From the IMG/VR virus record IMGVR_UViG_3300046718_000884: a stretch of DNA of 64,000 bases. One strand, 5' to 3'. A model generated the notes under the pieces. It was not told the DNA's origin, ran no database searches, and worked only from the letters and a program-made list of their open reading frames with translations. The DNA comes from an uncultured virus (IMG/VR IMGVR_UViG_3300046718_000884) (taxonomy: Duplodnaviria; Heunggongvirae; Uroviricota; Caudoviricetes). A program made the position numbers and the translations under genes. Of this stretch, positions 1-64,000 are shown in pieces (position 1 is the stretch's first letter; each line of letters starts with the position of its first letter).

Positions 1-107
1 AGGAGCGCACGGGCGACAACGTCGCGGTGCGCAACTGGGACCGCCAGACCAAGGTCGCGGCGCTGGTGGAGAGCAAGCTGTGGCAGGACATCGAGGCAAC
101 CGGCTGA
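1..107 (+). CDS. 3' end of a hypothetical protein (runs in from outside the window)
   Basis: Open frame from nt 3 (ERTGDNVAVRNWDRQTKVAALVESKLWQDIEATG) to TGA 105-107, GC-rich codon usage. Confidence 0.55.
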   Translation, partial: ERTGDNVAVRNWDRQTKVAALVESKLWQDIEATG

Positions 108-115
108 AATGAATA

Positions 116-148
116 GCCGGTCGAGGGAGATCTGCTCCCTCGACCGGC
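116..148. repeat. perfect 14-bp inverted repeat (hairpin, no U-tract)
   Basis: GCCGGTCGAGGGAG (116-129) / CTCCCTCGACCGGC (135-148), intergenic. Confidence 0.85.
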
Positions 149-182
149 GCCGACTCCATCAACCCCAATTGGAGGCTAGCCC

Positions 183-467
183 ATGTGGCTTCCCAATTCA
201 ATAATTGCCGACGTCGCCCGCGTGGCGCGCGTGCATTACGTCGATCGTGCCGCCTGCGTGCGCTGGAACCAATACCGCGAGGCCGACGAGCTGCGCCTGC
301 TGTCGGGCTGGTGCTGGACGGCGAAGAATCGTTCGACGTTCCGTCAGGGCTTCAAGTCCATGACCGTGGCCTACCGCGACGCGTGGTATACCCTGGTCAA
401 GCGCGAGGCGGCGCCGCCGATCGCGCGGTCCAGGCTGCGCGTGGTGCAGCACGATCGGGTGGCGTGA
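183..467 (+). CDS. hypothetical phage protein
   Basis: GGAGG SD upstream; TGATG coupling to next ORF. Confidence 0.7.
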   Translation: MWLPNSIIADVARVARVHYVDRAACVRWNQYREADELRLLSGWCWTAKNRSTFRQGFKSMTVAYRDAWYTLVKREAAPPIARSRLRVVQHDRVA

Positions 468-775
468 TGGCCGGCGTCAGGTCCACCTCATGGATGCGCT
501 GCGGCCAGGGCGACGTCACGGACGACGACGTGCTCGTGTGGTTATGCACCGGCGAAGGCCTCACCATACAGATCGCCGATAAAGGTCACCGGGGGCGCCG
601 GCACATTATCACCGTGCCCTATGAGGTGCTCGACGGCATCGCCGAGCAGCGCCACGGCATCAAGAAACTGCACCAACATCTGATCATACTCGGGCGAGTG
701 CTGAAAGACATCGGCAGGATCTCCGAAGGTGCCAGCTACACAATCGAACCAGAAGCAACCGAGGAGGCTGCGTGA
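467..775 (+). CDS. hypothetical phage protein (MAGVRSTSW...)
   Basis: ATG overlaps previous stop; C-terminal part of track ORF 185..775. Confidence 0.65.
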   Translation: MAGVRSTSWMRCGQGDVTDDDVLVWLCTGEGLTIQIADKGHRGRRHIITVPYEVLDGIAEQRHGIKKLHQHLIILGRVLKDIGRISEGASYTIEPEATEEAA

Positions 776-981
776 TGACTGACGAGGCGCTATTCGAAAT
801 CTGCCACGTCTACGCGGCCACGCTGTGCCTGCAGCGCGCGCTGCTGCACACCACCGATGCCCAGTTGTTCGACGCGCTCGACGCGATCAAGCGGATCATG
901 GAGATCGACACCGAGATCACCGACTCCGACGTCGTAATGGCGCGCGCCGGGATCGTTCGCCCCGAGGAGTGTGCAAAATGA
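772..981 (+). CDS. hypothetical phage protein
   Basis: GAGGAGG SD, stop/start overlap chain. Confidence 0.7.
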   Translation: MMTDEALFEICHVYAATLCLQRALLHTTDAQLFDALDAIKRIMEIDTEITDSDVVMARAGIVRPEECAK

Positions 982-1199
982 AAACCAACCCGAAACATCT
1001 TGCCGATGCCTACCTGCTGGCGGCGATGGTCGACCACTATCTGGTCCGCGTCACACCCGCCACGCGCGACGAGATCGCGACGGCGCAGCAGATCCTGATC
1101 ACCATGGATAACGCGGTGAACAACGAGAACCGCGCCGTCAGCTGCGCGCTCGACATGATCGAGCAGGATCTGCGCGAGCTGGAGAGGAGTGCGTCATGA
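978..1199 (+). CDS. hypothetical phage protein (MKTNPKHL...)
   Basis: GAGGAG SD, ATGA overlap; in frame of track ORF 825..1199. Confidence 0.7.
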   Translation: MKTNPKHLADAYLLAAMVDHYLVRVTPATRDEIATAQQILITMDNAVNNENRAVSCALDMIEQDLRELERSAS

Positions 1200-1495
1200 A
1201 CATGCGGGACCGAATCGAAAACCTCGAAACCAAGGTCGATGCGTTCATCCGCCAACTGGAGAGATTGAACAAATTGCCTGACGCGATCACCGATGTCGCG
1301 AAGCAGATCGCGGCGGCGATACTGCCGAAAAACCAGAACGCCACCAACTTCCTCGCCATGGCGGTCGTCATGCGCGTTGTTGTGGAGGAGATGCCACCAA
1401 CCCTACGGGTCATCGCCATGGCGGCGTTCTGCAAGCTGGTGCTGGAGATGGACACAAACGACAGCGAGTACGACGACGACGAGGACGCGGCATGA
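1196..1495 (+). CDS. hypothetical protein, paralogue of next ORF
   Basis: SD and ATGA overlap; C-terminus AFCKLVLEMD resembles TFCRLVLELD of next ORF. Confidence 0.7.
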   Translation: MNMRDRIENLETKVDAFIRQLERLNKLPDAITDVAKQIAAAILPKNQNATNFLAMAVVMRVVVEEMPPTLRVIAMAAFCKLVLEMDTNDSEYDDDEDAA

Positions 1496-1755
1496 ACGAC
1501 GAAACAGAAGCAGTATTTTCCGAGCAGGTTGACGGGATGCTGACGATCCTGAGCGACAGCTTAAGCGACGCGCATGCCGCAGAGGCCAGCCAGCTCACCG
1601 AGCAGATCACCGATCTGATGCACGAACGATACAACATCGTCGTCATGATGGCGCTCGCCTCGGCGTTGAGTGCGTTTCTCTCCGACGTGCCGGTCACGCA
1701 GCGCGGCGTCACCCTGGCGACGTTCTGCCGCCTCGTATTGGAGCTGGACATATGA
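1492..1755 (+). CDS. hypothetical protein, paralogue of previous ORF
   Basis: ATGA overlap; shared C-terminal motif. Confidence 0.7.
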   Translation: MNDETEAVFSEQVDGMLTILSDSLSDAHAAEASQLTEQITDLMHERYNIVVMMALASALSAFLSDVPVTQRGVTLATFCRLVLELDI

Positions 1756-2294
1756 CCGAACAAACCCCGCCACCGGGATCGTTCGACTGGATCGTCGGCG
1801 GCACCGCGCTGCACGCGGTCGACGTGCCGTTGGCGGAGGGATCGCAGGTCCGCACGCTGCGCGTCGAGATCACCGCGCGCGCCCGGGTGGCGCCCAACCG
1901 GCCCTGGGGTTACATCCTGTTGGGCTGGGGCCTGATGGTGCTGGCATTGCTGGGGGTGATCGCCATCAACCCCGCCCACAGCCAACCGATCGACCTGTCC
2001 GGCCCGCCGCTGCCGAGGGAACCGGCCAGGGAACCGCCCAGGGAGGTGCCACGGGGCGTCTGGGTGCCGCCGGTGGATGGCGGCAGGGGGTGGGGCGAAC
2101 CACGCCCTGCGCCGCGTCCCATGCCCGCCTGGGGGCCGCCGCCGCCCACCTGGGGCTGGCGGCCAGCGCCGGCCTGGGGCCAGCAGGAACCCGGTCGCAC
2201 CACCAGCTACAGCTACTACACCCGCCCCGACGGCACGATGGGCCGCTGCGCGGTGTCGCAGTGGCGCAGCGAGCCGACCATGCGGTGCGAGTGA
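1752..2294 (+). CDS. membrane-anchored proline-rich protein
   Basis: One hydrophobic helix (YILLGWGLMVLALLGVIAI) followed by a Pro/Trp-rich region. Confidence 0.6.
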   Translation: MTEQTPPPGSFDWIVGGTALHAVDVPLAEGSQVRTLRVEITARARVAPNRPWGYILLGWGLMVLALLGVIAINPAHSQPIDLSGPPLPREPAREPPREVPRGVWVPPVDGGRGWGEPRPAPRPMPAWGPPPPTWGWRPAPAWGQQEPGRTTSYSYYTRPDGTMGRCAVSQWRSEPTMRCE

Positions 2295-2755
2295 TGTCCC
2301 CAACACCCGCCGACATCGCCCGCTGCGGCCACATCATCGTCTTCCTGCGCGAACAGCTGGAACGGCGCGGCTGGACGGTGCGCGATCTCTCGCTGGCGCT
2401 GGCGCTGGCGCCGGAAAGCACCACCGCTTACGCGTGGCTGCGCGGCACCAGCGCTCCCGGCCCCACCCTGCGGAACAAGCTGAGCGCGCTGTTCAACGTA
2501 TCGCCCGAGATGTTCCTGCCAAAGGCGCGCGACGAACGGGTGCCGCCCGCCGAGGCCCCGGTAAAGATCAGCCGGACGCTGCCGGCAGCATCGGCGCGCC
2601 ACGAGGTGCTGAGCTTCACCGTCGGCTCGGACGGCAATGCCAGGATCAGGCTGGACGCGACGATGCCGCTGGCGAGCGCCACGCCGTTGCTGCGCATGCT
2701 GCTCGACGCGGGTCTGGCGTTCAGTCCGGTGGAGCCGGAGGCGGTATCCGCATGA
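2294..2755 (+). CDS. XRE/Cro-CI family HTH transcriptional regulator
   Basis: LREQLERRGWTVRDLSLAL...TAYAWLRGTSAPGPTLRNKLSALFNVSPE fits the XRE HTH pattern; ATG 2294 overlaps previous stop. Confidence 0.75.
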   Translation: MSPTPADIARCGHIIVFLREQLERRGWTVRDLSLALALAPESTTAYAWLRGTSAPGPTLRNKLSALFNVSPEMFLPKARDERVPPAEAPVKISRTLPAASARHEVLSFTVGSDGNARIRLDATMPLASATPLLRMLLDAGLAFSPVEPEAVSA

Positions 2756-2954
2756 CGCGCGCGTCGAGGATGTCGAGGTAGTGCAGCATGGCGCTGAGCT
2801 GCTGGGTCAGCAGGGTGGCGTCTTCGCCCGGCAGGTTGGCCAGCTTACCGGGTTCCTGAACGAACGTCTGTAGCGCGATGACGCGCTCGCGCAGCCCGTC
2901 GCGCTCGGCCAGCAGGCGGTTCTGCCAGTCTTCAGTGTAGGATATGTCGCTCAT
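2721..2954 (-). CDS. small helical phage protein (crAss001_48-like)
   Basis: WQNRLLAERDGLRERVIALQTF...LLTQQLSAMLHYLDILDARV resembles a widespread phage family. Confidence 0.6.
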   Translation of the reverse strand: MSDISYTEDWQNRLLAERDGLRERVIALQTFVQEPGKLANLPGEDATLLTQQLSAMLHYLDILDARVMRIPPPAPPD

Positions 2955-3135
2955 CGTCGGCCTCCTCGACGCCTGCCTTCAGGTCTTCAATGGCATGCAG
3001 CAGCGACGCGGACAGCCGCAGCGCGAACATTGCCAGACAAGCGGGACAGCCGGCGACGTGCTTGTCGAGTGCGCCGAGCCGCACGGTGATCGCGTCGTCT
3101 TCCTCCACCACCGTCGCGCGCAGCAGCAGCCTCAT
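2932..3135 (-). CDS. hypothetical protein with CxxC
   Basis: ATG 3135 overlaps upstream stop; HVAGCPAC. Confidence 0.55.
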   Translation of the reverse strand: MRLLLRATVVEEDDAITVRLGALDKHVAGCPACLAMFALRLSASLLHAIEDLKAGVEEADDERHILH

Positions 3136-3400
3136 CGGTCGATCCCCCTGGCCAGCACGAGCATCCCCTCGTCGGTGAGACACAGTATCGGATCGCCCAC
3201 CTCAAGGTCGTATTGGGCGCGTTTCACGTCAGCCTCGGTCGCGGTGCGCCATGTCGCCAGACCGCTGCGCTCGATGATCTTCTCCAGGTTGTAGGCTTCC
3301 AGCTCGCTGGACTCGATGAACGCCTCCCAGACCTGCGCGAACACGAACGCCAGCGGATCGCGCGGCGGCAGCGGTCGCCTCGCCAAGCTCAGTATCCCGC
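3132..3400 (-). CDS. hypothetical protein (start uncertain)
   Basis: Coding-like C-terminal part of track ORF 3132..3464 fills the gap in the operon. Confidence 0.5.
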
Positions 3401-3631
3401 CTCGGTGGCCGCCTGCTCGCTCTCGATCTCGGCGCGCCAGAACAGGATCGCGCAACGCTGGCACAGCAGCGCGGTTCTGCCCGGATGATGGAAATTGCCC
3501 GGCAGCACCAGCGCCGATTCAAACGGCGCCAGCGGCGTATGGCAATGCGAGCAATCGTAGACGTCTTCCGGCGAATAGCGCACGCGAGACTGATCGTATT
3601 TCAGCGGCTGGACGTTGAGGTTTTTTTTCAC
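3389..3631 (-). CDS. small zinc-finger-like protein
   Basis: CSHC...CQRC; GTGA overlap. Confidence 0.55.
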   Translation of the reverse strand: MKKNLNVQPLKYDQSRVRYSPEDVYDCSHCHTPLAPFESALVLPGNFHHPGRTALLCQRCAILFWRAEIESEQAATEAGY

Positions 3632-4197
3632 GGCGTCAGTCTCCTGCCTCGCGCGATGTCATCTTTTATTTCGCTTTTGTAGAACTCCACCAGCCGATCG
3701 AGGATCACCATCAGCTTCCGCTTTTCGGTTTCCGCGTGCAATGGCGGCATGACGCGGCGCGTCCACTCGCGCAGGCTGGCGTTCTTCAGCAGGATGATCT
3801 CGATCATCACGAGCTGCGGCATGGAGAACAGCATCATCACCCGGCGCACCGCGCGCACGGCCCGCATCTGCTCGATCGCCGATTGGCCGAGGCCCCAGCG
3901 CGGCAGCGGGAACTGTGCCACGTAGATCAGCGGACGTTCGGCGGAGTAGCCGAGCACGGCGAGGTCGACCTGCTCGCGCAGCTTGTCCACCGCCATGATG
4001 TGGCGCTCGGTGATGCCGGAGGCCGGGTGGCCGCTCATGCGGCGCAAGGGGCAGTACGTTCGCCAGCCGTGGATCTTGCGCGGCGCCTTCGATGAATTGG
4101 GCCGGATATCGTCAGGGTCCGTCCAGTCGGCGCGCATGGCGTGGCGCGGCGGCGGGCCTTCCGAGTCGAGCGGCGGCAGGGTCTTGGCGCGCGCCAT
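3628..4197 (-). CDS. putative phage transcription activator/antiterminator (DUF6456-like)
   Basis: GITERHIMAVDKLREQ...AVRRVMMLF...LREW...LDRLVEFY resembles alphaproteobacterial phage DUF6456 proteins; located at end of replication operon. Confidence 0.45.
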   Translation of the reverse strand: MARAKTLPPLDSEGPPPRHAMRADWTDPDDIRPNSSKAPRKIHGWRTYCPLRRMSGHPASGITERHIMAVDKLREQVDLAVLGYSAERPLIYVAQFPLPRWGLGQSAIEQMRAVRAVRRVMMLFSMPQLVMIEIILLKNASLREWTRRVMPPLHAETEKRKLMVILDRLVEFYKSEIKDDIARGRRLTP

Positions 4198-4301
4198 CAA
4201 CGCCGCAGCTTGTCGAACAGCCAGCAGACCAGCAGGCCGGCGGCAGCACCGCCGGTGATCCACAGCGAAATGGCTACAGTCACGTCGTCAGCTGGCGGCA
4301 T
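4197..4301 (-). CDS. small membrane peptide
   Basis: MPPADDVTVAISLWITGGAAAGLLVCWLFDKLRR; one TM; TGATG coupling. Confidence 0.45.
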   Translation of the reverse strand: MPPADDVTVAISLWITGGAAAGLLVCWLFDKLRR

Positions 4302-4309
4302 GGTTTGTC

Positions 4310-4741
4310 CTAATGCAGTGTGCTGAACGTGCGCGGATCGAAATCGAGCGGCTGCACCAGATTGATCGCGAGATCGCCGCTGCCGATGTTTTCGTCCCAG
4401 ATCGTGCAGCAGCCCAGGCCACCGACGAAGCCCATTTCGCGCGCCAGCATCCACACCGCCTCCGGTGTCGGCACGCGACCCCGGCGACGCGAGGAGACGC
4501 TGATGTGACGGCACGTGCCCACCGGGTGGCCGGTCTCGACGCTGAACGTCACGTAGAACATCGACGGGATCTTGGTGCTGTAGAGCTTCATGCGTTCCAG
4601 ATGCGCCGCGTGGCCATCCTGGGTCTTGATCAGCTCGCGCACCTTCAGCACATCGATCGGGTTGAGGGTGGCGAAGTCACGCAGCGCGTGCAGGATGATC
4701 TTCTGCTCCGCACCGATGATCAGCGCCGAGGCCGCCATCAC
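4310..4741 (-). CDS. hypothetical phage protein
   Basis: 143-aa ORF in operon with GTGA overlap. Confidence 0.65.
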   Translation of the reverse strand: MMAASALIIGAEQKIILHALRDFATLNPIDVLKVRELIKTQDGHAAHLERMKLYSTKIPSMFYVTFSVETGHPVGTCRHISVSSRRRGRVPTPEAVWMLAREMGFVGGLGCCTIWDENIGSGDLAINLVQPLDFDPRTFSTLH

Positions 4742-5385
4742 GGCGCGCCGATCTTGGCGAGCGCCATCATGCGGCGATAGCCGTCGATCGTGTAGGCGCG
4801 ATCCTCATCCGACGTCTTCACAGTGCGGTTGCGATGCACCCCTAGGATGCGCTGCTTTTCGTCGCGCGACACCGGCTTGCCGTCGGCGTCCAGGCACAGA
4901 TGATGCACATGCACCGGGGCGCCGTCGGCGTCGAAGGCGAATGTGGCCATGGCTTTGGTTTGCTCGTCCCAGCCGAAGCCCTTGTGCGGCGGGTCCAGAA
5001 AATTCGCCTTCAGCCCGCCCGGTATCAGCTTGATGGTGCCGTAAACCAGATACAGCTTGCCGCCCTCCTCGTTCACGCTCTGCACGCCATCCCGCGCGAT
5101 GTGGTCCACCGCGATCGTCATCAGGCCGCCGGTCTTGGTCACATCGCGCATCTGGCTGAGCGACTGCGCCTTGGTGGTGATCAGCGCCAGGGCGGTGAAA
5201 TACTCATCGCCGTTCTCGGCGTGATCGTTGTCATCGACCCTGAACAGCCAGAAGCGCGAGCCGTCCTCGATCTGGTAGCGGCGCGGTGGCGAGCCGAGGA
5301 ACATGATCGTCCCGCCGCGCAGATCGCCGCCATCGACGCGGATCTCGGCGGCCAGATCGATGATCTTCATGCCGGTCGGCGCCAT
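4738..5385 (-). CDS. hypothetical phage protein
   Basis: 215-aa ORF in operon. Confidence 0.7.
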   Translation of the reverse strand: MAPTGMKIIDLAAEIRVDGGDLRGGTIMFLGSPPRRYQIEDGSRFWLFRVDDNDHAENGDEYFTALALITTKAQSLSQMRDVTKTGGLMTIAVDHIARDGVQSVNEEGGKLYLVYGTIKLIPGGLKANFLDPPHKGFGWDEQTKAMATFAFDADGAPVHVHHLCLDADGKPVSRDEKQRILGVHRNRTVKTSDEDRAYTIDGYRRMMALAKIGAP

Positions 5386-5772
5386 TCATTCCCCCTTCTG
5401 CCAGCGCGCGAACGCGTCCATATCGCCCGGGTCAGCCGCCGGCCCATCGCCGTTCTGTATGACGGCGAGGAGTCGATGCACGTCTTCCGCTTCGATGATG
5501 CGCTGGCCGTCGTCCAGCACGTGGCAGCGCAGCGTCACGCCGAACACGGTGAACGTGCCGGCCCAGATCGATTTGGGGATGCTCGCTTCCACGCCCGACT
5601 CCTCGGTCAGATGCGCCAGGATCTTCCGGCGCGCCAGCCGGCATTCTTCCTCCACCGCGCGCCACCGCGACACCCGCATGCCGCCAATCGATACCGCGCT
5701 GCCGCCCAGGGCAAGGCGACAAACACGCTCCAGCTTGTCGGCCAGCTCTATCAGCAGCTCATAGTCGGTCAT
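5386..5772 (-). CDS. hypothetical protein with antirepressor/P63C-N-like C-terminal segment
   Basis: WAGTFTVFGVTLRCHVLDDGQRII motif. Confidence 0.55.
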   Translation of the reverse strand: MTDYELLIELADKLERVCRLALGGSAVSIGGMRVSRWRAVEEECRLARRKILAHLTEESGVEASIPKSIWAGTFTVFGVTLRCHVLDDGQRIIEAEDVHRLLAVIQNGDGPAADPGDMDAFARWQKGE

Positions 5773-5942
5773 CGCGCCGGGGCTGGCGGCGGCATCGGCA
5801 CGAAGCAGATCGCCGTGCTCAGGATCTTGCCGTCGTGGCTCGTGATCAGGTCGCGGTAGATCCAGCCGCCCGGCACGCGGATGCGCTGCAGCTCAGTCGT
5901 GGGCGTCTCATGCACGAATTGCCACGTCTCGCTGCTGCTCAT
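5769..5942 (-). CDS. small hypothetical phage protein
   Basis: MSSSETWQF...RIRVPGGWIYR...FVP; ATGA overlaps at both ends. Confidence 0.6.
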   Translation of the reverse strand: MSSSETWQFVHETPTTELQRIRVPGGWIYRDLITSHDGKILSTAICFVPMPPPAPAR

Positions 5943-7456
5943 GCCCCTGCCCCCGCAAACTGCTCCTGCTGCTCCTTGAGCCGCCAGTAGACCCATCCAG
6001 GCTTGTAACCGTGCGCCTTGGCGTAGGCCGTCAGCTCAGCCTCGCTGCGAGGCCGCGCCAGCAACTTACGATAGGGCAGCCGCGTGATGTAGTCGAAGCG
6101 GTCGGGGAGGTATTCCGCCATCTCGGCGTTGTCCGCCTGCAGGATGCGCCGGCGTGGCCGAGGAGCCTCGCAGGCCGAGCAGAACTCGGTGCGGCCCGAG
6201 TTCAGCGTGCGGCAGTCGCGATCGGCGCACAGCCAGGGCTTGGGCGCGCCGCAGACGGCGCAGTCCTGCCGGCCCGGCCCATTGAGCACGTTGCAGTCGA
6301 AGCACGCCCACGGCTCGGGGGGTTTTTTCGTGGTGTCCTTGTCGACACCGTCGAGCGACCACGCCACCGGCTCGGTGGGCAGGCCGTGGGTCAGGCAGTT
6401 CCTGGCGTGGTCGAGCACCACCAGCGCCGAGCCGTCGGCCTTGGGCCGCATGCCGCGCCCGATCTGCTGGAAACACATGGTCAGGCTCTGGGTTGGCCGC
6501 AGCAAAATCACGCAACCAACTGATGGCACGTCGAGGCCCTCGGAGATGATCTCGCACGAGGTCACCACCTGAACTTCGCCCGTGGCGAGGCCCTGGAGCG
6601 CCGCATCGCGCTCGGGCTTGGGCATATCGCCGTAGACCGCCTGCGCCGCGTAGCCTGCTGCAGCGAACGCGGCGGCCACGTTTTTCGCGTGCGCCACGGT
6701 GACGCAGAACACGATCGCCGTGGTGCCGGCGGGCAGCCGTTTGAACTCCTCGACCGCGTCGCCGGTCACGCCCTCGGCGCGCTCGGCCAGCTCATCCTCG
6801 GCGTAGTCGCCGGCCACCTTGCGCACGCCGCGCACGTCGATCGCCGCCGCCGGCAGGTAAACCCGCAGCGGCGCGAGGTAGCCGCCATCCACCAGCGCCT
6901 GGGTCGCTGGACCGGTCACCAGGGCGTCGAACGGCCCGCCGGCATGCGTGCCCAGCCCCTTGCCGTCGAGCCGCTGTGGCGTGGCTGTGACGCCCAGGAT
7001 TTTGGCCTTGGGCTGGCTGGCCAGCAGCGCCGCCCAGGTCTTGCTCACCGCGTGGTGCGCCTCGTCCGCCACGATCAGGCCGAACTGCGGCAGCTTGTCG
7101 AGACGCCGCACCACGGTCTGGATGCTGGCGACCTGCACCATGGCATCGTGGTCGCGATCGAGGCCGGCGGCGATGATGCCGTGTGGCACGCCGGTCCAGG
7201 TCAGGTTGGCCGAGGCCTGCGCCACCAGCTCACGCCGGTGCGCCAGGACGAGCGTGCGGATGTTCTTGGCTGCCGCGCCCTTCACGATGGCGCTGAATAC
7301 GACGGTTTTGCCGCCGCCGGTGGCGAGCTGATAGAGCGGGGCCTTGGCACCCGAGCGGTAGGCGTCGCGGAGCTTGGCGAGATCCTCGCGCTGATAGTCG
7401 CGCAGCACGAGCGGCGGGGATGTTTCACGGGAAACGTCGGGGGTGGTGGCGTCCAT
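5939..7456 (-). CDS. superfamily 2 DEAD/DEAH helicase with two C4 zinc fingers
   Basis: LRDYQ, ATGGGKT (Walker A), DEAHH, TATP, SEGLDVP, QQIGRGMR; two W-x-C..C-x3-N-x6-C-x2-C fingers. Confidence 0.92.
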   Translation of the reverse strand: MDATTPDVSRETSPPLVLRDYQREDLAKLRDAYRSGAKAPLYQLATGGGKTVVFSAIVKGAAAKNIRTLVLAHRRELVAQASANLTWTGVPHGIIAAGLDRDHDAMVQVASIQTVVRRLDKLPQFGLIVADEAHHAVSKTWAALLASQPKAKILGVTATPQRLDGKGLGTHAGGPFDALVTGPATQALVDGGYLAPLRVYLPAAAIDVRGVRKVAGDYAEDELAERAEGVTGDAVEEFKRLPAGTTAIVFCVTVAHAKNVAAAFAAAGYAAQAVYGDMPKPERDAALQGLATGEVQVVTSCEIISEGLDVPSVGCVILLRPTQSLTMCFQQIGRGMRPKADGSALVVLDHARNCLTHGLPTEPVAWSLDGVDKDTTKKPPEPWACFDCNVLNGPGRQDCAVCGAPKPWLCADRDCRTLNSGRTEFCSACEAPRPRRRILQADNAEMAEYLPDRFDYITRLPYRKLLARPRSEAELTAYAKAHGYKPGWVYWRLKEQQEQFAGAGA

Positions 7457-7487
7457 GTCCTTGTCGATCTGGTTTCTAGCTCACCCT

Positions 7488-7564
7488 CCATAGCACACAG
7501 AGTGTTTCACTGTCAAACGGCAAAACCAGACATTCTGGCCTGACACTTTGGCCTGACATTCTGT
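7488..7564 (-). promoter_or_regulatory. candidate helicase-operon promoter with three upstream 13-bp tandem repeats
   Basis: TTGACA on minus (7516-7511), GCTATG about 17 nt downstream; repeats CCAGACATTCTGG/CCTGACACTTTGG/CCTGACATTCTGT at 7526-7564. Confidence 0.55.
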
Positions 7565-7629
7565 CCGGTCGTTCGCGATTCGTGCTGGTCCGCGAATCGT
7601 TATGCCGGCAAGTGCCGGCATGCCGTGCT

Positions 7630-7830
7630 TCACCACCCGCTCTTGGTCATCGTCCGCGCGCCCATCGCCAGCGCACCAGCCATCATGCTCACGGCGACCA
7701 GCACCGCCAGCCACGGATGCTCAGGCATCAGCCAGCCGATCAGCAACCCGCTGCCGGCGGTGAACACCACGAACACCACCACCTTGCCCAGGCCGAGCGC
7801 CAGGGCGCGGTAAGCCTGCCAGAACGTCAC
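7630..7830 (-). CDS. small two-TM membrane protein
   Basis: GTG start overlapping upstream stop; two hydrophobic stretches. Confidence 0.5.
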   Translation of the reverse strand: MTFWQAYRALALGLGKVVVFVVFTAGSGLLIGWLMPEHPWLAVLVAVSMMAGALAMGARTMTKSGW

Positions 7831-8045
7831 ACAAGCGTTCCGGATCGCACGCCGTGGATCTTCAGCGGTTGCACGCCATGAGGCGGTGGATCGCAAACGA
7901 GACAGCGCCAACCTCTACCACCAAGCCAGAGAAATACTGTCTGGCATTGACATAATGGCCAAAGGTGACTCGCCACGATCCGATGCGGCAGCGCACGCAA
8001 TCGCTCCACGCGTTCCATAAATGTAGAATCGTCGTCAGGGTCCAC
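7827..8045 (-). CDS. small Cys-containing hypothetical protein
   Basis: GTG start after AGGGA; CQC...WRCLVC. Confidence 0.5.
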   Translation of the reverse strand: MDPDDDSTFMERVERLRALPHRIVASHLWPLCQCQTVFLWLGGRGWRCLVCDPPPHGVQPLKIHGVRSGTLV

Positions 8046-8055
8046 GGTTGTTTCC

Positions 8056-8253
8056 CTATCGCCTCGGGTTCTTCTTGGTCCTCGGCATCGGCACATAGGG
8101 CGCCGGCACCCACGTGGCAGCCACCAGGGCGCGGTGGGTGGCGCACGCCCACATCGGCTTCTGTGGTGGCAGGCCGAAGCCAAAAGGGCTGTGGGGCCGT
8201 GCGCAGATGTGGCAGCGCTGGGGATCAGGCGATGAGGGCGCGGGCATTGGCAA
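8056..8253 (-). CDS. small zinc-finger-like phage protein
   Basis: CHIC...PFGF...WACATH. Confidence 0.55.
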   Translation of the reverse strand: MPMPAPSSPDPQRCHICARPHSPFGFGLPPQKPMWACATHRALVAATWVPAPYVPMPRTKKNPRR

Positions 8254-9049
8254 TCTCAGCCTCGATCTCGCGCACGGTGATCAGCTTGCGGCCATTGGCC
8301 TTGAACATGGCGCGGACGGTTTCCAACGGCACCACGGCGGCAAACCGATCGATCACCAACACCCAGGCGCGGAGACGCTCCATCTGACGCATGACGGTCG
8401 GAAAATCATCGCCGAGCGACGGCTTGATCTCGATCTTCCAGTCACATCCCTGAAGCACGCGGAGGTAATGTCGGTCTGTGACGTCCAACTCTGGCAAAAA
8501 GAACCGCCAGTGTTCCGTGGCGGAGTCATAGGGAGCGGGCGCGGTGAAACGGAGCATCAGCAACACATCGACGCCACGCTGTTCAAATAGCACCCTGGCG
8601 TTGAAATGGGCCTGGATCGGGGTCGTCTCCAAAATCTGCCGACGCCGTTCCTCGCGCTCAGCATCGATCTTCGGAAGCGCCTCCCGGCTGGCGTAATTAG
8701 ACTTCCGATCAAGCTCCATCATCGCCGGATCGTGCATTCGCTCGATCGCAACGTTGACCGCCGCCTCCCGGTAGCGATCCAGCTTGGTCCCTGTGCTCAG
8801 CACAAATGCCGCCTGAAACAACGGGTCGAGGAACCGTGCCTGGATCAGATTGTGCTCGGGCGTGTCATCGCTCGCGGCGCCCCTGGTCAGCAGAGCCGCG
8901 TGTAGCTCGGCGAACCGCTCGGCGAACCACGCTTGGCCCAGCATCCATTCGGCATACTGCGGATCGCTCGACAGCACGTCCGCGACGGTGCGGCCTTTGT
9001 GCTTGCCGAACGGCAGGATCATCGCGCTTGGCTCGGGCTTAGCAACCAT
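8225..9049 (-). CDS. DUF3820/ExoX-C-like N-terminal domain fused to PD-(D/E)xK-like nuclease domain
   Basis: LPFGKHKGRTVADV...DPQYAEWM; GVDVLL...IEIKPSLGDDFPTVMRQM. Confidence 0.6.
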   Translation of the reverse strand: MVAKPEPSAMILPFGKHKGRTVADVLSSDPQYAEWMLGQAWFAERFAELHAALLTRGAASDDTPEHNLIQARFLDPLFQAAFVLSTGTKLDRYREAAVNVAIERMHDPAMMELDRKSNYASREALPKIDAEREERRRQILETTPIQAHFNARVLFEQRGVDVLLMLRFTAPAPYDSATEHWRFFLPELDVTDRHYLRVLQGCDWKIEIKPSLGDDFPTVMRQMERLRAWVLVIDRFAAVVPLETVRAMFKANGRKLITVREIEAEIANARALIA

Positions 9050-9067
9050 GGGTTGTTACTCCGGTTG

Positions 9068-9195
9068 GGTGAGGATGGTGAGGATAGTGACCATGCTGCG
9101 GCGATACTACCAGAACTGTCAGTATTTCGATATCGTTTCAGTGACAGTTTACCCCCTTACGCCGCAGCATGGTCACCATGGTCTCCATGGTCACT
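9068..9195. repeat. inverted iteron-like array, candidate replication origin
   Basis: 3x9-mer GGTGAGGAT/GGTGAGGAT/AGTGACCAT (9068-9094) mirrored at 9169-9195; perfect 17-bp IR 9087-9103/9160-9176 around an AT-richer core. Confidence 0.7.
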
Positions 9196-9214
9196 GATTT
9201 GATTTTTATCAAAC

Positions 9215-11665
9215 TTACTCAACTTTCTCGACATACCAACGGATTGCACCATGGGTGTTGCCGTCATCCTTTAAGAACCGCTTCTTCGCCGCGACCCTGC
9301 CGACGTACTTTCTGAGCCAATATTGCATGCGAGCGGTGTCAACTTCCGCGCCGCCACGGGCGGGAAATTGCTCCTTCATGATGGGGTAGAAGCCATCGAT
9401 CTTGGAATCCTTGACCGCGTCAGCGATGGTCTTGGGGGTTCCCTGGAACTCCGCATACCAACCCTCAAGCATCGCAGCTAAACGTATGGTTGCAGGATCA
9501 TCCTTCGCCGTGGTCTCCATCGTCTCTGCCGGATCGGTCTCGCCGAGCCACACCAGCGGCTCGCGCACGAAGTGCGACCACGCGCCGTAAGAGCCGAGCG
9601 AGAAGATCCCGAGCTTGGTCTGGCTAACGTGGTAGGCCCGCGCGATGATCAGGACGTCGGCGATGTAGCGACCACGGTCGCGGCGCGCGGTGATGATCGG
9701 GTCACCATCGAACGGGCGCCGCTCGGGATGCTCCTCGCCGGCGTCGAGGTCGCAGCGCATGGTGCGGCGGCCCTGTTCATCCACGATCGCGAGGTTGTTG
9801 CCGGTCATGTAGATGACCACGGCGTTCTCGATCTCCACGATCTCCAGCACGCCGAACAGGCGGATACTGATCAGTGGCCGCTCGGTCGCCATGTTCAGTG
9901 TGGGCGTGTCGATGTCGCGGCTGACATTGTCGATCGAGAACCCGGGCACACCGGCGATCAGCATGGCGTTGATGCCCTTCTCCGTCTCCTCGTCCTTCTT
10001 GCTGGTGCCCATGGCCGGGCATGGCCGACCGATTGCGACGGTACTGGCCAGATCCACGAGATGCGACTTGCCGGTGCCGGGCGCCCTGGCGGATACGGCA
10101 AGCAACGGCGACACCGGCATGGCGCAGCGCAAGACCTGGGTCTTGAGCATGGTCAGCGCGACGCTGCGGGAGGCGCGATTGACGAACGGGTAGGAGTCCA
10201 GCAGACCATTGAGCCGCCCCAAGGATTCCCGCGCGTCGTGTTCGGTCGGCGCCTCGGGGATCTCTGGCATCACCAGATCACTGGGGAACATCAGGTAGTA
10301 GCGTGACACAGGGTCATAGCCCGGTGTCATCAATAGCGAACCGTCGGGCCGGAGTGTGGGCGATGTCAGCACACCACGCACATGCGGAAACGGCCAGTCG
10401 CTGCGGTTGTTCAACACGATCTGCACCAGCTTGTCGGGCGGATCACAGACCACAAAAGCCCGACGCCTGCCGTCCCACTTCTGCCAGACCGCCACCTCGG
10501 ACAGCATCTTCATCAGCGCTGGCGCGGTGATCGGCACCAGCGCCGCGCTATGCGTCACACCACCGTCGGCAGTGCGATATTCCTGTTCGGTCGGCTGCAC
10601 GAGCATGCCGCGCTGATAGATCGGCGCGCCAGCCGCTAGCAGTGCCTCCTGGGCCTGCCGCACCATGCGCGGCAACTCGCCGGCCACGCAGACGATGACG
10701 CGCTGGCCGTCCGGCAGCGGATCGCCCCTGCCGTCGCCCTCCGGCGGTGGCGGCTCAGGCGGCTCACCACCCTCCTCCACCCCACCAGGGGGGTCGTCGG
10801 GTGGTACCTCACCGAGCGGCGGCGCCGCCGGCGGCACGTAGGGCGGCGCCTCGCGGGCGTGGTATTCCAGCCCCTCGACGGTGCCGCCGGCGTCCAGCCA
10901 GTCGGTGACGTCGCCCTTGGGCGGCAGGTTGGGTAGCAACAGCAGCTTGATCGAGGCGGCCACCGGGTAGAGCGAACGCGCCACAGTTGCGGCGTGTGCC
11001 TCACCCACTGCATCATTGTCGGCCAATACGACGACGTGCTTGCGCAAAAAATAGCGCTGCATTTCATCGCGCCACTTGCCAGAGCCGCCGATATTGCAGG
11101 TCGCGATTAATCCCAGCTTGGTGAGATTGTCGCAGTCCTTTTCGCCCTCGCAGATCCAGATGGTCTGCTCGCCCGAGGCCAGCACGCCGGGCAGCCGGTA
11201 GACCAACAGGTCATGGCCGGGCAGATCTCTGACGTTCCACTTCCACTTCTGATCGCCGCGCGCGGTGTAGCCATCGGGCCGGCGCTGGAAAAACCTGGGG
11301 TTGCCGTCGATCGTGCGGATGACGTCGAGGATCAGCGCGCCGTCGGCGTCGTGGTAGTGATAGACAACGCCGATGTTCTCCCACGGCTTCTGCCGCCCGG
11401 CGTGGCCGTTGGCGCCGTTGGCTTTGGGCCGCGCCGGCAAGGGACCGATCGCCATCTGGTGGAGTTCGCGATAGCCACCACCTTCATTGGCCTCATTGTC
11501 GAACCACACCAATTCGTTAATTTTGATACTCTTCGACTGATGCGCGCCGAAGCGCACTTCGTTCTTGTTATGCGACCAGTCGGTCGGTAGTCCCCACAGC
11601 TTGATGGCCAGCTCTAAGATGCTCGGCCATGACGGATCAGGCCGGAATGGCTCGCCGGCCATCAC
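9215..11665 (-). CDS. DNA primase (TOPRIM) fused to P-loop NTPase/helicase
   Basis: WICEGEKD, LADNDAVG, KGDVTDWL TOPRIM motifs; Pro-rich linker; PGTGKSHL Walker A, IDNV, MTGNN. Confidence 0.88.
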   Translation of the reverse strand: MMAGEPFRPDPSWPSILELAIKLWGLPTDWSHNKNEVRFGAHQSKSIKINELVWFDNEANEGGGYRELHQMAIGPLPARPKANGANGHAGRQKPWENIGVVYHYHDADGALILDVIRTIDGNPRFFQRRPDGYTARGDQKWKWNVRDLPGHDLLVYRLPGVLASGEQTIWICEGEKDCDNLTKLGLIATCNIGGSGKWRDEMQRYFLRKHVVVLADNDAVGEAHAATVARSLYPVAASIKLLLLPNLPPKGDVTDWLDAGGTVEGLEYHAREAPPYVPPAAPPLGEVPPDDPPGGVEEGGEPPEPPPPEGDGRGDPLPDGQRVIVCVAGELPRMVRQAQEALLAAGAPIYQRGMLVQPTEQEYRTADGGVTHSAALVPITAPALMKMLSEVAVWQKWDGRRRAFVVCDPPDKLVQIVLNNRSDWPFPHVRGVLTSPTLRPDGSLLMTPGYDPVSRYYLMFPSDLVMPEIPEAPTEHDARESLGRLNGLLDSYPFVNRASRSVALTMLKTQVLRCAMPVSPLLAVSARAPGTGKSHLVDLASTVAIGRPCPAMGTSKKDEETEKGINAMLIAGVPGFSIDNVSRDIDTPTLNMATERPLISIRLFGVLEIVEIENAVVIYMTGNNLAIVDEQGRRTMRCDLDAGEEHPERRPFDGDPIITARRDRGRYIADVLIIARAYHVSQTKLGIFSLGSYGAWSHFVREPLVWLGETDPAETMETTAKDDPATIRLAAMLEGWYAEFQGTPKTIADAVKDSKIDGFYPIMKEQFPARGGAEVDTARMQYWLRKYVGRVAAKKRFLKDDGNTHGAIRWYVEKVE

Positions 11666-11768
11666 ACGCGCTCCGGTCGACAGCCTCCGCTACAACCCCG
11701 GTCGGCGCCGGTGAACGTGATTGAAATTAGCGATGAAACGGGCACCATTGATAGTTCGCTCCCACTTG

Positions 11769-11902
11769 CGTCGGTGCCATCTCCCGTTTACAGTCCGCCC
11801 CTGTGTGTGCTTGGTGGACTGTACGGGGAGATGGCTCCGACGGCACTTCTGGCATTGCTCGACTGGCGCCCCCGGTACTTCCATACCGGGGGCGTTTCGT
11901 TT
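11769..11902 (+). ncRNA. candidate structured/antisense RNA in the primase leader
   Basis: ~30-bp imperfect stem 11769-11842, perfect 11-bp stem 11867-11894, then TTTCGTTT; intergenic. Confidence 0.4.
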
Positions 11903-11960
11903 ATCCGACCTCGCAGCTTAGTCCTTCGGACCCTGTTGTGACCAGCGCGTTGCGGTTCTC

Positions 11961-12182
11961 TTACGCCACCGAACGATCCCCACAACCCGCAGGGTTATCC
12001 ACCATCCAGGGCGCGCAGGGCACGCACCAATGAACATCGGGCGCGGTATCGGTGCCGATGCAGACGATGCAGGCCGGCGCACCACAGGCGCAGCGACGGC
12101 GCGCGAACGCCGCCGCCAGCTCGGCGTGATACGCCATCAGCGCGGCGCGGCTGGCATCAGTCGAGACACTGGGCCTGGGCAT
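11961..12182 (-). CDS. small Cys-rich protein
   Basis: CACGAPACIVC...WCVPC. Confidence 0.5.
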   Translation of the reverse strand: MPRPSVSTDASRAALMAYHAELAAAFARRRCACGAPACIVCIGTDTAPDVHWCVPCAPWMVDNPAGCGDRSVA

Positions 12183-12339
12183 CCTCGTCACTTTGCACCT
12201 TGAAATGGGTCGGCGTCGCGGTGTTGAGCAGCTCGATGCTCAGGCCCTTGCCGTGCGACCAGTCCATCACGTCATCGACTATCAGACAGAGACGCAGCCG
12301 CTCATAGGTGCGTCGGTCAAGCCAGTAGCCGGCCACCAT
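12157..12339 (-). CDS. hypothetical protein
   Basis: GGAGGAAG SD before ATG 12339. Confidence 0.55.
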   Translation of the reverse strand: MVAGYWLDRRTYERLRLCLIVDDVMDWSHGKGLSIELLNTATPTHFKVQSDEDAQAQCLD

Positions 12340-12372
12340 TTTACTTCCTCCACATAAACCAACCGACAACTA
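12339..12372. repeat. 34-bp direct repeat, copy 1
   Basis: TTTTACTTCCTCCACATAAACCAACCGACAACTA; 31/34 identical to 13864-13897. Confidence 0.9.
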
Positions 12373-12374
12373 CG

Positions 12375-12911
12375 TCAGACGCCCCGGGCCAGCACTTCGA
12401 TCAGGATCTCTTCATCCGCCCCGCCTAACCCTTCGGCACGCTCCAGCACGACCTGTCGTAGATCGGTTTCCTGCTGCAGGGCGGTGACCTGCGCTTGGTA
12501 GGCGCCAACGTGACGACGATAACTACCCAGATCGATGGTGTGACGCGGCCACCAGATCGTGCGACCGGATTTCTCATCGATCGGCTCGATCTTGTCTTCG
12601 ACTACCTTTTCCGGCGGCACCGCGAAACGGAAGCCCAGCTTCAACTCCTCAAATCCCGGCAACAACGGCACGTCATCACCATTGAGCCGGATGCCGCGTA
12701 TCTTGTCCTTCATCACCGCCCGCGCGATCGGCGGGATCAGCTTCGCGGCGGTCCATTGGGGATACAGGCTAATAATGGCGATAAGCTCCTCAGAGCACCC
12801 CGCCACGATATCTGGCATCGCCAGATTTTCGTCGCGGTGATCGGTCAGACAGTATCGCGCCACCATCCGCTCGATCTTCTTGCCGACCGTTTCCTCGTGT
12901 CGCGATGCCAT
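12375..12911 (-). CDS. hypothetical protein
   Basis: 178-aa ORF, TAATG coupling. Confidence 0.7.
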   Translation of the reverse strand: MASRHEETVGKKIERMVARYCLTDHRDENLAMPDIVAGCSEELIAIISLYPQWTAAKLIPPIARAVMKDKIRGIRLNGDDVPLLPGFEELKLGFRFAVPPEKVVEDKIEPIDEKSGRTIWWPRHTIDLGSYRRHVGAYQAQVTALQQETDLRQVVLERAEGLGGADEEILIEVLARGV

Positions 12912-13861
12912 TATGACCCCCTGTGTTTTTTCAGCCCCTCGTTAAATTCTGTGAGCCACGCCAGGGCAATCGGCACCGTTTGACCGAAGGTATTGGCGCG
13001 CCATTTATCGGTCTCCGCCAGCATCTCGTGGACTGGTGGCGCTTCCTGAAAATATGCCACCGCACGGGACAGCGCTTGGCCGCGAAAGATCTTTTGCTCA
13101 GCAGCATGCGTGGCGGCTGGATCGACCGGCGGATAGCCTTTGCCGTTGTAGAGGATTTCCTTGCCGATCTCCTTGGCCAGCGACTGGATCAGCAGCGGTG
13201 ACAATGACCGCTTGCCGGTGTAACGCGAGATCACCCGTTCGATATCCTCCAGATCAGGATTGCGCTTGCCGTTGACGATCTCATCGAGTTCCTTCAGCTT
13301 CTTGCGCAGCGCGCGTTTCTCGTCGGCATCCTCGGCGACCTTGCCCTGCAGTTCCTCGATCTCCGCCGCCGCCTTGGCGCGAGCCTCCCGCAGGATCGCC
13401 TTGCGTTGCTCGACCAGCGACTGCGCCGCCTGCTCCTCCACCTCGGCGCGAACCTTCGCCACCATCTTCTCGGCCTCGGCCTTGGTGATCCGTTCGCCAG
13501 CCTTGGCACGCTCCACCGCTTCATCGGCCAACGCCTGCGGCACCGAAGGGGAGGCGAGCATGCGCGCGGCATGAAAGTCTATCTGTAACGGCTCCGAACT
13601 GGTATTAGATACCAATGCATTACTGAAACGATCAGCCACCCTGATCAGCGCGTCCGCCGTGATCCGTGCCACGTCGTGATCCATGCACCACGTGGTCCAC
13701 GCGCCGCGCACATCCTCCTTGATCGCGGCGAACTGCTTGCCGGCCTCGATCCAGTGGTAGAAGCCCGCTGCCATGTGCGTGCGTGCTACCCGCAGCCGCT
13801 CGGCACATCGCGCCTCAGTCTCGGGATCGAGCGCAGCCTTGATGGGAACCACTTCAGACAT
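12911..13861 (-). CDS. DUF3102-like protein with coiled coil
   Basis: IEAGKQFAAIKEDVRGAWTTWC...ITADALIRVA; central coiled coil; strong SD. Confidence 0.6.
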   Translation of the reverse strand: MSEVVPIKAALDPETEARCAERLRVARTHMAAGFYHWIEAGKQFAAIKEDVRGAWTTWCMDHDVARITADALIRVADRFSNALVSNTSSEPLQIDFHAARMLASPSVPQALADEAVERAKAGERITKAEAEKMVAKVRAEVEEQAAQSLVEQRKAILREARAKAAAEIEELQGKVAEDADEKRALRKKLKELDEIVNGKRNPDLEDIERVISRYTGKRSLSPLLIQSLAKEIGKEILYNGKGYPPVDPAATHAAEQKIFRGQALSRAVAYFQEAPPVHEMLAETDKWRANTFGQTVPIALAWLTEFNEGLKKHRGS

Positions 13862-13863
13862 CG

Positions 13864-13897
13864 TTTTACTTCCTCCACATCAACCAACCAACAATTA
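13864..13897. repeat. 34-bp direct repeat, copy 2
   Basis: TTTTACTTCCTCCACATCAACCAACCAACAATTA. Confidence 0.9.
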
Positions 13898-13951
13898 TTA
13901 TTACAACTATCGTCACCAGAGTATAGGGGATATACCAACTCCAAGGCATAA

Positions 13952-14311
13952 TCAGTTATTACCGACCCTGACATAGAGCTTATACTTGTGCGCGTGGTTA
14001 TTCTTGGAGTGCGACTTGACGTAGCCGCCGTGCTCTTCAAACGTGGCGTCGCGAATGATCTTGTCCCTGACCAGATGATTCGCCAGCGCGCCCCAGCACT
14101 GCGGCACCCGTGGCACGCCGATGCCGGGGATCGCCTTGACGATCTCAAAGAGAAAGATCTCACCCCACGGCGCGTGGCGCACGATCAGCATATAGGCGTT
14201 GCCGTGCCACAGCGGGTCACGGGCGAGTGCCCTGGCCATGCCGGTTTCCTTGCGTCCCTCGGCGATCGGCAGGTTGAACTGCTTCGGGTCATCGATGGTG
14301 CGCCGTCTCAT
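13952..14311 (-). CDS. hypothetical phage protein (MRRRTIDD...)
   Basis: GGAGG SD, ATGA overlap; WGAL...SHSKNNHA motif. Confidence 0.65.
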   Translation of the reverse strand: MRRRTIDDPKQFNLPIAEGRKETGMARALARDPLWHGNAYMLIVRHAPWGEIFLFEIVKAIPGIGVPRVPQCWGALANHLVRDKIIRDATFEEHGGYVKSHSKNNHAHKYKLYVRVGNN

Positions 14312-14793
14312 ACCGGCAACGCCTCCTCCGAACGCAGCGGGAAGATCAGCCGGCGGTTGCGCGGTATCATCCAGAGATCGAGGTTCGCGAGACAGCTCTC
14401 GGTGTCCCAGCAGATCGCTGATTGTGCGCCGGCCAATCGCGCCGCTGCCATGAACTCCGCCTGCATGTCGGAGAGCTGGCCCTGGCGCAGCCGCTTGATC
14501 TCCTGAAAATACACCTGACCGCGAAACAGGAACATCAGGTCGGGCACGCCGCCACCGATGCCCTGGGCGAGCCGCGCGCCAGGGCGCGCCATCGCCGAGT
14601 TGCTGATATCGCTCGCCCACCACATCACCGCGAATTTGGAGATATGCCGCGCCGGGGCGATCTCGTGGGTCAGCCCCTCGGCGATCTGGCGGTGCAAGTC
14701 CAGCTCCTTCGGCTCGGTCATGCGCAGGTTGAGCTGCTCCGGTGCCGGTCGCCTCGCCAAGACTGCCTCCCATGCGCGTCGCATGGTGCTCAT
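14308..14793 (-). CDS. VRR-NUC domain nuclease
   Basis: GVPDLMFL...FQEIKRLRQGQLSDMQ. Confidence 0.8.
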   Translation of the reverse strand: MSTMRRAWEAVLARRPAPEQLNLRMTEPKELDLHRQIAEGLTHEIAPARHISKFAVMWWASDISNSAMARPGARLAQGIGGGVPDLMFLFRGQVYFQEIKRLRQGQLSDMQAEFMAAARLAGAQSAICWDTESCLANLDLWMIPRNRRLIFPLRSEEALPV

Positions 14794-14978
14794 GCTGCAC
14801 GACGCTCCAGGCGGTCGACAACCCGGCGCATATGCAGCTCAATCAATGCGCTGCGGGTGATCATGTCGCGCTCGGCGATCTCGCTGATCTGGCGGATCAG
14901 CGCGGGTGACATCGATACGGTGATCGACACCTTCTTTACCCCCAGCGGCAGCGGTCGCGGGCCACGTGGCATTGACAT
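14790..14978 (-). CDS. ribbon-helix-helix (CopG/Arc-like) DNA-binding protein
   Basis: KVSITVSMSPALIRQISEIAERDMITRSALIE; AGGAG SD. Confidence 0.75.
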   Translation of the reverse strand: MSMPRGPRPLPLGVKKVSITVSMSPALIRQISEIAERDMITRSALIELHMRRVVDRLERRAA

Positions 14979-15009
14979 TGATGGTCTCCTGTTTCTCATA
15001 AGCAGCTAG

Positions 15010-15035
15010 TTGACAGATCCGGCGCGAGATGTCAA
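15010..15035. promoter_or_regulatory. TTGACA-N14-TGTCAA dyad in the divergent control region
   Basis: Lies between the divergently transcribed RHH and Gp157-like genes. Confidence 0.5.
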
Positions 15036-15045
15036 ATGGTGAAAC

Positions 15046-15597
15046 ATGAAAGCCCCAAGCAAACCCACCACCCCGCCGACCGCTCTGCAACTGGAGCAGT
15101 CGATGTCATTATGGATGCAGCTCCAGCAGATGCCCGACGAGGAAGGGTTCCGGCTGGACGAGGAAGAGATCGAGCAGCGCATCCGCGAGGCCGGCCTGCG
15201 CCAGCCGCACGAGATGCTGGCCGCATTGATCGACGTGGCGTTCACCCTCGACCAGCGCGCCGACCACGCCGACAGCCTGCGCCGGCGCTACGCCGACAAG
15301 GCCGCACGCTACCGCGAGCGCGAGGAACGCACGCGCGCCACGGTCAACCGGATGATGGAGATCTTAGAGGTGACCGCCTGCGAGGCCGAACTCGGCACCG
15401 CCTCTTTCGCCAAGCCGCGCAAGACCGTGGTCATCACCGATTTCGATGCCCTGGACGAGCGGTTCATCCGCCGCACCGACCCCGAGCCGCGCAAGCTCGA
15501 CATCGCCGCCGCCATCAAGGCCGGTGAGACAGTCGCGGGCGCCGAGATGTCGGACCCCGGCAACTCACCGCCGGTGCTGCGGCTGACTAAGTATTGA
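15046..15597 (+). CDS. siphovirus Gp157-family protein
   Basis: Coiled coil then VVITDFDALDERFIR...PRKLDIAAAIKAGETVAGAE; next to an SSAP gene. Confidence 0.75.
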   Translation: MKAPSKPTTPPTALQLEQSMSLWMQLQQMPDEEGFRLDEEEIEQRIREAGLRQPHEMLAALIDVAFTLDQRADHADSLRRRYADKAARYREREERTRATVNRMMEILEVTACEAELGTASFAKPRKTVVITDFDALDERFIRRTDPEPRKLDIAAAIKAGETVAGAEMSDPGNSPPVLRLTKY

Positions 15598-15622
15598 CGA
15601 TCGTATATACAGGAGCAACCCC

Positions 15623-16702
15623 ATGCCCGATGACGCCCGTAAACTCCCCACCATCACCGCAGCCGAGCGCCTCGGCCAGTTCATCGAGGAGGCCGCGCTC
15701 AATCCCACCTTCGACGCCGATAAATTCACCCAGGTCGTGAGGTTGCACATGGACATCCAAGACCGTCAGGACAAAGGTGATTTCAACGAGGCGTTTGCTG
15801 CCGTGCAGGGCGATCTGGACCCGATCGTGCGCAATGCCGAGAACCGTCACCTTGGCAACAAATATGCCGGCCTCGACGCGGTCGACGCGGTGCTGCGACC
15901 GGTGTGCCGCAAGCATGGGCTGTCCAGCCGCTTCGGATCGATGGACGGCGCCCCCGAGGGTCACGTCCGCAAATGTCTGACGGTGTCCCTGGGGCGATAT
16001 TCTGAAACGATCTTCCTCGACTTCCCCGCCAGGGTGGCCGGCTCGCGCGGCGGCACCACCCAGATGAACGAGCAGCAGCAGGTCGGCGCGGTGTCCACCT
16101 ATGCGCGACGCTACCTGCTGCAGGAGTTTTTCAATCTGTCCACCATCGCCAACAGGATCGATGACACTGACGGCGATACCGGCGGCGGTGGGACGGGTGG
16201 CACGCGCACGACCGGCACCAAGACCGAGACCAAGACTGACACCACCACGGACACCAAGACCGAGACCAAGGTCACACCGCCCGATGGCGCGACGGTGTTC
16301 CCCTCAATAGCGAAAAACCTAGCGCGCGCGGTGACGCTGGCGAACCTCGACAGCCTGGAGCGCAACGGCACGATGGTGTCGTATCGCGGCCAGCAGACGC
16401 CGAACAATCAGGCGCTGATCGATGGCATGTTCGCCGCGCGTCGCGCCGAGCTGACCACGAGCCAGCCTGCGGACCTGCCGGATGATCTTGACCTGGGGAC
16501 CACCACCACGTCGCCCGGCGAACCATCCGAGTTGCTCACCCGGGTGCTGGCGCGCATCGCTAGCTGCCTGACCACGGTGGCGCTGGACTCGTGCGCGGTG
16601 GCGCCCGAGTTCACGACCGACGTCGCGCGGCTGAACACCGCCGAGGGCGAGCGGGCGACCGAGGCGATGAAAGCGCGCTATCGTGAGTTGGAGGCCAAAT
16701 GA
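15623..16702 (+). CDS. erf: ERF-family single-strand annealing protein
   Basis: FNEAFAAVQ...KYAGLDAV...KHGL...GAVSTYARRY; Thr/Lys-rich linker; C-terminal extension. Confidence 0.82.
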   Translation: MPDDARKLPTITAAERLGQFIEEAALNPTFDADKFTQVVRLHMDIQDRQDKGDFNEAFAAVQGDLDPIVRNAENRHLGNKYAGLDAVDAVLRPVCRKHGLSSRFGSMDGAPEGHVRKCLTVSLGRYSETIFLDFPARVAGSRGGTTQMNEQQQVGAVSTYARRYLLQEFFNLSTIANRIDDTDGDTGGGGTGGTRTTGTKTETKTDTTTDTKTETKVTPPDGATVFPSIAKNLARAVTLANLDSLERNGTMVSYRGQQTPNNQALIDGMFAARRAELTTSQPADLPDDLDLGTTTTSPGEPSELLTRVLARIASCLTTVALDSCAVAPEFTTDVARLNTAEGERATEAMKARYRELEAK

Positions 16703-17037
16703 AGCGACCACCCAGCAGCGGAGAGGCTCCCAACGGCCCACAGGGGGTCGTGGGAGGCGCTAGCGGCGGCAACGTGCAACCCCTCCGCCGGCTCGACCCG
16801 GTGATGCAGGGAGCCTATCAGGAGGCGCTGGAGCGCCTCTTGGAGGCGATGTGCCTGACCGCCAGCATCAACCAGCCCGCCGCCGCCGCCTATGCGGTGC
16901 TGTTCCGGACCTGCGAGGTGACCGCGCCGTTCGGCGAGCACGGCGAGCACACGGCGAAGATCCTGCGCGGCCTCGACCGACGCCTGCGCGCGCATCTGGC
17001 CGGCGGCTCCCACAAGCCTGATCCGGACGCCGCGTGA
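16699..17037 (+). CDS. hypothetical protein
   Basis: GGAGG SD, ATGA overlap. Confidence 0.55.
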   Translation: MKRPPSSGEAPNGPQGVVGGASGGNVQPLRRLDPVMQGAYQEALERLLEAMCLTASINQPAAAAYAVLFRTCEVTAPFGEHGEHTAKILRGLDRRLRAHLAGGSHKPDPDAA

Positions 17038-17177
17038 TGCTGTTCGGCATCCTCATGGTGATCCTGGCACTCTGGGCGATCGTCGCCGCGACCAATGCCG
17101 ACGCGGCCTGGGCGGTACTGATCGGGCTGTTCGGCACGGTCGGGCTGATCTTCTGGGCGCTGGCCACCGTGCTATAG
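17037..17177 (+). CDS. small two-TM membrane protein (46 aa, below track cutoff)
   Basis: MLFGILMVILALWAIVAATNADAAWAVLIGLFGTVGLIFWALATVL; TGATG coupling. Confidence 0.6.
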   Translation: MLFGILMVILALWAIVAATNADAAWAVLIGLFGTVGLIFWALATVL

Positions 17178-17183
17178 GGGGTG

Positions 17184-17339
17184 ATGGAGACCGCCCTGGA
17201 GCGTGAGCTGCGGGCCGAGATCGCCGAGCTGCGGCGCCAGAACGCCGATCTGGAGCGGCAGAACCGTGAGCTGCGCGAGGCGGTCACGGCGCTGATGGCG
17301 GCGCCCAAACCACCCGACGAACCCGGATCGTTCTGGTAG
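17184..17339 (+). CDS. small coiled-coil protein (51 aa, below track cutoff)
   Basis: METALERELRAEIAELRRQNADLERQNRELREAV... Confidence 0.55.
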   Translation: METALERELRAEIAELRRQNADLERQNRELREAVTALMAAPKPPDEPGSFW

Positions 17340-17350
17340 GGTCGCGGCGC

Positions 17351-17428
17351 ATCAATGGGTTAGCCCTGTCGGAACTCTTTACACATGCGTTGCGAGATAC
17401 TGTGCTTCACTATGGCGGTTACCTTGCA
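17351..17428 (+). promoter_or_regulatory. sigma54-type promoter with enhancer-like box and IHF-like site
   Basis: ATCAA-N4-TTA (17351-17362); TGTCGGAACTCTTTACA (17367-17383); TGGC-N7-TTGCA (17413-17428). Confidence 0.62.
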
Positions 17429-17443
17429 AGGGAACCCACCACG

Positions 17444-18097
17444 ATGCGCAACCTCCTCCTCTCCACCATCGCCGCTGCCGGACTGGCCCTGGCCACGCCG
17501 GCAAGTGCCGCGCTGATCTCCTCGGCGTCCGCACCCGGCCAGCTCGCCGCCGGCGCCTGCTCGGCCAACGACGGCGGCACCGGCTCGCTGAACACCAATT
17601 GCTCCGGCGGGATCTACTCGTCCATCGCCATCTCGGCGGCGGCCCCACCGCTGCTGAACGCGCCAGACCTGAGCGCCACCACGCTGACGGTGAAGACCAC
17701 CGGCCTGGGCGCGGGTAGCTCGACGCTGGACATCAACATCGACAGCAGCGGCTTCGCGTTCGCCGGTGGGCCGGTGACCGCGATCTTCACGGTGAACAAC
17801 CTGATCGGCGGCGGCGCGGGACCCTTCGTGCTGATCGCCTCGTCACCGGCGGGCACGCTGTCGCATACGTTCACCGCGTCGGGCAGCGCGCAGGACGGCC
17901 CGACGGTGCTCGGGGCGTTCACCTCCGATCACGCCGAGTTCCAACTGACGTTCACGGGGAACACGGTGCAGTCGCTCGATGCCACGATCGAGATCGTCGG
18001 TGCATCCGAGCCGGTGAGCATGGCGCTGCTGGGCGTCGGCCTGCTCGGCCTCGGCATGGTGCGCGGCAAGCGTCGCGATCCCGGTGCGGTCGCATGA
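17444..18097 (+). CDS. PEP-CTERM-type sorting domain protein (SEP variant)
   Basis: Signal peptide MRNLLLSTIAAAGLALATPASA; S/T/G-rich body; C-terminus ASEP-VSMALLGVGLLGLGMV-RGKRR. Confidence 0.82.
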   Translation: MRNLLLSTIAAAGLALATPASAALISSASAPGQLAAGACSANDGGTGSLNTNCSGGIYSSIAISAAAPPLLNAPDLSATTLTVKTTGLGAGSSTLDINIDSSGFAFAGGPVTAIFTVNNLIGGGAGPFVLIASSPAGTLSHTFTASGSAQDGPTVLGAFTSDHAEFQLTFTGNTVQSLDATIEIVGASEPVSMALLGVGLLGLGMVRGKRRDPGAVA

Positions 18098-18792
18098 TGC
18101 GGCTGGCGGCAGCCGCTGGGATGGTGGGAGCGCTTGCTCTCACCACGCCCGCCATGGCGGTGCCGGTGACGGACACGTTCTGCGGGCCAAGCTCCGGCCA
18201 GGGATGCGAGGTCGGTGGCGAGAAGATGGTGTTCCTCCAGGCCAAGACAAACACCATGCATGGCCTGGGGAATATCGGTTCGCAGAACGGGTTGCCGCTG
18301 ATGCACATCGATAGCGATGGCGGCAAGCTATCGTTGTTCATCGACCTGAAGAACGGGTTCGCGACGATCAAACCGACGAACGGGATTTCGTTTAACGGTT
18401 TGGACATCACGGTGCCCGGCTTCGGTTTTACCGAGCTGGTGTTTGACGTGCAGCTCACGCCGGAGTCGAAGAAAGCCAAGACCGAGTCCTTCACCATCGA
18501 AGGTTTCAGTGGAAACCATATCAGTGACGGCCTCGGCACCGAGACCGACAAACCGGACGCGGACACCGAGTTCTCGATCACCGCGCATGGCGGGGTGTTC
18601 GATGAGGTCAACATCGCCAGCCTCACCGGTTTCGATGAAATCAAACACATCGAAATCGGCGGGGTCTGCGCCATCCAGTCGAATGGTTCCTGCACGCCGG
18701 TGATCATCGAGACGCCGGAGCCGCTCACCCTGGCGCTGCTCGGCACCGGGCTGTTCGGCCTCGGGCTGGTGCGTCGGATACGTCGCGACTAA
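18094..18792 (+). CDS. PEP-CTERM sorting domain protein
   Basis: Signal peptide ...ALALTTPAMA; C-terminus TPEP-LTLALLGTGLFGLGLV-RRIRRD. Confidence 0.88.
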   Translation: MMRLAAAAGMVGALALTTPAMAVPVTDTFCGPSSGQGCEVGGEKMVFLQAKTNTMHGLGNIGSQNGLPLMHIDSDGGKLSLFIDLKNGFATIKPTNGISFNGLDITVPGFGFTELVFDVQLTPESKKAKTESFTIEGFSGNHISDGLGTETDKPDADTEFSITAHGGVFDEVNIASLTGFDEIKHIEIGGVCAIQSNGSCTPVIIETPEPLTLALLGTGLFGLGLVRRIRRD

Positions 18793-18856
18793 GCTCGCAG
18801 CACTCACGTCCCTATGGGGGTTCTGCCCCCGTGGGTGTTCAACCGAACCGGACTAT

Positions 18857-18890
18857 GCCCCGCCCGCCCCCCAATGGGCGGGGCTTTTTT
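18857..18890 (+). terminator. rho-independent terminator
   Basis: GCCCCGCCC/GGGCGGGGC stem followed by TTTTTT. Confidence 0.75.
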
Positions 18891-18905
18891 ATGCGGGGGT
18901 CGCCG

Positions 18906-19700
18906 ATGCCGCAGATCGCTTTCATCCTGGCCGCGACCGAGGCGGGGCCGATGATCGTCAACCGCCTCGACGTCCACACCACCGAACACGGCTTCTTCGG
19001 CGTCGGCGCCGAGCTGCTACAGGCCGGGCACTACGCCGAGCAGGACATCCAGGGGCTGGCCGGCGTGCTGAGCCTGCGCCGTCAGCACTGCGGTGACGGC
19101 GTGGTGGCGCTTGATATCGGCGCCAATATCGGCACCCACACTGTCGCCTGGGCCAAGCTCATGACCGGGTGGGGCGAGGTGCTCGCGGTCGAACCGCAGG
19201 AGCGCGTCTACTACGCGCTGGCCGGCAACATCGCGATCAACAACCTGTTCAACGCGCGGGCGCTGCAGGCGGTGATCGGTGAGCACGACGGCTGGATCGA
19301 GATCCCGGTGCTCGACCACACCAAGCCCGCTTCGTTCGGCTCGCTGGAGCTGCGGCCCTGCTCCGAGGAGGCGATCGGCCAGACGCCGGAGCGATCCGAG
19401 CGCGCCAGGATGGTCCGCATCGACACCATCCTCGACACCGGTCGCGTCGACCTGATCAAGCTCGACGTCGAGGGGATGGAACTGGCGGCGCTGGGGGGTG
19501 CCGAGATGACCATCGAGCACTGGCGCCCGGTGTTGTTCGTGGAGTGGGCCAAGTGTGGCGCCGAGCCGCTGCGGACGTGGCTGGCGGCGCGTGGCTATGA
19601 CAGCCACGTGCTGGGCATCAACCTGCTGGCGATCCACCAGCAGGACCCGGTGGCGGCGCACGTACAAAAAAGCCCCCCTGGCGCGGGCCAGGGGGGATAA
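18906..19700 (+). CDS. FkbM-family SAM-dependent methyltransferase
   Basis: ALDIGANIGTHT, AVEPQ, VDLIKLDVEGME, RPVLFVE. Confidence 0.88.
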   Translation: MPQIAFILAATEAGPMIVNRLDVHTTEHGFFGVGAELLQAGHYAEQDIQGLAGVLSLRRQHCGDGVVALDIGANIGTHTVAWAKLMTGWGEVLAVEPQERVYYALAGNIAINNLFNARALQAVIGEHDGWIEIPVLDHTKPASFGSLELRPCSEEAIGQTPERSERARMVRIDTILDTGRVDLIKLDVEGMELAALGGAEMTIEHWRPVLFVEWAKCGAEPLRTWLAARGYDSHVLGINLLAIHQQDPVAAHVQKSPPGAGQGG

Positions 19701-19776
19701 GGCTGGAGTGCAAACGAGTAGGAAAACGAACGTCGCTGGCTATGTATGGCCGGACGACGGCGCGGCAAGTGACGAT

Positions 19777-20040
19777 TCAGTCACCGCTCTCGCCGATATC
19801 CGTCAGGCTCACCCGCGACGGTGACAGCGTCGAGGCCACCGCCTGGGCGCGCTGCTCTTCCGCCCGCCGCTGCTGCGCCACCTGTTCCGCCGCTTGGTTG
19901 CGGAAGAAGAAGATCAGCTCGCTGATCTCTTCGAACGGCTGCTTGGCCAAGATCCCTTGCATGCGGTTGAACACGTCGAGCGGCATGCTGAGCGTGATGG
20001 TCGGGTTGTTGGTGGGCTGCGGTGGTGGCTGCATGAGCAC
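19777..20040 (-). CDS. hypothetical phage protein
   Basis: AGGAG SD; LAKQPFEEISELI motif. Confidence 0.6.
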   Translation of the reverse strand: MLMQPPPQPTNNPTITLSMPLDVFNRMQGILAKQPFEEISELIFFFRNQAAEQVAQQRRAEEQRAQAVASTLSPSRVSLTDIGESGD

Positions 20041-20055
20041 GGTGCGTCTCCTAGG

Positions 20056-20712
20056 CTAGACCGGCGTCGGCGTCGGCGGCGAGCCGCTGGGCGGCAGCGT
20101 GTTGTCCACCCCAGGCGGTGCCGACGGCAGGCCCTGGTCGGGGTGCAGCGAGGGATCGACGCAGACGTAGCGCCAGCCGATCCCGGGGATGCCGACGACC
20201 ACCCAGTAGTATTGGCTACCCGGCAGTCCTTGATCGGGAGCGGTCGGCCCACCCGGCAGGCCCTGGTCGGGGTGCGGCGGTTCGCCGGTTGGCGGCACCG
20301 GCCCACCACCGACCACCGGCGGCGGCACGATGGGACCACCACCGACATGCGGCGGGCGTCCAGGCGCGGGACCGCCACCGACATGCGGCGGGCGTCCAGG
20401 CAGACCCTGGTCGGGACGCGGCGGACGGCCACCACCACCCCAGGACGGCGGGCGGCCCCCACCGATCGGCGGCCAGATGGCACCCGGAGGCGTCCCCGGC
20501 GGCGCCGGCTGGATCGGATGGGAGGGCGTCAGCGGCGGCCACACACCGGGCGGTGGGCGCGGCAGCGAGTTGTCGATGCCGGGCGGTATCCCGGGCAGCG
20601 AGTTGTCGATACCGGGCGGCAGTGTGTTGTCGGGGCCGGGCGGCACGCCGGGCAGCTCGTTGTCTACGGAGCCATGCGAGGTGACGCGCAGAAAGCCTTG
20701 AACAAAAGGCAT
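20056..20712 (-). CDS. Pro/Gly-rich repeat protein
   Basis: AGGAGGGG SD; repeated (V/I/P)DN(S/T/E)LP and PDQGLP units; YYWVVVGIPGIGWRYVCVD segment. Confidence 0.7.
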   Translation of the reverse strand: MPFVQGFLRVTSHGSVDNELPGVPPGPDNTLPPGIDNSLPGIPPGIDNSLPRPPPGVWPPLTPSHPIQPAPPGTPPGAIWPPIGGGRPPSWGGGGRPPRPDQGLPGRPPHVGGGPAPGRPPHVGGGPIVPPPVVGGGPVPPTGEPPHPDQGLPGGPTAPDQGLPGSQYYWVVVGIPGIGWRYVCVDPSLHPDQGLPSAPPGVDNTLPPSGSPPTPTPV

Positions 20713-20801
20713 ATGATTCTCCCCTCCTCTTCTAGTGGGTGATGAACAGGCACGTAATGGCAGCAGATGTAAAGGCCGCTGCAACCTGGGCGGGCTGAAC
20801 G

Positions 20802-23800
20802 TCACACCATCATCACCACCCGCGCCTGTCCACTCGACGTGGCGTCTTGCAGCTCGGCGGTGGACAGCACGCGCGGCCAGTAGCGGATGCGCGACTTATA
20901 GCCGTTCTGCGCGGCTTGCCGAATGGCGCTTAGGTTCATCCGGGTGATGGTGACCGGCGTGGTGCCGGTGGCGGTGGCTATCGGGCCGGCGTTCAGACAG
21001 CCGGTGAGAGTGCCACCGGCATAGGTGATCGCCGCTCTGAGTGGTGCGTTCGCGGTCGCGAGGTTGGTGGTGTTTCCTGGCGTCCCTCCGACGCCGGCGC
21101 TCGCCGCCACGATCTGCCACTGCGAGGTGCCGGCAGCAACGCGTCCGATGTAGCAGTTGTTGATGCTGGCATCATCGAGACCGATGACATCCTGATTACC
21201 CGACGCACCGACCTGCGGCATCGTCATGTCCACTGCCATGGTGCCCTGCGCCGGGTTGAGCCACGGCGCGATCGTCATCGGTATGAAGCAGACATCAGCC
21301 GCCCGCGTCAGGGACCCAGCCGGCGTCGGCAGATAACTGGTGGCGAACACCGTCGCCGCGATCGACGTCTCGACCTGCGGTCCCCAGACGAAGATACCGA
21401 GGCCGGTGCTGGCGGGCGTGTAACCCTGGCCGACCAGCGTGACGGTCGACGGAGCGGGGGTGATACCAAACACATAAGCCCCGCCGCCGGTGGCAACGCT
21501 GGTCGCGGTGACCGACACGCGATACCAACCGTTTGGGAACGCCGTGATGGTGCAGGTCGAACCACCCGACGTCGTCACGATGGTGCCGGTCGTCAGATCG
21601 AACAAGCCGCCCGTATTGCCGGCAGGAAACGCGGTATTGCTAAAAAACAGCGACACGCGCGTATAGGTATTTGCCTTTACAAACGCACTGCCACAATAGT
21701 TGGTGCTTACCGCGCCGGTATATGGCCGGTATATAAGATGGGCATTACCCGCCACATCATTGGTCACCACGCTCGACGCGTTGGTGGTGCCGTCCGGTGA
21801 CACAGCCACATTGTCGGTCGCCAACACGCAGCCTGCCGGCGAGGTGGCCCAGGGCACCAGGGCGACACTGGAATTGAGCAAATTCGCCCGCGCCTCTTCG
21901 ATCAGCAGGCCGAGCGGCGTGCGGGAGACCGGATCGTAACCGAACCTCGGCACGTTGGCTGCCGCGTATTGGATCGTGGCGTTGGCGTCGATATAGGTCG
22001 CGGTCGAGTTGCGTGCGAACGAGAGCTGCGGATCGAGCGTCGGGCCGAGCAGACTGATATCGATCGTCGGCGCGAGATCCGGTCCGGTGACCTGTTGCAA
22101 CTCGGTGTCGGCCAGGATGCGCGGCCAGTAACGCGTGTGACGTATCCAGCCGCCCAGCGGCGAGGTGCGGCCAGAAGCAATCGCCAGCCGGTTCAGCACC
22201 GTCGGCGTCGCGGTGAAGGTGAACGGCGCGATGGTGCCGGCGTTCTGCACACAACGCCCGGCCAGCCCGGTGCCGTCGAACGTCGAGGCCTGCTTCATCA
22301 CGATGTTGGCCGAGAAATTACCGGAGGCGCCAGTGCCCACGGAGACGCCGGCTGAAAACACCGTCACCGAATTGGTATTCGTGGGGCTGGCATTGCGGAT
22401 GTTGTAGAGGTTGTTGGTCGAGCCGTCGTCCAGCTCGATCGTGACGAGACCCGACCCGGCGGGCAGCGTCGCGTAGGTGACCACGCTCTCGGACTCGATG
22501 GTGTTGCTCAGCAGGTTGACCCCTGGGACCGCGTTGGTGGCGGTGTAAGCCGCTTCACCGGCGCGCGTTGAGGCGCCGGGCGTGCCGGCGGGCGGCAGCA
22601 CCAGCGAGGTTACCTGGGACCCCAGCTCGATCTGTATTCCGGCGAGGCGCACGGTGAAATCAAGCGCGCTTGCGGTGATCGGGATCTGCAGGAAGGGTTG
22701 CACAAACGCACAGTTCGACGCGGTGGTGAATGCGTAGTTCACTCGCGTCTTGGTGAGAGCGTCTCCGACGGACATGCCAATGGTGGACAGCACGAAATTG
22801 GTCGATGACAGCGTGGTAAGCGCGGTGCCGGTCGAGTCGTATTGGTTGAACCGCAGGTTGAAGTTGGTGAACCCGGTGAAACTGCCAGCTGGAAACGACA
22901 GATAGAGCGAGAATATATAGGCGGTGCTGGCGGTCACCGGGATCGACGCGGTCGAGGCTGCCGAGAATATGAAGTTGTTGTTGAACGTCGGCGCCGCAGC
23001 GTTCTGATTGCGATATTCCACATAAGGCAAACCGCGCTCGGTGCCGGTGGCAATGGTGCGCGTGACGTTGACCGAGTTGGTGCTCCACCCGGTCGGGTCG
23101 GTGCCCGGCGACCCCACGACCGCGCCCTCGCCCCGTGGGTTGGGCACGAGGTTGGTGCGGGCGACTTCCATCAGCAGCCCGAGCGGCTGCAGCGAGACCG
23201 GATTGTAGTCGAGCCTCGGTATGTTCAAGCCGGCGGACTGCAGCGTGCCGTGATTGTCAAAATAGGTGCCAGCCGAAGCACGCTGGAACGTCAGACCGCC
23301 GGGCAGCACGCCGGTGGTGAAGTCATGATCGAGCGTTGGCGCCAGAGTGGCGGCTTGCAGGTCGGCGTTGGCCAGATCGTAGGGCCAGTAGCGAGCGCGG
23401 TAGATCGTGCCACAGAGATATAGGCTGGTGTTCGCGGAGCCGATCCCCAGCGTGGTCAAGCCGCTCTGGATGTTTGCAAAAACGCCAGCACCCACCGTCC
23501 CGCCATTGAGGCTGCCGGCCTGCCTGCCGCCGCGAATCGCGCCGATCGCCTGATAGATCGGGCCGTTGAACGACGTGCCCCCGGGCAGGTCCACAACCCC
23601 GGCAACCGCGTCGCTGATCGAGATGTTGCCCGAAGCGCGATGCAATAGGCCGGAACGGTTGGCACCGACATAGGCGCCAAAGGGCACGCAGGCGTTGATG
23701 TTAAGGAACGGTTCCGACGCCTGCACGTAGTAGGTGCTGGCCGCCGGATTGAACCAACTGCCGACCGGCATGGTGCAAAGATCCGCCGCGCGCGTGACGA

Positions 23801-24305
23801 AGGTGCCGGTGGTCGGGATGTAGGATGTCGGGAATGAAACGCCGGACGTGGAGACACCACGCTCCAGTTGAAATCGCGTCAATGATCCGCTGACAGTAAC
23901 GACCATGGTGCCGGCAGTCGTCATGATGAAGGACGCCGGGGTGCCGGCGGTGGCGGTGACGGGGAGAGTGGTGGAGGACGCGCCGGTGCCGGCGGTCACT
24001 GTAGCGCTGCCGGTGCCGATCACCCAGAGGATATGCACGTTATTCGCCGGCGCCCCGAGCGTGACCGTGGTCTGTGTCGCCGGCGCATCGCTGTTCAGCA
24101 GGTAATTGGTGCGGAGTTCTTCGGTATAGAGGCCGCCACCGATGAAGCGCGGCGCATTGGCCGCGTAGGTCGTGTAGGTCGACCCCGCCGCATCGGTGTA
24201 GAAGCTGTTCGTCGCAACACTGGCGCGTGCGAAGGTCAAGCCGGCGGGCAGCACGCCGGTGGTGAAATCGAGATCAAGCGCTGGAACCCTGAGCGTGCCG
24301 GACAT
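20802..24305 (-). CDS. large virion fibre/spike protein with three tandem lectin-like modules
   Basis: Three repeats starting LD.DF..G.LP.GLTF.R.S and ending RYWP..L...(E/D)LQ; E..RTN and QxE.G...TSY.PT motifs. Confidence 0.72.
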   Translation of the reverse strand: MSGTLRVPALDLDFTTGVLPAGLTFARASVATNSFYTDAAGSTYTTYAANAPRFIGGGLYTEELRTNYLLNSDAPATQTTVTLGAPANNVHILWVIGTGSATVTAGTGASSTTLPVTATAGTPASFIMTTAGTMVVTVSGSLTRFQLERGVSTSGVSFPTSYIPTTGTFVTRAADLCTMPVGSWFNPAASTYYVQASEPFLNINACVPFGAYVGANRSGLLHRASGNISISDAVAGVVDLPGGTSFNGPIYQAIGAIRGGRQAGSLNGGTVGAGVFANIQSGLTTLGIGSANTSLYLCGTIYRARYWPYDLANADLQAATLAPTLDHDFTTGVLPGGLTFQRASAGTYFDNHGTLQSAGLNIPRLDYNPVSLQPLGLLMEVARTNLVPNPRGEGAVVGSPGTDPTGWSTNSVNVTRTIATGTERGLPYVEYRNQNAAAPTFNNNFIFSAASTASIPVTASTAYIFSLYLSFPAGSFTGFTNFNLRFNQYDSTGTALTTLSSTNFVLSTIGMSVGDALTKTRVNYAFTTASNCAFVQPFLQIPITASALDFTVRLAGIQIELGSQVTSLVLPPAGTPGASTRAGEAAYTATNAVPGVNLLSNTIESESVVTYATLPAGSGLVTIELDDGSTNNLYNIRNASPTNTNSVTVFSAGVSVGTGASGNFSANIVMKQASTFDGTGLAGRCVQNAGTIAPFTFTATPTVLNRLAIASGRTSPLGGWIRHTRYWPRILADTELQQVTGPDLAPTIDISLLGPTLDPQLSFARNSTATYIDANATIQYAAANVPRFGYDPVSRTPLGLLIEEARANLLNSSVALVPWATSPAGCVLATDNVAVSPDGTTNASSVVTNDVAGNAHLIYRPYTGAVSTNYCGSAFVKANTYTRVSLFFSNTAFPAGNTGGLFDLTTGTIVTTSGGSTCTITAFPNGWYRVSVTATSVATGGGAYVFGITPAPSTVTLVGQGYTPASTGLGIFVWGPQVETSIAATVFATSYLPTPAGSLTRAADVCFIPMTIAPWLNPAQGTMAVDMTMPQVGASGNQDVIGLDDASINNCYIGRVAAGTSQWQIVAASAGVGGTPGNTTNLATANAPLRAAITYAGGTLTGCLNAGPIATATGTTPVTITRMNLSAIRQAAQNGYKSRIRYWPRVLSTAELQDATSSGQARVVMMV

Positions 24306-27300
24306 TACACGCGCGACGCCAGGATCGTGATGCCGATATCGGCGAGCGTCGCATCCTGCGTCGCGGGAGCGACCATCTGCATCACGTCGCCGATCGCCAG
24401 CGAGCCGCCGGCGCCGGCCAGGGTGGCGCTGGTGTTGGTGGCGCTGGTGATGGTGACGGTGCCCAGTGCCGTCGTGGTGCCGCCGGAGATCTTGTTCAGC
24501 GTGAACACCGCATTCCCGGTCGCCTTGGTGGTGTCATACGCCACCGCGCCCGCGAGCGCCGCCGGCACGGTGATCGCCATTGCCATCGGCACGTTGACCA
24601 CACTGCTGCCCGGTGGCTTGCCGGCGAACGGGAAGCTGATCGGCAGTTGCTGCACCTCGGTGGGCAACGCGCTATAGGGCAGCGGGCCGGTGGTCGAGGA
24701 GTCGGTGATCAGACCGAAGCCGGCCATCGCGGCCAGCAGGCTGGTGACTGCGGGGATGCCGCCCTGCACACCGGTCACGGTTTGCTTGGCGATCGGGGTG
24801 GCACCATTGAACCCCAAGCGCGCGGTGCTGCTCATATTGATCTGCAGACCGCCGTTGGTGCTGGACGAACCATAGATCGCGGCGGGGGATGTCGAGGTGG
24901 CGCCCGGCAGCAGCAGCAGGTTGTTGCCGCCAGGGGGTGCCGCGACATTGAATCCGCCGCCATTAACCTGCACGACACCGGACCCGCTCGGCGCGAGCAC
25001 GACGTTGTCGCCCGCTGTCGCACCCGGAGTGATCTGCAGCGCGTCGTTGGTGCCGACGGTGCCGAAGCTATGCGGGCCGACACCGGTCGCGGTCAGGTTG
25101 TCGGCGACGGTGAGGCCGCCGGTGCCGGTGGTTGCCAGCGTGACGTCGTTGGTTCCCGCTGCACCCGGCGTGACCGTCAGCGCGTTCTGCGCCCCGGCGC
25201 CGACCGACAACGTGCCGGTCTGGGTGGCATTGGTCACCGTCAGCGCGCCGATCTGCGCGTTGTTGGTCACCGTCAGCGCGGTGCCAGCAGCAGCGAACGT
25301 GGTCGCGTTCGGCACCGTGCCACCGGTGAAGCCGGTGGGGGGAACGCCGGAAATCACCCCGGTGCCGTCGATGACGATCGTGGTGCCGTCGATCTTCACG
25401 CCACCCAGCACGGTGGTGCTGGCGATGGGCAGCACATAGTTGCCGCCGGCAATCGAGGAGTTGGTGATCAGTCCGTAATTGGCCAGCGAGGTCAGCAGGC
25501 TGGCGAGCGCGGTGCCGTCACCCTGGTTGCCGCTGACGGTGGGCTTGGCGATAGGGGTGGTGCCCAAGAATCCCAAGGGCCGCGTGTTGGCGCCTACCAT
25601 CAGGCCGCCAGTGCCGGATGGCGTGATGCCGGCATAGGCCGAGCTGCTGGCACCGGACACCAGGGAGACGGTGTTGTTGGTGAGTGTGAGACCCACCGTC
25701 AGTGAGGTGGTGATCGGCGGCAGGATCAGGCCGCCGGTGCCGGTCTGCGCGATCGATATCGCGCCGGCGGCGGTGGACCCCGGGGTGATCTGCAGCGCGT
25801 TGTTGGTGCCGCTCAGGCCGAACACGTGGCCCCCTGGCCCGGTGGCGACGACGTTGCCGGTGGCATTGACGTTGCCCTGCGACGTCAGGCTCGGGACGGT
25901 GACGGTGCCGGTGCCGCCGACGGTGAGGCCGCCGGTGCCGGACGGCGTGAGTGTGACCGGGTTGGTTCCCGCCGCGCCCGGCACGATCGTCAGGTTGTTG
26001 GTCGTGCCAGGAGTGTTGGTGATGACGAAATTGCCGGCGCGGGTGAAGCCGGTGCCGAGCGTGACGGTGACATCGCCGCCGATGCCGGAGGTCAGCGCAT
26101 TGCCGGCGGTCAGCGTGATCGGGCCGCCGCCGAGCTTGGAGTTGCCGGCCTTCAACGCGATCGAAGCCGGATTGCCGCTGGTCTGGCCGGACGCGTCACC
26201 GGTGGTCAGGCTTATGCCGCCGGTGCCAGTTGTCGCGGTGGTGCTGGTAATGGTTGATATACTTACTCCGCCGGAAGACGTCGTGCCGGCGCCGGATTGT
26301 ATAGTTATAGCTCCGGAAACTACCGCGTTCGTGGTTTGTAGAAAAACAGTACCGCTGGAACCGGTGGTGCTGCCGCCGCTTTTAAGGGTTACCGAACCAC
26401 TATTAAATCCGGTGCCGCTGCCGCTCTGCACTAATAGGTTTGCGGTGTTGGTGGTGGCGCTGTCAGCCGTCTGGATGGAGAGCTGGCCACTCGCGCTGGT
26501 GACGATCGTCGCGCCCTGCGTCGCGGTGCCGCCGGGGGTGATGGTGACGCCGTTCACTGGCGCGGCGCCGACCTGCAACGTGCCGGTCTGCGTGGTGTTG
26601 GTGACGGTGACCGCCGTGCCGGTCGCGGTGAAGGTTGTGGCGTTGGGAACGGTGCCGCCGGTGAAGCCACCGCCGCTCGATGCCACGGCGGCGGTGACGT
26701 AGGCGGTGGTGGCCACCGTGGTGTCGTTGATGGTGGGCGCCGGTGTCGGCGTGAACACCGGCCCGGCAAACGAGAACCCGCCGGTGCCAAACTGCGCGAA
26801 GGTGATCGGGTTGGCCAGCGCCGGCCCAGGCGCCACCGTCAGGTAGTTGTTCGTGGTGCCGGGGGCTTTGACGACGAAATTGCCGCCCTTGCCGGTGCCG
26901 AAGCCGGTGCCGAGCGTGACGGTGAGGTCACCGCCATTGGCGTTGCTCGCGGTGGCCACACCGGTCAGGAGCTGGATGCCCGCTGCGTCCCGCCCGCCGG
27001 TGCTCTTGCCGACCGTCAGGACGATCGGGTTGCTGGCACCGAAGGTGCTGGAGGCGTCGCCGGTGCTGATGTTGACCGCGCTGCCGACCGTCCCGCCGCC
27101 GGTGCCGATGGTGACCGCACCGGTGACCGACGGATCTGTGCCGGTGCTGGTGCCGGTCTTCAGGGTGAGCGTGCCGGTTGCGGTGGTGGAGTCAGGCGTG
27201 GTGATGCTGATGGCGCCGCTGGTGGCACCGGCGGCGGTGCCGCCGGTCAGCGTGATCGCGCCACCCGGCCCGGTTGCGCCACCCGGCCCGCCCCTGATGG

Positions 27301-29908
27301 TAACAGCGCCGCCGGCGCCGGTGCCGAAGCCGCCGCCCGAGGTGACGGTGATATCGCCGCCGGCGGCGTTGCCGGTGGTGGTGGCATTGCTACCGAGGAG
27401 CGAGAGGGGGCCACCGCGCTGGCCGCCCGAGGAAGAGCCAACCTGCAAGTAGATGCCGTTGGAGCCGGTTGTGGCGGTGCTTGAATGCGTGCCCGTGGTA
27501 AGCTGGATGTTCTGCGCCAGCGACGCGTTGCCGGTGGTCAGCGAGATCGCACCGCTCATGCCAAAGCCGGTGGTGGGTCCTCCTCCGGTTTTCAGGACCA
27601 CACCGCCGGCCTGCCCATTGGCGGCGCTCGCGGTTCCGGTTTGCAGCGTCAGGGTGCCGGTGACGGGGCCATCAGGCGAAGCCAAGGTCAGCGGGCCGGT
27701 GCCGGCGCTGCCCCCGGCGGCGGCGCCGCTGGTCATTGTAATGCCGCCGCCATTTCCTGTCGCACCGCCGGCACCAGCATTGACGGTGACATTGCCGCCC
27801 TTGCCGGTGCCGAAGCCGCTGCCGATCGTCACCGTCAGGTCGCCGCCGAGGCCGTTGCCTGTCGTGGTGGCGCTGCCGGTGGTGAGCGTAATGGCACCGG
27901 CATTCTTGCCGCCGGTCGTGTTGCCAGTCCGCAAAGAAATCGGCCAAGTGTTGGCGGTAGTGTGTGAATGCGTGCCGGTGAACAGATTAATACCGTTCAC
28001 ATTACCTGAACCGGTAGATATATTTATTGTGCCACTAATACCAGTGCCGGTTCCATTACCGGTTGTCAGATTGATGTCACCGGTTTGCACGCCCGACGCG
28101 CCGGTTTTCAGCGTGATGCCGCCGGACGAACCGGTCACGCCATCCGGTGTTAGCAGCGTGAGCGCGCCCGAGTCGGTGGTTGACGCGATCGTCGCGGCGC
28201 TGACCGTCGTCGCCCCCGGCGTGATCGTCACGGCATTGTTGGCGCTGGTGCCCACCGCGAGCGTGGTGAAGGCACCGGTGTTCGGCAGCGCGCTGCCGAT
28301 CGGCGGCGGTGAGGAGAACGCCCCAGTCAGCCCAGCGCCGGAGATCTGCCCGGTGACCGCGAGCGTGCCGCCGAGGGTGGTGTTGCCGGTGGCGCTCAGC
28401 GTGCCGTTGATCGATACCCCGCTGGCACTGATCTGCGTCCAGTAGGCGCTACTGTTACCGACCGGCGCGCCGGTGGCATCCGCCGGATAGAACGAGATCT
28501 GCGAGCCGAGATTGGTGCCGTAGATTCCCGAGCCTGAGCCGGAGCGGAAGAATGCGATCCCTGCCGCATCCGTCGGATCGGCGAGCGATGACCAGTTCAG
28601 CAGCAGCCGCGCCGAGCCTGACGTCGCCGCGTTGGCCAGCGTGGTGAGCGGGCCGAGCTTAGTGTTGTTGGTCACCGTCAGCGCGGTGCCGGTCGCGGTG
28701 AACGTCGTGGCGTTCGGGACGGTGCCGCCGGTGAAGCCCACGCCGGGGGCCGAGATCACGCCGGCATTGATGGTCACCGTGGTGCCGTCGATCTTCACGC
28801 CACCGAGCACCGTGGTGCTGGCGGTCGGCAGCACGTAGCCGCTGGTCCCGGCGGCGATCGCGGCGGTCACGTAGGCCGTGCTGGCGACCTGGGTGGTGTT
28901 GGTGCCGGGTGCCGCTGTCGGCGCCGTCAGCACACCCGTGACGGCCAGCGTGCCACTGACGGTGGCGTTGCCAGTGATCTGCACCACGCCGGCAGGCGTG
29001 CCGGTGCCGGGCTGCAGCACGATATTGCCGGAGGGTCCGCCGGTGTTTTGATTGCCGGTCGAAATGGTAACCGCGCCGGTCGCCCACGGCCCAGACGGCA
29101 CGGTGCCGGTCGTGATGAGAACCGGACCAGACGAAGATGTGGCGTTGCCGGTGCCGGAATAGAGGGAAATCCGGCCACCCAGTCCTGCACTACTCGACCC
29201 GGCTACCATCATCACGCTAGGAGACACGGCACCGGTGGTGGCGGCCCCCTGGAATACAAGCGTGCCGACGTAACTGACGGTCTGGTTGCTGGTCTGGGTG
29301 AGGTTGATCGTGTTGGCGAAGGTCGCGATGCCGCTGACGCTCAGCGCGCTGAACGCGCCGGTCGACGGATTGACGAGGCCGATCGGCGTGCCGGTGAGGC
29401 CGTTGGCCACCGACAGGGTGTCCATCAGGAAGGCGGACCCCTGCACGACGAACTGGCAGCCGACGGTGATCGTGCCGGTGCCGCCGGCGCCCTGGTCGAT
29501 CGTGCCGCCGGGTAGATGCAGGTTGAGGCCGGTGATGTTGCCGGAGGCCTGCACGGTGGCGCTGTAGACGCCGCCGCTGACGTGCAGGTCGCCGACCACG
29601 TTACCGGTCAGCAGCGTAGGCGCGGGGGTCCAGTCGTGGTTGAGCCGGCAATAAGGTGTGCCGTCCGATGGCGCGTCGGGGATGCCGCCGCCGGCGCCGC
29701 CGACGCGCGCGTCGACATAGGCCTTCGACGCGGCGTGCAGGTCGAGCGACGGCGATTGGCCGAGGGTGAGGTTGCCGACCACGCTCGGGTTGGTGAGCAC
29801 ACCGCTCTCGGCGTCGACCTTGCCGGCGAACAGCCGGTTCCAGTCGTCGGCCAGCGGCACGTAGTCGGGATAGAAGTTGGCGCTGCTGTTGGGAATGACA
29901 TCGCTCAT
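24305..29908 (-). CDS. giant Gly/Thr-rich tail-fibre/adhesin-like protein (~1870 aa)
   Basis: Start MSDVIPNSS after GGAG; many G.I.L.TG repeats; [13 protein letters not shown] and [18 protein letters not shown] fibre motifs. Confidence 0.78.
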
Positions 29909-30318
29909 GGCGTTCTCCCCTGGCCGATGCCGATTGCCTGGATGATGAACGGCCCGGTCCCGGCGATCGGCCCCAGCACCATGAACGAACCCGCCACCGC
30001 CTCGCACTGCACCTGACCGGTGACCACGCGGTCGCGCGTCACCGCGATGAACGCGGTGGCATACTGCATCAGCGGCACCGACAGCGCCGCGCTGGTCAGC
30101 TCGGCCTTGAGCAGCGGCAGCGGCGGGGTCTTGCCGAGGATGTCCTCGAAATAGCGCACGCCCTTGGAGGTGTCATAGTATAGCTCACCGTTGAATAGAC
30201 GGATCGCACTAGCAACGTCCTGCGCGATCGAGTAAGGCTCAGCCGCGACGGCGATGTTGCCGAACGCGTCGAGCACGAGGTCCCATGTCAGTGTATCTAA
30301 CAACAGAGTCTGCATCAA
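29905..30318 (-). CDS. baseplate wedge protein (gp25-like)
   Basis: [18 protein letters not shown]...[26 protein letters not shown]. Confidence 0.7.
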
Positions 30319-32222
30319 CCACCCCGTAACTTGGCCACCTCGGCATCCAGCTCCTTGATCGCGTTGAGCATGGCATAGATCAGCGGCGTCTGGTCGAGGC
30401 CGCGCATGTCGGTCAGCTGCAGGTCGCCGACCACCGCCTCGGGTATGACGTGCTCGACATCCTGCACGCTGACACCGACGAACGGGCGCTCTGGCACGGT
30501 GACGTCCGGCGGTGCCATCTCCTGGCGGTAGGTGTAATAGCGCGGCGTCAGTTGCCTGACTTCGGCCAGCCCACCGGTATAGACATCACCGATGGTCTTC
30601 ATTCTCTCGTCGGAATAAGTATACCACTGCCCGCCGCCATACTTCCAGGCACCCTGGGTCCACAGAAACATATCGCCGTCTTCGGCGCTGTTGAGGCGCG
30701 GATAGGTCAGCTTCATCACCGGCTTGCCGTTGCGTATCCAGGTCAGGTCACCGGCGAAGTTTTGGCCATCGCCCGAGTCGCTGCTCAGCCAGTCGAAGTA
30801 ATATCCGCTATTGGCACCGGAGAACTGCAGGCGGCGGACGTTGCCGCCGGTGGTCAGGTAGAAGTCTCCCAAATTGCCGATATAGACCGGGCCGCGCGAG
30901 AAGAGATCGCCGGCAGCGAGCTGGCCGGCGACATCGGCGTTGCGCCCGACGGTCAGATCCAGAGATACGCCAGCCGAGGCGCAAGTGACGTTGCCACTGA
31001 CCGCGACCGCGCCGCCGGTAAACGCGCTGGTCGCGTTGATGTTGCCGGTCGAGTTGATGTAGCCACCGGTGATCGTGCCGGCGGCGGCGATGTTGCGCTG
31101 GGCGGTGAGGTCGAAATTGGCATTGAGCGAGCCGTTGACCTGCACGTTGCCGTCGATCTGCGCCGAGCCGGTGTCATGGATGTATGCGGTGGTGATGCTG
31201 CCGTTCACCACGAGGTTGACGTCGATCTGCGCCGAGCCGGTGCTGTGAATCCATAAACCGACCAGCGCACCAAGTGCGGTGATGTTGCCGTTGGCGATGA
31301 TCGAGCCGTCGATCTGCACGTTGCTGGTGCCGTGGATGGGGCCGACGGTGATGCTGCCGGCGCTGACCGATGCGGCGGTGACGGTGCCGTCGATAGTGGC
31401 CGCGCCATGCACGATGGCGCTGCCGTTGACCGTCAGGTTGCCGGTGCTCGCCGCGCCGTAGACCGTCAGCGTGCCGGCCTGCACGCCGAGGTTAATGGTG
31501 GCATCGCCGTGGCTGGTCAGCGAGCTGGCAGAGATCGCGCCGCCGGCGGTGATGTCGTGGACATTGGTGATGTTGCCGGTGTTGTCCACCGAGAAGATCT
31601 CGGCGGTATAGGCATCGTTGATCAGCGCGAAGGTGCCATTGTAGACGCGCAACCATTTCTTCGGACCCAGCACGGTGGTCCTGCCGTCGGCCTGGATCGT
31701 GTTGCCGGCGAACGCGATCTGCGCGCCCAGCGAGGTGTTGGTGGCCGGCGCGGCGGCGGTGACCGTCAGGCCCGGAACGATGCCCTTGCCGGAGGCGCTC
31801 ACGTCGGGGAACACCGGCGTCTGCCAGCCGCCGCCCCCGGTGTCGGGGTTGGACATATTGTTGTTGGCGGTCGACTGCCAGACCAGATAGGGCGTGACGT
31901 TGGAGCCGATGCGCGCCTCGGCGGGATAGCCGCCGATCTGGCTCTGGAACAGCGGATCGAGCCGCACCGGCCCGCCCGCCTGGAACCAGCGATCCCACTC
32001 GGTGATCTGCTTGATCACGCCGTTCAGGTCGGCGCCCGACGGTGGGATGCCGCCCGCCGAGACCGGGGTGAAGTTGAGCGGAACGAAGCCATCGACAAAC
32101 GACGCGGCACCATTGACCGCGCCGATCTGCGAGGCATTGGGCACGGGGTGGACGAACCCGGTCTTGGCGCCCGACGCCCAGGGCGTCGGGATCTTCAGCG
32201 GCAGGTTGGCGACGCGATCCAT
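30315..32222 (-). CDS. tail fibre with C-terminal intramolecular chaperone (peptidase S74-like)
   Basis: N-terminal GAASFVDGF.P......AGGIPPSGADLNG baseplate anchor; C-terminal SDERMK...GLAEVRQLTP..Y.Y...AIKELDAEV. Confidence 0.8.
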   Translation of the reverse strand: MDRVANLPLKIPTPWASGAKTGFVHPVPNASQIGAVNGAASFVDGFVPLNFTPVSAGGIPPSGADLNGVIKQITEWDRWFQAGGPVRLDPLFQSQIGGYPAEARIGSNVTPYLVWQSTANNNMSNPDTGGGGWQTPVFPDVSASGKGIVPGLTVTAAAPATNTSLGAQIAFAGNTIQADGRTTVLGPKKWLRVYNGTFALINDAYTAEIFSVDNTGNITNVHDITAGGAISASSLTSHGDATINLGVQAGTLTVYGAASTGNLTVNGSAIVHGAATIDGTVTAASVSAGSITVGPIHGTSNVQIDGSIIANGNITALGALVGLWIHSTGSAQIDVNLVVNGSITTAYIHDTGSAQIDGNVQVNGSLNANFDLTAQRNIAAAGTITGGYINSTGNINATSAFTGGAVAVSGNVTCASAGVSLDLTVGRNADVAGQLAAGDLFSRGPVYIGNLGDFYLTTGGNVRRLQFSGANSGYYFDWLSSDSGDGQNFAGDLTWIRNGKPVMKLTYPRLNSAEDGDMFLWTQGAWKYGGGQWYTYSDERMKTIGDVYTGGLAEVRQLTPRYYTYRQEMAPPDVTVPERPFVGVSVQDVEHVIPEAVVGDLQLTDMRGLDQTPLIYAMLNAIKELDAEVAKLRGG

Positions 32223-32232
32223 GCAGCCTCCA

Positions 32233-33279
32233 TCATTGGACGGTCCCGTTCGCGCGCACGCTGCCTGCGCCACGGATCGGCACGCTGAATCTGGTCGAGC
32301 TGCTGGCATGCACGCCGCCACGCCCGTCGATCATCGCGAAGGCCAGCACCCTGCGCTGGATCGAGGCGTTGGCGCTCAGGCTGCCCACGCCGCCGATGCC
32401 GGCGCGGACCTGCGGCGGACCCACGCCGCGCATGGTGCCGACGCCGTCGATGCGCGCCGCCGCCGCCAGCTTTTGGCCCAGCAGCGGCACCGCATTCGCC
32501 GCCACCCCGCCACGCCCCGCCATACCACTGCCGCGCGCGGCGACCTGGGTGGTGGCCGAGGCGCGCACCGTAGCGACCCCCCGGAGCGTCACCGGCAGGC
32601 CGACCACGTCGGCGGTGGCCTGCACGCCACCGATGCCGCCGATGACCGAGCCGACATGGTAGGGCGCGGCGGTGCTGGGGTTGAACGAGTAGGTGACCGA
32701 GACGCCGGTCGGACGCGGGATGACGCCGGACTGCGAGATGATCGCCGCCGTGACCGGGGTCGGTTGGAACTCAAAGATGTAGCTGATCGACATATCCTGG
32801 TTGTCGACCACGTAAGCCCGGCCCTGCGAGGCGAACAGGTTGATCAGGATCTGGTTGATCGACGGGATCGAGCCGTTGGTGATGTTGAACATCGCCTTGG
32901 CCAGGATCAGCGTGCGATAGCCCTCGTCGTTGAGCACGTAGTTCGCGGTGAGCGGCTGGTTGGAATAGAAGATGCCGCCGCCCTGCGCTGCGGTGGGCGC
33001 CACCCATGACGTGTTGAACGGCCACGCCGATTGCACGGTCGCCTCATTGAACCCCCAATAGGGGTCGGTGGTCTGGATCTTGAGCACCCGGCCCACCGCG
33101 ACGATGCGGCCCCAGACGTCGAGGCCGTAGCCCCGCGCGGTGTCGACGTTCCAGATGAAATTATAGAAGTCCTCCAGATCCTGCTTCGGGTCGATCCACT
33201 GATTGATGGCGTAGAGCAATGTCTGGATGGTCGGCGACTGATTGTATTGACTGATAACGGTGCCTTGCCAATTGATCAC
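32233..33279 (-). CDS. DUF2612-like baseplate protein with Ala/Gly repeat extension
   Basis: TVISQYNQSP...WNVDTARGYGLDVWGRIV...LNDEGYRTLILAKA..NI...PRPTGV. Confidence 0.78.
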   Translation of the reverse strand: MINWQGTVISQYNQSPTIQTLLYAINQWIDPKQDLEDFYNFIWNVDTARGYGLDVWGRIVAVGRVLKIQTTDPYWGFNEATVQSAWPFNTSWVAPTAAQGGGIFYSNQPLTANYVLNDEGYRTLILAKAMFNITNGSIPSINQILINLFASQGRAYVVDNQDMSISYIFEFQPTPVTAAIISQSGVIPRPTGVSVTYSFNPSTAAPYHVGSVIGGIGGVQATADVVGLPVTLRGVATVRASATTQVAARGSGMAGRGGVAANAVPLLGQKLAAAARIDGVGTMRGVGPPQVRAGIGGVGSLSANASIQRRVLAFAMIDGRGGVHASSSTRFSVPIRGAGSVRANGTVQ

Positions 33280-34742
33280 GGCGCCGAAACCAGTGCGATG
33301 GAGATGTTGGCCGCCGACAGGACTGGCGCGTGGGCAACGCCGACCGCCACGTCGTCCAGGGTCGGTATCATGGAGAACATCGCCTCAGAGGTAATCGCCG
33401 GGGTCGGCGCCATGTTGAGGTTGTAGGTGCCGACGCCGCCGGTGCCGGTGCCAAGCGAGACGATGCGGGTGCCGTCCATAACGACGTGAGCAGAGTCCAC
33501 CGGGGCAGTAGCAGCCACGGTTTGCCCGATGGCGATGGCGCCGGTGGTCATGGCGGAGACGGTCATCACGGTGCCGCTGATCGCGGCGGTGAACTGCGCC
33601 GCCGGTGCCACGCTCGATCCCAGCTTGATCGACACGAGCTGCACCCACGGGCCAAGCCCGGCGACCGCCGCATAGTAGCGCGAGGCGAACACCGTCGAGC
33701 CGATCCTGGCGCGCGAGCCGCCGTCGGCACCGCTCCACGCGTTCAGCACTACGTTCTGCACCTGGATCAGCGCGTCCTGCGGGACCTGCACGCTGTTGAT
33801 CAGCGTCACCAGCATGACGAAGGTCTGCGGCGCCGCGTTCTGATAGGTGATCGGGTAGCTGGGTGCGGGCGGCGAGTAGCCGCCGTTGGTGTCATACACC
33901 GTGATCGTGGTGTTGCCCGCCATGTTGCAGCCCGGCGCCTTGCGGGTGAAGATCGCATTGGCGATGTCGGCGCCGATACCACCCGAGACGCACACATAGA
34001 GCGAGTGCGGCTGCAGCGTGACACCGTCCACGGTGACCGCCGAGCTGGTGAAGTTTTCCGTGACATAGGCGTCGAGCACGTCGTTGACGTTCAGCACGGC
34101 GCCCAGCACCGAGGCCAGCATGCCCGCCGAATTGCCGGCCACCGAATTGAAGCGCCGGCGTTCGAACTGCGCGCGCGTCTCGACGTCCTGGCCGACCACG
34201 CCATCGGCGTTGTTGATGATGGCGTCCCAGCCGGGAATGACGTTGTAGACCCTGTTCAACGAGCCGGTCGGACACGAGATCGGCCCCATCACGTTACATT
34301 CGAATGGCACCGTCGCGGTGCCGTCGGCGCCGATCACGCCCTGCGCGGTCGAGGTATAGAAATTGCCGTCCTTCGCCAGCGCCATCACGCCGACCGGGAT
34401 GACCACGCCTTGCAGGCCGATGCAGGTCGCCTGCACCGTGGTCGGCAATGCCGGATAGCGGGTCAGGAAATAGATGCGACCGATGCCGTCCTGCATGCGG
34501 CCTTGCGAATAGGCCGGGTCGACGTTCTGCGTCAGCAGCAGGAACTGATCGTTCTTGTCCGAGATGATCGCCGCCTCGGTGGTGGCGAGCTGACCCTGCG
34601 GGGTCTCCAGTGCAGGGTTCAAGGCGCCGCCGAAGCAGGCGTTCAGATCGGCCCGCACACCCTTGAGGATGTCCTGTTCGGTCGGCAGGAGAAATCCGGT
34701 GTCAGTCCATCGTGGGCGCGGAACACTTGTTGTGCCACTCAC
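33276..34742 (-). CDS. baseplate J-like protein
   Basis: LETPQGQLA...DPAYSQGRMQDGIGRIYF..R...ETRAQFE.RR. Confidence 0.82.
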   Translation of the reverse strand: MSGTTSVPRPRWTDTGFLLPTEQDILKGVRADLNACFGGALNPALETPQGQLATTEAAIISDKNDQFLLLTQNVDPAYSQGRMQDGIGRIYFLTRYPALPTTVQATCIGLQGVVIPVGVMALAKDGNFYTSTAQGVIGADGTATVPFECNVMGPISCPTGSLNRVYNVIPGWDAIINNADGVVGQDVETRAQFERRRFNSVAGNSAGMLASVLGAVLNVNDVLDAYVTENFTSSAVTVDGVTLQPHSLYVCVSGGIGADIANAIFTRKAPGCNMAGNTTITVYDTNGGYSPPAPSYPITYQNAAPQTFVMLVTLINSVQVPQDALIQVQNVVLNAWSGADGGSRARIGSTVFASRYYAAVAGLGPWVQLVSIKLGSSVAPAAQFTAAISGTVMTVSAMTTGAIAIGQTVAATAPVDSAHVVMDGTRIVSLGTGTGGVGTYNLNMAPTPAITSEAMFSMIPTLDDVAVGVAHAPVLSAANISIALVSAP

Positions 34743-34772
34743 ATGGACCTCCCTTACGCCATGTGGGCGTTG

Positions 34773-35333
34773 CTATGTGGGGGCAAAGTAACCGAGGAAA
34801 TACCGCGTGTTGAGTTCGGTCCAGTTGGGGTCCTCGGTGCCCTGACTATCCCAGAACGCCAGATCGCCGGTGAACCCGAGATAGGCGTCGCGCACGATCT
34901 TGCAGCGATCCAGTGCCAGCACGCCACCGATGATCAGATTGCCGTCGCGCCCGAGATCGATGTAGAGGCCGGTGGTGCGCTGATAGACGTTGATGTTGCA
35001 GTTTATGCCGTTCAGGCTGATCGTCAGGGTCTGCGCCGGCACCGCCAGCAACGGCACGACATATCGCGTCGTCGCGGGCACCAGCAGCGAGGCCTGAGCC
35101 AGATCCTCCGCACCCGACGTCATCGGCGCGGTAGCGACGCCGAGCGGCAGGCGCCGGTTGAGCGCGTAGGTGCCCTGGGTCCCCTGGGCGGTGCCGAGTG
35201 CGGTGATGCGGACATCGGACGGCACGTGATCGCCGTTGATGGTATGGCCGACCGCCAGCGAGCCGGCCTGCACATCGCCGACCAGCAGCGTGTTGCCGTC
35301 GATGGAACCGGTGAAGCGCGACAGGATGATCAT
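34773..35333 (-). CDS. baseplate plug-like protein with an extra N-terminal beta domain
   Basis: VPLLAVPAQTLTISLNG...YLGFTGDLAFWDSQGTEDPNW..L..RY. Confidence 0.68.
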   Translation of the reverse strand: MIILSRFTGSIDGNTLLVGDVQAGSLAVGHTINGDHVPSDVRITALGTAQGTQGTYALNRRLPLGVATAPMTSGAEDLAQASLLVPATTRYVVPLLAVPAQTLTISLNGINCNINVYQRTTGLYIDLGRDGNLIIGGVLALDRCKIVRDAYLGFTGDLAFWDSQGTEDPNWTELNTRYFLGYFAPT

Positions 35334-36358
35334 CAGAAGAAAAACGATGTCGGCGGCACCGTTGTGCCGTCCTGTGGTGGCACCGGCAGTGGTGGAGCGG
35401 TCTGAGTTGGTGCGTGCGGATGCGAAGCGTCTGGCATGTTGGCCGGCGGCGGCGGCGTGGTGGCATCCGTGCGCGTCGGCATGTTGGGCCTGATCGGCTG
35501 GAACGGTCCAAAATTGGGATCGGATTCGATGGGAAGGTGCAGATCCTCCGGCTTAACCTCCTTCGGCTGCACCGAACCAACATTGGTGGACGCCGCGCCG
35601 GTCGGCGACTTGCCTGACGTGTTGTCGGTGAATGTCGCGCCGGCGCTGATGCGAACCTCCTGCACCCAGACATCCACCACCAGCAGGTTCAGCCCGCGAC
35701 GGCTCTCGCGGCTATACTCCATGTGCGTCAGGTTGGCCTGCGGATAGATCGCCTCTGGCGTCACCACGACATACATATCCAGCGACGCCACCGCGCGCTC
35801 AAGCTGGGCGAGGAACTCGGTGCGTTGCATCGTGCCGCTGCCGATCGCGAACGAGATGCGGATGTCGAAGGGGACCTGCACCTTGTTGTAGGACGCGAAG
35901 GCGCCGCGCTCGATCGGGAAATCCGCGATCTTCATTTCGTGGCGGTAGTCCACCTTGATCACGCTGTCCCAGTTCGCGACCTCCTGCATGTTCTTATCGA
36001 AGATGCCCCATATCGGCTTGCTGAACAGCGCGCCCGGTTGGTCCTCGGTCATGGGCGCCACCAGCGCGGCGCTGAGTGCCATGCCGTAGGGGCTGACGTC
36101 GCCCGCTAGCGGCCCGCTGATGCCGGGGGCGTTGACGTTGATGCCCTGGGCCATGCCGCCGGCCCCTGGTGTGATACCGGAGAACGGCAGGCCGAGGCCG
36201 GCGGATGCGTTGATGTCGCCGGCGCCTTGGGCGATGCCGATGACGTTGCCGAAGCCGCCCTGTAGCGGCGGCACACCGGGGAATTGCAGCACGCCAGGAG
36301 CGCCTGCGGTGTTGAACGATCCGTCGGGATTGAAGCCATAGACCGGGACCAGCGGCAT
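35333..36358 (-). CDS. tail-tube initiator/Dit-like baseplate protein
   Basis: WGIFD...IADFPIERGAFASYNKVQVP...VVTPEAIY. Confidence 0.7.
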   Translation of the reverse strand: MPLVPVYGFNPDGSFNTAGAPGVLQFPGVPPLQGGFGNVIGIAQGAGDINASAGLGLPFSGITPGAGGMAQGINVNAPGISGPLAGDVSPYGMALSAALVAPMTEDQPGALFSKPIWGIFDKNMQEVANWDSVIKVDYRHEMKIADFPIERGAFASYNKVQVPFDIRISFAIGSGTMQRTEFLAQLERAVASLDMYVVVTPEAIYPQANLTHMEYSRESRRGLNLLVVDVWVQEVRISAGATFTDNTSGKSPTGAASTNVGSVQPKEVKPEDLHLPIESDPNFGPFQPIRPNMPTRTDATTPPPPANMPDASHPHAPTQTAPPLPVPPQDGTTVPPTSFFF

Positions 36359-36359
36359 T

Positions 36360-39300
36360 TCACACCAGCCCCGTATCGACCTGCGACACGTAGTCGTAGC
36401 GCTTCAGCTCGCCCTTGATGCTCTTGGCGATACCGGCGGCATCGGTCGCGGCGGTATGCACGTGCAGATCGCCGATATGGGTCTGTGACGACTGCGAGCG
36501 ATCGACGTTGGAGGTGTTGCTCGCCATCTGGAACTCCTGCGCCGTGGTCGAGGCGCCGACCGGCGGGAGCGTCTGGCTGCCGCCGGCCCAGGAACCGCCA
36601 CCAGCGCTCGCCTGAGCGGCCACCGGGACTGGGGGTGTCAGGGTAGAGACCGCCGCCGGGGATGGCGCCAGCGGTGCCCTGGGCGGCAGCGTCTGGGGTG
36701 TTGGCGGGGTCGCCGCCGACGCGACCTGGGGCGCCGGCGAGGTGCCGTAGCGTTTGTGGATGGATTCCAGCGTCGACTGATAGTTCGACGCGGTCGCGTA
36801 GCCGCTGTGTCCCTGCGCTTCCAGCCCTTCGGCGACGGTTTTCGCCGCGAGCACGGGGGCATAATGCTTCGGGTGTCGCTTGAGGAACTCGACATAGCCG
36901 GTGGCGGCTTCCTCTTTGCTGCCGAACGTCGCGAAGCTGGCATTGATGGTATACCGCCCGCCCTTCCCCTCTTCTTGCGTCGAGACCGGCGCGCCGGCAC
37001 CGCCGACACCACCGCCCGACTTGATGCCATAGACGTTGTAGCCGCCCGGCGTGTGGGCGCCGCCGCCCGATTCCAGCGTTGCCTGCGTCGCGCCGACCTC
37101 GGCGACGACCTCGGGATGTGGCAACCCAGCCTTGACCGCCGCGTCGTAGATCAGCTTCCGCTGCTCGTCGTAAAACGCGCTCTTGCCGCCGCCGACCCCC
37201 AGGGGTGCGACGGGGCCATCGGCAGCAGCGGGCGCCCCGGCGCCCTCGCCGCCACCACCGCCGCCGCCACCCTCACCCTGACCGCCACCACCGCCGCCAC
37301 CGGGACCTCCCGGCCAGCCGGGAGCGTCAGCGGCAGGCGTGCCGATCGGTGGTAAAGCGCGTGGGGCGCCTTCGCCGATACCGGTGCCACGGCCCCACAC
37401 CGCCGTCGAAGCGGGCATTGCGGCGGCCCCACCGGCGGGAGTTGGCTGCGCCGCTGCGGCGGAACCACCAGCAGGAGCGGCCCTCGGTCCGCCGATGAAC
37501 TCAGGCACCCAGTTCGGCATCCAGCTCGGGCGTCGACTGCTGGTGTCATCATCGCCGTGTCGAGCGGCGAATTGCTGGGTCAGTGCGGCGCTCGCGAACC
37601 CGCCACCGGCGGGCGCCACAGGCCCCTCGACGGGCGTGCCGATCGGCGTCAGTGATGCCGAGCCGCCGGGCCTCGGTGCCTCTGTAGCAGCCGCTGCGGG
37701 CGTTGGTGTAGGCGCGGGTGTCGCGGAAGACGTTGGGGCGGGCGCCGTGGGCGCAGCGGCGGGCGGCGTTGGTGCCGGCGCTGTGGGCGTCGTGAAGGCC
37801 GGCGCAGCGGGTGTCGTGGGCGTTGGTGCGGGCGCTGTGGGCGTCGCGGCGGGCGGTGGTGGTGCCGGCGCTAGTGGTGCCGGCGCTGGCCCGCCACGGT
37901 TGCTCGGCGCCCACCAGTCGGACGCCGGGGCCGCTGGTGCTACCGGGTGCCCTGCTGGCTGGGCGGGTGTTGCCGAGTGCGCAGCCTCTGCCGCCTTCGC
38001 CGCCTCCTCGTCAGCCTTCTTCCCCGCCGCCGCCTGCGCCGCCGCGACGCGCTTTTCCATCTCCTCGCGGCTGATGACTTCGCCGGTCTGGCGATGGCGA
38101 TAGCTCGCGGCATTGCCGCCGCCCGCCTCAAATTCGCCGGTGACGTCCTTCACGTCGTAGCCCAGCGCGTCGGCGGCTTGGTTCGCGTGCCGCTCGGCGA
38201 GGATGTCGCTGCCTACGGCGATCCCCGCGATCACGCCCACGGTGCCGGCGCCAGCGGCGACGCTGGCGGCGGTGCCGGCGACAGCGCCGGCGGCGCCCAC
38301 AGCGCCAGCGGCAGTGCGGGCCGCGACGAGAGCGAGCAGCGCGTCCTTCAGCGATATGATCGTTTTGATAGCCGCGAAGATCTTGCTGCCGAGCCAGAAC
38401 GTCGCGAACGCTTCCATCACCATGTGCCAGCCGCCGATCGCCTGGACGGCCTCGTTGGCGACGTGGGCGATTTCACCGATCGTCGTGGCAAACTGACCGG
38501 CGCCGCCGTTGATCAGCAGATCGAAGTCACGCGCCAGGGCGAGGATCGCCTCGCCCAGTCGCTTGCCCCACTCGGTGGCCTTCTCGGTCAGCCAGTCGCG
38601 GTTCTTGTCGATCCAGCGCTCGATCCGCTCCACGATCTGGGTGATGCCGGGACCTAGTTCGCGCCAGAACGCCCTGGCCAGCCCCATGGCCGAGTTCTCG
38701 ACCTTGTCGAGCGCCGCGCTTAGCGCCAGCGCGTCCTTGGCATCTTGCGGCGTCGTGATGTTGCCCGAGCGCTGCTGATACTCCCGTTCTTTGCGGATCT
38801 CCGCGCCACCGGAAATGACCGCCGGCGCCAAGCCGGGGACGCCCATCTGCTCGACACCATATTGCCGCTGAGCGCCGGTCATCCCCTTGCGGTCAGCAGC
38901 GTCGGCCAGTACCAGGGCGATGTCGTCTGGCGACATCATTTCGCCGTCGGGGCCGATGATGTTGGCGCCGAATATCTCGCGCGCCTGCGACGGCATGTTG
39001 GATTTGCCGGTGTAGTGCCACGCCTGACGCTCGCGCGCCAACGTCGCCAGCGCGCTGGCGGTGCCCTGCGCCGTGCCGCCCAGGCGGCCCGCCATGTTCT
39101 CCCAGGTGGTCAGCGCATCGACGTCCATGCCGATGCTGCGTGCTAAATTGGAGGCCTGCTCGTTGGTCCGCAGGATGCCGCTGAACAGCCGCTCGATCGC
39201 CGAGACCGACATCGAGATCCCGAACAGCGCCAGCAGCTCGGTGGCGACGCGCTTGACGCTGTCGGCGGTCTTTCCGTAGGCCTCCTCCGCCCGGCGCGCC

Positions 39301-39605
39301 GCTTCACGCTGCACCTCGGCGGTCTGCTTCGCCGCCTCCTGCTGCTCGTGCGCGGCCTTCTTCGCCGCCGCTTCCTGCGCCGCCGCTGTCTTCTCGGCAG
39401 AATCGATCGCCTGCTCTGCCGAACGCTGCTGGGTATGCGCGGTGTTGGTCGCGGTCTTCTCGGTCTCCTGCTCGATCCTCTGCAGGGTGGCGAGAACCTG
39501 TTGCAGGAAGCTGTTGGTGGTGGCCTTGGCCTGCTCGATCCCGTCACCGAACTCGGTGGGATCGAGCTTCAGCGTCATCGTCAGTTCATCGATGATCGTC
39601 GGCAT
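36360..39605 (-). CDS. tape measure protein with GH73-like glucosaminidase domain
   Basis: MPTIIDEL N-terminus, helical body; QATLESG...NVYGIK...F.S.EE...GYATASNY. Confidence 0.82.
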   Translation of the reverse strand: MPTIIDELTMTLKLDPTEFGDGIEQAKATTNSFLQQVLATLQRIEQETEKTATNTAHTQQRSAEQAIDSAEKTAAAQEAAAKKAAHEQQEAAKQTAEVQREAARRAEEAYGKTADSVKRVATELLALFGISMSVSAIERLFSGILRTNEQASNLARSIGMDVDALTTWENMAGRLGGTAQGTASALATLARERQAWHYTGKSNMPSQAREIFGANIIGPDGEMMSPDDIALVLADAADRKGMTGAQRQYGVEQMGVPGLAPAVISGGAEIRKEREYQQRSGNITTPQDAKDALALSAALDKVENSAMGLARAFWRELGPGITQIVERIERWIDKNRDWLTEKATEWGKRLGEAILALARDFDLLINGGAGQFATTIGEIAHVANEAVQAIGGWHMVMEAFATFWLGSKIFAAIKTIISLKDALLALVAARTAAGAVGAAGAVAGTAASVAAGAGTVGVIAGIAVGSDILAERHANQAADALGYDVKDVTGEFEAGGGNAASYRHRQTGEVISREEMEKRVAAAQAAAGKKADEEAAKAAEAAHSATPAQPAGHPVAPAAPASDWWAPSNRGGPAPAPLAPAPPPPAATPTAPAPTPTTPAAPAFTTPTAPAPTPPAAAPTAPAPTSSATPAPTPTPAAAATEAPRPGGSASLTPIGTPVEGPVAPAGGGFASAALTQQFAARHGDDDTSSRRPSWMPNWVPEFIGGPRAAPAGGSAAAAQPTPAGGAAAMPASTAVWGRGTGIGEGAPRALPPIGTPAADAPGWPGGPGGGGGGGQGEGGGGGGGGEGAGAPAAADGPVAPLGVGGGKSAFYDEQRKLIYDAAVKAGLPHPEVVAEVGATQATLESGGGAHTPGGYNVYGIKSGGGVGGAGAPVSTQEEGKGGRYTINASFATFGSKEEAATGYVEFLKRHPKHYAPVLAAKTVAEGLEAQGHSGYATASNYQSTLESIHKRYGTSPAPQVASAATPPTPQTLPPRAPLAPSPAAVSTLTPPVPVAAQASAGGGSWAGGSQTLPPVGASTTAQEFQMASNTSNVDRSQSSQTHIGDLHVHTAATDAAGIAKSIKGELKRYDYVSQVDTGLV

Positions 39606-39638
39606 GCGGCCCTCGCTATCAGACCGCGTCGGTCGCTG

Positions 39639-40592
39639 TCAGATCGGGTTCACCGACGCCATGATCGTGGAGAACCACGGACCGTTCGGCATCTCGCTTT
39701 CAAGCGTGTAGGTGTATGAATAGGTCAGGTAATACCAGATGTCGCCCGGCTTGTCGGGGGTGTCGCCGCCGTTGAACAACTGGCTCTGCACGCCGATCTT
39801 CTTGCCGCCCAGCAGCACTTTGCGGAACAGGCACGTGAAGATGATGCCCTTCTCGTTGAAGGTCGGGTAATCCTTCAGGCCGTTCTGCGGAGTGAACAGC
39901 GGCACGTCCTGCCCGGCGGCGCGCTCCTTGTTGCGCTCCCAGATGGCAAGCACGTTGTTCTCCAGCGTGAAGTTGATACCGGAATGCTCGGCGATGCGCC
40001 TGATCTGCTGCAAGACCGTGCCGGGATAATAGATATCGCGCAGCTTGGCCTGCACGCCGCCGGCGTCTTCGAAATGGGCACCCATCCGCTGGGCGAGCTG
40101 CTGCATGGTGCTCGACACGTCGACCGTGCCCTGGATGCTGACCGGCGGCGCCGGCTTGATGGCGGCGAGACCACCCTCATAACCGGTGACCTGCAGCGCC
40201 ACGTCGGGCTGCGACGTGCCGTCGAAATAGGCGTCGTAGATGTTGCCGTAGAACACCTGGGTCATGCCGGCGAGATCGTCGCCCGCCTCGACAATGACGC
40301 GGTTGTCGCGGGTGCCGTCGTATTTCCGACCGAAGGTGAGCACCTTCTGCATGTCGCTCAGCTTCATGCCCCAGATGCGAAGGTTCAGCGCCGTCTGCTG
40401 GCCGAGCGCGCCCTTGGTGATGGTTGCCTGGGCGCGATAGCCGCGCAGGGTGATGGTGTTATGGCCACTCTCGCCGAACTGTCCGGTGCCCATCGAGAAG
40501 GTGATGTCGAGCTTTCGCCTGATATAGGGGACCGCCGATGCGAACGCCCCCTCTGTGTCGGCGGCGGTGAATTGCGCGGAGGCGTCGGACAT
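39639..40592 (-). CDS. baseplate hub protein
   Basis: LRIWGMKLSDM...VIVEAGD...VFYGNI..AY.D...PDV...LESEMPNGPWF. Confidence 0.72.
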   Translation of the reverse strand: MSDASAQFTAADTEGAFASAVPYIRRKLDITFSMGTGQFGESGHNTITLRGYRAQATITKGALGQQTALNLRIWGMKLSDMQKVLTFGRKYDGTRDNRVIVEAGDDLAGMTQVFYGNIYDAYFDGTSQPDVALQVTGYEGGLAAIKPAPPVSIQGTVDVSSTMQQLAQRMGAHFEDAGGVQAKLRDIYYPGTVLQQIRRIAEHSGINFTLENNVLAIWERNKERAAGQDVPLFTPQNGLKDYPTFNEKGIIFTCLFRKVLLGGKKIGVQSQLFNGGDTPDKPGDIWYYLTYSYTYTLESEMPNGPWFSTIMASVNPI

Positions 40593-40595
40593 CGG

Positions 40596-41267
40596 CTACA
40601 CCGTCGGTGGCGCGGTGCTGCCGAGGCCGCCCTGCACACCACCATGGACATGCGTGTTGTCGATGTGCTTGCCGTTGCTGGTGATGGTGCCGCCGGTCTG
40701 CTCGATCGGACCGACGATCTTGATCGCCGCCGCGTTGATGGTCAGCGTGCCGGTCGCGGTGATCGCCATGTCCTTCTTGGTCAGCAGCGCCATGCCGTCA
40801 TCGGTGAATTGCACATACTGCTCCGGCGCCTGCTTGGCGATCACCGTGCCGATATAGAGCGCGTCGGCCAGATCGTGGCGGCGCAGCGATCCCGGCGTCG
40901 AGGCGTCGCCCTTGTTGGCCTTGACCGCGCTGATGTCGCGCGAGGCGCAGACGATGACCCCGATATCACCCACCTTGGGGTCCATGATGATGCCGTTGGC
41001 GCCGGTCTGCGCACGGTGATACGGGATGTTGAAGATCGTGCCGTGCGGATGGGCGTTGCCGTCGCCGTCGATCTGATGCACCAGCAATTGCACGTCGATC
41101 GTGCCGGGTGGTGCCACCTCGCCGTTGCTGCGCGCACTGACCACGGTGACCACCGCCGATGTCGCGACCTCGGACAGCACGCTGTCGACCATGAAGCGCA
41201 GCGCGGTGGCCTCGGAGCCGATGCCCTTGGCGCCGCGAAATCCGGTATAGCCATCCGAGCCTGACAT
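40596..41267 (-). CDS. baseplate spike (Gp138-like)
   Basis: IIMDPKVGDIG...ASRDIS...PGSLRRHDLADALY; C-terminal HxH (THVHGGV). Confidence 0.82.
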   Translation of the reverse strand: MSGSDGYTGFRGAKGIGSEATALRFMVDSVLSEVATSAVVTVVSARSNGEVAPPGTIDVQLLVHQIDGDGNAHPHGTIFNIPYHRAQTGANGIIMDPKVGDIGVIVCASRDISAVKANKGDASTPGSLRRHDLADALYIGTVIAKQAPEQYVQFTDDGMALLTKKDMAITATGTLTINAAAIKIVGPIEQTGGTITSNGKHIDNTHVHGGVQGGLGSTAPPTV

Positions 41268-41522
41268 CTAGCGCTCCTGGTCGCGTGTCGCCCATCGCGT
41301 GGCAAGCTGATGGTTGAAGTTGTCGACCCTGATCACCTCTGACAGCTTATAGAGATCCGCAACCCCGTAGACGGTGTCAAGCTGGTTTAGCGTGGCGAGC
41401 TTGGCCGAGATCACCGCCCCGAGCGCGCCGCTGCCAAGGTTGCGATATTCTGACCAGATGGGTTGCTCGCCTCCGACGTATCCGCTGTCGAGGTCCAGAA
41501 CCTGCCGCGCACGGAAAAACCC
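41268..41522 (-). CDS. C-terminal part of frameshifted tail assembly chaperone
   Basis: -1 frame after slippery G GGT TTT; AVISAKLATLNQLDTVYGVADLY; no ATG of its own in this segment. Confidence 0.68.
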   Translation of the reverse strand, partial: GFFRARQVLDLDSGYVGGEQPIWSEYRNLGSGALGAVISAKLATLNQLDTVYGVADLYKLSEVIRVDNFNHQLATRWATRDQER

Positions 41523-41905
41523 AGATGGGTGTCGAACCACGCCTCCCGCAGCGTCATCAGCGTGGTGAGTTCTTCGATGTCGTCGTTGATGATCAATTGC
41601 CGCACGATGTTGGATCGCTCGGGGTTGGGCTGGTAGGTGACGCACGCCATCATCTCGTCCAGCAGCGGCTTGCACACCGTCCAGTCGATGCCGCCGATGC
41701 CATGCACGGCGATCCACGCGGCACAGCCTTCGAAGCCCATCTGGAAGAACCCCGGCGGCACGTTGGTGTTGCCGGCAGCGAACATGGTCAGCAGCCGACC
41801 CGCCCAGTATTCCGCGTCGGTCGCGGCCATCTCGGTGATCCAGAACACCTTGCCTTTGTCGCGCCCCTCGCGCTCGATCACCACGCGATCGCGCCGGCGC
41901 GCCAT
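41411..41905 (-). CDS. tail assembly chaperone
   Basis: GRDKGKVFWITEMAA..AE.W...LLDEMM.CV...DIEE..TL..LR; directly after tube gene. Confidence 0.75.
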   Translation of the reverse strand: MARRRDRVVIEREGRDKGKVFWITEMAATDAEYWAGRLLTMFAAGNTNVPPGFFQMGFEGCAAWIAVHGIGGIDWTVCKPLLDEMMACVTYQPNPERSNIVRQLIINDDIEELTTLMTLREAWFDTHLGFSVRGRFWTSTADTSEASNPSGQNIATLAAARSGR

Positions 41906-42369
41906 TAAAGAAGCTGCTCCACAGCCGCCGGCAGCGCGCTGAGCGGCACCGTCGTGATGCTCTGCCACGTGATCGAGAACCGGCGCGGCTGCAGGATGCG
42001 CCGCGCATCGGCCATCGGCGGATAGTTGGTGAGGAACCCTTTGACGCAGTGGAACGCCCGGGACACCGACTGCAGCGTGATATGCGCGTCGGCGACGAGC
42101 ACCTCGCGTGCCGCCTCCTGCGCCGCATACCAATTGTCGAACAGGTCGTTCGACCGGCTGTCCGCCTGCAGCGCGATGGTCTGCACCTTGGGCTGCGGCG
42201 TCCAACCGCCCGACAGGTAACCATCGACGCCCATCAACGTCTCCACCGGTGCCACCAGGGCATGCGAGAAGATGTCGTCGGCGGCGAACCCGTGCAATTG
42301 TTGCGGCGTGTCATACAGGGTCGGTATCGCGATCATGAACACCGCGTTGGCGGCAGTGATAGTTGCCAC
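41905..42369 (-). CDS. tail tube protein
   Basis: TITAANA...LHGFAADD...MGVDGYLSGG...LQADS; follows sheath. Confidence 0.78.
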   Translation of the reverse strand: MATITAANAVFMIAIPTLYDTPQQLHGFAADDIFSHALVAPVETLMGVDGYLSGGWTPQPKVQTIALQADSRSNDLFDNWYAAQEAAREVLVADAHITLQSVSRAFHCVKGFLTNYPPMADARRILQPRRFSITWQSITTVPLSALPAAVEQLL

Positions 42370-42400
42370 GGTAACCTCCTTACCCGCGCGAGCGGTGCTA

Positions 42401-44227
42401 TTATTGGACCATCACTGACGCGAGGGTGAGCCGCTGGATGCTGCCGCCGTCCATATACCAGAACGTCATGGGCGGCGTGCCACGGGAGACACGAACCTCC
42501 GGCGGTGGATCGAGAACCTGCAGGTAGTAACCGTTGGACTGGAGGATGCGATCGATCTCCACGCCCGCCATGGTGTTGACCTCGGCAACCTGCGCCTGCG
42601 ACAACACCACGCCGATGCGGATCGCGCCGAAATTCACCGCGCGATTGATCACGTCCTGGCACGCCGCCTTGATCATGGTGTAGCCGACCTGATTGTAGGG
42701 GATCGACCCCGCCTGGGTGAGCAGGTCCATCAAGGCGAGTTGGAACGCGTTGTTCATCCAGATCTGGTTGACGTAGCTGTCGATCCAGCGATAGGGGCCG
42801 GACACCAACCCGGGATACAGGAAGCGGAACAGATCGTTCGCCGTCGTCCAGATGCCGTAGTAGTTGTAGAAATTGGATTCCAGGTTGGAGGCAACCGCAC
42901 CGCTGGTGACCTCGGGCACGATGCCGGTCTGGCCACGGAACGCCAGGGTCTTGCGACCGTTGAGGCGATTGAAATCGATCGCCGCGATGGTGCCCATGGT
43001 GAACATCGCGAGGTTGCGACCATTGGTGACCGACGTCGATGAGATCGGCACCGTGCCGGATGTCAGGTTGGTGTTGAGGATGCGCCCCAGGCTGCTCTGC
43101 GCGTTAGGCGAGACGGTCGGCGAGCGGTCGAGGTCCCACGCGACATAGAGATAGTTGTTCTGCTGCAGATTGGTCCAGGCGGCAAACTGCTGCTTGTAGG
43201 TGTTGGTGGTGCCGGCAACGGCATCAATGTCGAAGTCAGTGGTGAATGACGCCCAGTTCTGCGTCAGCTTCAGTATGTTGTCCATACAAGCCGCCACCGA
43301 ATCCAGCGGGCGTCCCCCAGACGTCCACGACATGCCCATCGGCTGCAGACGCGCGCCGGTGGACTGCGACAGGCCGATCTGGGTTGCCAGATTGCCGGAC
43401 CACCCGGTCAGATGCGACATGGTCGGCACGCGCGTAGTGGTGTCGGTGTTGGGGGCCAGGAATGGTGCGACGGCGATCATGAACTGGAAGGTCGCGCTAT
43501 CCCAGGTGCAGCAGTTGACATACGCTTTGATCGTTATGGGTGTGGTAATGTTCAGCGTGCGGTTGATGGTGAAAGTGCCGGTCAACCAGTTATCCGTCGT
43601 GGCGATGCCGTTTATGATGTAGGTGCCGGCGGGAATGCCGGGACCGGTGATCGGCGATCCAGCCTGGAAACTTCCGCCGACGGCACCGTGCGAGATGATC
43701 CTGAGCGTAGTGCCACTGATCGTGCCGCTGGCTTGGGTGATCATCGGGGAGCCATAATACGGGATAGCGGCACCGATCATCTGCGCCGCCATCGAGAACG
43801 ATGTGGCGCTCGCCAGGGTGATGGGCTGGCTGGTCAGGCTAACGCCGTCCATCATCAGGGTGATCGTGGAGTTCGCCTGCGTCGCCTGGAGCTGCGGCAG
43901 CGTCATGGCCGGCAATTGCGCCGATCGCAGCCACGCCGGCAGCCAACGGCCACCGCCGGTCCAGGTGGCCATCAGCAGCGCGCCAGGGCGCTTGGTGGCA
44001 TTGATGTCAGCAAGGAAATACGTGCCGGCCAGCATCGAGATGTAGCTGGTCGGGCCGAAGAATGCCTGCACCGACGTCAGGTCAGGGAACGAATAGACCT
44101 GATCGATTGGAATGTGGTTATCGTAGGTGATCACCAACCCAAGCAGATCGAGGCCGACGCCACCCGCGTTGAGAACGGACGGAACGACAGAGACGATTTG
44201 ACCGGCGGGAATCGCAGAACCGCTCAT
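42401..44227 (-). CDS. tail sheath protein (DUF3383-like)
   Basis: IPAGQIVSVVPSVL.AGG...AFRGQ.G...WIDSYVNQIW...IPYN..G...FWYMDGGSIQ. Confidence 0.85.
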   Translation of the reverse strand: MSGSAIPAGQIVSVVPSVLNAGGVGLDLLGLVITYDNHIPIDQVYSFPDLTSVQAFFGPTSYISMLAGTYFLADINATKRPGALLMATWTGGGRWLPAWLRSAQLPAMTLPQLQATQANSTITLMMDGVSLTSQPITLASATSFSMAAQMIGAAIPYYGSPMITQASGTISGTTLRIISHGAVGGSFQAGSPITGPGIPAGTYIINGIATTDNWLTGTFTINRTLNITTPITIKAYVNCCTWDSATFQFMIAVAPFLAPNTDTTTRVPTMSHLTGWSGNLATQIGLSQSTGARLQPMGMSWTSGGRPLDSVAACMDNILKLTQNWASFTTDFDIDAVAGTTNTYKQQFAAWTNLQQNNYLYVAWDLDRSPTVSPNAQSSLGRILNTNLTSGTVPISSTSVTNGRNLAMFTMGTIAAIDFNRLNGRKTLAFRGQTGIVPEVTSGAVASNLESNFYNYYGIWTTANDLFRFLYPGLVSGPYRWIDSYVNQIWMNNAFQLALMDLLTQAGSIPYNQVGYTMIKAACQDVINRAVNFGAIRIGVVLSQAQVAEVNTMAGVEIDRILQSNGYYLQVLDPPPEVRVSRGTPPMTFWYMDGGSIQRLTLASVMVQ

Positions 44228-44287
44228 GGCGCGAGGCTCCTCTGGTATGTCGGGGAAATACGCGCGGCGTGACGCGACGCGGTCGGA

Positions 44288-45028
44288 TCAGGGGGTGTGC
44301 GGGGTCACTTGCGGCATCGTCACCACATCGACCGAATAGATGCCGAGCCTCAGTTGGTCGGCGAACTCCTGATCGAGCGAGACGACGAGATTGACCTGGG
44401 TGTGCAGATCAACGATCCAGCGGTCTTCCCACTGTGACTCGGCATTGGGGAACGGCACCATGCGCGGATCTTCGGCATAGAGCGGTGTCATGCCGTAGGG
44501 TTGCGACGCCTGCGCCAGGAGCTGGCAGCCCCGTTCGTCACGCCACGTGGTCTGGATCGCCAGCGCGTTCATGTTGCCGTTGGGACCATGCACGTCGCAC
44601 TGATAGACCACGTCCATCGGCTGCAGCATGGTGTGCCGCCCGGCATAGATATTACTGCCTGCCGCGACCATCTGCGGCGGCGCCACGGTGTAGCTCCCGG
44701 GGGTCTCCAACACGGCGGTGACCACGCTGCCAGGAACCATCACCGAGCCGTAGAGCAGGTATCCCGGCAATAGCTTTGGGCCGGAGGTCACGGTCAGCGT
44801 GTCGTTGACGATGCCACCGATCAGATGAAGATCCGCGTCGGCGTCGACATTGGTCGACAGCCGTTCGCGTCGCAGCGTGGTCAGCACGCAGAAGTCCGGC
44901 GACAGCGGTTCCGGCACCCGGTTGCCATAGGCGCGGATCACCTCGACGCCGGTTGGCAGGATGCCGAGCAGCACCGCGCGCACCGCTGTCATGATCTCGG
45001 TGTCGCCGATACTGACCAGGGCTGGCAT
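44288..45028 (-). CDS. tail completion/neck terminator protein
   Basis: EVIRAYGNRVPEP...RLSTN...QCDVHGP...PLYAEDP...QWEDRW. Confidence 0.72.
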   Translation of the reverse strand: MPALVSIGDTEIMTAVRAVLLGILPTGVEVIRAYGNRVPEPLSPDFCVLTTLRRERLSTNVDADADLHLIGGIVNDTLTVTSGPKLLPGYLLYGSVMVPGSVVTAVLETPGSYTVAPPQMVAAGSNIYAGRHTMLQPMDVVYQCDVHGPNGNMNALAIQTTWRDERGCQLLAQASQPYGMTPLYAEDPRMVPFPNAESQWEDRWIVDLHTQVNLVVSLDQEFADQLRLGIYSVDVVTMPQVTPHTP

Positions 45029-45285
45029 CAGTCCTCGTCGTCGCGCTTGGTAGTGGCGAAGCCGGGGACCGCCGCATTCGGCGTGGTCACCAGCATTGGC
45101 TGCTGGTCCTTGGCACCGTAGTAGATGTCCTTGCCGCGTTTGGCACCGTAGAGCGGACGGATGGAATCGACGCCCGAGATGGTGCCCTTGTTGCGCGACG
45201 CATAGAACACCTCCTCGCCCTTCTCGGGTCCGTAGGTGTCTTCCATGTTCGCCTTGATCTTGGCGCCCTTCTCGGTCAGCGGCAT
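45028..45285 (-). CDS. conserved small phage protein
   Basis: MPLTEKGAKIKANMEDTYGPEKGEEVFYASRNKGTISGV. Confidence 0.65.
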   Translation of the reverse strand: MPLTEKGAKIKANMEDTYGPEKGEEVFYASRNKGTISGVDSIRPLYGAKRGKDIYYGAKDQQPMLVTTPNAAVPGFATTKRDDED

Positions 45286-45287
45286 CG

Positions 45288-45725
45288 CTACAGCTTCAGC
45301 CGGATCGCGCGGCGCAGGCCGTCATCGAGATGGCCGACCAGACGTGGTCGCGGGAAGTAAAGCGGATTGACCACAGGCGTGTCATCCGGCACCACCGGCG
45401 GTGCCTGCATGACGATCTCGGACGCCCAGGCCGGACCCATCCGCAGCCAGTGATAGATCAGCCGCTGCTTGATGTCGTCCGGCACATAGTCGTCCGCCGC
45501 GAAGTCCGCCGGCCACTCGGGAGCCGGTGGCGCTTCGACCTCGACCGCCGTCACCTCTGGCGCCGCCTCCACCACCGGCGCGGGGGCTGGCGCGGGGGCG
45601 ACGTAGACGACCGGCAGATACTCGACCTTCGCCTCGGTGATGAGCCTCAGGTCAAGGAAGTCCTGGGTCGCCTCCTTGAGCTGGACGACCGGCTCGACCG
45701 GCTCGACCGGTGCGGTGTCGCTCAC
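45288..45725 (-). CDS. hypothetical protein (Pro/Ala-rich)
   Basis: GTG start; coding-like codon usage. Confidence 0.55.
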   Translation of the reverse strand: MSDTAPVEPVEPVVQLKEATQDFLDLRLITEAKVEYLPVVYVAPAPAPAPVVEAAPEVTAVEVEAPPAPEWPADFAADDYVPDDIKQRLIYHWLRMGPAWASEIVMQAPPVVPDDTPVVNPLYFPRPRLVGHLDDGLRRAIRLKL

Positions 45726-45729
45726 GAGG

Positions 45730-46041
45730 TTATCCGAGCACGGTCCACGTGCCATCGCCGCCCGAGAGATACAGCACCGCGCCTACCGTGCCGCTGGAAT
45801 CGGTGTAGAGCGAGCCGATCTGATCGAACCCCGGCGTCGCGCCACCGGGCGCGCCCTGGCCGACCGAGATCACCATCGAGATCGGCGGCGTGCCGATGTT
45901 CACCGCACCGCTGGCTGATGCGGCACCGACGGTCTCCTGCAGCGCGGAAATTTCGCCGGCGATGGTTGTGAAATTGGCGCGGACATCGGCGGTGTAGGCC
46001 TCGCCGCTCGCCGGCTTGGTAACGTCGACCATGGAAGGCAT
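45730..46041 (-). CDS. hypothetical virion-associated protein
   Basis: GGAG SD; DVTKPASG..YTADVRANF. Confidence 0.6.
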   Translation of the reverse strand: MPSMVDVTKPASGEAYTADVRANFTTIAGEISALQETVGAASASGAVNIGTPPISMVISVGQGAPGGATPGFDQIGSLYTDSSGTVGAVLYLSGGDGTWTVLG

Positions 46042-46067
46042 TGCTGTTCTCCGTTGCTACAGGATGG

Positions 46068-46265
46068 TCACGCGGGCCAGATCGTCGCGCCGTCGTCCCA
46101 GGTCGTGCCGTCGTCGTCCCACGACGTCAGCGGCACGATGGCGCCGTGGTTGGGACCAAAGCGCCGCCAGTGCTCCATGAGCTGCGCCTGGACATCGCTC
46201 GGCACCGAGGTATCCACCGGCGTCGAGGCGTCGAAGACCACCGGGCCGCTACCGCTTCCACTCAT
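46068..46265 (-). CDS. small hypothetical protein
   Basis: AAGGAG SD; WDDDGTTWDDGATIW. Confidence 0.55.
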   Translation of the reverse strand: MSGSGSGPVVFDASTPVDTSVPSDVQAQLMEHWRRFGPNHGAIVPLTSWDDDGTTWDDGATIWPA

Positions 46266-46278
46266 CGCAGGCTCCTTT

Positions 46279-46695
46279 TCAGACGGGGGACGGAGGGGGT
46301 GCCACGAATGGCTGCGACGGCTTCGGCGACTGCAGCGTGACGATCACCTTGCACCAGTCCGGCCACTGCTCGGACACCATCGTCACCAGCCACTCGTAGC
46401 CGTCGAACAGGAACACATCGCCGCCGGTCTCGTCGGCGCGGACGATCCCTGACCAACTGCCGTTGATGTAGACCGACAGGCGGTTCGCCTGGACGTTGAA
46501 GCCGACATCGGCCAGCAGGCGCAGCTCGTCCGATGTCAGGTTCTGCACCTGTCCAGGCCCCGACAGCAGCTCGTAATTTGGCACGCGCGAGCCGTCGGGG
46601 TTGGTGGTGTAGCCGGCGGTGGCACGACGGATCTGGATGGTGCGGAACGGATTGACGATGCCGATCAGCGGCGCCGCCATTTGGTGGAGGTTCAT
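46279..46695 (-). CDS. head closure/head-tail joining protein
   Basis: MNLHQMA...VNP...GIVRA...GGD...WLV..V.EQWPDWCKV. Confidence 0.72.
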   Translation of the reverse strand: MNLHQMAAPLIGIVNPFRTIQIRRATAGYTTNPDGSRVPNYELLSGPGQVQNLTSDELRLLADVGFNVQANRLSVYINGSWSGIVRADETGGDVFLFDGYEWLVTMVSEQWPDWCKVIVTLQSPKPSQPFVAPPPSPV

Positions 46696-47138
46696 CCCTC
46701 GACCACTTCGTGCTCGACGCTCTTGACCATCAGGCTCGTTTCGATGAGCGGCTTATCAAACCCCTTCCGGTCGATCGTGCTCTGCGCCAGCGGGGGTTCC
46801 ATCAGCGTGTTGATCGACTCGCGCACCCGCCCGGCGATCTCCTGACCCAGCGTGTCCAAGGTCGCGTCAACGTCGAGGTCGTTACTCTTCAGTATCACCG
46901 ACGCCATCTTGCCCCACTTGGGCGACTGCGCGGCGATCATGTTGCGGAAGAACGGGCGCGGTGGCTGGCCGTGCTTGGCGATGCCGAACTCATTCCACGC
47001 CGCGACCTGCGGCACCGAGGTGCCGTCGGGGTAGGTGCCACCCTTCAGGAACCCGACCTTCAGCGTGCGCGGGTGCTCGGCGATCTTGCGCCGCAGCTCG
47101 TCCAGCGCCCCGGAGTTTTTCCTTACCAGTGCCGCCAT
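46692..47138 (-). CDS. neck/virion morphogenesis protein
   Basis: LKVGF...YPDG..V..VAAWNEFG...PPRPFFR...TI.RKGFDKPLIET. Confidence 0.75.
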   Translation of the reverse strand: MAALVRKNSGALDELRRKIAEHPRTLKVGFLKGGTYPDGTSVPQVAAWNEFGIAKHGQPPRPFFRNMIAAQSPKWGKMASVILKSNDLDVDATLDTLGQEIAGRVRESINTLMEPPLAQSTIDRKGFDKPLIETSLMVKSVEHEVVEG

Positions 47139-47626
47139 GCGCCGAGCCTGCCGGTGAAGGTGTTGGCCTCGGGGAAGGGCTGCGGCCCGATATGGTATTG
47201 CCACGTGCGATACTGCGCGGTGGCCGCCCAGTAGAGCGCGCCGTATGGCGTTTGTGTATACCACGCCTCGCTCGGTCCGCCGCTGCCGGCGGAACCGTAG
47301 TCGGAGGTGATCGACACCGAGCCTTCGGTGGCGGAGTTGATTCGCCCGACCATGCCGACACCCTGGCCCGGCGTGACGAACCCGCACGCCGTCAGTCCGC
47401 CGTTCAGTGCCGCGATGTGGGCGGTCAGCATGTCGAGGTAGCCGGCGCGCGGCTGCTGCGCCGGCACCGGCGAGCACGGCGAGTTGTCGCAGAACATCGT
47501 CGCCTGATTGAAGAACATCTGCGCGCGCGGTTGGGTGACCGCCTGAAACTCCGGATAGCACGCCATCCAGTGCGGGTAGTCGAACACCACGACATTGGGA
47601 TCGACCGGGACGATGACGTCGCTCAT
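47123..47626 (-). CDS. head-tail adaptor (DUF4054-like)
   Basis: YPEF...LTAHIA.L...VGRINSATEGSVS...WYTQTPYG..YW. Confidence 0.8.
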   Translation of the reverse strand: MSDVIVPVDPNVVVFDYPHWMACYPEFQAVTQPRAQMFFNQATMFCDNSPCSPVPAQQPRAGYLDMLTAHIAALNGGLTACGFVTPGQGVGMVGRINSATEGSVSITSDYGSAGSGGPSEAWYTQTPYGALYWAATAQYRTWQYHIGPQPFPEANTFTGRLGAWRHW

Positions 47627-47629
47627 GGG

Positions 47630-48232
47630 TTACGCCGGATACTGCGTCGGATACTGTTGCGGCGGCTGCTGCACTGGTTGCGCCACGGGCTGCTGTGGCG
47701 GCGGCGCCATCGGGCGCTCCTGCTGGCGGCGCTCCACGATCGCCAGGGCCTGCTGCTGCGCCTGCTCTGCCGCGCCACGCTCGGCTGTCGCCGCCTCGGC
47801 CTGCGCATCGGCCTGCTTGCGCAGGATCTCGGCCTGCCGGATCTGGGCGTCGGCCTGCCGCACCCGTTGGGCGGCCACCTGGGCGGCGGTGCGCGCCGCG
47901 TCCAGCGGGGTGTCCTCGGCGAGCGCGCCGCCGGTGTCATCCTCCAGCCCTAGCTCAAACCCGTATTCGTCCTGCGTATCTTGCATGGCATCCACCTCGG
48001 CCTGGGTGACCGGTCTAACGGTGTCCAGCAGCGCCGGGTTCGCGGTCATCCACTCGTTGAACGCCGCGAGATCGACGTCATAGGTGATGCCGGTGCCATG
48101 CACCGCGCCGGGGTCGCGCTGGCCGACGATGGTGACGGAATAGGGGTCGACCCCCTCCGGGTGCGTCGTGGCCGAGCATAGCACCGAGACCGGCAGGGTG
48201 CTGGCGACGATCGTGGTGGTTGATCCGGACAT
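47630..48232 (-). CDS. head-associated paralogue 3 (shared N-domain + coiled coil)
   Basis: GITYDVDLAAFNEWM; Ala/Gln coiled coil. Confidence 0.7.
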   Translation of the reverse strand: MSGSTTTIVASTLPVSVLCSATTHPEGVDPYSVTIVGQRDPGAVHGTGITYDVDLAAFNEWMTANPALLDTVRPVTQAEVDAMQDTQDEYGFELGLEDDTGGALAEDTPLDAARTAAQVAAQRVRQADAQIRQAEILRKQADAQAEAATAERGAAEQAQQQALAIVERRQQERPMAPPPQQPVAQPVQQPPQQYPTQYPA

Positions 48233-48247
48233 GGAGAGAACTCCCTT

Positions 48248-49288
48248 CTATGGTGTGCCGTCGATTCCTTGCACGGTGATCGCGCCGACCGACTGGCGCA
48301 GTCGCATGGAGATCGACAGATCCTGGGTTGGTCGGGCGAACGCGTCGCCATTGCGGAAGCCCATACTGGCCATCAGCGCCGCGACGGACCCTGCCTGTGC
48401 GGCGGTGCTCGGCGCCGACGCGTAGGAGATGGTCGAGGTGATGCCGGTGGTGTTGCTGTGGATGAGAAACTGCCACGGCGCGGCTGCTGACACGGACGCC
48501 GTCAGATAGGCGCCAAGATCGGCATTGATGCCGGCACAGATATCGTCGGCGCTGGCGACCGTGCCGAACACCCGCGCCAGCTTCAGGGTGAGGCCGTCGA
48601 CCACGATGTCGAACCCGAGGGGAAAGAGGGAATTGTTGTTGAACAGGGCGAGCAGATCGAGCACGTCCTGATCGCTGAAATCGCCACTGATCAGCAGTGC
48701 CGATGTCGCTTCAACCGGCGCGGTGTAGAGCACGCTGTTGGAGGGCGGCGCCTCGGTGGCGCCGCTGGCATTACTTGCGGTGACGACGCAGCTTATCGTG
48801 TGGCCGTCATTGCTCGCCAGCAGCGGCAAGGTGTCACCGTTCGGGCCGATCGGCAGCGTGTCGTCCTGCATCCACTGGTAATCATAGTGGGTTGGGACAT
48901 TGGTCCAGTTGCCCATCGTGCAGCGCATGCGCTGCTCTTCCTGCCAGACATAGGGCACGTCGACATTGACCGGCGGCAGGAGCGGGTCGATCGGCGGTGC
49001 CGGCTCGAAACCATTCTCCAACCCGTAGGTCTGCAAGGGATCGCCGTTGGCGTCGAGCTGCTCCTGGGTCGCGTCGGTGATGAACGGGGTGAATTGTGGG
49101 TGCGCTACCATCCATTGGTTGAACAGCGCGCTATCGACGTCATAGGTCAGGCCCCAGCCGTTGACGGCGGACGGATCGCGCTGGCCGACGATGGTCTGCG
49201 AGATCTCCATGCCACCAGTGGTGCCGTGCGGCCCCTGCATCAGGACCGAGGTCTCCATTTTCGACGCGACGGTCACGGTGCCTGACAT
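48248..49288 (-). CDS. head-associated paralogue 2 (shared N-domain + Ig-like + sheath-like domain)
   Basis: GLTYDVDSALFNQWM; CTMGNW...YDYQW...ISCVVTASN. Confidence 0.72.
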   Translation of the reverse strand: MSGTVTVASKMETSVLMQGPHGTTGGMEISQTIVGQRDPSAVNGWGLTYDVDSALFNQWMVAHPQFTPFITDATQEQLDANGDPLQTYGLENGFEPAPPIDPLLPPVNVDVPYVWQEEQRMRCTMGNWTNVPTHYDYQWMQDDTLPIGPNGDTLPLLASNDGHTISCVVTASNASGATEAPPSNSVLYTAPVEATSALLISGDFSDQDVLDLLALFNNNSLFPLGFDIVVDGLTLKLARVFGTVASADDICAGINADLGAYLTASVSAAAPWQFLIHSNTTGITSTISYASAPSTAAQAGSVAALMASMGFRNGDAFARPTQDLSISMRLRQSVGAITVQGIDGTP

Positions 49289-49297
49289 GCTGACCCC

Positions 49298-49726
49298 TCA
49301 CACCGCGTCGGCGGTCGCGATCTTGCGCTGGAACTCCGGCGGCAGATTCTTCGGATCGATCGGCTCGAAACCGCTCTTCTCGTTACGGTGGTCGTTGGCC
49401 TGGGCGATCGTGTCACCCACCTTGGCCTGGGCGAATATCAGGCCGTTGCGCACGATGTCGGCGTCCTTGTATTGCTCCAGCCACTGCGCGAACCGGTCGG
49501 CATCGACGCCATGGGTCAGCGCGGCGCCGTGGGCGATCTGATAGGGCGCGTCCTGTCCGAGCTTGCGTGCCGGGCCGTTGATCTTGTGCTGCCACGGCAG
49601 CGCCTTGGCGATCTTCATGTCCTTCACGCCGCCGGTCATCACCGGCACGCTGATGGTCTCAAACTCGTAGACCTGCAGCACGAGGCCGTTGGGGATCTTG
49701 CAGGCGACGGTGACGGTTCCCGGCAT
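49298..49726 (-). CDS. head-associated paralogue 1 (gene after major capsid)
   Basis: TVTVACKIPNGLVL...LTHGVDADRFAQWL...NGLIFA...KSGFEPIDP. Confidence 0.75.
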   Translation of the reverse strand: MPGTVTVACKIPNGLVLQVYEFETISVPVMTGGVKDMKIAKALPWQHKINGPARKLGQDAPYQIAHGAALTHGVDADRFAQWLEQYKDADIVRNGLIFAQAKVGDTIAQANDHRNEKSGFEPIDPKNLPPEFQRKIATADAV

Positions 49727-49730
49727 CGCC

Positions 49731-50786
49731 TCAAACCCCGATCATACCGGCGATCGCCAGCGGGTAGCGAATGATCGCACCCCAGGTGCCGCCGGTCTTC
49801 TTCTGCGCGTAGCTCGACAGGCTGCGCACCAGCGCGTGGTCGCGGCTCTTCTCGTTGAAGCCGCAATAGCCGGTCTTGTTGCCGTCGAACTCCTTGGCGA
49901 TGAGCTGCACCAGATTGCCGCCGGCCACCGCCGAATAGCGCGGGTCGGTGACGTAGGAGATGTTCGGGAAACTCTCCTTGATAAACGCCTTGATGGTGAT
50001 GCCGAACGAGTTAATCGCGGTCAGCGCCGAGGCGACCGTGTTCGGATACACCAGGGTCATCGCGGTGTCCTGCGTGATGTAGCCCTGCGAATTGGAGGTG
50101 AGCTGATTGAACATCAGCTGGAAATCCTTGTAGATCTCCTCGGCGGTCGCGGTCACCGCGCCGTTGAACACCCACTTATTGGCGTTGCCCGCCGCCTTCA
50201 GGGTCGGCAGCAGATTGGCCGGCAACGACGGATCGTTGGTGATGCCGTAGTTCAGCAGCCCGCTGACCCCGAAGTGATAGGTGAGGTCGAGGAACTTATC
50301 GAGCGTCTTGGCAGCGCTCTGCTGCTTCTCGCTGACCAGCTCCAGCTTGGCCGCGCCGGCGCGCTCGACCTCCAGATCACCGTATTCGATGATGGTCTGG
50401 AACAGATAGGCCTGCCGCTGCTCCCACTGCTCGTTGACGTCGGAGCGGCCCATCGTGTTGTAGTCGCCGTATGACGACACTTCGCCGGTGTTCTCGACCA
50501 CCGGGATGAAGATCGTCTGGTCGACCCACGAGCCTTTCTTCTGCTCGCCGAGGATCTCGGCGCCCTTGTTGGGCGCCTGCAGGATACGCACCACCTCGGA
50601 GTCTACGAGCTGGGTAAAGAACGCCGGAATGCCCGCGTTCGGCAGCGTGACCAGCCCCGGCTGCGCGTCCATGCCCAATGGCACGCGCATGTCATCTGGC
50701 ATGTAGTCGTAGGTGAAGGGCATGTGGATGCCCCACTCCTCGGCAAGGCGCTGGGCGTCACGGGCGAACTCGGAACTGCGTTGCAT
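49731..50786 (-). CDS. major capsid protein (DUF2184-like)
   Basis: MDAQPGLVT.PNAGIP...E.KKG.W...GEVSSYGDY...KKTGGTWGAII.YP. Confidence 0.85.
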   Translation of the reverse strand: MQRSSEFARDAQRLAEEWGIHMPFTYDYMPDDMRVPLGMDAQPGLVTLPNAGIPAFFTQLVDSEVVRILQAPNKGAEILGEQKKGSWVDQTIFIPVVENTGEVSSYGDYNTMGRSDVNEQWEQRQAYLFQTIIEYGDLEVERAGAAKLELVSEKQQSAAKTLDKFLDLTYHFGVSGLLNYGITNDPSLPANLLPTLKAAGNANKWVFNGAVTATAEEIYKDFQLMFNQLTSNSQGYITQDTAMTLVYPNTVASALTAINSFGITIKAFIKESFPNISYVTDPRYSAVAGGNLVQLIAKEFDGNKTGYCGFNEKSRDHALVRSLSSYAQKKTGGTWGAIIRYPLAIAGMIGV

Positions 50787-50828
50787 AGCGGCTCTCCTAC
50801 AGCTCAGCTTGAGGGGGTTGTTGCTCGT

Positions 50829-51389
50829 TTAGCCGAGCGGCTGGCTGGTCATTTTGATCAGCTCATTGGCGAGGCCGGGAGTTGCTGCCCACCACTTGGT
50901 CTCGGTGAACCCGGCGATGGTGGCGCCGGTGGCACCGAACTGGATCGTGCCGCCATCCATCACCGCGCCGCTGGTGTGGGCGTTCTTGGCGAACGCCCGC
51001 TGGCCGACCGCGACGGCGCCCGCGCCGGTGTTGCGCACGAAGAAGGTGCCGCCGGTGAACACCTCGCCCACCGGGAAACCCGCCGGGATGAAGAACGAGG
51101 TCGAACTCGGCGTGGTGAAATAGATCAGGTTCAGTCCGTTCATGTCGCGGTGCAGGAAGCCGCTGGGCACGCCGCTGCCGGTGTTGAGCACCAGCGTGTT
51201 GGTGGCGACGTCGGCCCACACGAAGCGCGCGATGAACACCCCGGCTGCCGCCGGTGGCACCGCACCCTGCGTGCCGCCCGCCTTGAACCCGCCTTCGACC
51301 GACGGCAACGACCAGCGCGGATCTTCCGACGCGAAGTCACCCTCGACGCCGATCGCCTGGGTGATGTTGATAACAGTTTGAAACGTCAT
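50829..51389 (-). CDS. capsid decoration/cement protein
   Basis: FQ..IN...A.GVEGDFAS..PR...ETKW; between protease and capsid genes. Confidence 0.72.
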   Translation of the reverse strand: MTFQTVINITQAIGVEGDFASEDPRWSLPSVEGGFKAGGTQGAVPPAAAGVFIARFVWADVATNTLVLNTGSGVPSGFLHRDMNGLNLIYFTTPSSTSFFIPAGFPVGEVFTGGTFFVRNTGAGAVAVGQRAFAKNAHTSGAVMDGGTIQFGATGATIAGFTETKWWAATPGLANELIKMTSQPLG

Positions 51390-51407
51390 CTCGCTGGCTC
51401 CCTGGGA

Positions 51408-52946
51408 TTAGTGGCTGTGCAGGCGGTTGGCGTTCGGGAACCGCTGGAGGTATTTGTCATTGCCCGCCCGATCCATCGCGAGCGGTCGTGATGGCTGCTC
51501 GCCCGGCTTCGGGATGCGCGACAGCAGCGCCTTGTAGGCGCTGGGATGGATGTCGGTGACATCCTCGCCGGCCTGCTCCAGCGCGAACCTGTAGACCTCC
51601 TGCGCGCTGTCCATCGCGCCGAGGATGTCGCCCACCCAGGGGCGCACGAACCGCTTCGCCTCGTCGCGCTGATTGAGGCGGTCGGTGGTCTCCTTGACCG
51701 CTTTCGCAATGGCCGCGTCCATCGCGACCCGGGTGACAGGCTTGTTGTCCATCGCGGGGGTGTCCTTGTTTGCAAGACCGGGAAGCTTCTCGGCGACGTC
51801 TTCCTGATCGGTGGCGCAGTCCTCGTTGTCCGCGCCGCCGCCATTGTCGGGCTTGGCGGCGGGCTTGGCGGGCGGCGCGTTGGCATCGGGCGGCGCGGGC
51901 GGCTTCACTTGTTTCAACGCATGCAGGATGATCGCGAGGTCATTGTCATCGATCTGGCCCTGCAACAGCTGTTGCACTTTCGCCGCGAGGTCGTTGTCGC
52001 CGCCCGCCGCCGGATTGGCCGCCGGATCGTTGACCGGCGCCACGCCGCTGCCTTCGGCGGCAGCGCCACCCATGGCGAGGTTGCCGCCACCGGCATCTGG
52101 CGCACCACCGGCACCGGCCATCAGGTTGTCGGGCGGGGCGCCGGCGCCGGCGCCGTCGAGATGCTCGTGGATATGCACCTCGGCGTCCTTGGCCAGCACC
52201 GGCTGCAGCGCGCGCTTCAGCGCCGCCTCGATCTGCACGCGCTTGTCCTGCCACGCCTTTTCGCTGGTGGCCGGAGAGAAGATCCTGACGAGGTCAGGCA
52301 TCTTCTGATCCTTCGCCAGGAACGGCGCGACATAGGCTGCCGTTGAGCCTGCCATCCAGGCCGCGCGCGGCGATAGCGTCATAGCGGTCTCCTTGGGTTT
52401 GCTGTCCATCACCACGACATCGGAACCGGCGCGACCGGCCTCGACCAAAGCGATATGGTTGGCGCGGATGTTGGTCATCACGCCGTCGTATCGCTGGCTC
52501 ATGTAGACGCCCGGCTGCATCACCGGGTCGTAGCGATAGCCGGAACTGAGTTCCTTCATCTCGCCGGACTCGATCATGGCGATGGCTTGGTCTGACCAGA
52601 AGACCAGCGAATTATCGATGTAGGGCGGGTTCCAGCGCGCGTCGGTGCCGGTCGAGCCGACGACGCGACCACGCTGGTCGTCCGCCGCCGTAACCGGAAT
52701 ATGCTGGTCGAGGATCTGGATGTTGTTGAACGTCGGCACCGCGCGCTGCAATTCGCCGGGATGCCGCAGCAGGTTGTAGAGACGGTAGGGGTCCAGCCCG
52801 AGCTGCTCAAAGCCGGGGATCTCGTTGCCACGGTATTGGTTGACGCAGGCCTTGGTCAGATGACTGACCGCGACGTGCAGCCTGCCGTCCTGGTCGTAAC
52901 TGCGCATCGAGCGATCGAGCGCCAGCATGACATTGTCGAACGGCAT
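51408..52946 (-). CDS. prohead protease/scaffold (DUF2213-like)
   Basis: RSYDQDGRLHV...ELSSGYRY...NHIALVEAGRAGSDVVVMDS; low-complexity scaffold; AMD repeats. Confidence 0.85.
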   Translation of the reverse strand: MPFDNVMLALDRSMRSYDQDGRLHVAVSHLTKACVNQYRGNEIPGFEQLGLDPYRLYNLLRHPGELQRAVPTFNNIQILDQHIPVTAADDQRGRVVGSTGTDARWNPPYIDNSLVFWSDQAIAMIESGEMKELSSGYRYDPVMQPGVYMSQRYDGVMTNIRANHIALVEAGRAGSDVVVMDSKPKETAMTLSPRAAWMAGSTAAYVAPFLAKDQKMPDLVRIFSPATSEKAWQDKRVQIEAALKRALQPVLAKDAEVHIHEHLDGAGAGAPPDNLMAGAGGAPDAGGGNLAMGGAAAEGSGVAPVNDPAANPAAGGDNDLAAKVQQLLQGQIDDNDLAIILHALKQVKPPAPPDANAPPAKPAAKPDNGGGADNEDCATDQEDVAEKLPGLANKDTPAMDNKPVTRVAMDAAIAKAVKETTDRLNQRDEAKRFVRPWVGDILGAMDSAQEVYRFALEQAGEDVTDIHPSAYKALLSRIPKPGEQPSRPLAMDRAGNDKYLQRFPNANRLHSH

Positions 52947-53018
52947 GCTAGGACGCTCCCGCCGCCATGATGACCAGCAGCGTCGCGATCACGATGATCA
53001 GCGGCGCCCAGGTCTGCA

Positions 53019-53414
53019 TCAGCCGAGCACCGGTGCGACGACCATGGTCAGATCGCGGATGTAGAGCCGGTCGAGCGCGGTCTTGTTCACCGTCAGCGTC
53101 ACCCAGTAGGGCACGCCCGCCGATCCTGGCGGCGCGTGAAATCCCACGGTGATCACCATGCCGCTCGGGTCGATCGAGTTAGGCCAGTCCGATCCGGCGA
53201 CGTGTAGGTCGTCCTCGCTGAGCGCTTCGCCGTCGGCGCGGTTCACGCCGATGGTGACGGTGGCAATGTCGGTGACCTTGTCGCCCACGCTGCCGAGGTC
53301 GGAGGAGACGTCGATATAGCGCCCATCGATCTCGCCCGCGCGCAGCGGCGGGATTGGCACCGGCGCGTAGTTGGGCGTGCTGCAGCAGGCTGCCGGTGCA
53401 TATGAATAGGTCAT
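53019..53414 (-). CDS. putative fibre adaptor protein
   Basis: GEIDGRYID.S..L...GD...Y.VT......DR; coupled to the repeat protein gene. Confidence 0.5.
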   Translation of the reverse strand: MTYSYAPAACCSTPNYAPVPIPPLRAGEIDGRYIDVSSDLGSVGDKVTDIATVTIGVNRADGEALSEDDLHVAGSDWPNSIDPSGMVITVGFHAPPGSAGVPYWVTLTVNKTALDRLYIRDLTMVVAPVLG

Positions 53415-56035
53415 GCGGCCACGCTCCGCTTGGTGGCAGGTAGATGCACGCCATACAGAGCCACGCGGTCACGCGGTATGAACGGATCAGGCGCGATCCC
53501 TCCCTGGCCGGCGATGCGCGCCACGGCGTGGTGGATGAACTGCTGATCGCCGTCCGCTATGACACCACCCTGGCCGGCCAGCCGCGTGCGCGCGTGCAGC
53601 TCGCTATGGGCCTGCAGCCGCACCCGACCGGCCCCGGCGATCCTGGCCGCCGCCGGCAGCGCGACGCCCGGATGCGCCCTGAGCGCCGCCCGACCATTGA
53701 TCCTGGCGCCGCCGGAGGTCACCCATCTGCCGGATGGCCGCACGCCGCCGGCACCAACGATGCGCGCCGCGACATGCCACGGCGCCTTGATAGCGACCCC
53801 TTGCACGTGACCGGCCCCGGCGATCCAGGCCCGCACGCGCGCCAGGAGGCGGCTGGACGCCCGTATGCCGCCGGCCCCTGCGATGACAGCGTGGGCTTGG
53901 CGCGCGGCCCCAGGCGCGGCGCGTAGCCCGCCGGTGCCATGAATTATCGCACTCGCTACCCAGGTCGTGCGCTTCTGGCCGGCAGCGCGCACCGCGCCCG
54001 CGCCGTGAATGGCGGCAGATCCCGCCCAGTGTATGCGCGGTTGGCCGGAGGCACGCACCGCACCGGTGCCGTGGATGGCGGCAGACGCTGCCCAGGTCGT
54101 GCGTTTCTGGCCGGAGGCACGCAACCCGCCGGTGCCGTGGATGGCGGCAGATCCCGCCCAGTGTATGCGTGGTTGGCCGGAGGCGCGCACCCCGCCGGTG
54201 CCGTGGATGGCCGCCGCCGTGTGCAGCACCGCCCTGCCGATCGCGCGGACCGCACCGGTGCCGTGCAGCGCCGCCGTCACCTGTTTCGGCACGCCCCGCA
54301 CCAGGGCGATCGCGCGGACCGCGCCCGTGCCGCCGAGCAGCGCGGCAGCGTGCTGGGCAAACTTGACGATGGCGGTTGGCCGCACCGCGCCGGTCCCGGC
54401 GATATGGGCCGCCGCTGCCAGCTCCCGCGTGGTGGTGGCGCGTGCCGTGCCGGCCCCGGCGATCCGCGCTGCCGCCGGCTGGGTCACCTTGTTCGGCGCG
54501 TTGGAGGCGCGCAGCCCGCCGGCCCCAGCGATCACCGCCGTCGCGTGGTAGGCGCCCCGGAAGATGCCGTCCGCCCGCACCGCGCCGGTGCCATGGATGG
54601 TGGCGGTGAGGTGATAGGTCTGGTGGACCTGCGTGGCGGCGGCACGCAGCCCGCCGGCGCCGTGGATGATCGCCGCCGCGCCGCGCGCGATCGTCGGATT
54701 GGCGGTCAGCCGACCGACCCCGGCGACGGCGCCGCCGGTGTGGTGGAACGAGTCGATGTCGGCTTCGACATAGCCGCCGGCATCGATCTGTGCCCGCGCC
54801 CAGGCCAGCGGCGTGATCGTGGCGCGCAGTGCGCCGACCCCGACGATGCGCGCCTGGGTCCGCGCCAGCACCCAGGCCGAGACGGCGAAGCCACCCCGGC
54901 CACCGAGCACCGCGACCGGCTGATAGGTACGCGCACGCACCCCACCGGTGCCGGCGATGCGGGCCGCCGCGCTCTTGAGCGAGGCACCCGCCGAGGCGCG
55001 CAGCCCACCCGTGCCGGCGATCGCGGCCCGCGCCGCGCGCAGCACCCGCGTGTCCGCCACGCGGCCACCGAGGCCGGCGAACTTGGCGCTGGCCGGTCGC
55101 AGCGCCACCGCCGCCGCGTAGACGCTGCCGAGGCCGCCGAGCCGCGTGTTGGAAACCGGCACCCGCCCCGAGGCGTTCGCCGTGGCCGAACCGGTGCCCG
55201 GGATCAGCGCCGAGGCCGGCAGACGCACGTTGAGCAGCGGGGTGATCTTGCCTTCGCCGGCGATCAGCGTCCCGCCATAGGCCTGCCCTGGCACGGCAGC
55301 GGTGGCGCGCAGCGAGGTCGCGCCATCGATCTCGGCCTGCGCCAGCACTTGGCCGCGCGTTGCGGCGCGCACGCCGCCGGTGCCGTTTATCTGCGCCGCC
55401 ACCGGCACCAGCGCGCTGCCACCCGCCAGCAAAGGACGCGTGGTGATCTGCGGCGATCCCAGCGGGGGCAGGATCAGCGGCGTGCGGAACAGGCCGCGCT
55501 CCAACTGAAAGCCACCCAGCCGCAAGGTGATGTTGACGTCACCGGCCCGGACAAACACCGAGAAGTAACAAAGCCCAATGCTGGTGCCACCGGCGCCGAC
55601 GGTGCCCGAGCCGCTGTAGAGCACCAGCGGATGGCCGGGCGGCGCGACGTTGAGTGTGATGTTCCCGGTGGTAATGGTGACGTTATAGGCGATTTGCCCG
55701 ATATTAGTTAGATCACCATCGGGCATGCCAATATAGGCTGTGGCGGTAAAAGTATCGCCATGGGCTACGATATTATAGCTGCTCGGCTCGACGTAGATAA
55801 ACAGGTTTCCGTCACTGAAGATCGTGCCGAAATACTGGATGTCGACGTAGGCTATGCCGCTCGCCGCGTCGGTGCCGACGCCGACCACCTGTTGCGAGAG
55901 GCCCGGCAGCAGCGGACTGGACCAGAAGGTCGGCATACTGCCGCCGACCACCGCGCCGTCACCCCGGGGATTGCGTATCCAGTTGGTCTTGCCCCCGCGT
56001 CCTGAGATCAGGGCTTGGGCGTCGACGGTCGCCAT
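53411..56035 (-). CDS. basic Ala/Gly-rich repeat protein with N-terminal carbohydrate-binding-like module (putative fibre)
   Basis: NWIRNPRGDGAVVG...QLERG N-domain; many A.I.G.G.(V/L)RA repeats. Confidence 0.7.
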   Translation of the reverse strand: MATVDAQALISGRGGKTNWIRNPRGDGAVVGGSMPTFWSSPLLPGLSQQVVGVGTDAASGIAYVDIQYFGTIFSDGNLFIYVEPSSYNIVAHGDTFTATAYIGMPDGDLTNIGQIAYNVTITTGNITLNVAPPGHPLVLYSGSGTVGAGGTSIGLCYFSVFVRAGDVNITLRLGGFQLERGLFRTPLILPPLGSPQITTRPLLAGGSALVPVAAQINGTGGVRAATRGQVLAQAEIDGATSLRATAAVPGQAYGGTLIAGEGKITPLLNVRLPASALIPGTGSATANASGRVPVSNTRLGGLGSVYAAAVALRPASAKFAGLGGRVADTRVLRAARAAIAGTGGLRASAGASLKSAAARIAGTGGVRARTYQPVAVLGGRGGFAVSAWVLARTQARIVGVGALRATITPLAWARAQIDAGGYVEADIDSFHHTGGAVAGVGRLTANPTIARGAAAIIHGAGGLRAAATQVHQTYHLTATIHGTGAVRADGIFRGAYHATAVIAGAGGLRASNAPNKVTQPAAARIAGAGTARATTTRELAAAAHIAGTGAVRPTAIVKFAQHAAALLGGTGAVRAIALVRGVPKQVTAALHGTGAVRAIGRAVLHTAAAIHGTGGVRASGQPRIHWAGSAAIHGTGGLRASGQKRTTWAASAAIHGTGAVRASGQPRIHWAGSAAIHGAGAVRAAGQKRTTWVASAIIHGTGGLRAAPGAARQAHAVIAGAGGIRASSRLLARVRAWIAGAGHVQGVAIKAPWHVAARIVGAGGVRPSGRWVTSGGARINGRAALRAHPGVALPAAARIAGAGRVRLQAHSELHARTRLAGQGGVIADGDQQFIHHAVARIAGQGGIAPDPFIPRDRVALYGVHLPATKRSVAA
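53931..54210. repeat. near-identical 66-bp tandem units (alternating, 132-bp period) in coding sequence
   Basis: Encodes WAGSAAIHG.G..RA.GQKRTT / WA.SAAIHGTG.VRASGQPRIH. Confidence 0.8.
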
Positions 56036-56056
56036 GTCTCAGCGACCGGGTGGTGG

Positions 56057-56452
56057 CTAGGCCAAGGTGATGATCAGCGCGCCGGGCGAAAATACGAGGC
56101 TGTCGCCGGCGTTCAGCGCGCGCGCCGTGGTCAGCGTGCCATACCAAAGCATATTGCCACCCGCCGGCGCGGCGGTGTCCCAGACCTGTAGCCCACTGAT
56201 CGTCGCCGAGGAAAGGATCGGCCCGAAGGTCATGGCGTTGGTGTTGCTGGCGCTGCCGGCGGGCGAAGCGGCGGCGGCCATCTGCAGCGTCTGACGCGTC
56301 ATGCCGGAGCCGGTGGCGATCTCAGATCCCGACACCGACGACGGGATGCCCAGCGACAGGCCGATGCTCCACGCCACCGGGCGCGTCGCCGGCTGGGCAT
56401 TGAGGGAGAAGTCCAGCATGCTCTTCTGTAGATACGCTCCGATTCCGGCCAT
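56057..56452 (-). CDS. small fibre-associated structural protein
   Basis: YL...LD...RQ...SNT..MTF...WD...GGNML.YG.L...R....GD...F..GAL.ITL pattern common in phage fibre modules. Confidence 0.65.
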   Translation of the reverse strand: MAGIGAYLQKSMLDFSLNAQPATRPVAWSIGLSLGIPSSVSGSEIATGSGMTRQTLQMAAAASPAGSASNTNAMTFGPILSSATISGLQVWDTAAPAGGNMLWYGTLTTARALNAGDSLVFSPGALIITLA

Positions 56453-57485
56453 CTCTTTGCTCCTCCAAAGCGGCCTTGGCCGCGATTAACACGTCCTCAT
56501 GGCCGATATCGGCGATGCACGCGGCGGCTTCCGCGTTCTCGGCTTTCCTGCATGTTTCGATCGTGTCATGAAGCTGATGACACGGCCAGCAATCGACGTG
56601 CTTCGGATCAGCGCGCAAGGTCGTCGTGTTGCGCCAGTGCTTGGTGATGTTCTCCGGCGAGGCGTGGCTCAGCAGCATGATCTTCGGCAGCGCTTCCATC
56701 GCCACGCCCCAGGCCAGCCCGGTGTCGGGGGTGATCACCAGATCGCAGTGCTGCAAGGTCGCGAGCGATCGGCGGATCGGCCAGGACGGATGCTCCGGAT
56801 CGGTCGACAGCGCCGCGTGCATGCCGTCGGGGCCGCCGTTGAACTCAAGGCAGAAGTCCTGCACCCGCTTGGCGATCTTGGCCTCGCTGTCGCCGCCGAA
56901 CATCACCACCGCGACGCGCAGCTCGCGCACCAGTTTGGCGACCAGCAGCGGCAGATACGGCCACATCTTGTCGAGGCGCGAGCCGGCCAGGACGATGCCA
57001 ACGACGTGGCGATAGCCGCCGGCGCCCCGCACATGCGCCAGGGTCTTCGCCGCGCGATCCTGTTCCTCGTCGGTCGGGTAGAAGCGCGGGTTGAACTCGT
57101 GGCGCACGCCGACGATGTCGTGGACGAACTCCAGATAGTTCACGCCGCAATACTTGCGCCGCCATGCCGCCGGCCAATTGAACTGCGTCTGTCCCGGCAG
57201 CAGCGCCAGCATACCTTCGCAAGAATGCGATAAATTAAACCACTTGTCGTATTCGCGGCCCCGGTGGGCGAACCACGCCTGCCAGTGATTGCCGTCCGCC
57301 GGCAGATCGCCCGGCGCGCGCACGGTCAGCTTGGAAATGTAAGGGTTGCCCTCAAAAATCACATGCTGTGGCCGCTGCGCCATCACCTCGACGTGGTGGG
57401 TCTCGGCCAGCAGCGGCAGCACGGAAGACGCGATCAGGTTATCGCCGATGCCTCCCAGCCGAGCCAGCAGGCACCAGGGCTTCAC
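56322..57485 (-). CDS. glycosyltransferase family 9-like (heptosyltransferase fold)
   Basis: RLGGIGDNL, GNPYI, KMWPY, CDLVITPDTGLAWGVA, C.PC. Confidence 0.8.
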   Translation of the reverse strand: MKPWCLLARLGGIGDNLIASSVLPLLAETHHVEVMAQRPQHVIFEGNPYISKLTVRAPGDLPADGNHWQAWFAHRGREYDKWFNLSHSCEGMLALLPGQTQFNWPAAWRRKYCGVNYLEFVHDIVGVRHEFNPRFYPTDEEQDRAAKTLAHVRGAGGYRHVVGIVLAGSRLDKMWPYLPLLVAKLVRELRVAVVMFGGDSEAKIAKRVQDFCLEFNGGPDGMHAALSTDPEHPSWPIRRSLATLQHCDLVITPDTGLAWGVAMEALPKIMLLSHASPENITKHWRNTTTLRADPKHVDCWPCHQLHDTIETCRKAENAEAAACIADIGHEDVLIAAKAALEEQRDGRNRSVSTEEHAGLLPQCPAGDAPGGVEHRPVAGHPVVGVGI

Positions 57486-57670
57486 TCCGGCTTATGCACG
57501 ACGTGACGGATCTTTCCGGTGGGCAGCTCGACGGAAAATGGTGGTGGCCCGAGACCGGCCAGCAGCATGGGGGTCTTGGGTAAGAGATGCCACACCCCAT
57601 CATCGGTAATATGCCCCCACGGTAATCCGTCGTCAAAGTCCTCAAAGCCGACCTTCGCATCGCTCGCCAT
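57482..57670 (-). CDS. small hypothetical protein
   Basis: GAGGAGG SD; GTGA overlap with GT gene. Confidence 0.55.
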   Translation of the reverse strand: MASDAKVGFEDFDDGLPWGHITDDGVWHLLPKTPMLLAGLGPPPFSVELPTGKIRHVVHKPE

Positions 57671-57681
57671 CACGCGCCTCC

Positions 57682-58293
57682 TCAATGGGTTGCCAATTTG
57701 CGCGCGACCTCGCGCGCGGTGCCAACCGCGACGTTCTCATTGGACACATCGGTCGGCTGTTCCCACGCCAGATATATCACGCCCAGGAACGATTCGGGGT
57801 TCGGCGGGATCGGTATGCCGCACCCGCGCCGCATGCCACGTTCCGCCAATCGGCGCGCGACGGGGGTTCCCTCCGGCGTCAGGTCGACGCATACCGGACG
57901 TCCGTCGAGCACCTCCACCAGCTTTCTCACGTCCGAGGTGTGGTCGATGATCGGCAGGCGCCTGGGCGATGGAATGACGGGCCGCTCGCCGTTGTGGCGG
58001 CGGGCGCCGAGAAACCATTGTGAGTTGGAAGACAAATCGACCTGCCAGATCTGCACAAGGTCCGCATTGGTCTCTATTGCCAGTTTCTCCAGCGCCTCCG
58101 GCACATCGCTCACGCGCAGTTCCGGCGATGTGGGCGTGAGCCACGCTTCGAATAGTTCGTCGCGTTTGTCGTAGATCAGCGCGCCGATGCCGGCCAGCAC
58201 AAGCAGTCCGGCAAGGGCGAACGCTTTCCACGGGCGATCGATGAACCGCAAGACGCGGTCAAGTAACCCGGCCACTCCCCGGTGATCGCCCAT
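57682..58293 (-). CDS. single-TM protein with GAF-like soluble domain (T4 T-type holin candidate)
   Basis: N-terminal amphipathic helix, one TM, then ADLVQIWQV...C...GC.IPIPP...FLGVIYLAW. Confidence 0.5.
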   Translation of the reverse strand: MGDHRGVAGLLDRVLRFIDRPWKAFALAGLLVLAGIGALIYDKRDELFEAWLTPTSPELRVSDVPEALEKLAIETNADLVQIWQVDLSSNSQWFLGARRHNGERPVIPSPRRLPIIDHTSDVRKLVEVLDGRPVCVDLTPEGTPVARRLAERGMRRGCGIPIPPNPESFLGVIYLAWEQPTDVSNENVAVGTAREVARKLATH

Positions 58294-58315
58294 CGCCGGG
58301 ATGCCCGGGACGTAG

Positions 58316-58471
58316 TTACTCGCCAGCCCTCCCGTCGATCACCACCTCGCCCGGGCCGATGACGTGGACGCGGCCCTGGGCTGCCTCCCGCTTCGGCTCT
58401 TCGGGCTGCGGCGTCGGCGCCGGCGTCGGTGCCGGCTGCTCGGGTTTCGGCTGCTCTGGTTGGTCGGACAT
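58316..58471 (-). CDS. small Pro/Glu-rich protein
   Basis: GAGGAG SD; MSDQPEQPKPEQPAPTP...VHVIGPGEVVIDG. Confidence 0.5.
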   Translation of the reverse strand: MSDQPEQPKPEQPAPTPAPTPQPEEPKREAAQGRVHVIGPGEVVIDGRAGE

Positions 58472-58499
58472 CACGGCTGTCTCCTCAGGTTGCGGCGGA

Positions 58500-58673
58500 T
58501 CACCACCATCCCATGCGCGGTCCGCCAAACGCGCCCAGGAGTAGCAGAACGACGATGATCACCAGCACCAGCATCAGCGGGCTGCCGTAGCCCGGGCCGA
58601 AATAGCCGGTGCGGTAACCGTAGCCGCCACCGAACAGCAGGAAGATGACGAGGATGATCAAAATCAAAGTCAT
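58500..58673 (-). CDS. small two-TM membrane protein (DUF3309-like)
   Basis: MTLILIILVIFLLFGGGYGY...GYGSPLMLVLVIIVVLLLLG; GGAGG SD. Confidence 0.65.
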   Translation of the reverse strand: MTLILIILVIFLLFGGGYGYRTGYFGPGYGSPLMLVLVIIVVLLLLGAFGGPRMGWW

Positions 58674-58765
58674 TGTAGCCTCCCGAAGGTGACGTGCTAC
58701 AGTCGAGACGCGGCGTCCTTGCCGGGGCGCCGCGCCTCTGACCACCCGATCTGTGGAGAGATCGC

Positions 58766-59305
58766 ATGGCTGTCCCCAGACGTATCATGCCAACGCGTCG
58801 CCGACTGCTGCGGCTGTTCGCCTATGACCCGGCGACGGGTGATCTGATCTGGCGCGAGCGCCCGGCGTCGGATTTCGTCAGCGCCGGGGAGGCGAAGAGA
58901 TGGAACGGTCGCTATGCAGGCAAGGTCGCGGGATCACAGGGGGATTTTGGCTGCTTGGTTACGATTGATGGTGTGAGCTATAAGGCACATCGGATTATCT
59001 GGCGTCTGCTCAATCATGGTCTTGTCCCCGACATAATCGATCACCGAGATTTGGACAGGCTAAACAATCGGCCCGACAATATCCGTCCCGCAACGCATTC
59101 TCAGAATGAGGCCAACAGAAAGTTACGTCGCAACAACACATCTGGATACAAGGGTGTTTACAAGCACGGGAATAAGTTTGGGGTGAAGATCAGATACAAT
59201 AGATCAGTTCGCTTTCTTGGATACTTCGACACCGCAGAGGCTGCGTCAGAAGTATATCAGACGGAGGCAGTGCGCTTGCACGGCGAGTTCGCTAGGTATG
59301 AGTGA
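58766..59305 (+). mobile_element. free-standing HNH-AP2 homing endonuclease gene
   Basis: YDPATG.L.W, YKAHRIIW, IDHRDLDRLNNRPDNIR.AT..QN, NNTSGYKGV, LGYFDT.E.A...LHGEFA; opposite strand, lower GC. Confidence 0.88.
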
Positions 59306-59306
59306 A

Positions 59307-60116
59307 TTATTCGAAACCCTCCAATATGATCCTGCTTGTGCATCTGCAGTTAATTTCGAAACCTGGGTGCGTCCATCGGCCCTCTAAATATGCACCGTCC
59401 GCCACGATGTAAATCGGACCCTTTGCACCAGGGCTGTGCTCGCCGCGACTGAAGCTCAAGTGCTCGGGCCTGAAGTGTCCAGGCGCGGTCACGTTCGAAT
59501 GCATCCACCGCGCCCTCTTGATCCCAGCCTGCATTTGGCGCGCCCGGGTGATAGCGCTACCCATCTTGCTATTCTGATCCCGGGCGATGAAGGCGGCGCG
59601 CTTGAGCGGCACGTCGAACTGCTCGTGCAGCTCGCGCGTCATGGTGCGCAGATCCGAGCCTTTCTGCACGTTGCGCATCACGATGCCCTCGACGCGCTGG
59701 AGGTGTTCGGCGGCGATCGAGCGGATCAGCCCGACATTCTCCTGCACCGCGCTGTCCATGATCGCCTGCACCTGGGGCGAGACCTTGAACTCGACGGTCC
59801 AGCCGGCGTCATCGAGTAGTTGCTTGATGCGGTTGGTGGTGTGCTTCTCAGCCCTGCCGCCCCACTGGCCGGCGACGTCGGGCGCCAGTTCATCGAAGTG
59901 CGACTGCCAGCGGTGGCCAAGCTCCTTCATCGTCGCCAGCACCCGCCCGGCGGCCACCGGGTCTTCCTCCCACCGCACGCCGAGCCAGTAGTCGAGCGAG
60001 TTGTTCATCCGGTCGACCGACTTGGTCAGCTTGCTGCGGTAGACCGCCGCGACCCCGGCGCTGGGGACGATCGGCGGCAGCACTTTCTTCTGGTCCTGCG
60101 GCGGCTGCTGCGCCAT
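59307..60116 (-). CDS. head morphogenesis protein (SPP1 gp7/Mu gpF family)
   Basis: ENVGLIRSI...RAAFIARDQ..K...W.HS...RPEH...PGFEINCRC. Confidence 0.85.
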   Translation of the reverse strand: MAQQPPQDQKKVLPPIVPSAGVAAVYRSKLTKSVDRMNNSLDYWLGVRWEEDPVAAGRVLATMKELGHRWQSHFDELAPDVAGQWGGRAEKHTTNRIKQLLDDAGWTVEFKVSPQVQAIMDSAVQENVGLIRSIAAEHLQRVEGIVMRNVQKGSDLRTMTRELHEQFDVPLKRAAFIARDQNSKMGSAITRARQMQAGIKRARWMHSNVTAPGHFRPEHLSFSRGEHSPGAKGPIYIVADGAYLEGRWTHPGFEINCRCTSRIILEGFE

Positions 60117-60134
60117 GGCGCCCCCAAAGAATTA

Positions 60135-60167
60135 TCTTGACATCATGGGTCAAGACCATTATTTAAT
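60135..60167 (+). promoter_or_regulatory. sigma70-type promoter/operator P1
   Basis: TCTTGAC-ATCATGG-GTCAAGA (60135-60155); TTGACA-N17-TATTTA. Confidence 0.75.
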
Positions 60168-60204
60168 ACGGGTAACCCCCTCCCAACCCCGAAAGGAGTT
60201 CCCC

Positions 60205-60459
60205 GTGACCTTCGACCCCGACAGCCTGCTCGGCGGCTACACCCAGGCCGAGCTTGAGGCAGCGTTCGCGCTGGTGGCGCCCAAGGATAACTGGAAGCTG
60301 CCGATCAACGCGAAGCTGCCCGGCAAGACCACGCCGAGGGAGATCGACAAGATCGCGTTCGCGATCGGCTTCTTCACCGGCGGCGTGGCCACGTTCACCT
60401 TCGATGGCATCAGCTACGCCGTGACCGCGCCCGGCTACTACGCCGCTGTGGGGGCCTGA
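60205..60459 (+). CDS. small early-type phage protein
   Basis: AAGGAG SD, GTG start; NWKLPI...F.TG...APGYYA. Confidence 0.7.
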   Translation: MTFDPDSLLGGYTQAELEAAFALVAPKDNWKLPINAKLPGKTTPREIDKIAFAIGFFTGGVATFTFDGISYAVTAPGYYAAVGA

Positions 60460-60461
60460 CC

Positions 60462-60587
60462 ATGGTCAAGATCGTATTCAACAAACTGCTCGGCGGCTGG
60501 CTCGTGGTGCGCGGTCCGCACCACACGCCGCTGTCCGGCGTATTCCCCACCAAGGCTGCCGCCAAGGCATCGCTCGTCCGTAAATAA
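60462..60587 (+). CDS. small early-type phage protein (41 aa, below track cutoff)
   Basis: MVKIVFNKLLGGWLVVRGPHHTPLSGVFPTKAAAKASLVRK. Confidence 0.6.
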   Translation: MVKIVFNKLLGGWLVVRGPHHTPLSGVFPTKAAAKASLVRK

Positions 60588-60618
60588 TCTTGACTGCCCA
60601 GGTCAACATACATAAATG
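60588..60618 (+). promoter_or_regulatory. promoter/operator P2 (divergent copy)
   Basis: TCTTGAC-TGCCCAG-GTCAACA (60588-60608); TTGACT-N17-TAAATG. Confidence 0.6.
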
Positions 60619-60625
60619 TGGCGGC

Positions 60626-61144
60626 ATGGCAGATTACATCCACTACGTGGCCGTCAGCGGCGATTATGCGTTCTTCGGCCTGTCCGAGGACCCGGTCGCT
60701 GACGTGGCCACCATGCAGCGCGGCTCGCCCGTCCCGATCGATCTGGTCGCGGCCTGGGTGGTGCCGCCGGCGGAGCGTGCCGGCCTGAAGGACCGGCTCG
60801 ATCGCAAATTCCGCCGCGCCCCGCATCGCGGCTACTGGGTCAAGGTGCCGGAGGACGAGGCGGTCGGCACGCTGCAGATGTTCGCCGCCTACCTGGGCGG
60901 CAAGCGCAAGAAGCTACGCATGCGACGCAGCCCCGAGGAGGCGCCGCAACCGATGCGCGCCAGGGCTGTGGTGACGCCACGCGGGCGCTACCCCACCGCC
61001 AAGGCGGCGGCAGAGGCCCACGGCATCAGCCGTCAGGCGGCCTGGGAGCGGGCCAATCGGCAGTCCCCCGGCTGGCGGTTCGAAGACGAGGATCGCCCAC
61101 CGCCGGTGCGCGCTCGCCCTGGCCGGCCATCGAAGGTCGCTTAA
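60626..61144 (+). CDS. putative DNA-binding protein (degenerate T5orf172/GIY-YIG-like N-domain + HTH)
   Basis: FGLSEDP..DVATMQRGSP..I.L; VTPRGRYPTAKAAAEAHGISRQAAWER. Confidence 0.55.
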   Translation: MADYIHYVAVSGDYAFFGLSEDPVADVATMQRGSPVPIDLVAAWVVPPAERAGLKDRLDRKFRRAPHRGYWVKVPEDEAVGTLQMFAAYLGGKRKKLRMRRSPEEAPQPMRARAVVTPRGRYPTAKAAAEAHGISRQAAWERANRQSPGWRFEDEDRPPPVRARPGRPSKVA

Positions 61145-61149
61145 AACCC

Positions 61150-61180
61150 TCTTGACATCTTAGGTCAAGTGTGTTAAGAT
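61150..61180 (+). promoter_or_regulatory. promoter/operator P3
   Basis: TCTTGAC-ATCTTAG-GTCAAGT (61150-61170); TTGACA-N17-TAAGAT. Confidence 0.8.
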
Positions 61181-61243
61181 GGCTTCGCCGCCGGGAGGTG
61201 GATCTCCCGACGGCGAATGTTTGGTTCTTTGAGGAAGGTGAAG

Positions 61244-61726
61244 ATGAAGATAATCAACGGCAAGCCCGTTTGCAACCCCGTGCGCGCGATCAAGCTGCGC
61301 GACGTGGACCACCCGAAAACCGGCGGCAACCGCTACTGCGGCCCGGCGGTCATCTCGGCGCTGACCGGGCTGGACACCGGCGAGACAGCGGCGCTGCTGC
61401 GCCACGTCACTGGCAAGCGCTCGATCAAGGGCACCAGCCACTGGTCGGTGCGCCGGGCGCTGGCGCTCTGCGGTATCGACACGCTGCCAAACGCGCGGGG
61501 CGACTTCCGCCCGACCCTGGCGCGCTGGCACCGCTGGGCACGTGAGGCCGGCCTGTTCGCCGATGACGCGGTCTGGCTGCTCGTCGCCGGCAACCACTGG
61601 CAGGCGGTCACCGCCCGCCGCTACGTGTGCGGCAGGATCGGCGAGATCGTGTCGATCCGCGACGAGCGGGTGAAGCGGCGCGCCAGGGTGGACGCCGCCT
61701 ACCGGGTGACGCTGCTCCCGGCGTGA
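61244..61726 (+). CDS. papain/C39-like cysteine peptidase-fold protein
   Basis: YCGPAVISAL and LVAGNHWQAV; GAGGAAGG SD. Confidence 0.55.
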   Translation: MKIINGKPVCNPVRAIKLRDVDHPKTGGNRYCGPAVISALTGLDTGETAALLRHVTGKRSIKGTSHWSVRRALALCGIDTLPNARGDFRPTLARWHRWAREAGLFADDAVWLLVAGNHWQAVTARRYVCGRIGEIVSIRDERVKRRARVDAAYRVTLLPA

Positions 61727-61732
61727 CGGCAT

Positions 61733-61765
61733 GGGGCGATCCTTCGGGGTCGCCCCTTTTCTTTT
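61733..61765 (+). terminator. rho-independent terminator
   Basis: GGGGCGATCC-TTCG-GGGTCGCCCC followed by TTTTCTTTT. Confidence 0.88.
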
Positions 61766-61775
61766 GGAGAAACTC

Positions 61776-61806
61776 TCTTGACATCTTTTGTCAAGATGAT
61801 TATATC
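61776..61806 (+). promoter_or_regulatory. promoter/operator P4
   Basis: TCTTGAC-ATCTTTT-GTCAAGA (61776-61796); TTGACA-N17-TATATC. Confidence 0.82.
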
Positions 61807-61833
61807 TCCTGAAGACAACGGAAGACCCCACCA

Positions 61834-62028
61834 ATGACCACCAAGCCCCAATTGACCACGGCCCAGAAGAAGGCCCTGGCCGCCTACAACTTCCGACTGA
61901 GGGAAGAAGATCGATACCTCGGCTCGGTGTTCGTGACCCCTACGGGTCAGCGGCAGGTCGAGGCCAAGACGAAGGCCGCCTACGACGCGTGCATCAAGCT
62001 CGACATGAGCTGGCAGCACGGACTCTGA
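61834..62028 (+). CDS. small early-type phage protein
   Basis: First ORF after P4. Confidence 0.65.
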   Translation: MTTKPQLTTAQKKALAAYNFRLREEDRYLGSVFVTPTGQRQVEAKTKAAYDACIKLDMSWQHGL

Positions 62029-62049
62029 CAACCCCAAGGAGACCTACGA

Positions 62050-62268
62050 ATGACGACCCCTACCACCATCGTGGTCCGCTACCGGTCGATCGATCGGTTC
62101 AGCAAGACCCGAACCTTCAAGACCCTGGCCGGCGCGCAGACATATGCCCAGCGCTGGGTCGGTGAGTATCCCTCGCTGGGCGGGGGCTACGCGGTCAGCG
62201 ACGACGGCGTCGGCAAGATCACCGTGACGGGCGCCAGCCTGCGCGACCTCTTCCCGGGAGCGGAGTAA
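62050..62268 (+). CDS. small early-type phage protein
   Basis: AAGGAG SD; FKTLAGAQ.YA..WVG..P...YAVSDDG. Confidence 0.7.
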   Translation: MTTPTTIVVRYRSIDRFSKTRTFKTLAGAQTYAQRWVGEYPSLGGGYAVSDDGVGKITVTGASLRDLFPGAE

Positions 62269-62275
62269 CAACCCC

Positions 62276-62614
62276 ATGAACGTCAAACAGAGACAGAACA
62301 TCGAGCGGAGGATCGTCCGTAAGATCGTCACCGACGCGGTCGGCGCCGGCTACACCATCAGCGTGTTCGACTGTGAGGAGTGGACCGTCAAGCGCTCGCA
62401 GGACATCACCAAGATCATGCGCGCGATCATGACCACCGACGACGACACGCTGGCGTTCCGCGACGCGGACGGGACCCCGGTCGGCAAGGTTTGGTTGGTG
62501 TACGGAAATGACGGTTATGACGTCGTTTGCGACTACACCGCCAATGAGAAGACCGAAACCCTGCTGGCCGGGGCGCTCGCCCTGGCCGGGAAGCTTGAGG
62601 AGCAATACGGATGA
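62276..62614 (+). CDS. small early-type phage protein
   Basis: GGAG SD; ERRIV...GYTISV.D...LVYGNDG.DV..DY. Confidence 0.7.
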   Translation: MNVKQRQNIERRIVRKIVTDAVGAGYTISVFDCEEWTVKRSQDITKIMRAIMTTDDDTLAFRDADGTPVGKVWLVYGNDGYDVVCDYTANEKTETLLAGALALAGKLEEQYG

Positions 62615-62961
62615 CCAACCCCATGCACTGGACCAATGTCGGCAAGACCAACATGGTCGCCCAGGACGACCTGGGCGCCTTCCAGGCGCGGCTGCAGGCC
62701 AAGCTGACCGAGTGGCACGTGCTGTGCCAGCACGTCGGCCCCCCGCCGGAGGTCAGCATCGAGCCGGGCACCAAGTACGCCAGGATCGTGGTCACCAGCC
62801 TCGGCCCCCAGCGGTCAGCCTACGGCTTCATCGACCTGACCACCGGCGACCTGCTGAAGGCCGATGGCTGGAAGAAGCCCGCCAAGCACGCCAGGGGCAA
62901 CATCTACGGCGAGAACCCGCTGGCCGGCTGCGACCAGTATGGCATGCAGTATTTGCGGTAA
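62611..62961 (+). CDS. conserved early-type phage protein
   Basis: GAGGAG SD; KYARIV...SAYGFID..TGDLLKA.GWKKPAKHARGNI. Confidence 0.72.
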   Translation: MTNPMHWTNVGKTNMVAQDDLGAFQARLQAKLTEWHVLCQHVGPPPEVSIEPGTKYARIVVTSLGPQRSAYGFIDLTTGDLLKADGWKKPAKHARGNIYGENPLAGCDQYGMQYLR

Positions 62962-62965
62962 ACTC

Positions 62966-62996
62966 TCTTGACATCTCTGGTCAAGATGGTTATATT
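62966..62996 (+). promoter_or_regulatory. promoter/operator P5
   Basis: TCTTGAC-ATCTCTG-GTCAAGA (62966-62986); TTGACA-N17-TATATT. Confidence 0.82.
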
Positions 62997-63002
62997 CCCG
63001 AT

Positions 63003-63189
63003 GCGGCCCGGAAGGAGTGGCCGCGCCATGACTGACTTTCTCGCCTTGGTGACCACGAAAGAGTTCTTGCTGTTCGTGGCCACCGCATTCTCTTCCCTCA
63101 GGCTGGCACTCGGCCTGAGCGGACTGAAGCAGTCCCACGGTTTGCTGTTCGCCTGGACAACCAGCGTCGTCTCGCACGTCGTGTGACGA
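63003..63189 (+). ncRNA. candidate multi-hairpin structured RNA (or structured mRNA for a 52-aa hydrophobic peptide)
   Basis: Six consecutive stems directly after promoter P5. Confidence 0.4.
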
Positions 63190-63217
63190 ACCTCCACCCT
63201 AACGAAAGCTGAATGAC

Positions 63218-63403
63218 ATGAGCAAGATCATCAACGGCATCACCCAGCTATTCCCCGGTAAGACCATCACCACCGTGTGCTACGGCACCAACATCGACGG
63301 ACACCCGTTCGTGCTGGTCGCCACGTCCGATGGTGACATCGTCACGCTCGCCGCTGGCGGGCAGGCGGTCGATCCCGAATTTCACCTGACGGAGGAGGCG
63401 TAG
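63218..63403 (+). CDS. small early-type phage protein
   Basis: 61-aa ORF, phage-like codon usage. Confidence 0.6.
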   Translation: MSKIINGITQLFPGKTITTVCYGTNIDGHPFVLVATSDGDIVTLAAGGQAVDPEFHLTEEA

Positions 63404-63406
63404 GCC

Positions 63407-63604
63407 GTGACCAAGAAGTTTCCCGCGACCCAGTATTCGCCTGACCGGTCGCTCGCGCTGGTCCCCCGGCACAACCCTGACGGCAACATCTGGTGGACCC
63501 TGCATGTCAGGTCACCGAAGAGCCAGGACTATGTCGCGGTCCAGGGCGGCACCACCGCCTATTGGATGATCGACCTGGGCTTCAACCCCTACGCAACGGA
63601 GTAA
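63407..63604 (+). CDS. small early-type phage protein
   Basis: GGAGG SD, GTG start. Confidence 0.6.
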   Translation: MTKKFPATQYSPDRSLALVPRHNPDGNIWWTLHVRSPKSQDYVAVQGGTTAYWMIDLGFNPYATE

Positions 63605-63609
63605 CCAAC

Positions 63610-63798
63610 ATGGGTAAATTCACCCTGACGATCGACACCGACAACGCTGCCTTCGCCGAGATGGGCGCGCTCTCCGAGGTCGCGAGGATCTTGCGGGAAC
63701 TGTCCGATGATCTCGGCGACGACGAGGCCGTCGGCGGAAACCTCTACGACTACAACGGCAACAAGGTTGGTCGGTGGACCAACAAAGGGAGCAAGTGA
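63610..63798 (+). CDS. conserved small phage protein
   Basis: GGAG SD; FTLTIDTDNAAF...EVARILR...LYDYNGNKVG. Confidence 0.7.
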   Translation: MGKFTLTIDTDNAAFAEMGALSEVARILRELSDDLGDDEAVGGNLYDYNGNKVGRWTNKGSK

Positions 63799-63799
63799 C

Positions 63800-64000
63800 A
63801 TGGCCAAGCAACCGACCGCCAAGCAGATCGAGACGGCAAAGCGGAAGCTGGTCGAGCAGATCTACTACAAGAATTGCAGCGGCATGCAGATCAGCGTCCT
63901 GAAGATCGGTGCGTTGTTCAAGCTGGCCGGCAAGATGCTGGACGAGGGCGCCGAGCTGCCGGCGATCGTCAACGCGATGTGGGGGTTCGCCGAGAACCCC
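63800..64000 (+). CDS. hypothetical protein, truncated by window end
   Basis: GGGAG SD; MAKQPTAKQIETAKRKLVEQ... open to end. Confidence 0.6.
   Translation, partial: MAKQPTAKQIETAKRKLVEQIYYKNCSGMQISVLKIGALFKLAGKMLDEGAELPAIVNAMWGFAENP

Follow-up and report, generated by a model that had tools for sequence, protein, structure and literature searches.

Two short genes, ORF-A and ORF-B, lie side by side on the forward strand of the window, the whole stretch of 64,000 nucleotides of viral DNA that was analysed (Table 1). The stop codon of ORF-A overlaps the start codon of ORF-B in the sequence ATGA, and this overlap of the coding regions suggests that the two proteins are made together. Each protein begins with a basic n-region, a hydrophobic core and an AxA site, as judged by eye (MRNLLLSTIAAAGLALATPASA ahead of ALISS in ORF-A and MMRLAAAAGMVGALALTTPAMA ahead of VPV in ORF-B), and the same pattern is kept across the alignments of the B family (A1) and the A family (A2). 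The signal-peptide-like ends have low pLDDT in the predicted structures (residues 1-19 of ORF-B and most of residues 1-22 of ORF-A). At the extreme C-terminus both proteins carry a short motif, a helix and a basic cluster, in that order. ORF-B ends in ..ETPEPLTLALLGTGLFGLGLVRRIRRD, where PEP is followed by LTLALLGTGLFGLGLV and RRIRRD. ORF-A ends in ..GASEPVSMALLGVGLLGLGMVRGKRRDPGAVA, where SEP, a variant in which the first Pro of PEP is replaced, is followed by VSMALLGVGLLGLGMV and RGKRR. A regular expression for this tail matched 2 of the 281 six-frame ORFs of at least 80 aa in the window, namely ORF-A and ORF-B alone.

The hairpin that closes the pair has a stem of 10 pairs, 9 of them G-C, spanning 18857-18884 with a loop of 8, and is followed by TTTTTT; the region 14800-20200 contains 5 terminator-like sites against 2.2 expected. 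The initial annotation had described two coupled ORFs, each with a signal peptide and an (S/P)EP, helix and Arg-cluster tail, followed by a terminator, and all of these elements were found as described. A sigma-70 scan detected no promoter-like site in 14800-20200, the gap upstream of ORF-A included. The 10-mer TGTCGGAACT from this gap also occurs 5' of the A-family genes on two other viral contigs, L006 and L021. A sigma-54 promoter was considered on the basis of TGGC-N7-TTGC at 17413-17427, a motif that occurs 6 times in the window where 3.43 occurrences would be expected. Nothing similar recurs 5' of the 23 further PEP-CTERM genes of phages that were inspected, and the idea was dropped.

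Table 1. Coordinates of the gene pair, its signals and its immediate neighbours in the window
Feature	Position	Strand	Description or basis
47-aa hydrophobic protein	17034-17177	+	ORF list; PHROG matches absent or weak
52-aa coiled-coil-like protein	17181-17339	+	ORF list; PHROG matches absent or weak
Untranslated gap 5' of ORF-A, 104 nt; possible own promoter region	17340..17443	+	Sequence
ORF-A	17444..18097	+	217 aa; signal-peptide-like residues 1-22; predicted beta-sandwich ectodomain; SEP + helix + RGKRR tail, residues 187-217
ORF-A C-terminal sorting-signal-like tail (SEP variant)	18002..18094	+	Sequence and alignment A2
ORF-B	18094..18792	+	232 aa; signal-peptide-like residues 1-22; predicted CBM-like beta-sandwich ectodomain; PEP-CTERM tail, residues 206-232
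ORF-B PEP-CTERM sorting domain	18709..18789	+	PF07589, residues 207-228; TIGR02595, residues 207-230
Intrinsic-terminator-like hairpin and T-run, closing the pair	18857..18890	+	Terminator scan
FkbM-family methyltransferase, 3' neighbour of the pair	18906..19700 (start could also be 18891)	+	PF05050, 70.1 bits (cut-off 22.7)

The phage is contractile-tailed (myovirus-type), has a genome of about 81 kb and comes from metagenomes of soil or rhizosphere. The pair is surrounded by genes for Gam, Erf, sheath, capsid and tail proteins, with Gam/Erf (15046-16702) on one side and convergent tail genes (from 20802) on the other. The earlier placement of the pair between the recombination and virion modules is correct as to position, except that the FkbM-type gene intervenes before the virion module. 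This gene also matches the methyltransferase family phrog_8156, while its match to RfbT of V. cholerae is weak (23.1 bits, below the cut-off of 27.9). It is a possible sugar O-methyltransferase and is possibly part of the same surface-modifying island as the pair. On another contig, L005, a TylF-type O-methyltransferase gene lies about 0.9 kb downstream of a B/A pair. The window contains no tRNA genes.

In a second viral record all 15 of the genes compared, from the primase to the tail, are 100% identical. Contigs of four further runs span both junctions of the pair with no differences and at even depth. The island therefore occurs in the same context in a second record and four more runs, and the chimeric join with host DNA that the initial annotation had named as a possible refutation is not present. 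No RNA dataset is among the 24 listed runs.

Both curated models of the sorting domain identify ORF-B as a PEP-CTERM protein. It scores 24.2 bits against PF07589 (cut-off 20.7) and 19.8 bits against TIGR02595 (cut-off 16). ORF-A falls below both cut-offs, with 14.2 and 8.7 bits respectively, so that the assignment made earlier for the two proteins holds in full for ORF-B only. By its sequence, ORF-A is nonetheless a member of a mostly PEP-CTERM family: PEP is present in 19 of the 23 members aligned in A2, and E189 and P190 are invariant. A precomputed PF07589 match is found in 20 of the 42 homologues of the A family and in 27 of the 57 homologues listed for the B family. In A1, P208 and E209 of ORF-B are conserved in at least 90% of the members. 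A kinship of A and B was considered, as hhalign gives a probability of 97.5%, but the confident columns lie in the tail, and kinship of the ectodomains is at most a possibility.

The ectodomains have a conservation of their own. That of ORF-B contains the invariant Cys30 and Cys38 and the motif GFDEIKHIE (A1). Invariant Cys pairs are present in both families (A1 and A2), a hint from the alignments that would fit an extracytoplasmic location. Pfam, NCBIfam and PHROG hold no model for the ectodomains of either family; PHROG and PADLOC gave no match to ORF-A or ORF-B, and PHROG gave none to the 10 homologues scanned. Homology to PepA was rejected, the scores against NF033554 being 31.8 bits for ORF-B and 18.5 bits for ORF-A with a cut-off of 80. 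Even this match depends on the tail, and the tail-less ectodomains have no NCBIfam match at E<=10. The PEPxxWA-CTERM model NF035944 (cut-off 35) is not among the matches of ORF-A or ORF-B at E<=10. ORF-A and ORF-B are a phage-borne form, not earlier described, of a known class of sorting signal.

Both ectodomains are predicted by AF2 to be beta-sandwiches. The model of ORF-B has a pLDDT of 82.6 and a pTM of 0.74, with a helix at residues 210-231; that of ORF-A (pLDDT 71.0) is all-beta with a helix at residues 192-206. The best fold matches of both are mostly carbohydrate-binding modules (CBMs). For ORF-B, the top match has a Z score of 9.3 (rmsd 3.6, 132 residues aligned), and CBM29 (8.3), a module of xylanase Xyn10B (8.2) and CBM15 (8.1) follow. 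For ORF-A, the best Z score is 8.8, and surface glycan-binding protein B is matched with 8.6. In fold class and size the two models resemble CBM29, CBM15, CBM22, CBM61 and the Bacteroides surface glycan-binding protein B. The sequence identities to the CBMs are 6-14%, however, and Z scores of 8-9 are close to the background of the aligner, whose typical best Z is 7-8. A sequence search of solved structures gave nothing at E<=1 for either protein except one chance row. Foldseek found 7 matches at E<=1e-3 for ORF-A, the top one being a hyaluronan-binding module, and none at that threshold for ORF-B. Since the fold matches lie near background and ORF-B has no Foldseek match at that threshold, glycan binding is taken here as no more than a lead. 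A predicted complex of the two ectodomains (score 0.00, mark 0.32) gave no verdict on binding between A and B and carries no weight here in either direction.

The initial annotation had suggested a search of phage databases for similar genes. A- and/or B-family genes, usually paired, were found on 14 other viral contigs, at varying genome positions. These contigs share no other gene with the present phage at E<=1e-5, save a Pro-rich ORF in three of them. On L009 and L010 the pair lies between the terminase and portal genes, among late genes; on L019 the A gene follows the terminase gene; in other cases family genes follow a helicase gene or lie in packaging or replication modules. The DNA similarity (82%) to L019 and L020 does not extend beyond 17492-18077, which encodes the mature part of ORF-A. 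Among 50,697 records of isolate phages there was no DNA or protein match to ORF-A, ORF-B or the region 15000-21000.

These genes are rare in the bacterial genomes searched. A search of one genome per species from 185,579 species revealed no close relative of ORF-B. The bacterial genomes searched gave remote (31% identity) or tail-only matches to the two families and nothing closer, although NCBI assigns one B homologue, from a contig of 5.4 kb, to a bacterial bin. Both ectodomain families are essentially phage-restricted in the genomes searched. The statement that such proteins are normally chromosomal is thus wrong for these two families. As similar genes recur in many unrelated phages, a recurrence missed in the initial annotation, phages may use the host sorting route to alter the surface of infected cells.

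The type of tail is the same in all partners of a phage. Among the phages with at least two tail-bearing genes it is concordant in 9 of 9, of which 6 have classic tails and 3 have PEPxxWA-CTERM tails. Five of the six proteins of the latter three phages pass NF035944 at its cut-off of 35 (L008, 35.5 and 36.0 bits; L009, 36.1 and 38.5; L010, 35.1, its partner scoring 33.0). Both tail types are present among the B-family phages, and the B ectodomain hence occurs with two kinds of tail. In A1 the B proteins with PEPxxWA tails fall into a single subgroup, and the concordance of 9 of 9 may for this reason rest on few independent events.

Any sorting of ORF-A and ORF-B would need a host enzyme, since the phage encodes no exosortase. 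As stated in the initial annotation, the window has no such gene: none was found among 30 window ORFs scanned with Pfam, and PF09721 was not detected in six-frame translations of two records of the same phage, which correspond to approximately 1-61800 of the window if collinear (collinearity is confirmed for about 8100-29000). Of five viral records, none yielded PF09721; one of the five is a genome with terminal repeats and a completeness rating of 100%. The action of exosortase on PEP-CTERM proteins is known mainly from genetics and comparative genomics. In a sample of 401 Pseudomonadota genomes, 69 have an exosortase, and all 6 genomes matched by the A2 profile are among these 69, a tally that includes one unpublished genome, G391. 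Five of the 8 matches in these genomes span only the last 30-50 profile positions, and the others extend into the ectodomain. Two of three metagenome-assembled genomes that carry a B-like gene of 31% identity also have an exosortase. Against an exosortase host, PF09721 was found in none of three sampled genomes with a relative of the phage capsid protein, the only bacterial genomes that could be linked to the phage lineage, although these relatives are distant (32-46% identity) and the genomes possibly incomplete. The host is probably an alphaproteobacterium. The sole clue to this is that the named entries among 120 listed capsid homologues, 5 of 5 and with 57-67% identity, are all from Alphaproteobacteria.

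Taken with the phage context, the reading we consider probable, with some reserve, is that the pair represents accessory, moron-like genes whose products are sorted by the host exosortase and alter the glycan coat of the infected cell. Of the features expected of a moron cassette, an own terminator and flanking core modules are present, whereas the scan of the 104-nt gap yielded no promoter; family genes occur in unrelated phages at varying positions (the 14 contigs). A cleavable signal peptide would export each protein across the inner membrane, where the C-terminal helix and the Arg cluster would hold it. The host exosortase, whose involvement is read from the tail, would then recognise the (P/S)EP tail and free the beta-sandwich ectodomain, which would pass to the cell surface or into the exopolysaccharide matrix. 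There the CBM-like ectodomains may bind a surface glycan. A change in the glycan coat of the infected cell would be the likely result. With the coat altered, a polysaccharide receptor could be hidden both from other phages and from the progeny of this one, or aggregation could change, and the neighbouring FkbM methyltransferase may modify the same glycan. Lysogenic conversion, proposed earlier as one benefit, is unsupported, as searches of about 70 kb of the roughly 81-kb phage, and of a complete 75-kb phage that carries a relative, revealed neither a tyrosine nor a serine integrase. The pair is no less likely to act during lytic infection.

A broader version of this reading is put forward tentatively, as a possibility we would hold with distinctly less confidence. 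It postulates a guild of soil phages with essentially phage-restricted exosortase substrates, the tails being fitted to whichever exosortase type the host has. Through this sorting pathway, with its link to exopolysaccharide, the glycan-binding proteins would be planted on the infected cell and, together with a glycan methyltransferase, would mask the receptor or change aggregation. Such phages would be the first viruses to exploit the exosortase system.

Several other explanations are conceivable. The tail might be a mere membrane anchor, the proteins staying in the inner membrane facing the periplasm, with no exosortase involved and with a role in superinfection exclusion, in a block of injection or elsewhere in the periplasm. 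A signal peptide, a C-terminal helix and a basic cluster suffice for such a topology, ORF-A lacks a canonical PEP and is below the HMM cut-offs, and PF09721 was found in none of the three genomes with distant capsid relatives. An anchor, however, would not need the conserved E-P/P-E just before the helix, nor would its type need to switch together in all partners of a phage, and the A2 profile, through matches that lie mostly over the tail, hit exosortase-bearing genomes alone (6 of 6). We regard the anchor as unlikely, while giving it more weight than the remaining alternatives. One of these shares the tail evidence with the preferred reading: expressed in bulk, the proteins could occupy the host exosortase as decoy substrates and stop the sorting of host PEP-CTERM proteins, which would loosen the floc or biofilm matrix and let progeny escape. 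The SEP variant of ORF-A could bind without being processed, and floc formation in Zoogloea and Aquincola reportedly depends on PEP-CTERM proteins (PMC12642866, PMC9850573). On the other hand, a conserved folded ectodomain, such as both families possess with its invariant Cys, Asp, Glu and His, would be superfluous in a decoy. The decoy is rather improbable, although the tests made here do not separate it from the preferred reading.

That the pair belongs to the lysis or virion machinery, for example as spanin-like envelope proteins or a virion decoration, is suggested by the two overlapping genes for envelope-targeted proteins and by the late-gene position of the pair on L009 and L010. Neither signal peptide has a lipobox Cys, though; no holin or endolysin gene adjoins the pair, the sole endolysin-like domain being inside the tape-measure gene; PHROG recognises neither the two proteins nor the homologues scanned; and a signal peptide with a C-terminal anchor is a misfit for a virion protein of a tailed phage. 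The probability of such a function is very low. Lower still is that of passenger DNA of no use to the phage, either lately acquired from a host chromosome or misjoined in assembly. The GC content within ORF-B dips to 0.57-0.61 against 0.65-0.71 in the flanks, and the homologue in the bacterial bin points the same way. This explanation is largely refuted by the identical second record and the evenly covered junctions in four more runs, by GC3 values like those of phage genes (0.86 in ORF-A and 0.82 in ORF-B), by the presence of the families in the packaging or replication modules of 14 other viral contigs, and by the failure to find a close ORF-B relative in the species-wide search.

The PEP-CTERM/exosortase system was reportedly described by Haft in 2006. 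The action of exosortase and the roles of most PEP-CTERM proteins are poorly understood, and these proteins matter in flocs, biofilms and soil aggregates. ORF-A and ORF-B resemble chromosomal substrates of exosortase (EpsH/XrtA), such as PepA of Zoogloea resiniphila, in having a signal-peptide-like N-terminus, an ectodomain of about 160-180 residues and a tail of PEP, helix and Arg cluster. They differ in being encoded by a phage and not beside an exopolysaccharide or exosortase locus, in having ectodomains that are not PepA, and in belonging to families that are all but missing in the bacterial genomes searched. Among the phage morons that change the envelope of the host are T5 Llp, lambda Bor and Lom, P22 SieA and the O-antigen-modifying gtr or oac genes. 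By analogy, the pair would be like them in consisting of accessory, virion-dispensable genes for envelope-exported products, with an own terminator and a position at a module border; a possible glycan methyltransferase adjoins the pair here. The known envelope morons use lipoprotein, outer-membrane beta-barrel or inner-membrane routes, and we know of none with an exosortase signal. A temperate lifestyle is not supported for the present phage.

No characterised phage PEP-CTERM/exosortase system was found in print, in agreement with the initial annotation. Two published cases are alike in that viral or virus-like elements encode an exosortase-type C-terminal domain: TIGR03118-family proteins are listed among the host-derived genes of hot-spring viruses (PMC11003980), and the PEP-CTERM domain protein HOG10 is listed for the IME1 elements of Dehalococcoides (preprint 10.64898/2026.09.15.751708). 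Both are single-line mentions that carry no analysis and deal with other protein families in other hosts; pairs, tail-type matching and phage-restricted families do not figure in these mentions. Two-gene phage cassettes with clean tails would be compact test substrates for exosortase processing. The cassettes further suggest that infection by soil phages changes the exopolysaccharide coat of the host cell, which would bear on host range, superinfection and, in soil and wastewater, the formation of aggregates. Tail type, being matched within a phage, may offer a new marker from which the hosts of uncultured phages could be predicted.

ORF-A and ORF-B lie on the same strand and are joined by an ATGA overlap between the end of the first and the start of the second. 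Each product has a putative signal peptide, judged by inspection: a basic residue at the start, then a hydrophobic stretch and finally an AxA site (..TPASA/A in A, ..TPAMA/V in B). The tail of each is made up of an xEP motif, some 16 residues that are hydrophobic and rich in Gly, and a cluster of Arg/Lys. Of the window's 281 ORFs of at least 80 aa (six frames), only A and B match a regular expression for this tail. Both had been assigned to the PEP-CTERM class. By the curated models the assignment holds for B, which exceeds the cut-offs of PF07589 (24.2 bits vs 20.7) and TIGR02595 (19.8 vs 16); A, in which the motif reads SEP rather than PEP, scores under the two cut-offs (14.2 and 8.7 bits). 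The layout, the tail features, the HMM scores, the uniqueness of the regular-expression match and the terminator establish that the initial annotation correctly described two overlapping ORFs with a signal-peptide-like start, an xEP tail and a closing terminator.

The encoded gene set is that of a phage. The pair is last in a rightward block of Gam, Erf, three small ORFs, A and B; the convergent tail genes begin beyond the adjacent methyltransferase gene. The longest contig with the cluster of 100%-identical capsid proteins is 81,409 bp and the 44.8 kb viral record G001 is 56% complete by CheckV, so that the genome is about 80 kb.

Features of the window
Feature	Position	Strand	Remarks
Helicase	5939-7456		
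Primase	9215-11665		
Gam	15046-15597		
Erf	15623-16702		
ORF-A	17444..18097	+	217 aa
ORF-B	18094..18792	+	232 aa
Terminator-like hairpin after B	18857-18884		10 pairs (9 G-C), then TTTTTT
FkbM-family methyltransferase, just downstream of the pair	18906-19700		PF05050, 70.1 bits
Pro/Gly-rich ORF, end of tail operon	20056-20805	-	249 aa; without family match
Tail and baseplate proteins	20802-36358		
Very large ORF, structural region	24305-30007	-	1900 aa; without PHROG or Pfam match
Tape measure	36360-39605	-	Endolysin-like domain at residues 832-956
Sheath	42401-44227		
Major capsid	49731-50786		
Head protease	51408-52946		
Very large ORF, structural region	53411-56035	-	874 aa; without PHROG or Pfam match
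ORF among head genes	56322-57485	-	387 aa; weak glycosyltransferase family 9 (heptosyltransferase) match

That the pair is passenger DNA or a chimera is hardly credible. Another viral record, L003, matches at 100% identity in 15/15 genes compared, a stretch that runs from the primase across the pair to the tail genes, and both junctions are bridged without differences by contigs of four soil/rhizosphere runs, none flagged as a possible source (for example 16000-17829, 16723-18792, 17256-19509, 17426-19253 and 18778-21000), at an even depth of ~6-8. The identical record and the bridging contigs refute a chimeric join with host DNA, and the island stands as phage DNA. GC3 is 0.86 in A and 0.82 in B, similar to the phage genes; GC content falls to 0.57-0.61 within B. 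At least 24 runs contain the 16500-20000 stretch; they carry the label soil or rhizosphere metagenome and, as all are dated 2023, may stem from a single campaign.

The homologues of both proteins are almost all unnamed metagenome proteins. At E<=1e-3 the B family has 57 (45-97% identical to the window protein, 27 with a precomputed PF07589 match) and the A family 42 (38-93%, 20 with such a match). The B family is small: among 1.84 billion representative proteins, the number found with the profile of its alignment (A1) falls from 377 at E<=1e-3 to 132 at E<=1e-10 and to 25 at E<=1e-30. Cys30, Cys38 and a GFDEIKHIE block show no or almost no variation in A1, in which P208 and E209 are conserved to at least 90%. 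In the alignment of the A family (A2), E189 and P190 are invariant; PEP is present in 19/23 members, the window copy and three others varying at the first position. An identity with PepA (NF033554) was rejected: of seven ectodomains of these phages, taken without their tails, six have no NCBIfam match at E<=10 and the other has a single chance-level row, so the weak PepA matches are driven by the tail. The C-terminal half of the B profile also matches the giant proteins P0347 (2500 aa, 10 stretches) and P0378 (2036 aa, 6 stretches); given these repeats, the B fold may also be a repeat unit of large surface proteins.

A search for similar phage genes, which the initial annotation had proposed for the same locus, found them on 14 other viral contigs, but at varying genome positions. 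This count leaves out the phage's own two records and repeat matches on one contig; the viral contig collection has 11 loci with B-family genes and 9 with A-family ones. The 14 contigs have no other gene in common with the window phage (tblastn E<=1e-5), with one exception, the Pro/Gly-rich ORF, whose relatives in L006, L007 and L022 are found near the PEP-CTERM genes. By PHROG matches, seven of the 14 loci carry packaging or virion genes (L004, L005, L009, L010, L019, L020, L025) and five only replication or recombination genes (L006, L007, L008, L021, L022); the short L011 and L012 have no PHROG matches. The genes are placed between terminase and portal in L009 and L010, directly after the terminase in L019, after a helicase in L008 and, for the A gene of L025, next to a serine integrase or invertase. 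They commonly occur as sets: A with B in the window, L005 and L006, A-B-A in L021, B with a third family, C, in L008-L010, and B with a fourth, D, in L007 and L004. The B-family genes of L011 and L012 (44-45% GC) encode PEPxxW-type tails; their low GC indicates that the family occurs across hosts or phages that differ greatly in base composition. The 10-mer TGTCGGAACT, which resembles the GGAAC -35 box of ECF-sigma promoters, lies ~70-80 nt upstream of the A-family gene in the window (17368-17377), L006 (about 9265) and L021 (about 1027); the chance of such a match is roughly estimated at ~0.01.

Bacterial relatives are few. In 185,579 species, each represented by one genome, a pattern scan gave only three for B, with 31% identity (MAGs of Desulfobacteraceae, Thiobacillus and Hydrogenophilales), and a fourth match that is a 52-residue fragment. 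The A2 profile has weak matches (27-37 bits) in 6/401 sampled Pseudomonadota genomes, and five of the eight bacterial matches span the tail alone. In protein-atlas clusters of PEP-CTERM-like proteins, the labelled members, few in number, are 50-93% viral, which serves as a lead only.

The absence of a phage exosortase gene, previously noted for the window, extends to five viral records, the phage's own two and G003 among them: none matches PF09721, so any sorting must use the host enzyme. G003 (75,088 bp, direct terminal repeats, rated 100% complete) carries B- and D-family genes. The five named matches among the 120 capsid homologues listed are all from Alphaproteobacteria (Lichenicoccus 67%, Bosea 60%, an alphaproteobacterium 59%, Methylobacterium 58%, Neorhizobium 57% identity). 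Lysogenic conversion, one of the roles first suggested, is not supported for this phage, since no tyrosine or serine integrase was found in the five records; the window has no tRNA. Expression in lytic growth is the simpler assumption. L004, the complete 75 kb phage with the B- and D-family genes and without integrase, could persist as a plasmid-type prophage; its 14085-16632 region has genes for two PAPS-reductase-like proteins and one ParB-like protein.

The predicted structures show a CBM-type beta-sandwich, not a function. The B model (pLDDT 82.6, pTM 0.74) is all-beta at ~26-202, followed by a helix at 210-231; the A model is of moderate quality (pLDDT 71.0, pTM 0.63). Foldseek returned nothing for B at E<=1e-3, the best rows being CBM11 and CBM29, and seven matches for A, led by a hyaluronan-binding module, surface glycan-binding protein B and CBM61. 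With an exhaustive aligner, for which a best Z of 7-8 is typical of models without a true match, B is closest to a putative carbohydrate-binding module (Z 9.3, rmsd 3.6, 132 aligned), then CBM29 (8.3), a xylanase Xyn10B module (8.2), CBM15 (8.1) and CBM8 (8.0), and A to Bd1399 (8.8) and surface glycan-binding protein B (8.6).

With moderate confidence we favor a mechanism in which A and B would be made together, exported by the Sec pathway, retained by the C-terminal helix and processed by the host exosortase at the xEP motif, so that CBM-like ectodomains would be laid down on surface glycan or matrix, resulting in receptor masking or altered aggregation. That the tails are functional sorting signals is suggested indirectly: the motif is conserved, A2 matches are confined to exosortase genomes, and tail type is concordant. 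An exosortase above the PF09721 cut-off is encoded in 69/401 sampled Pseudomonadota genomes, and all six genomes matched by A2, including the unpublished bacterial genome G391, belong to these 69. Tail type is uniform in 9/9 phages with at least two tail-bearing genes, six classic and three (L008-L010) PEPxTWAM..; five of the six proteins of the latter pass the PEPxxWA-CTERM model NF035944 (cut-off 35) at 35.1-38.5 bits, the sixth scoring 33.0. Since both types are found on B proteins, the B ectodomain carries two tail types, each matching that of the partner protein; the PEPxxWA B proteins form one subgroup of A1, so independent switches may number as few as one.

The tails could instead be a plain membrane anchor that functions without exosortase, which we regard as unlikely. 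It speaks against processing by exosortase that this enzyme is found in 0/3 sampled genomes with a distant capsid relative (32-46% identity); it is encoded in two of the three MAGs bearing a 31%-identity B-like gene. Quite improbable is a role as decoy substrates that jam the exosortase, and a lysis or virion role is more doubtful still. Neither A nor B matches PHROG or PADLOC models.

The PEP-CTERM/exosortase system was reportedly described by Haft and colleagues (2006). For PEP-CTERM proteins in floc formation, PMC12642866 cites Gao et al. 2018; the literature screened also includes PMC9850573, PMC12188702 and PMC11980579. In a title/abstract-level screen of full-text literature with few subscription journals, no study of phage-encoded exosortase substrates was found, in line with the initial annotation, which knew of no such system characterized in phages. 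The tail class is known and the sorting signal familiar; the ectodomain families are new. Phages as carriers of such tails were noted earlier merely in passing: 13 proteins of the TIGR03118 family listed with the host-derived genes of hot-spring viruses (PMC11003980) and a PEP-CTERM domain in a Dehalococcoides element (preprint 10.64898/2026.09.15.751708).

In two phages unrelated to each other, an O-methyltransferase is encoded just downstream of the PEP-CTERM pair. The FkbM-family protein of the window also weakly matches the V. cholerae RfbT family, under that model's cut-off, and L005 has a TylF-type enzyme (PF05711) at 2891-3421, ~0.9 kb downstream. Both could be glycan-modifying partners of the pairs, a hint of a small island that modifies surface glycan. 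The 387-aa ORF among the head genes, at 21.0 bits under the glycosyltransferase family 9 cut-off of 22, could be a further gene aimed at envelope glycan.
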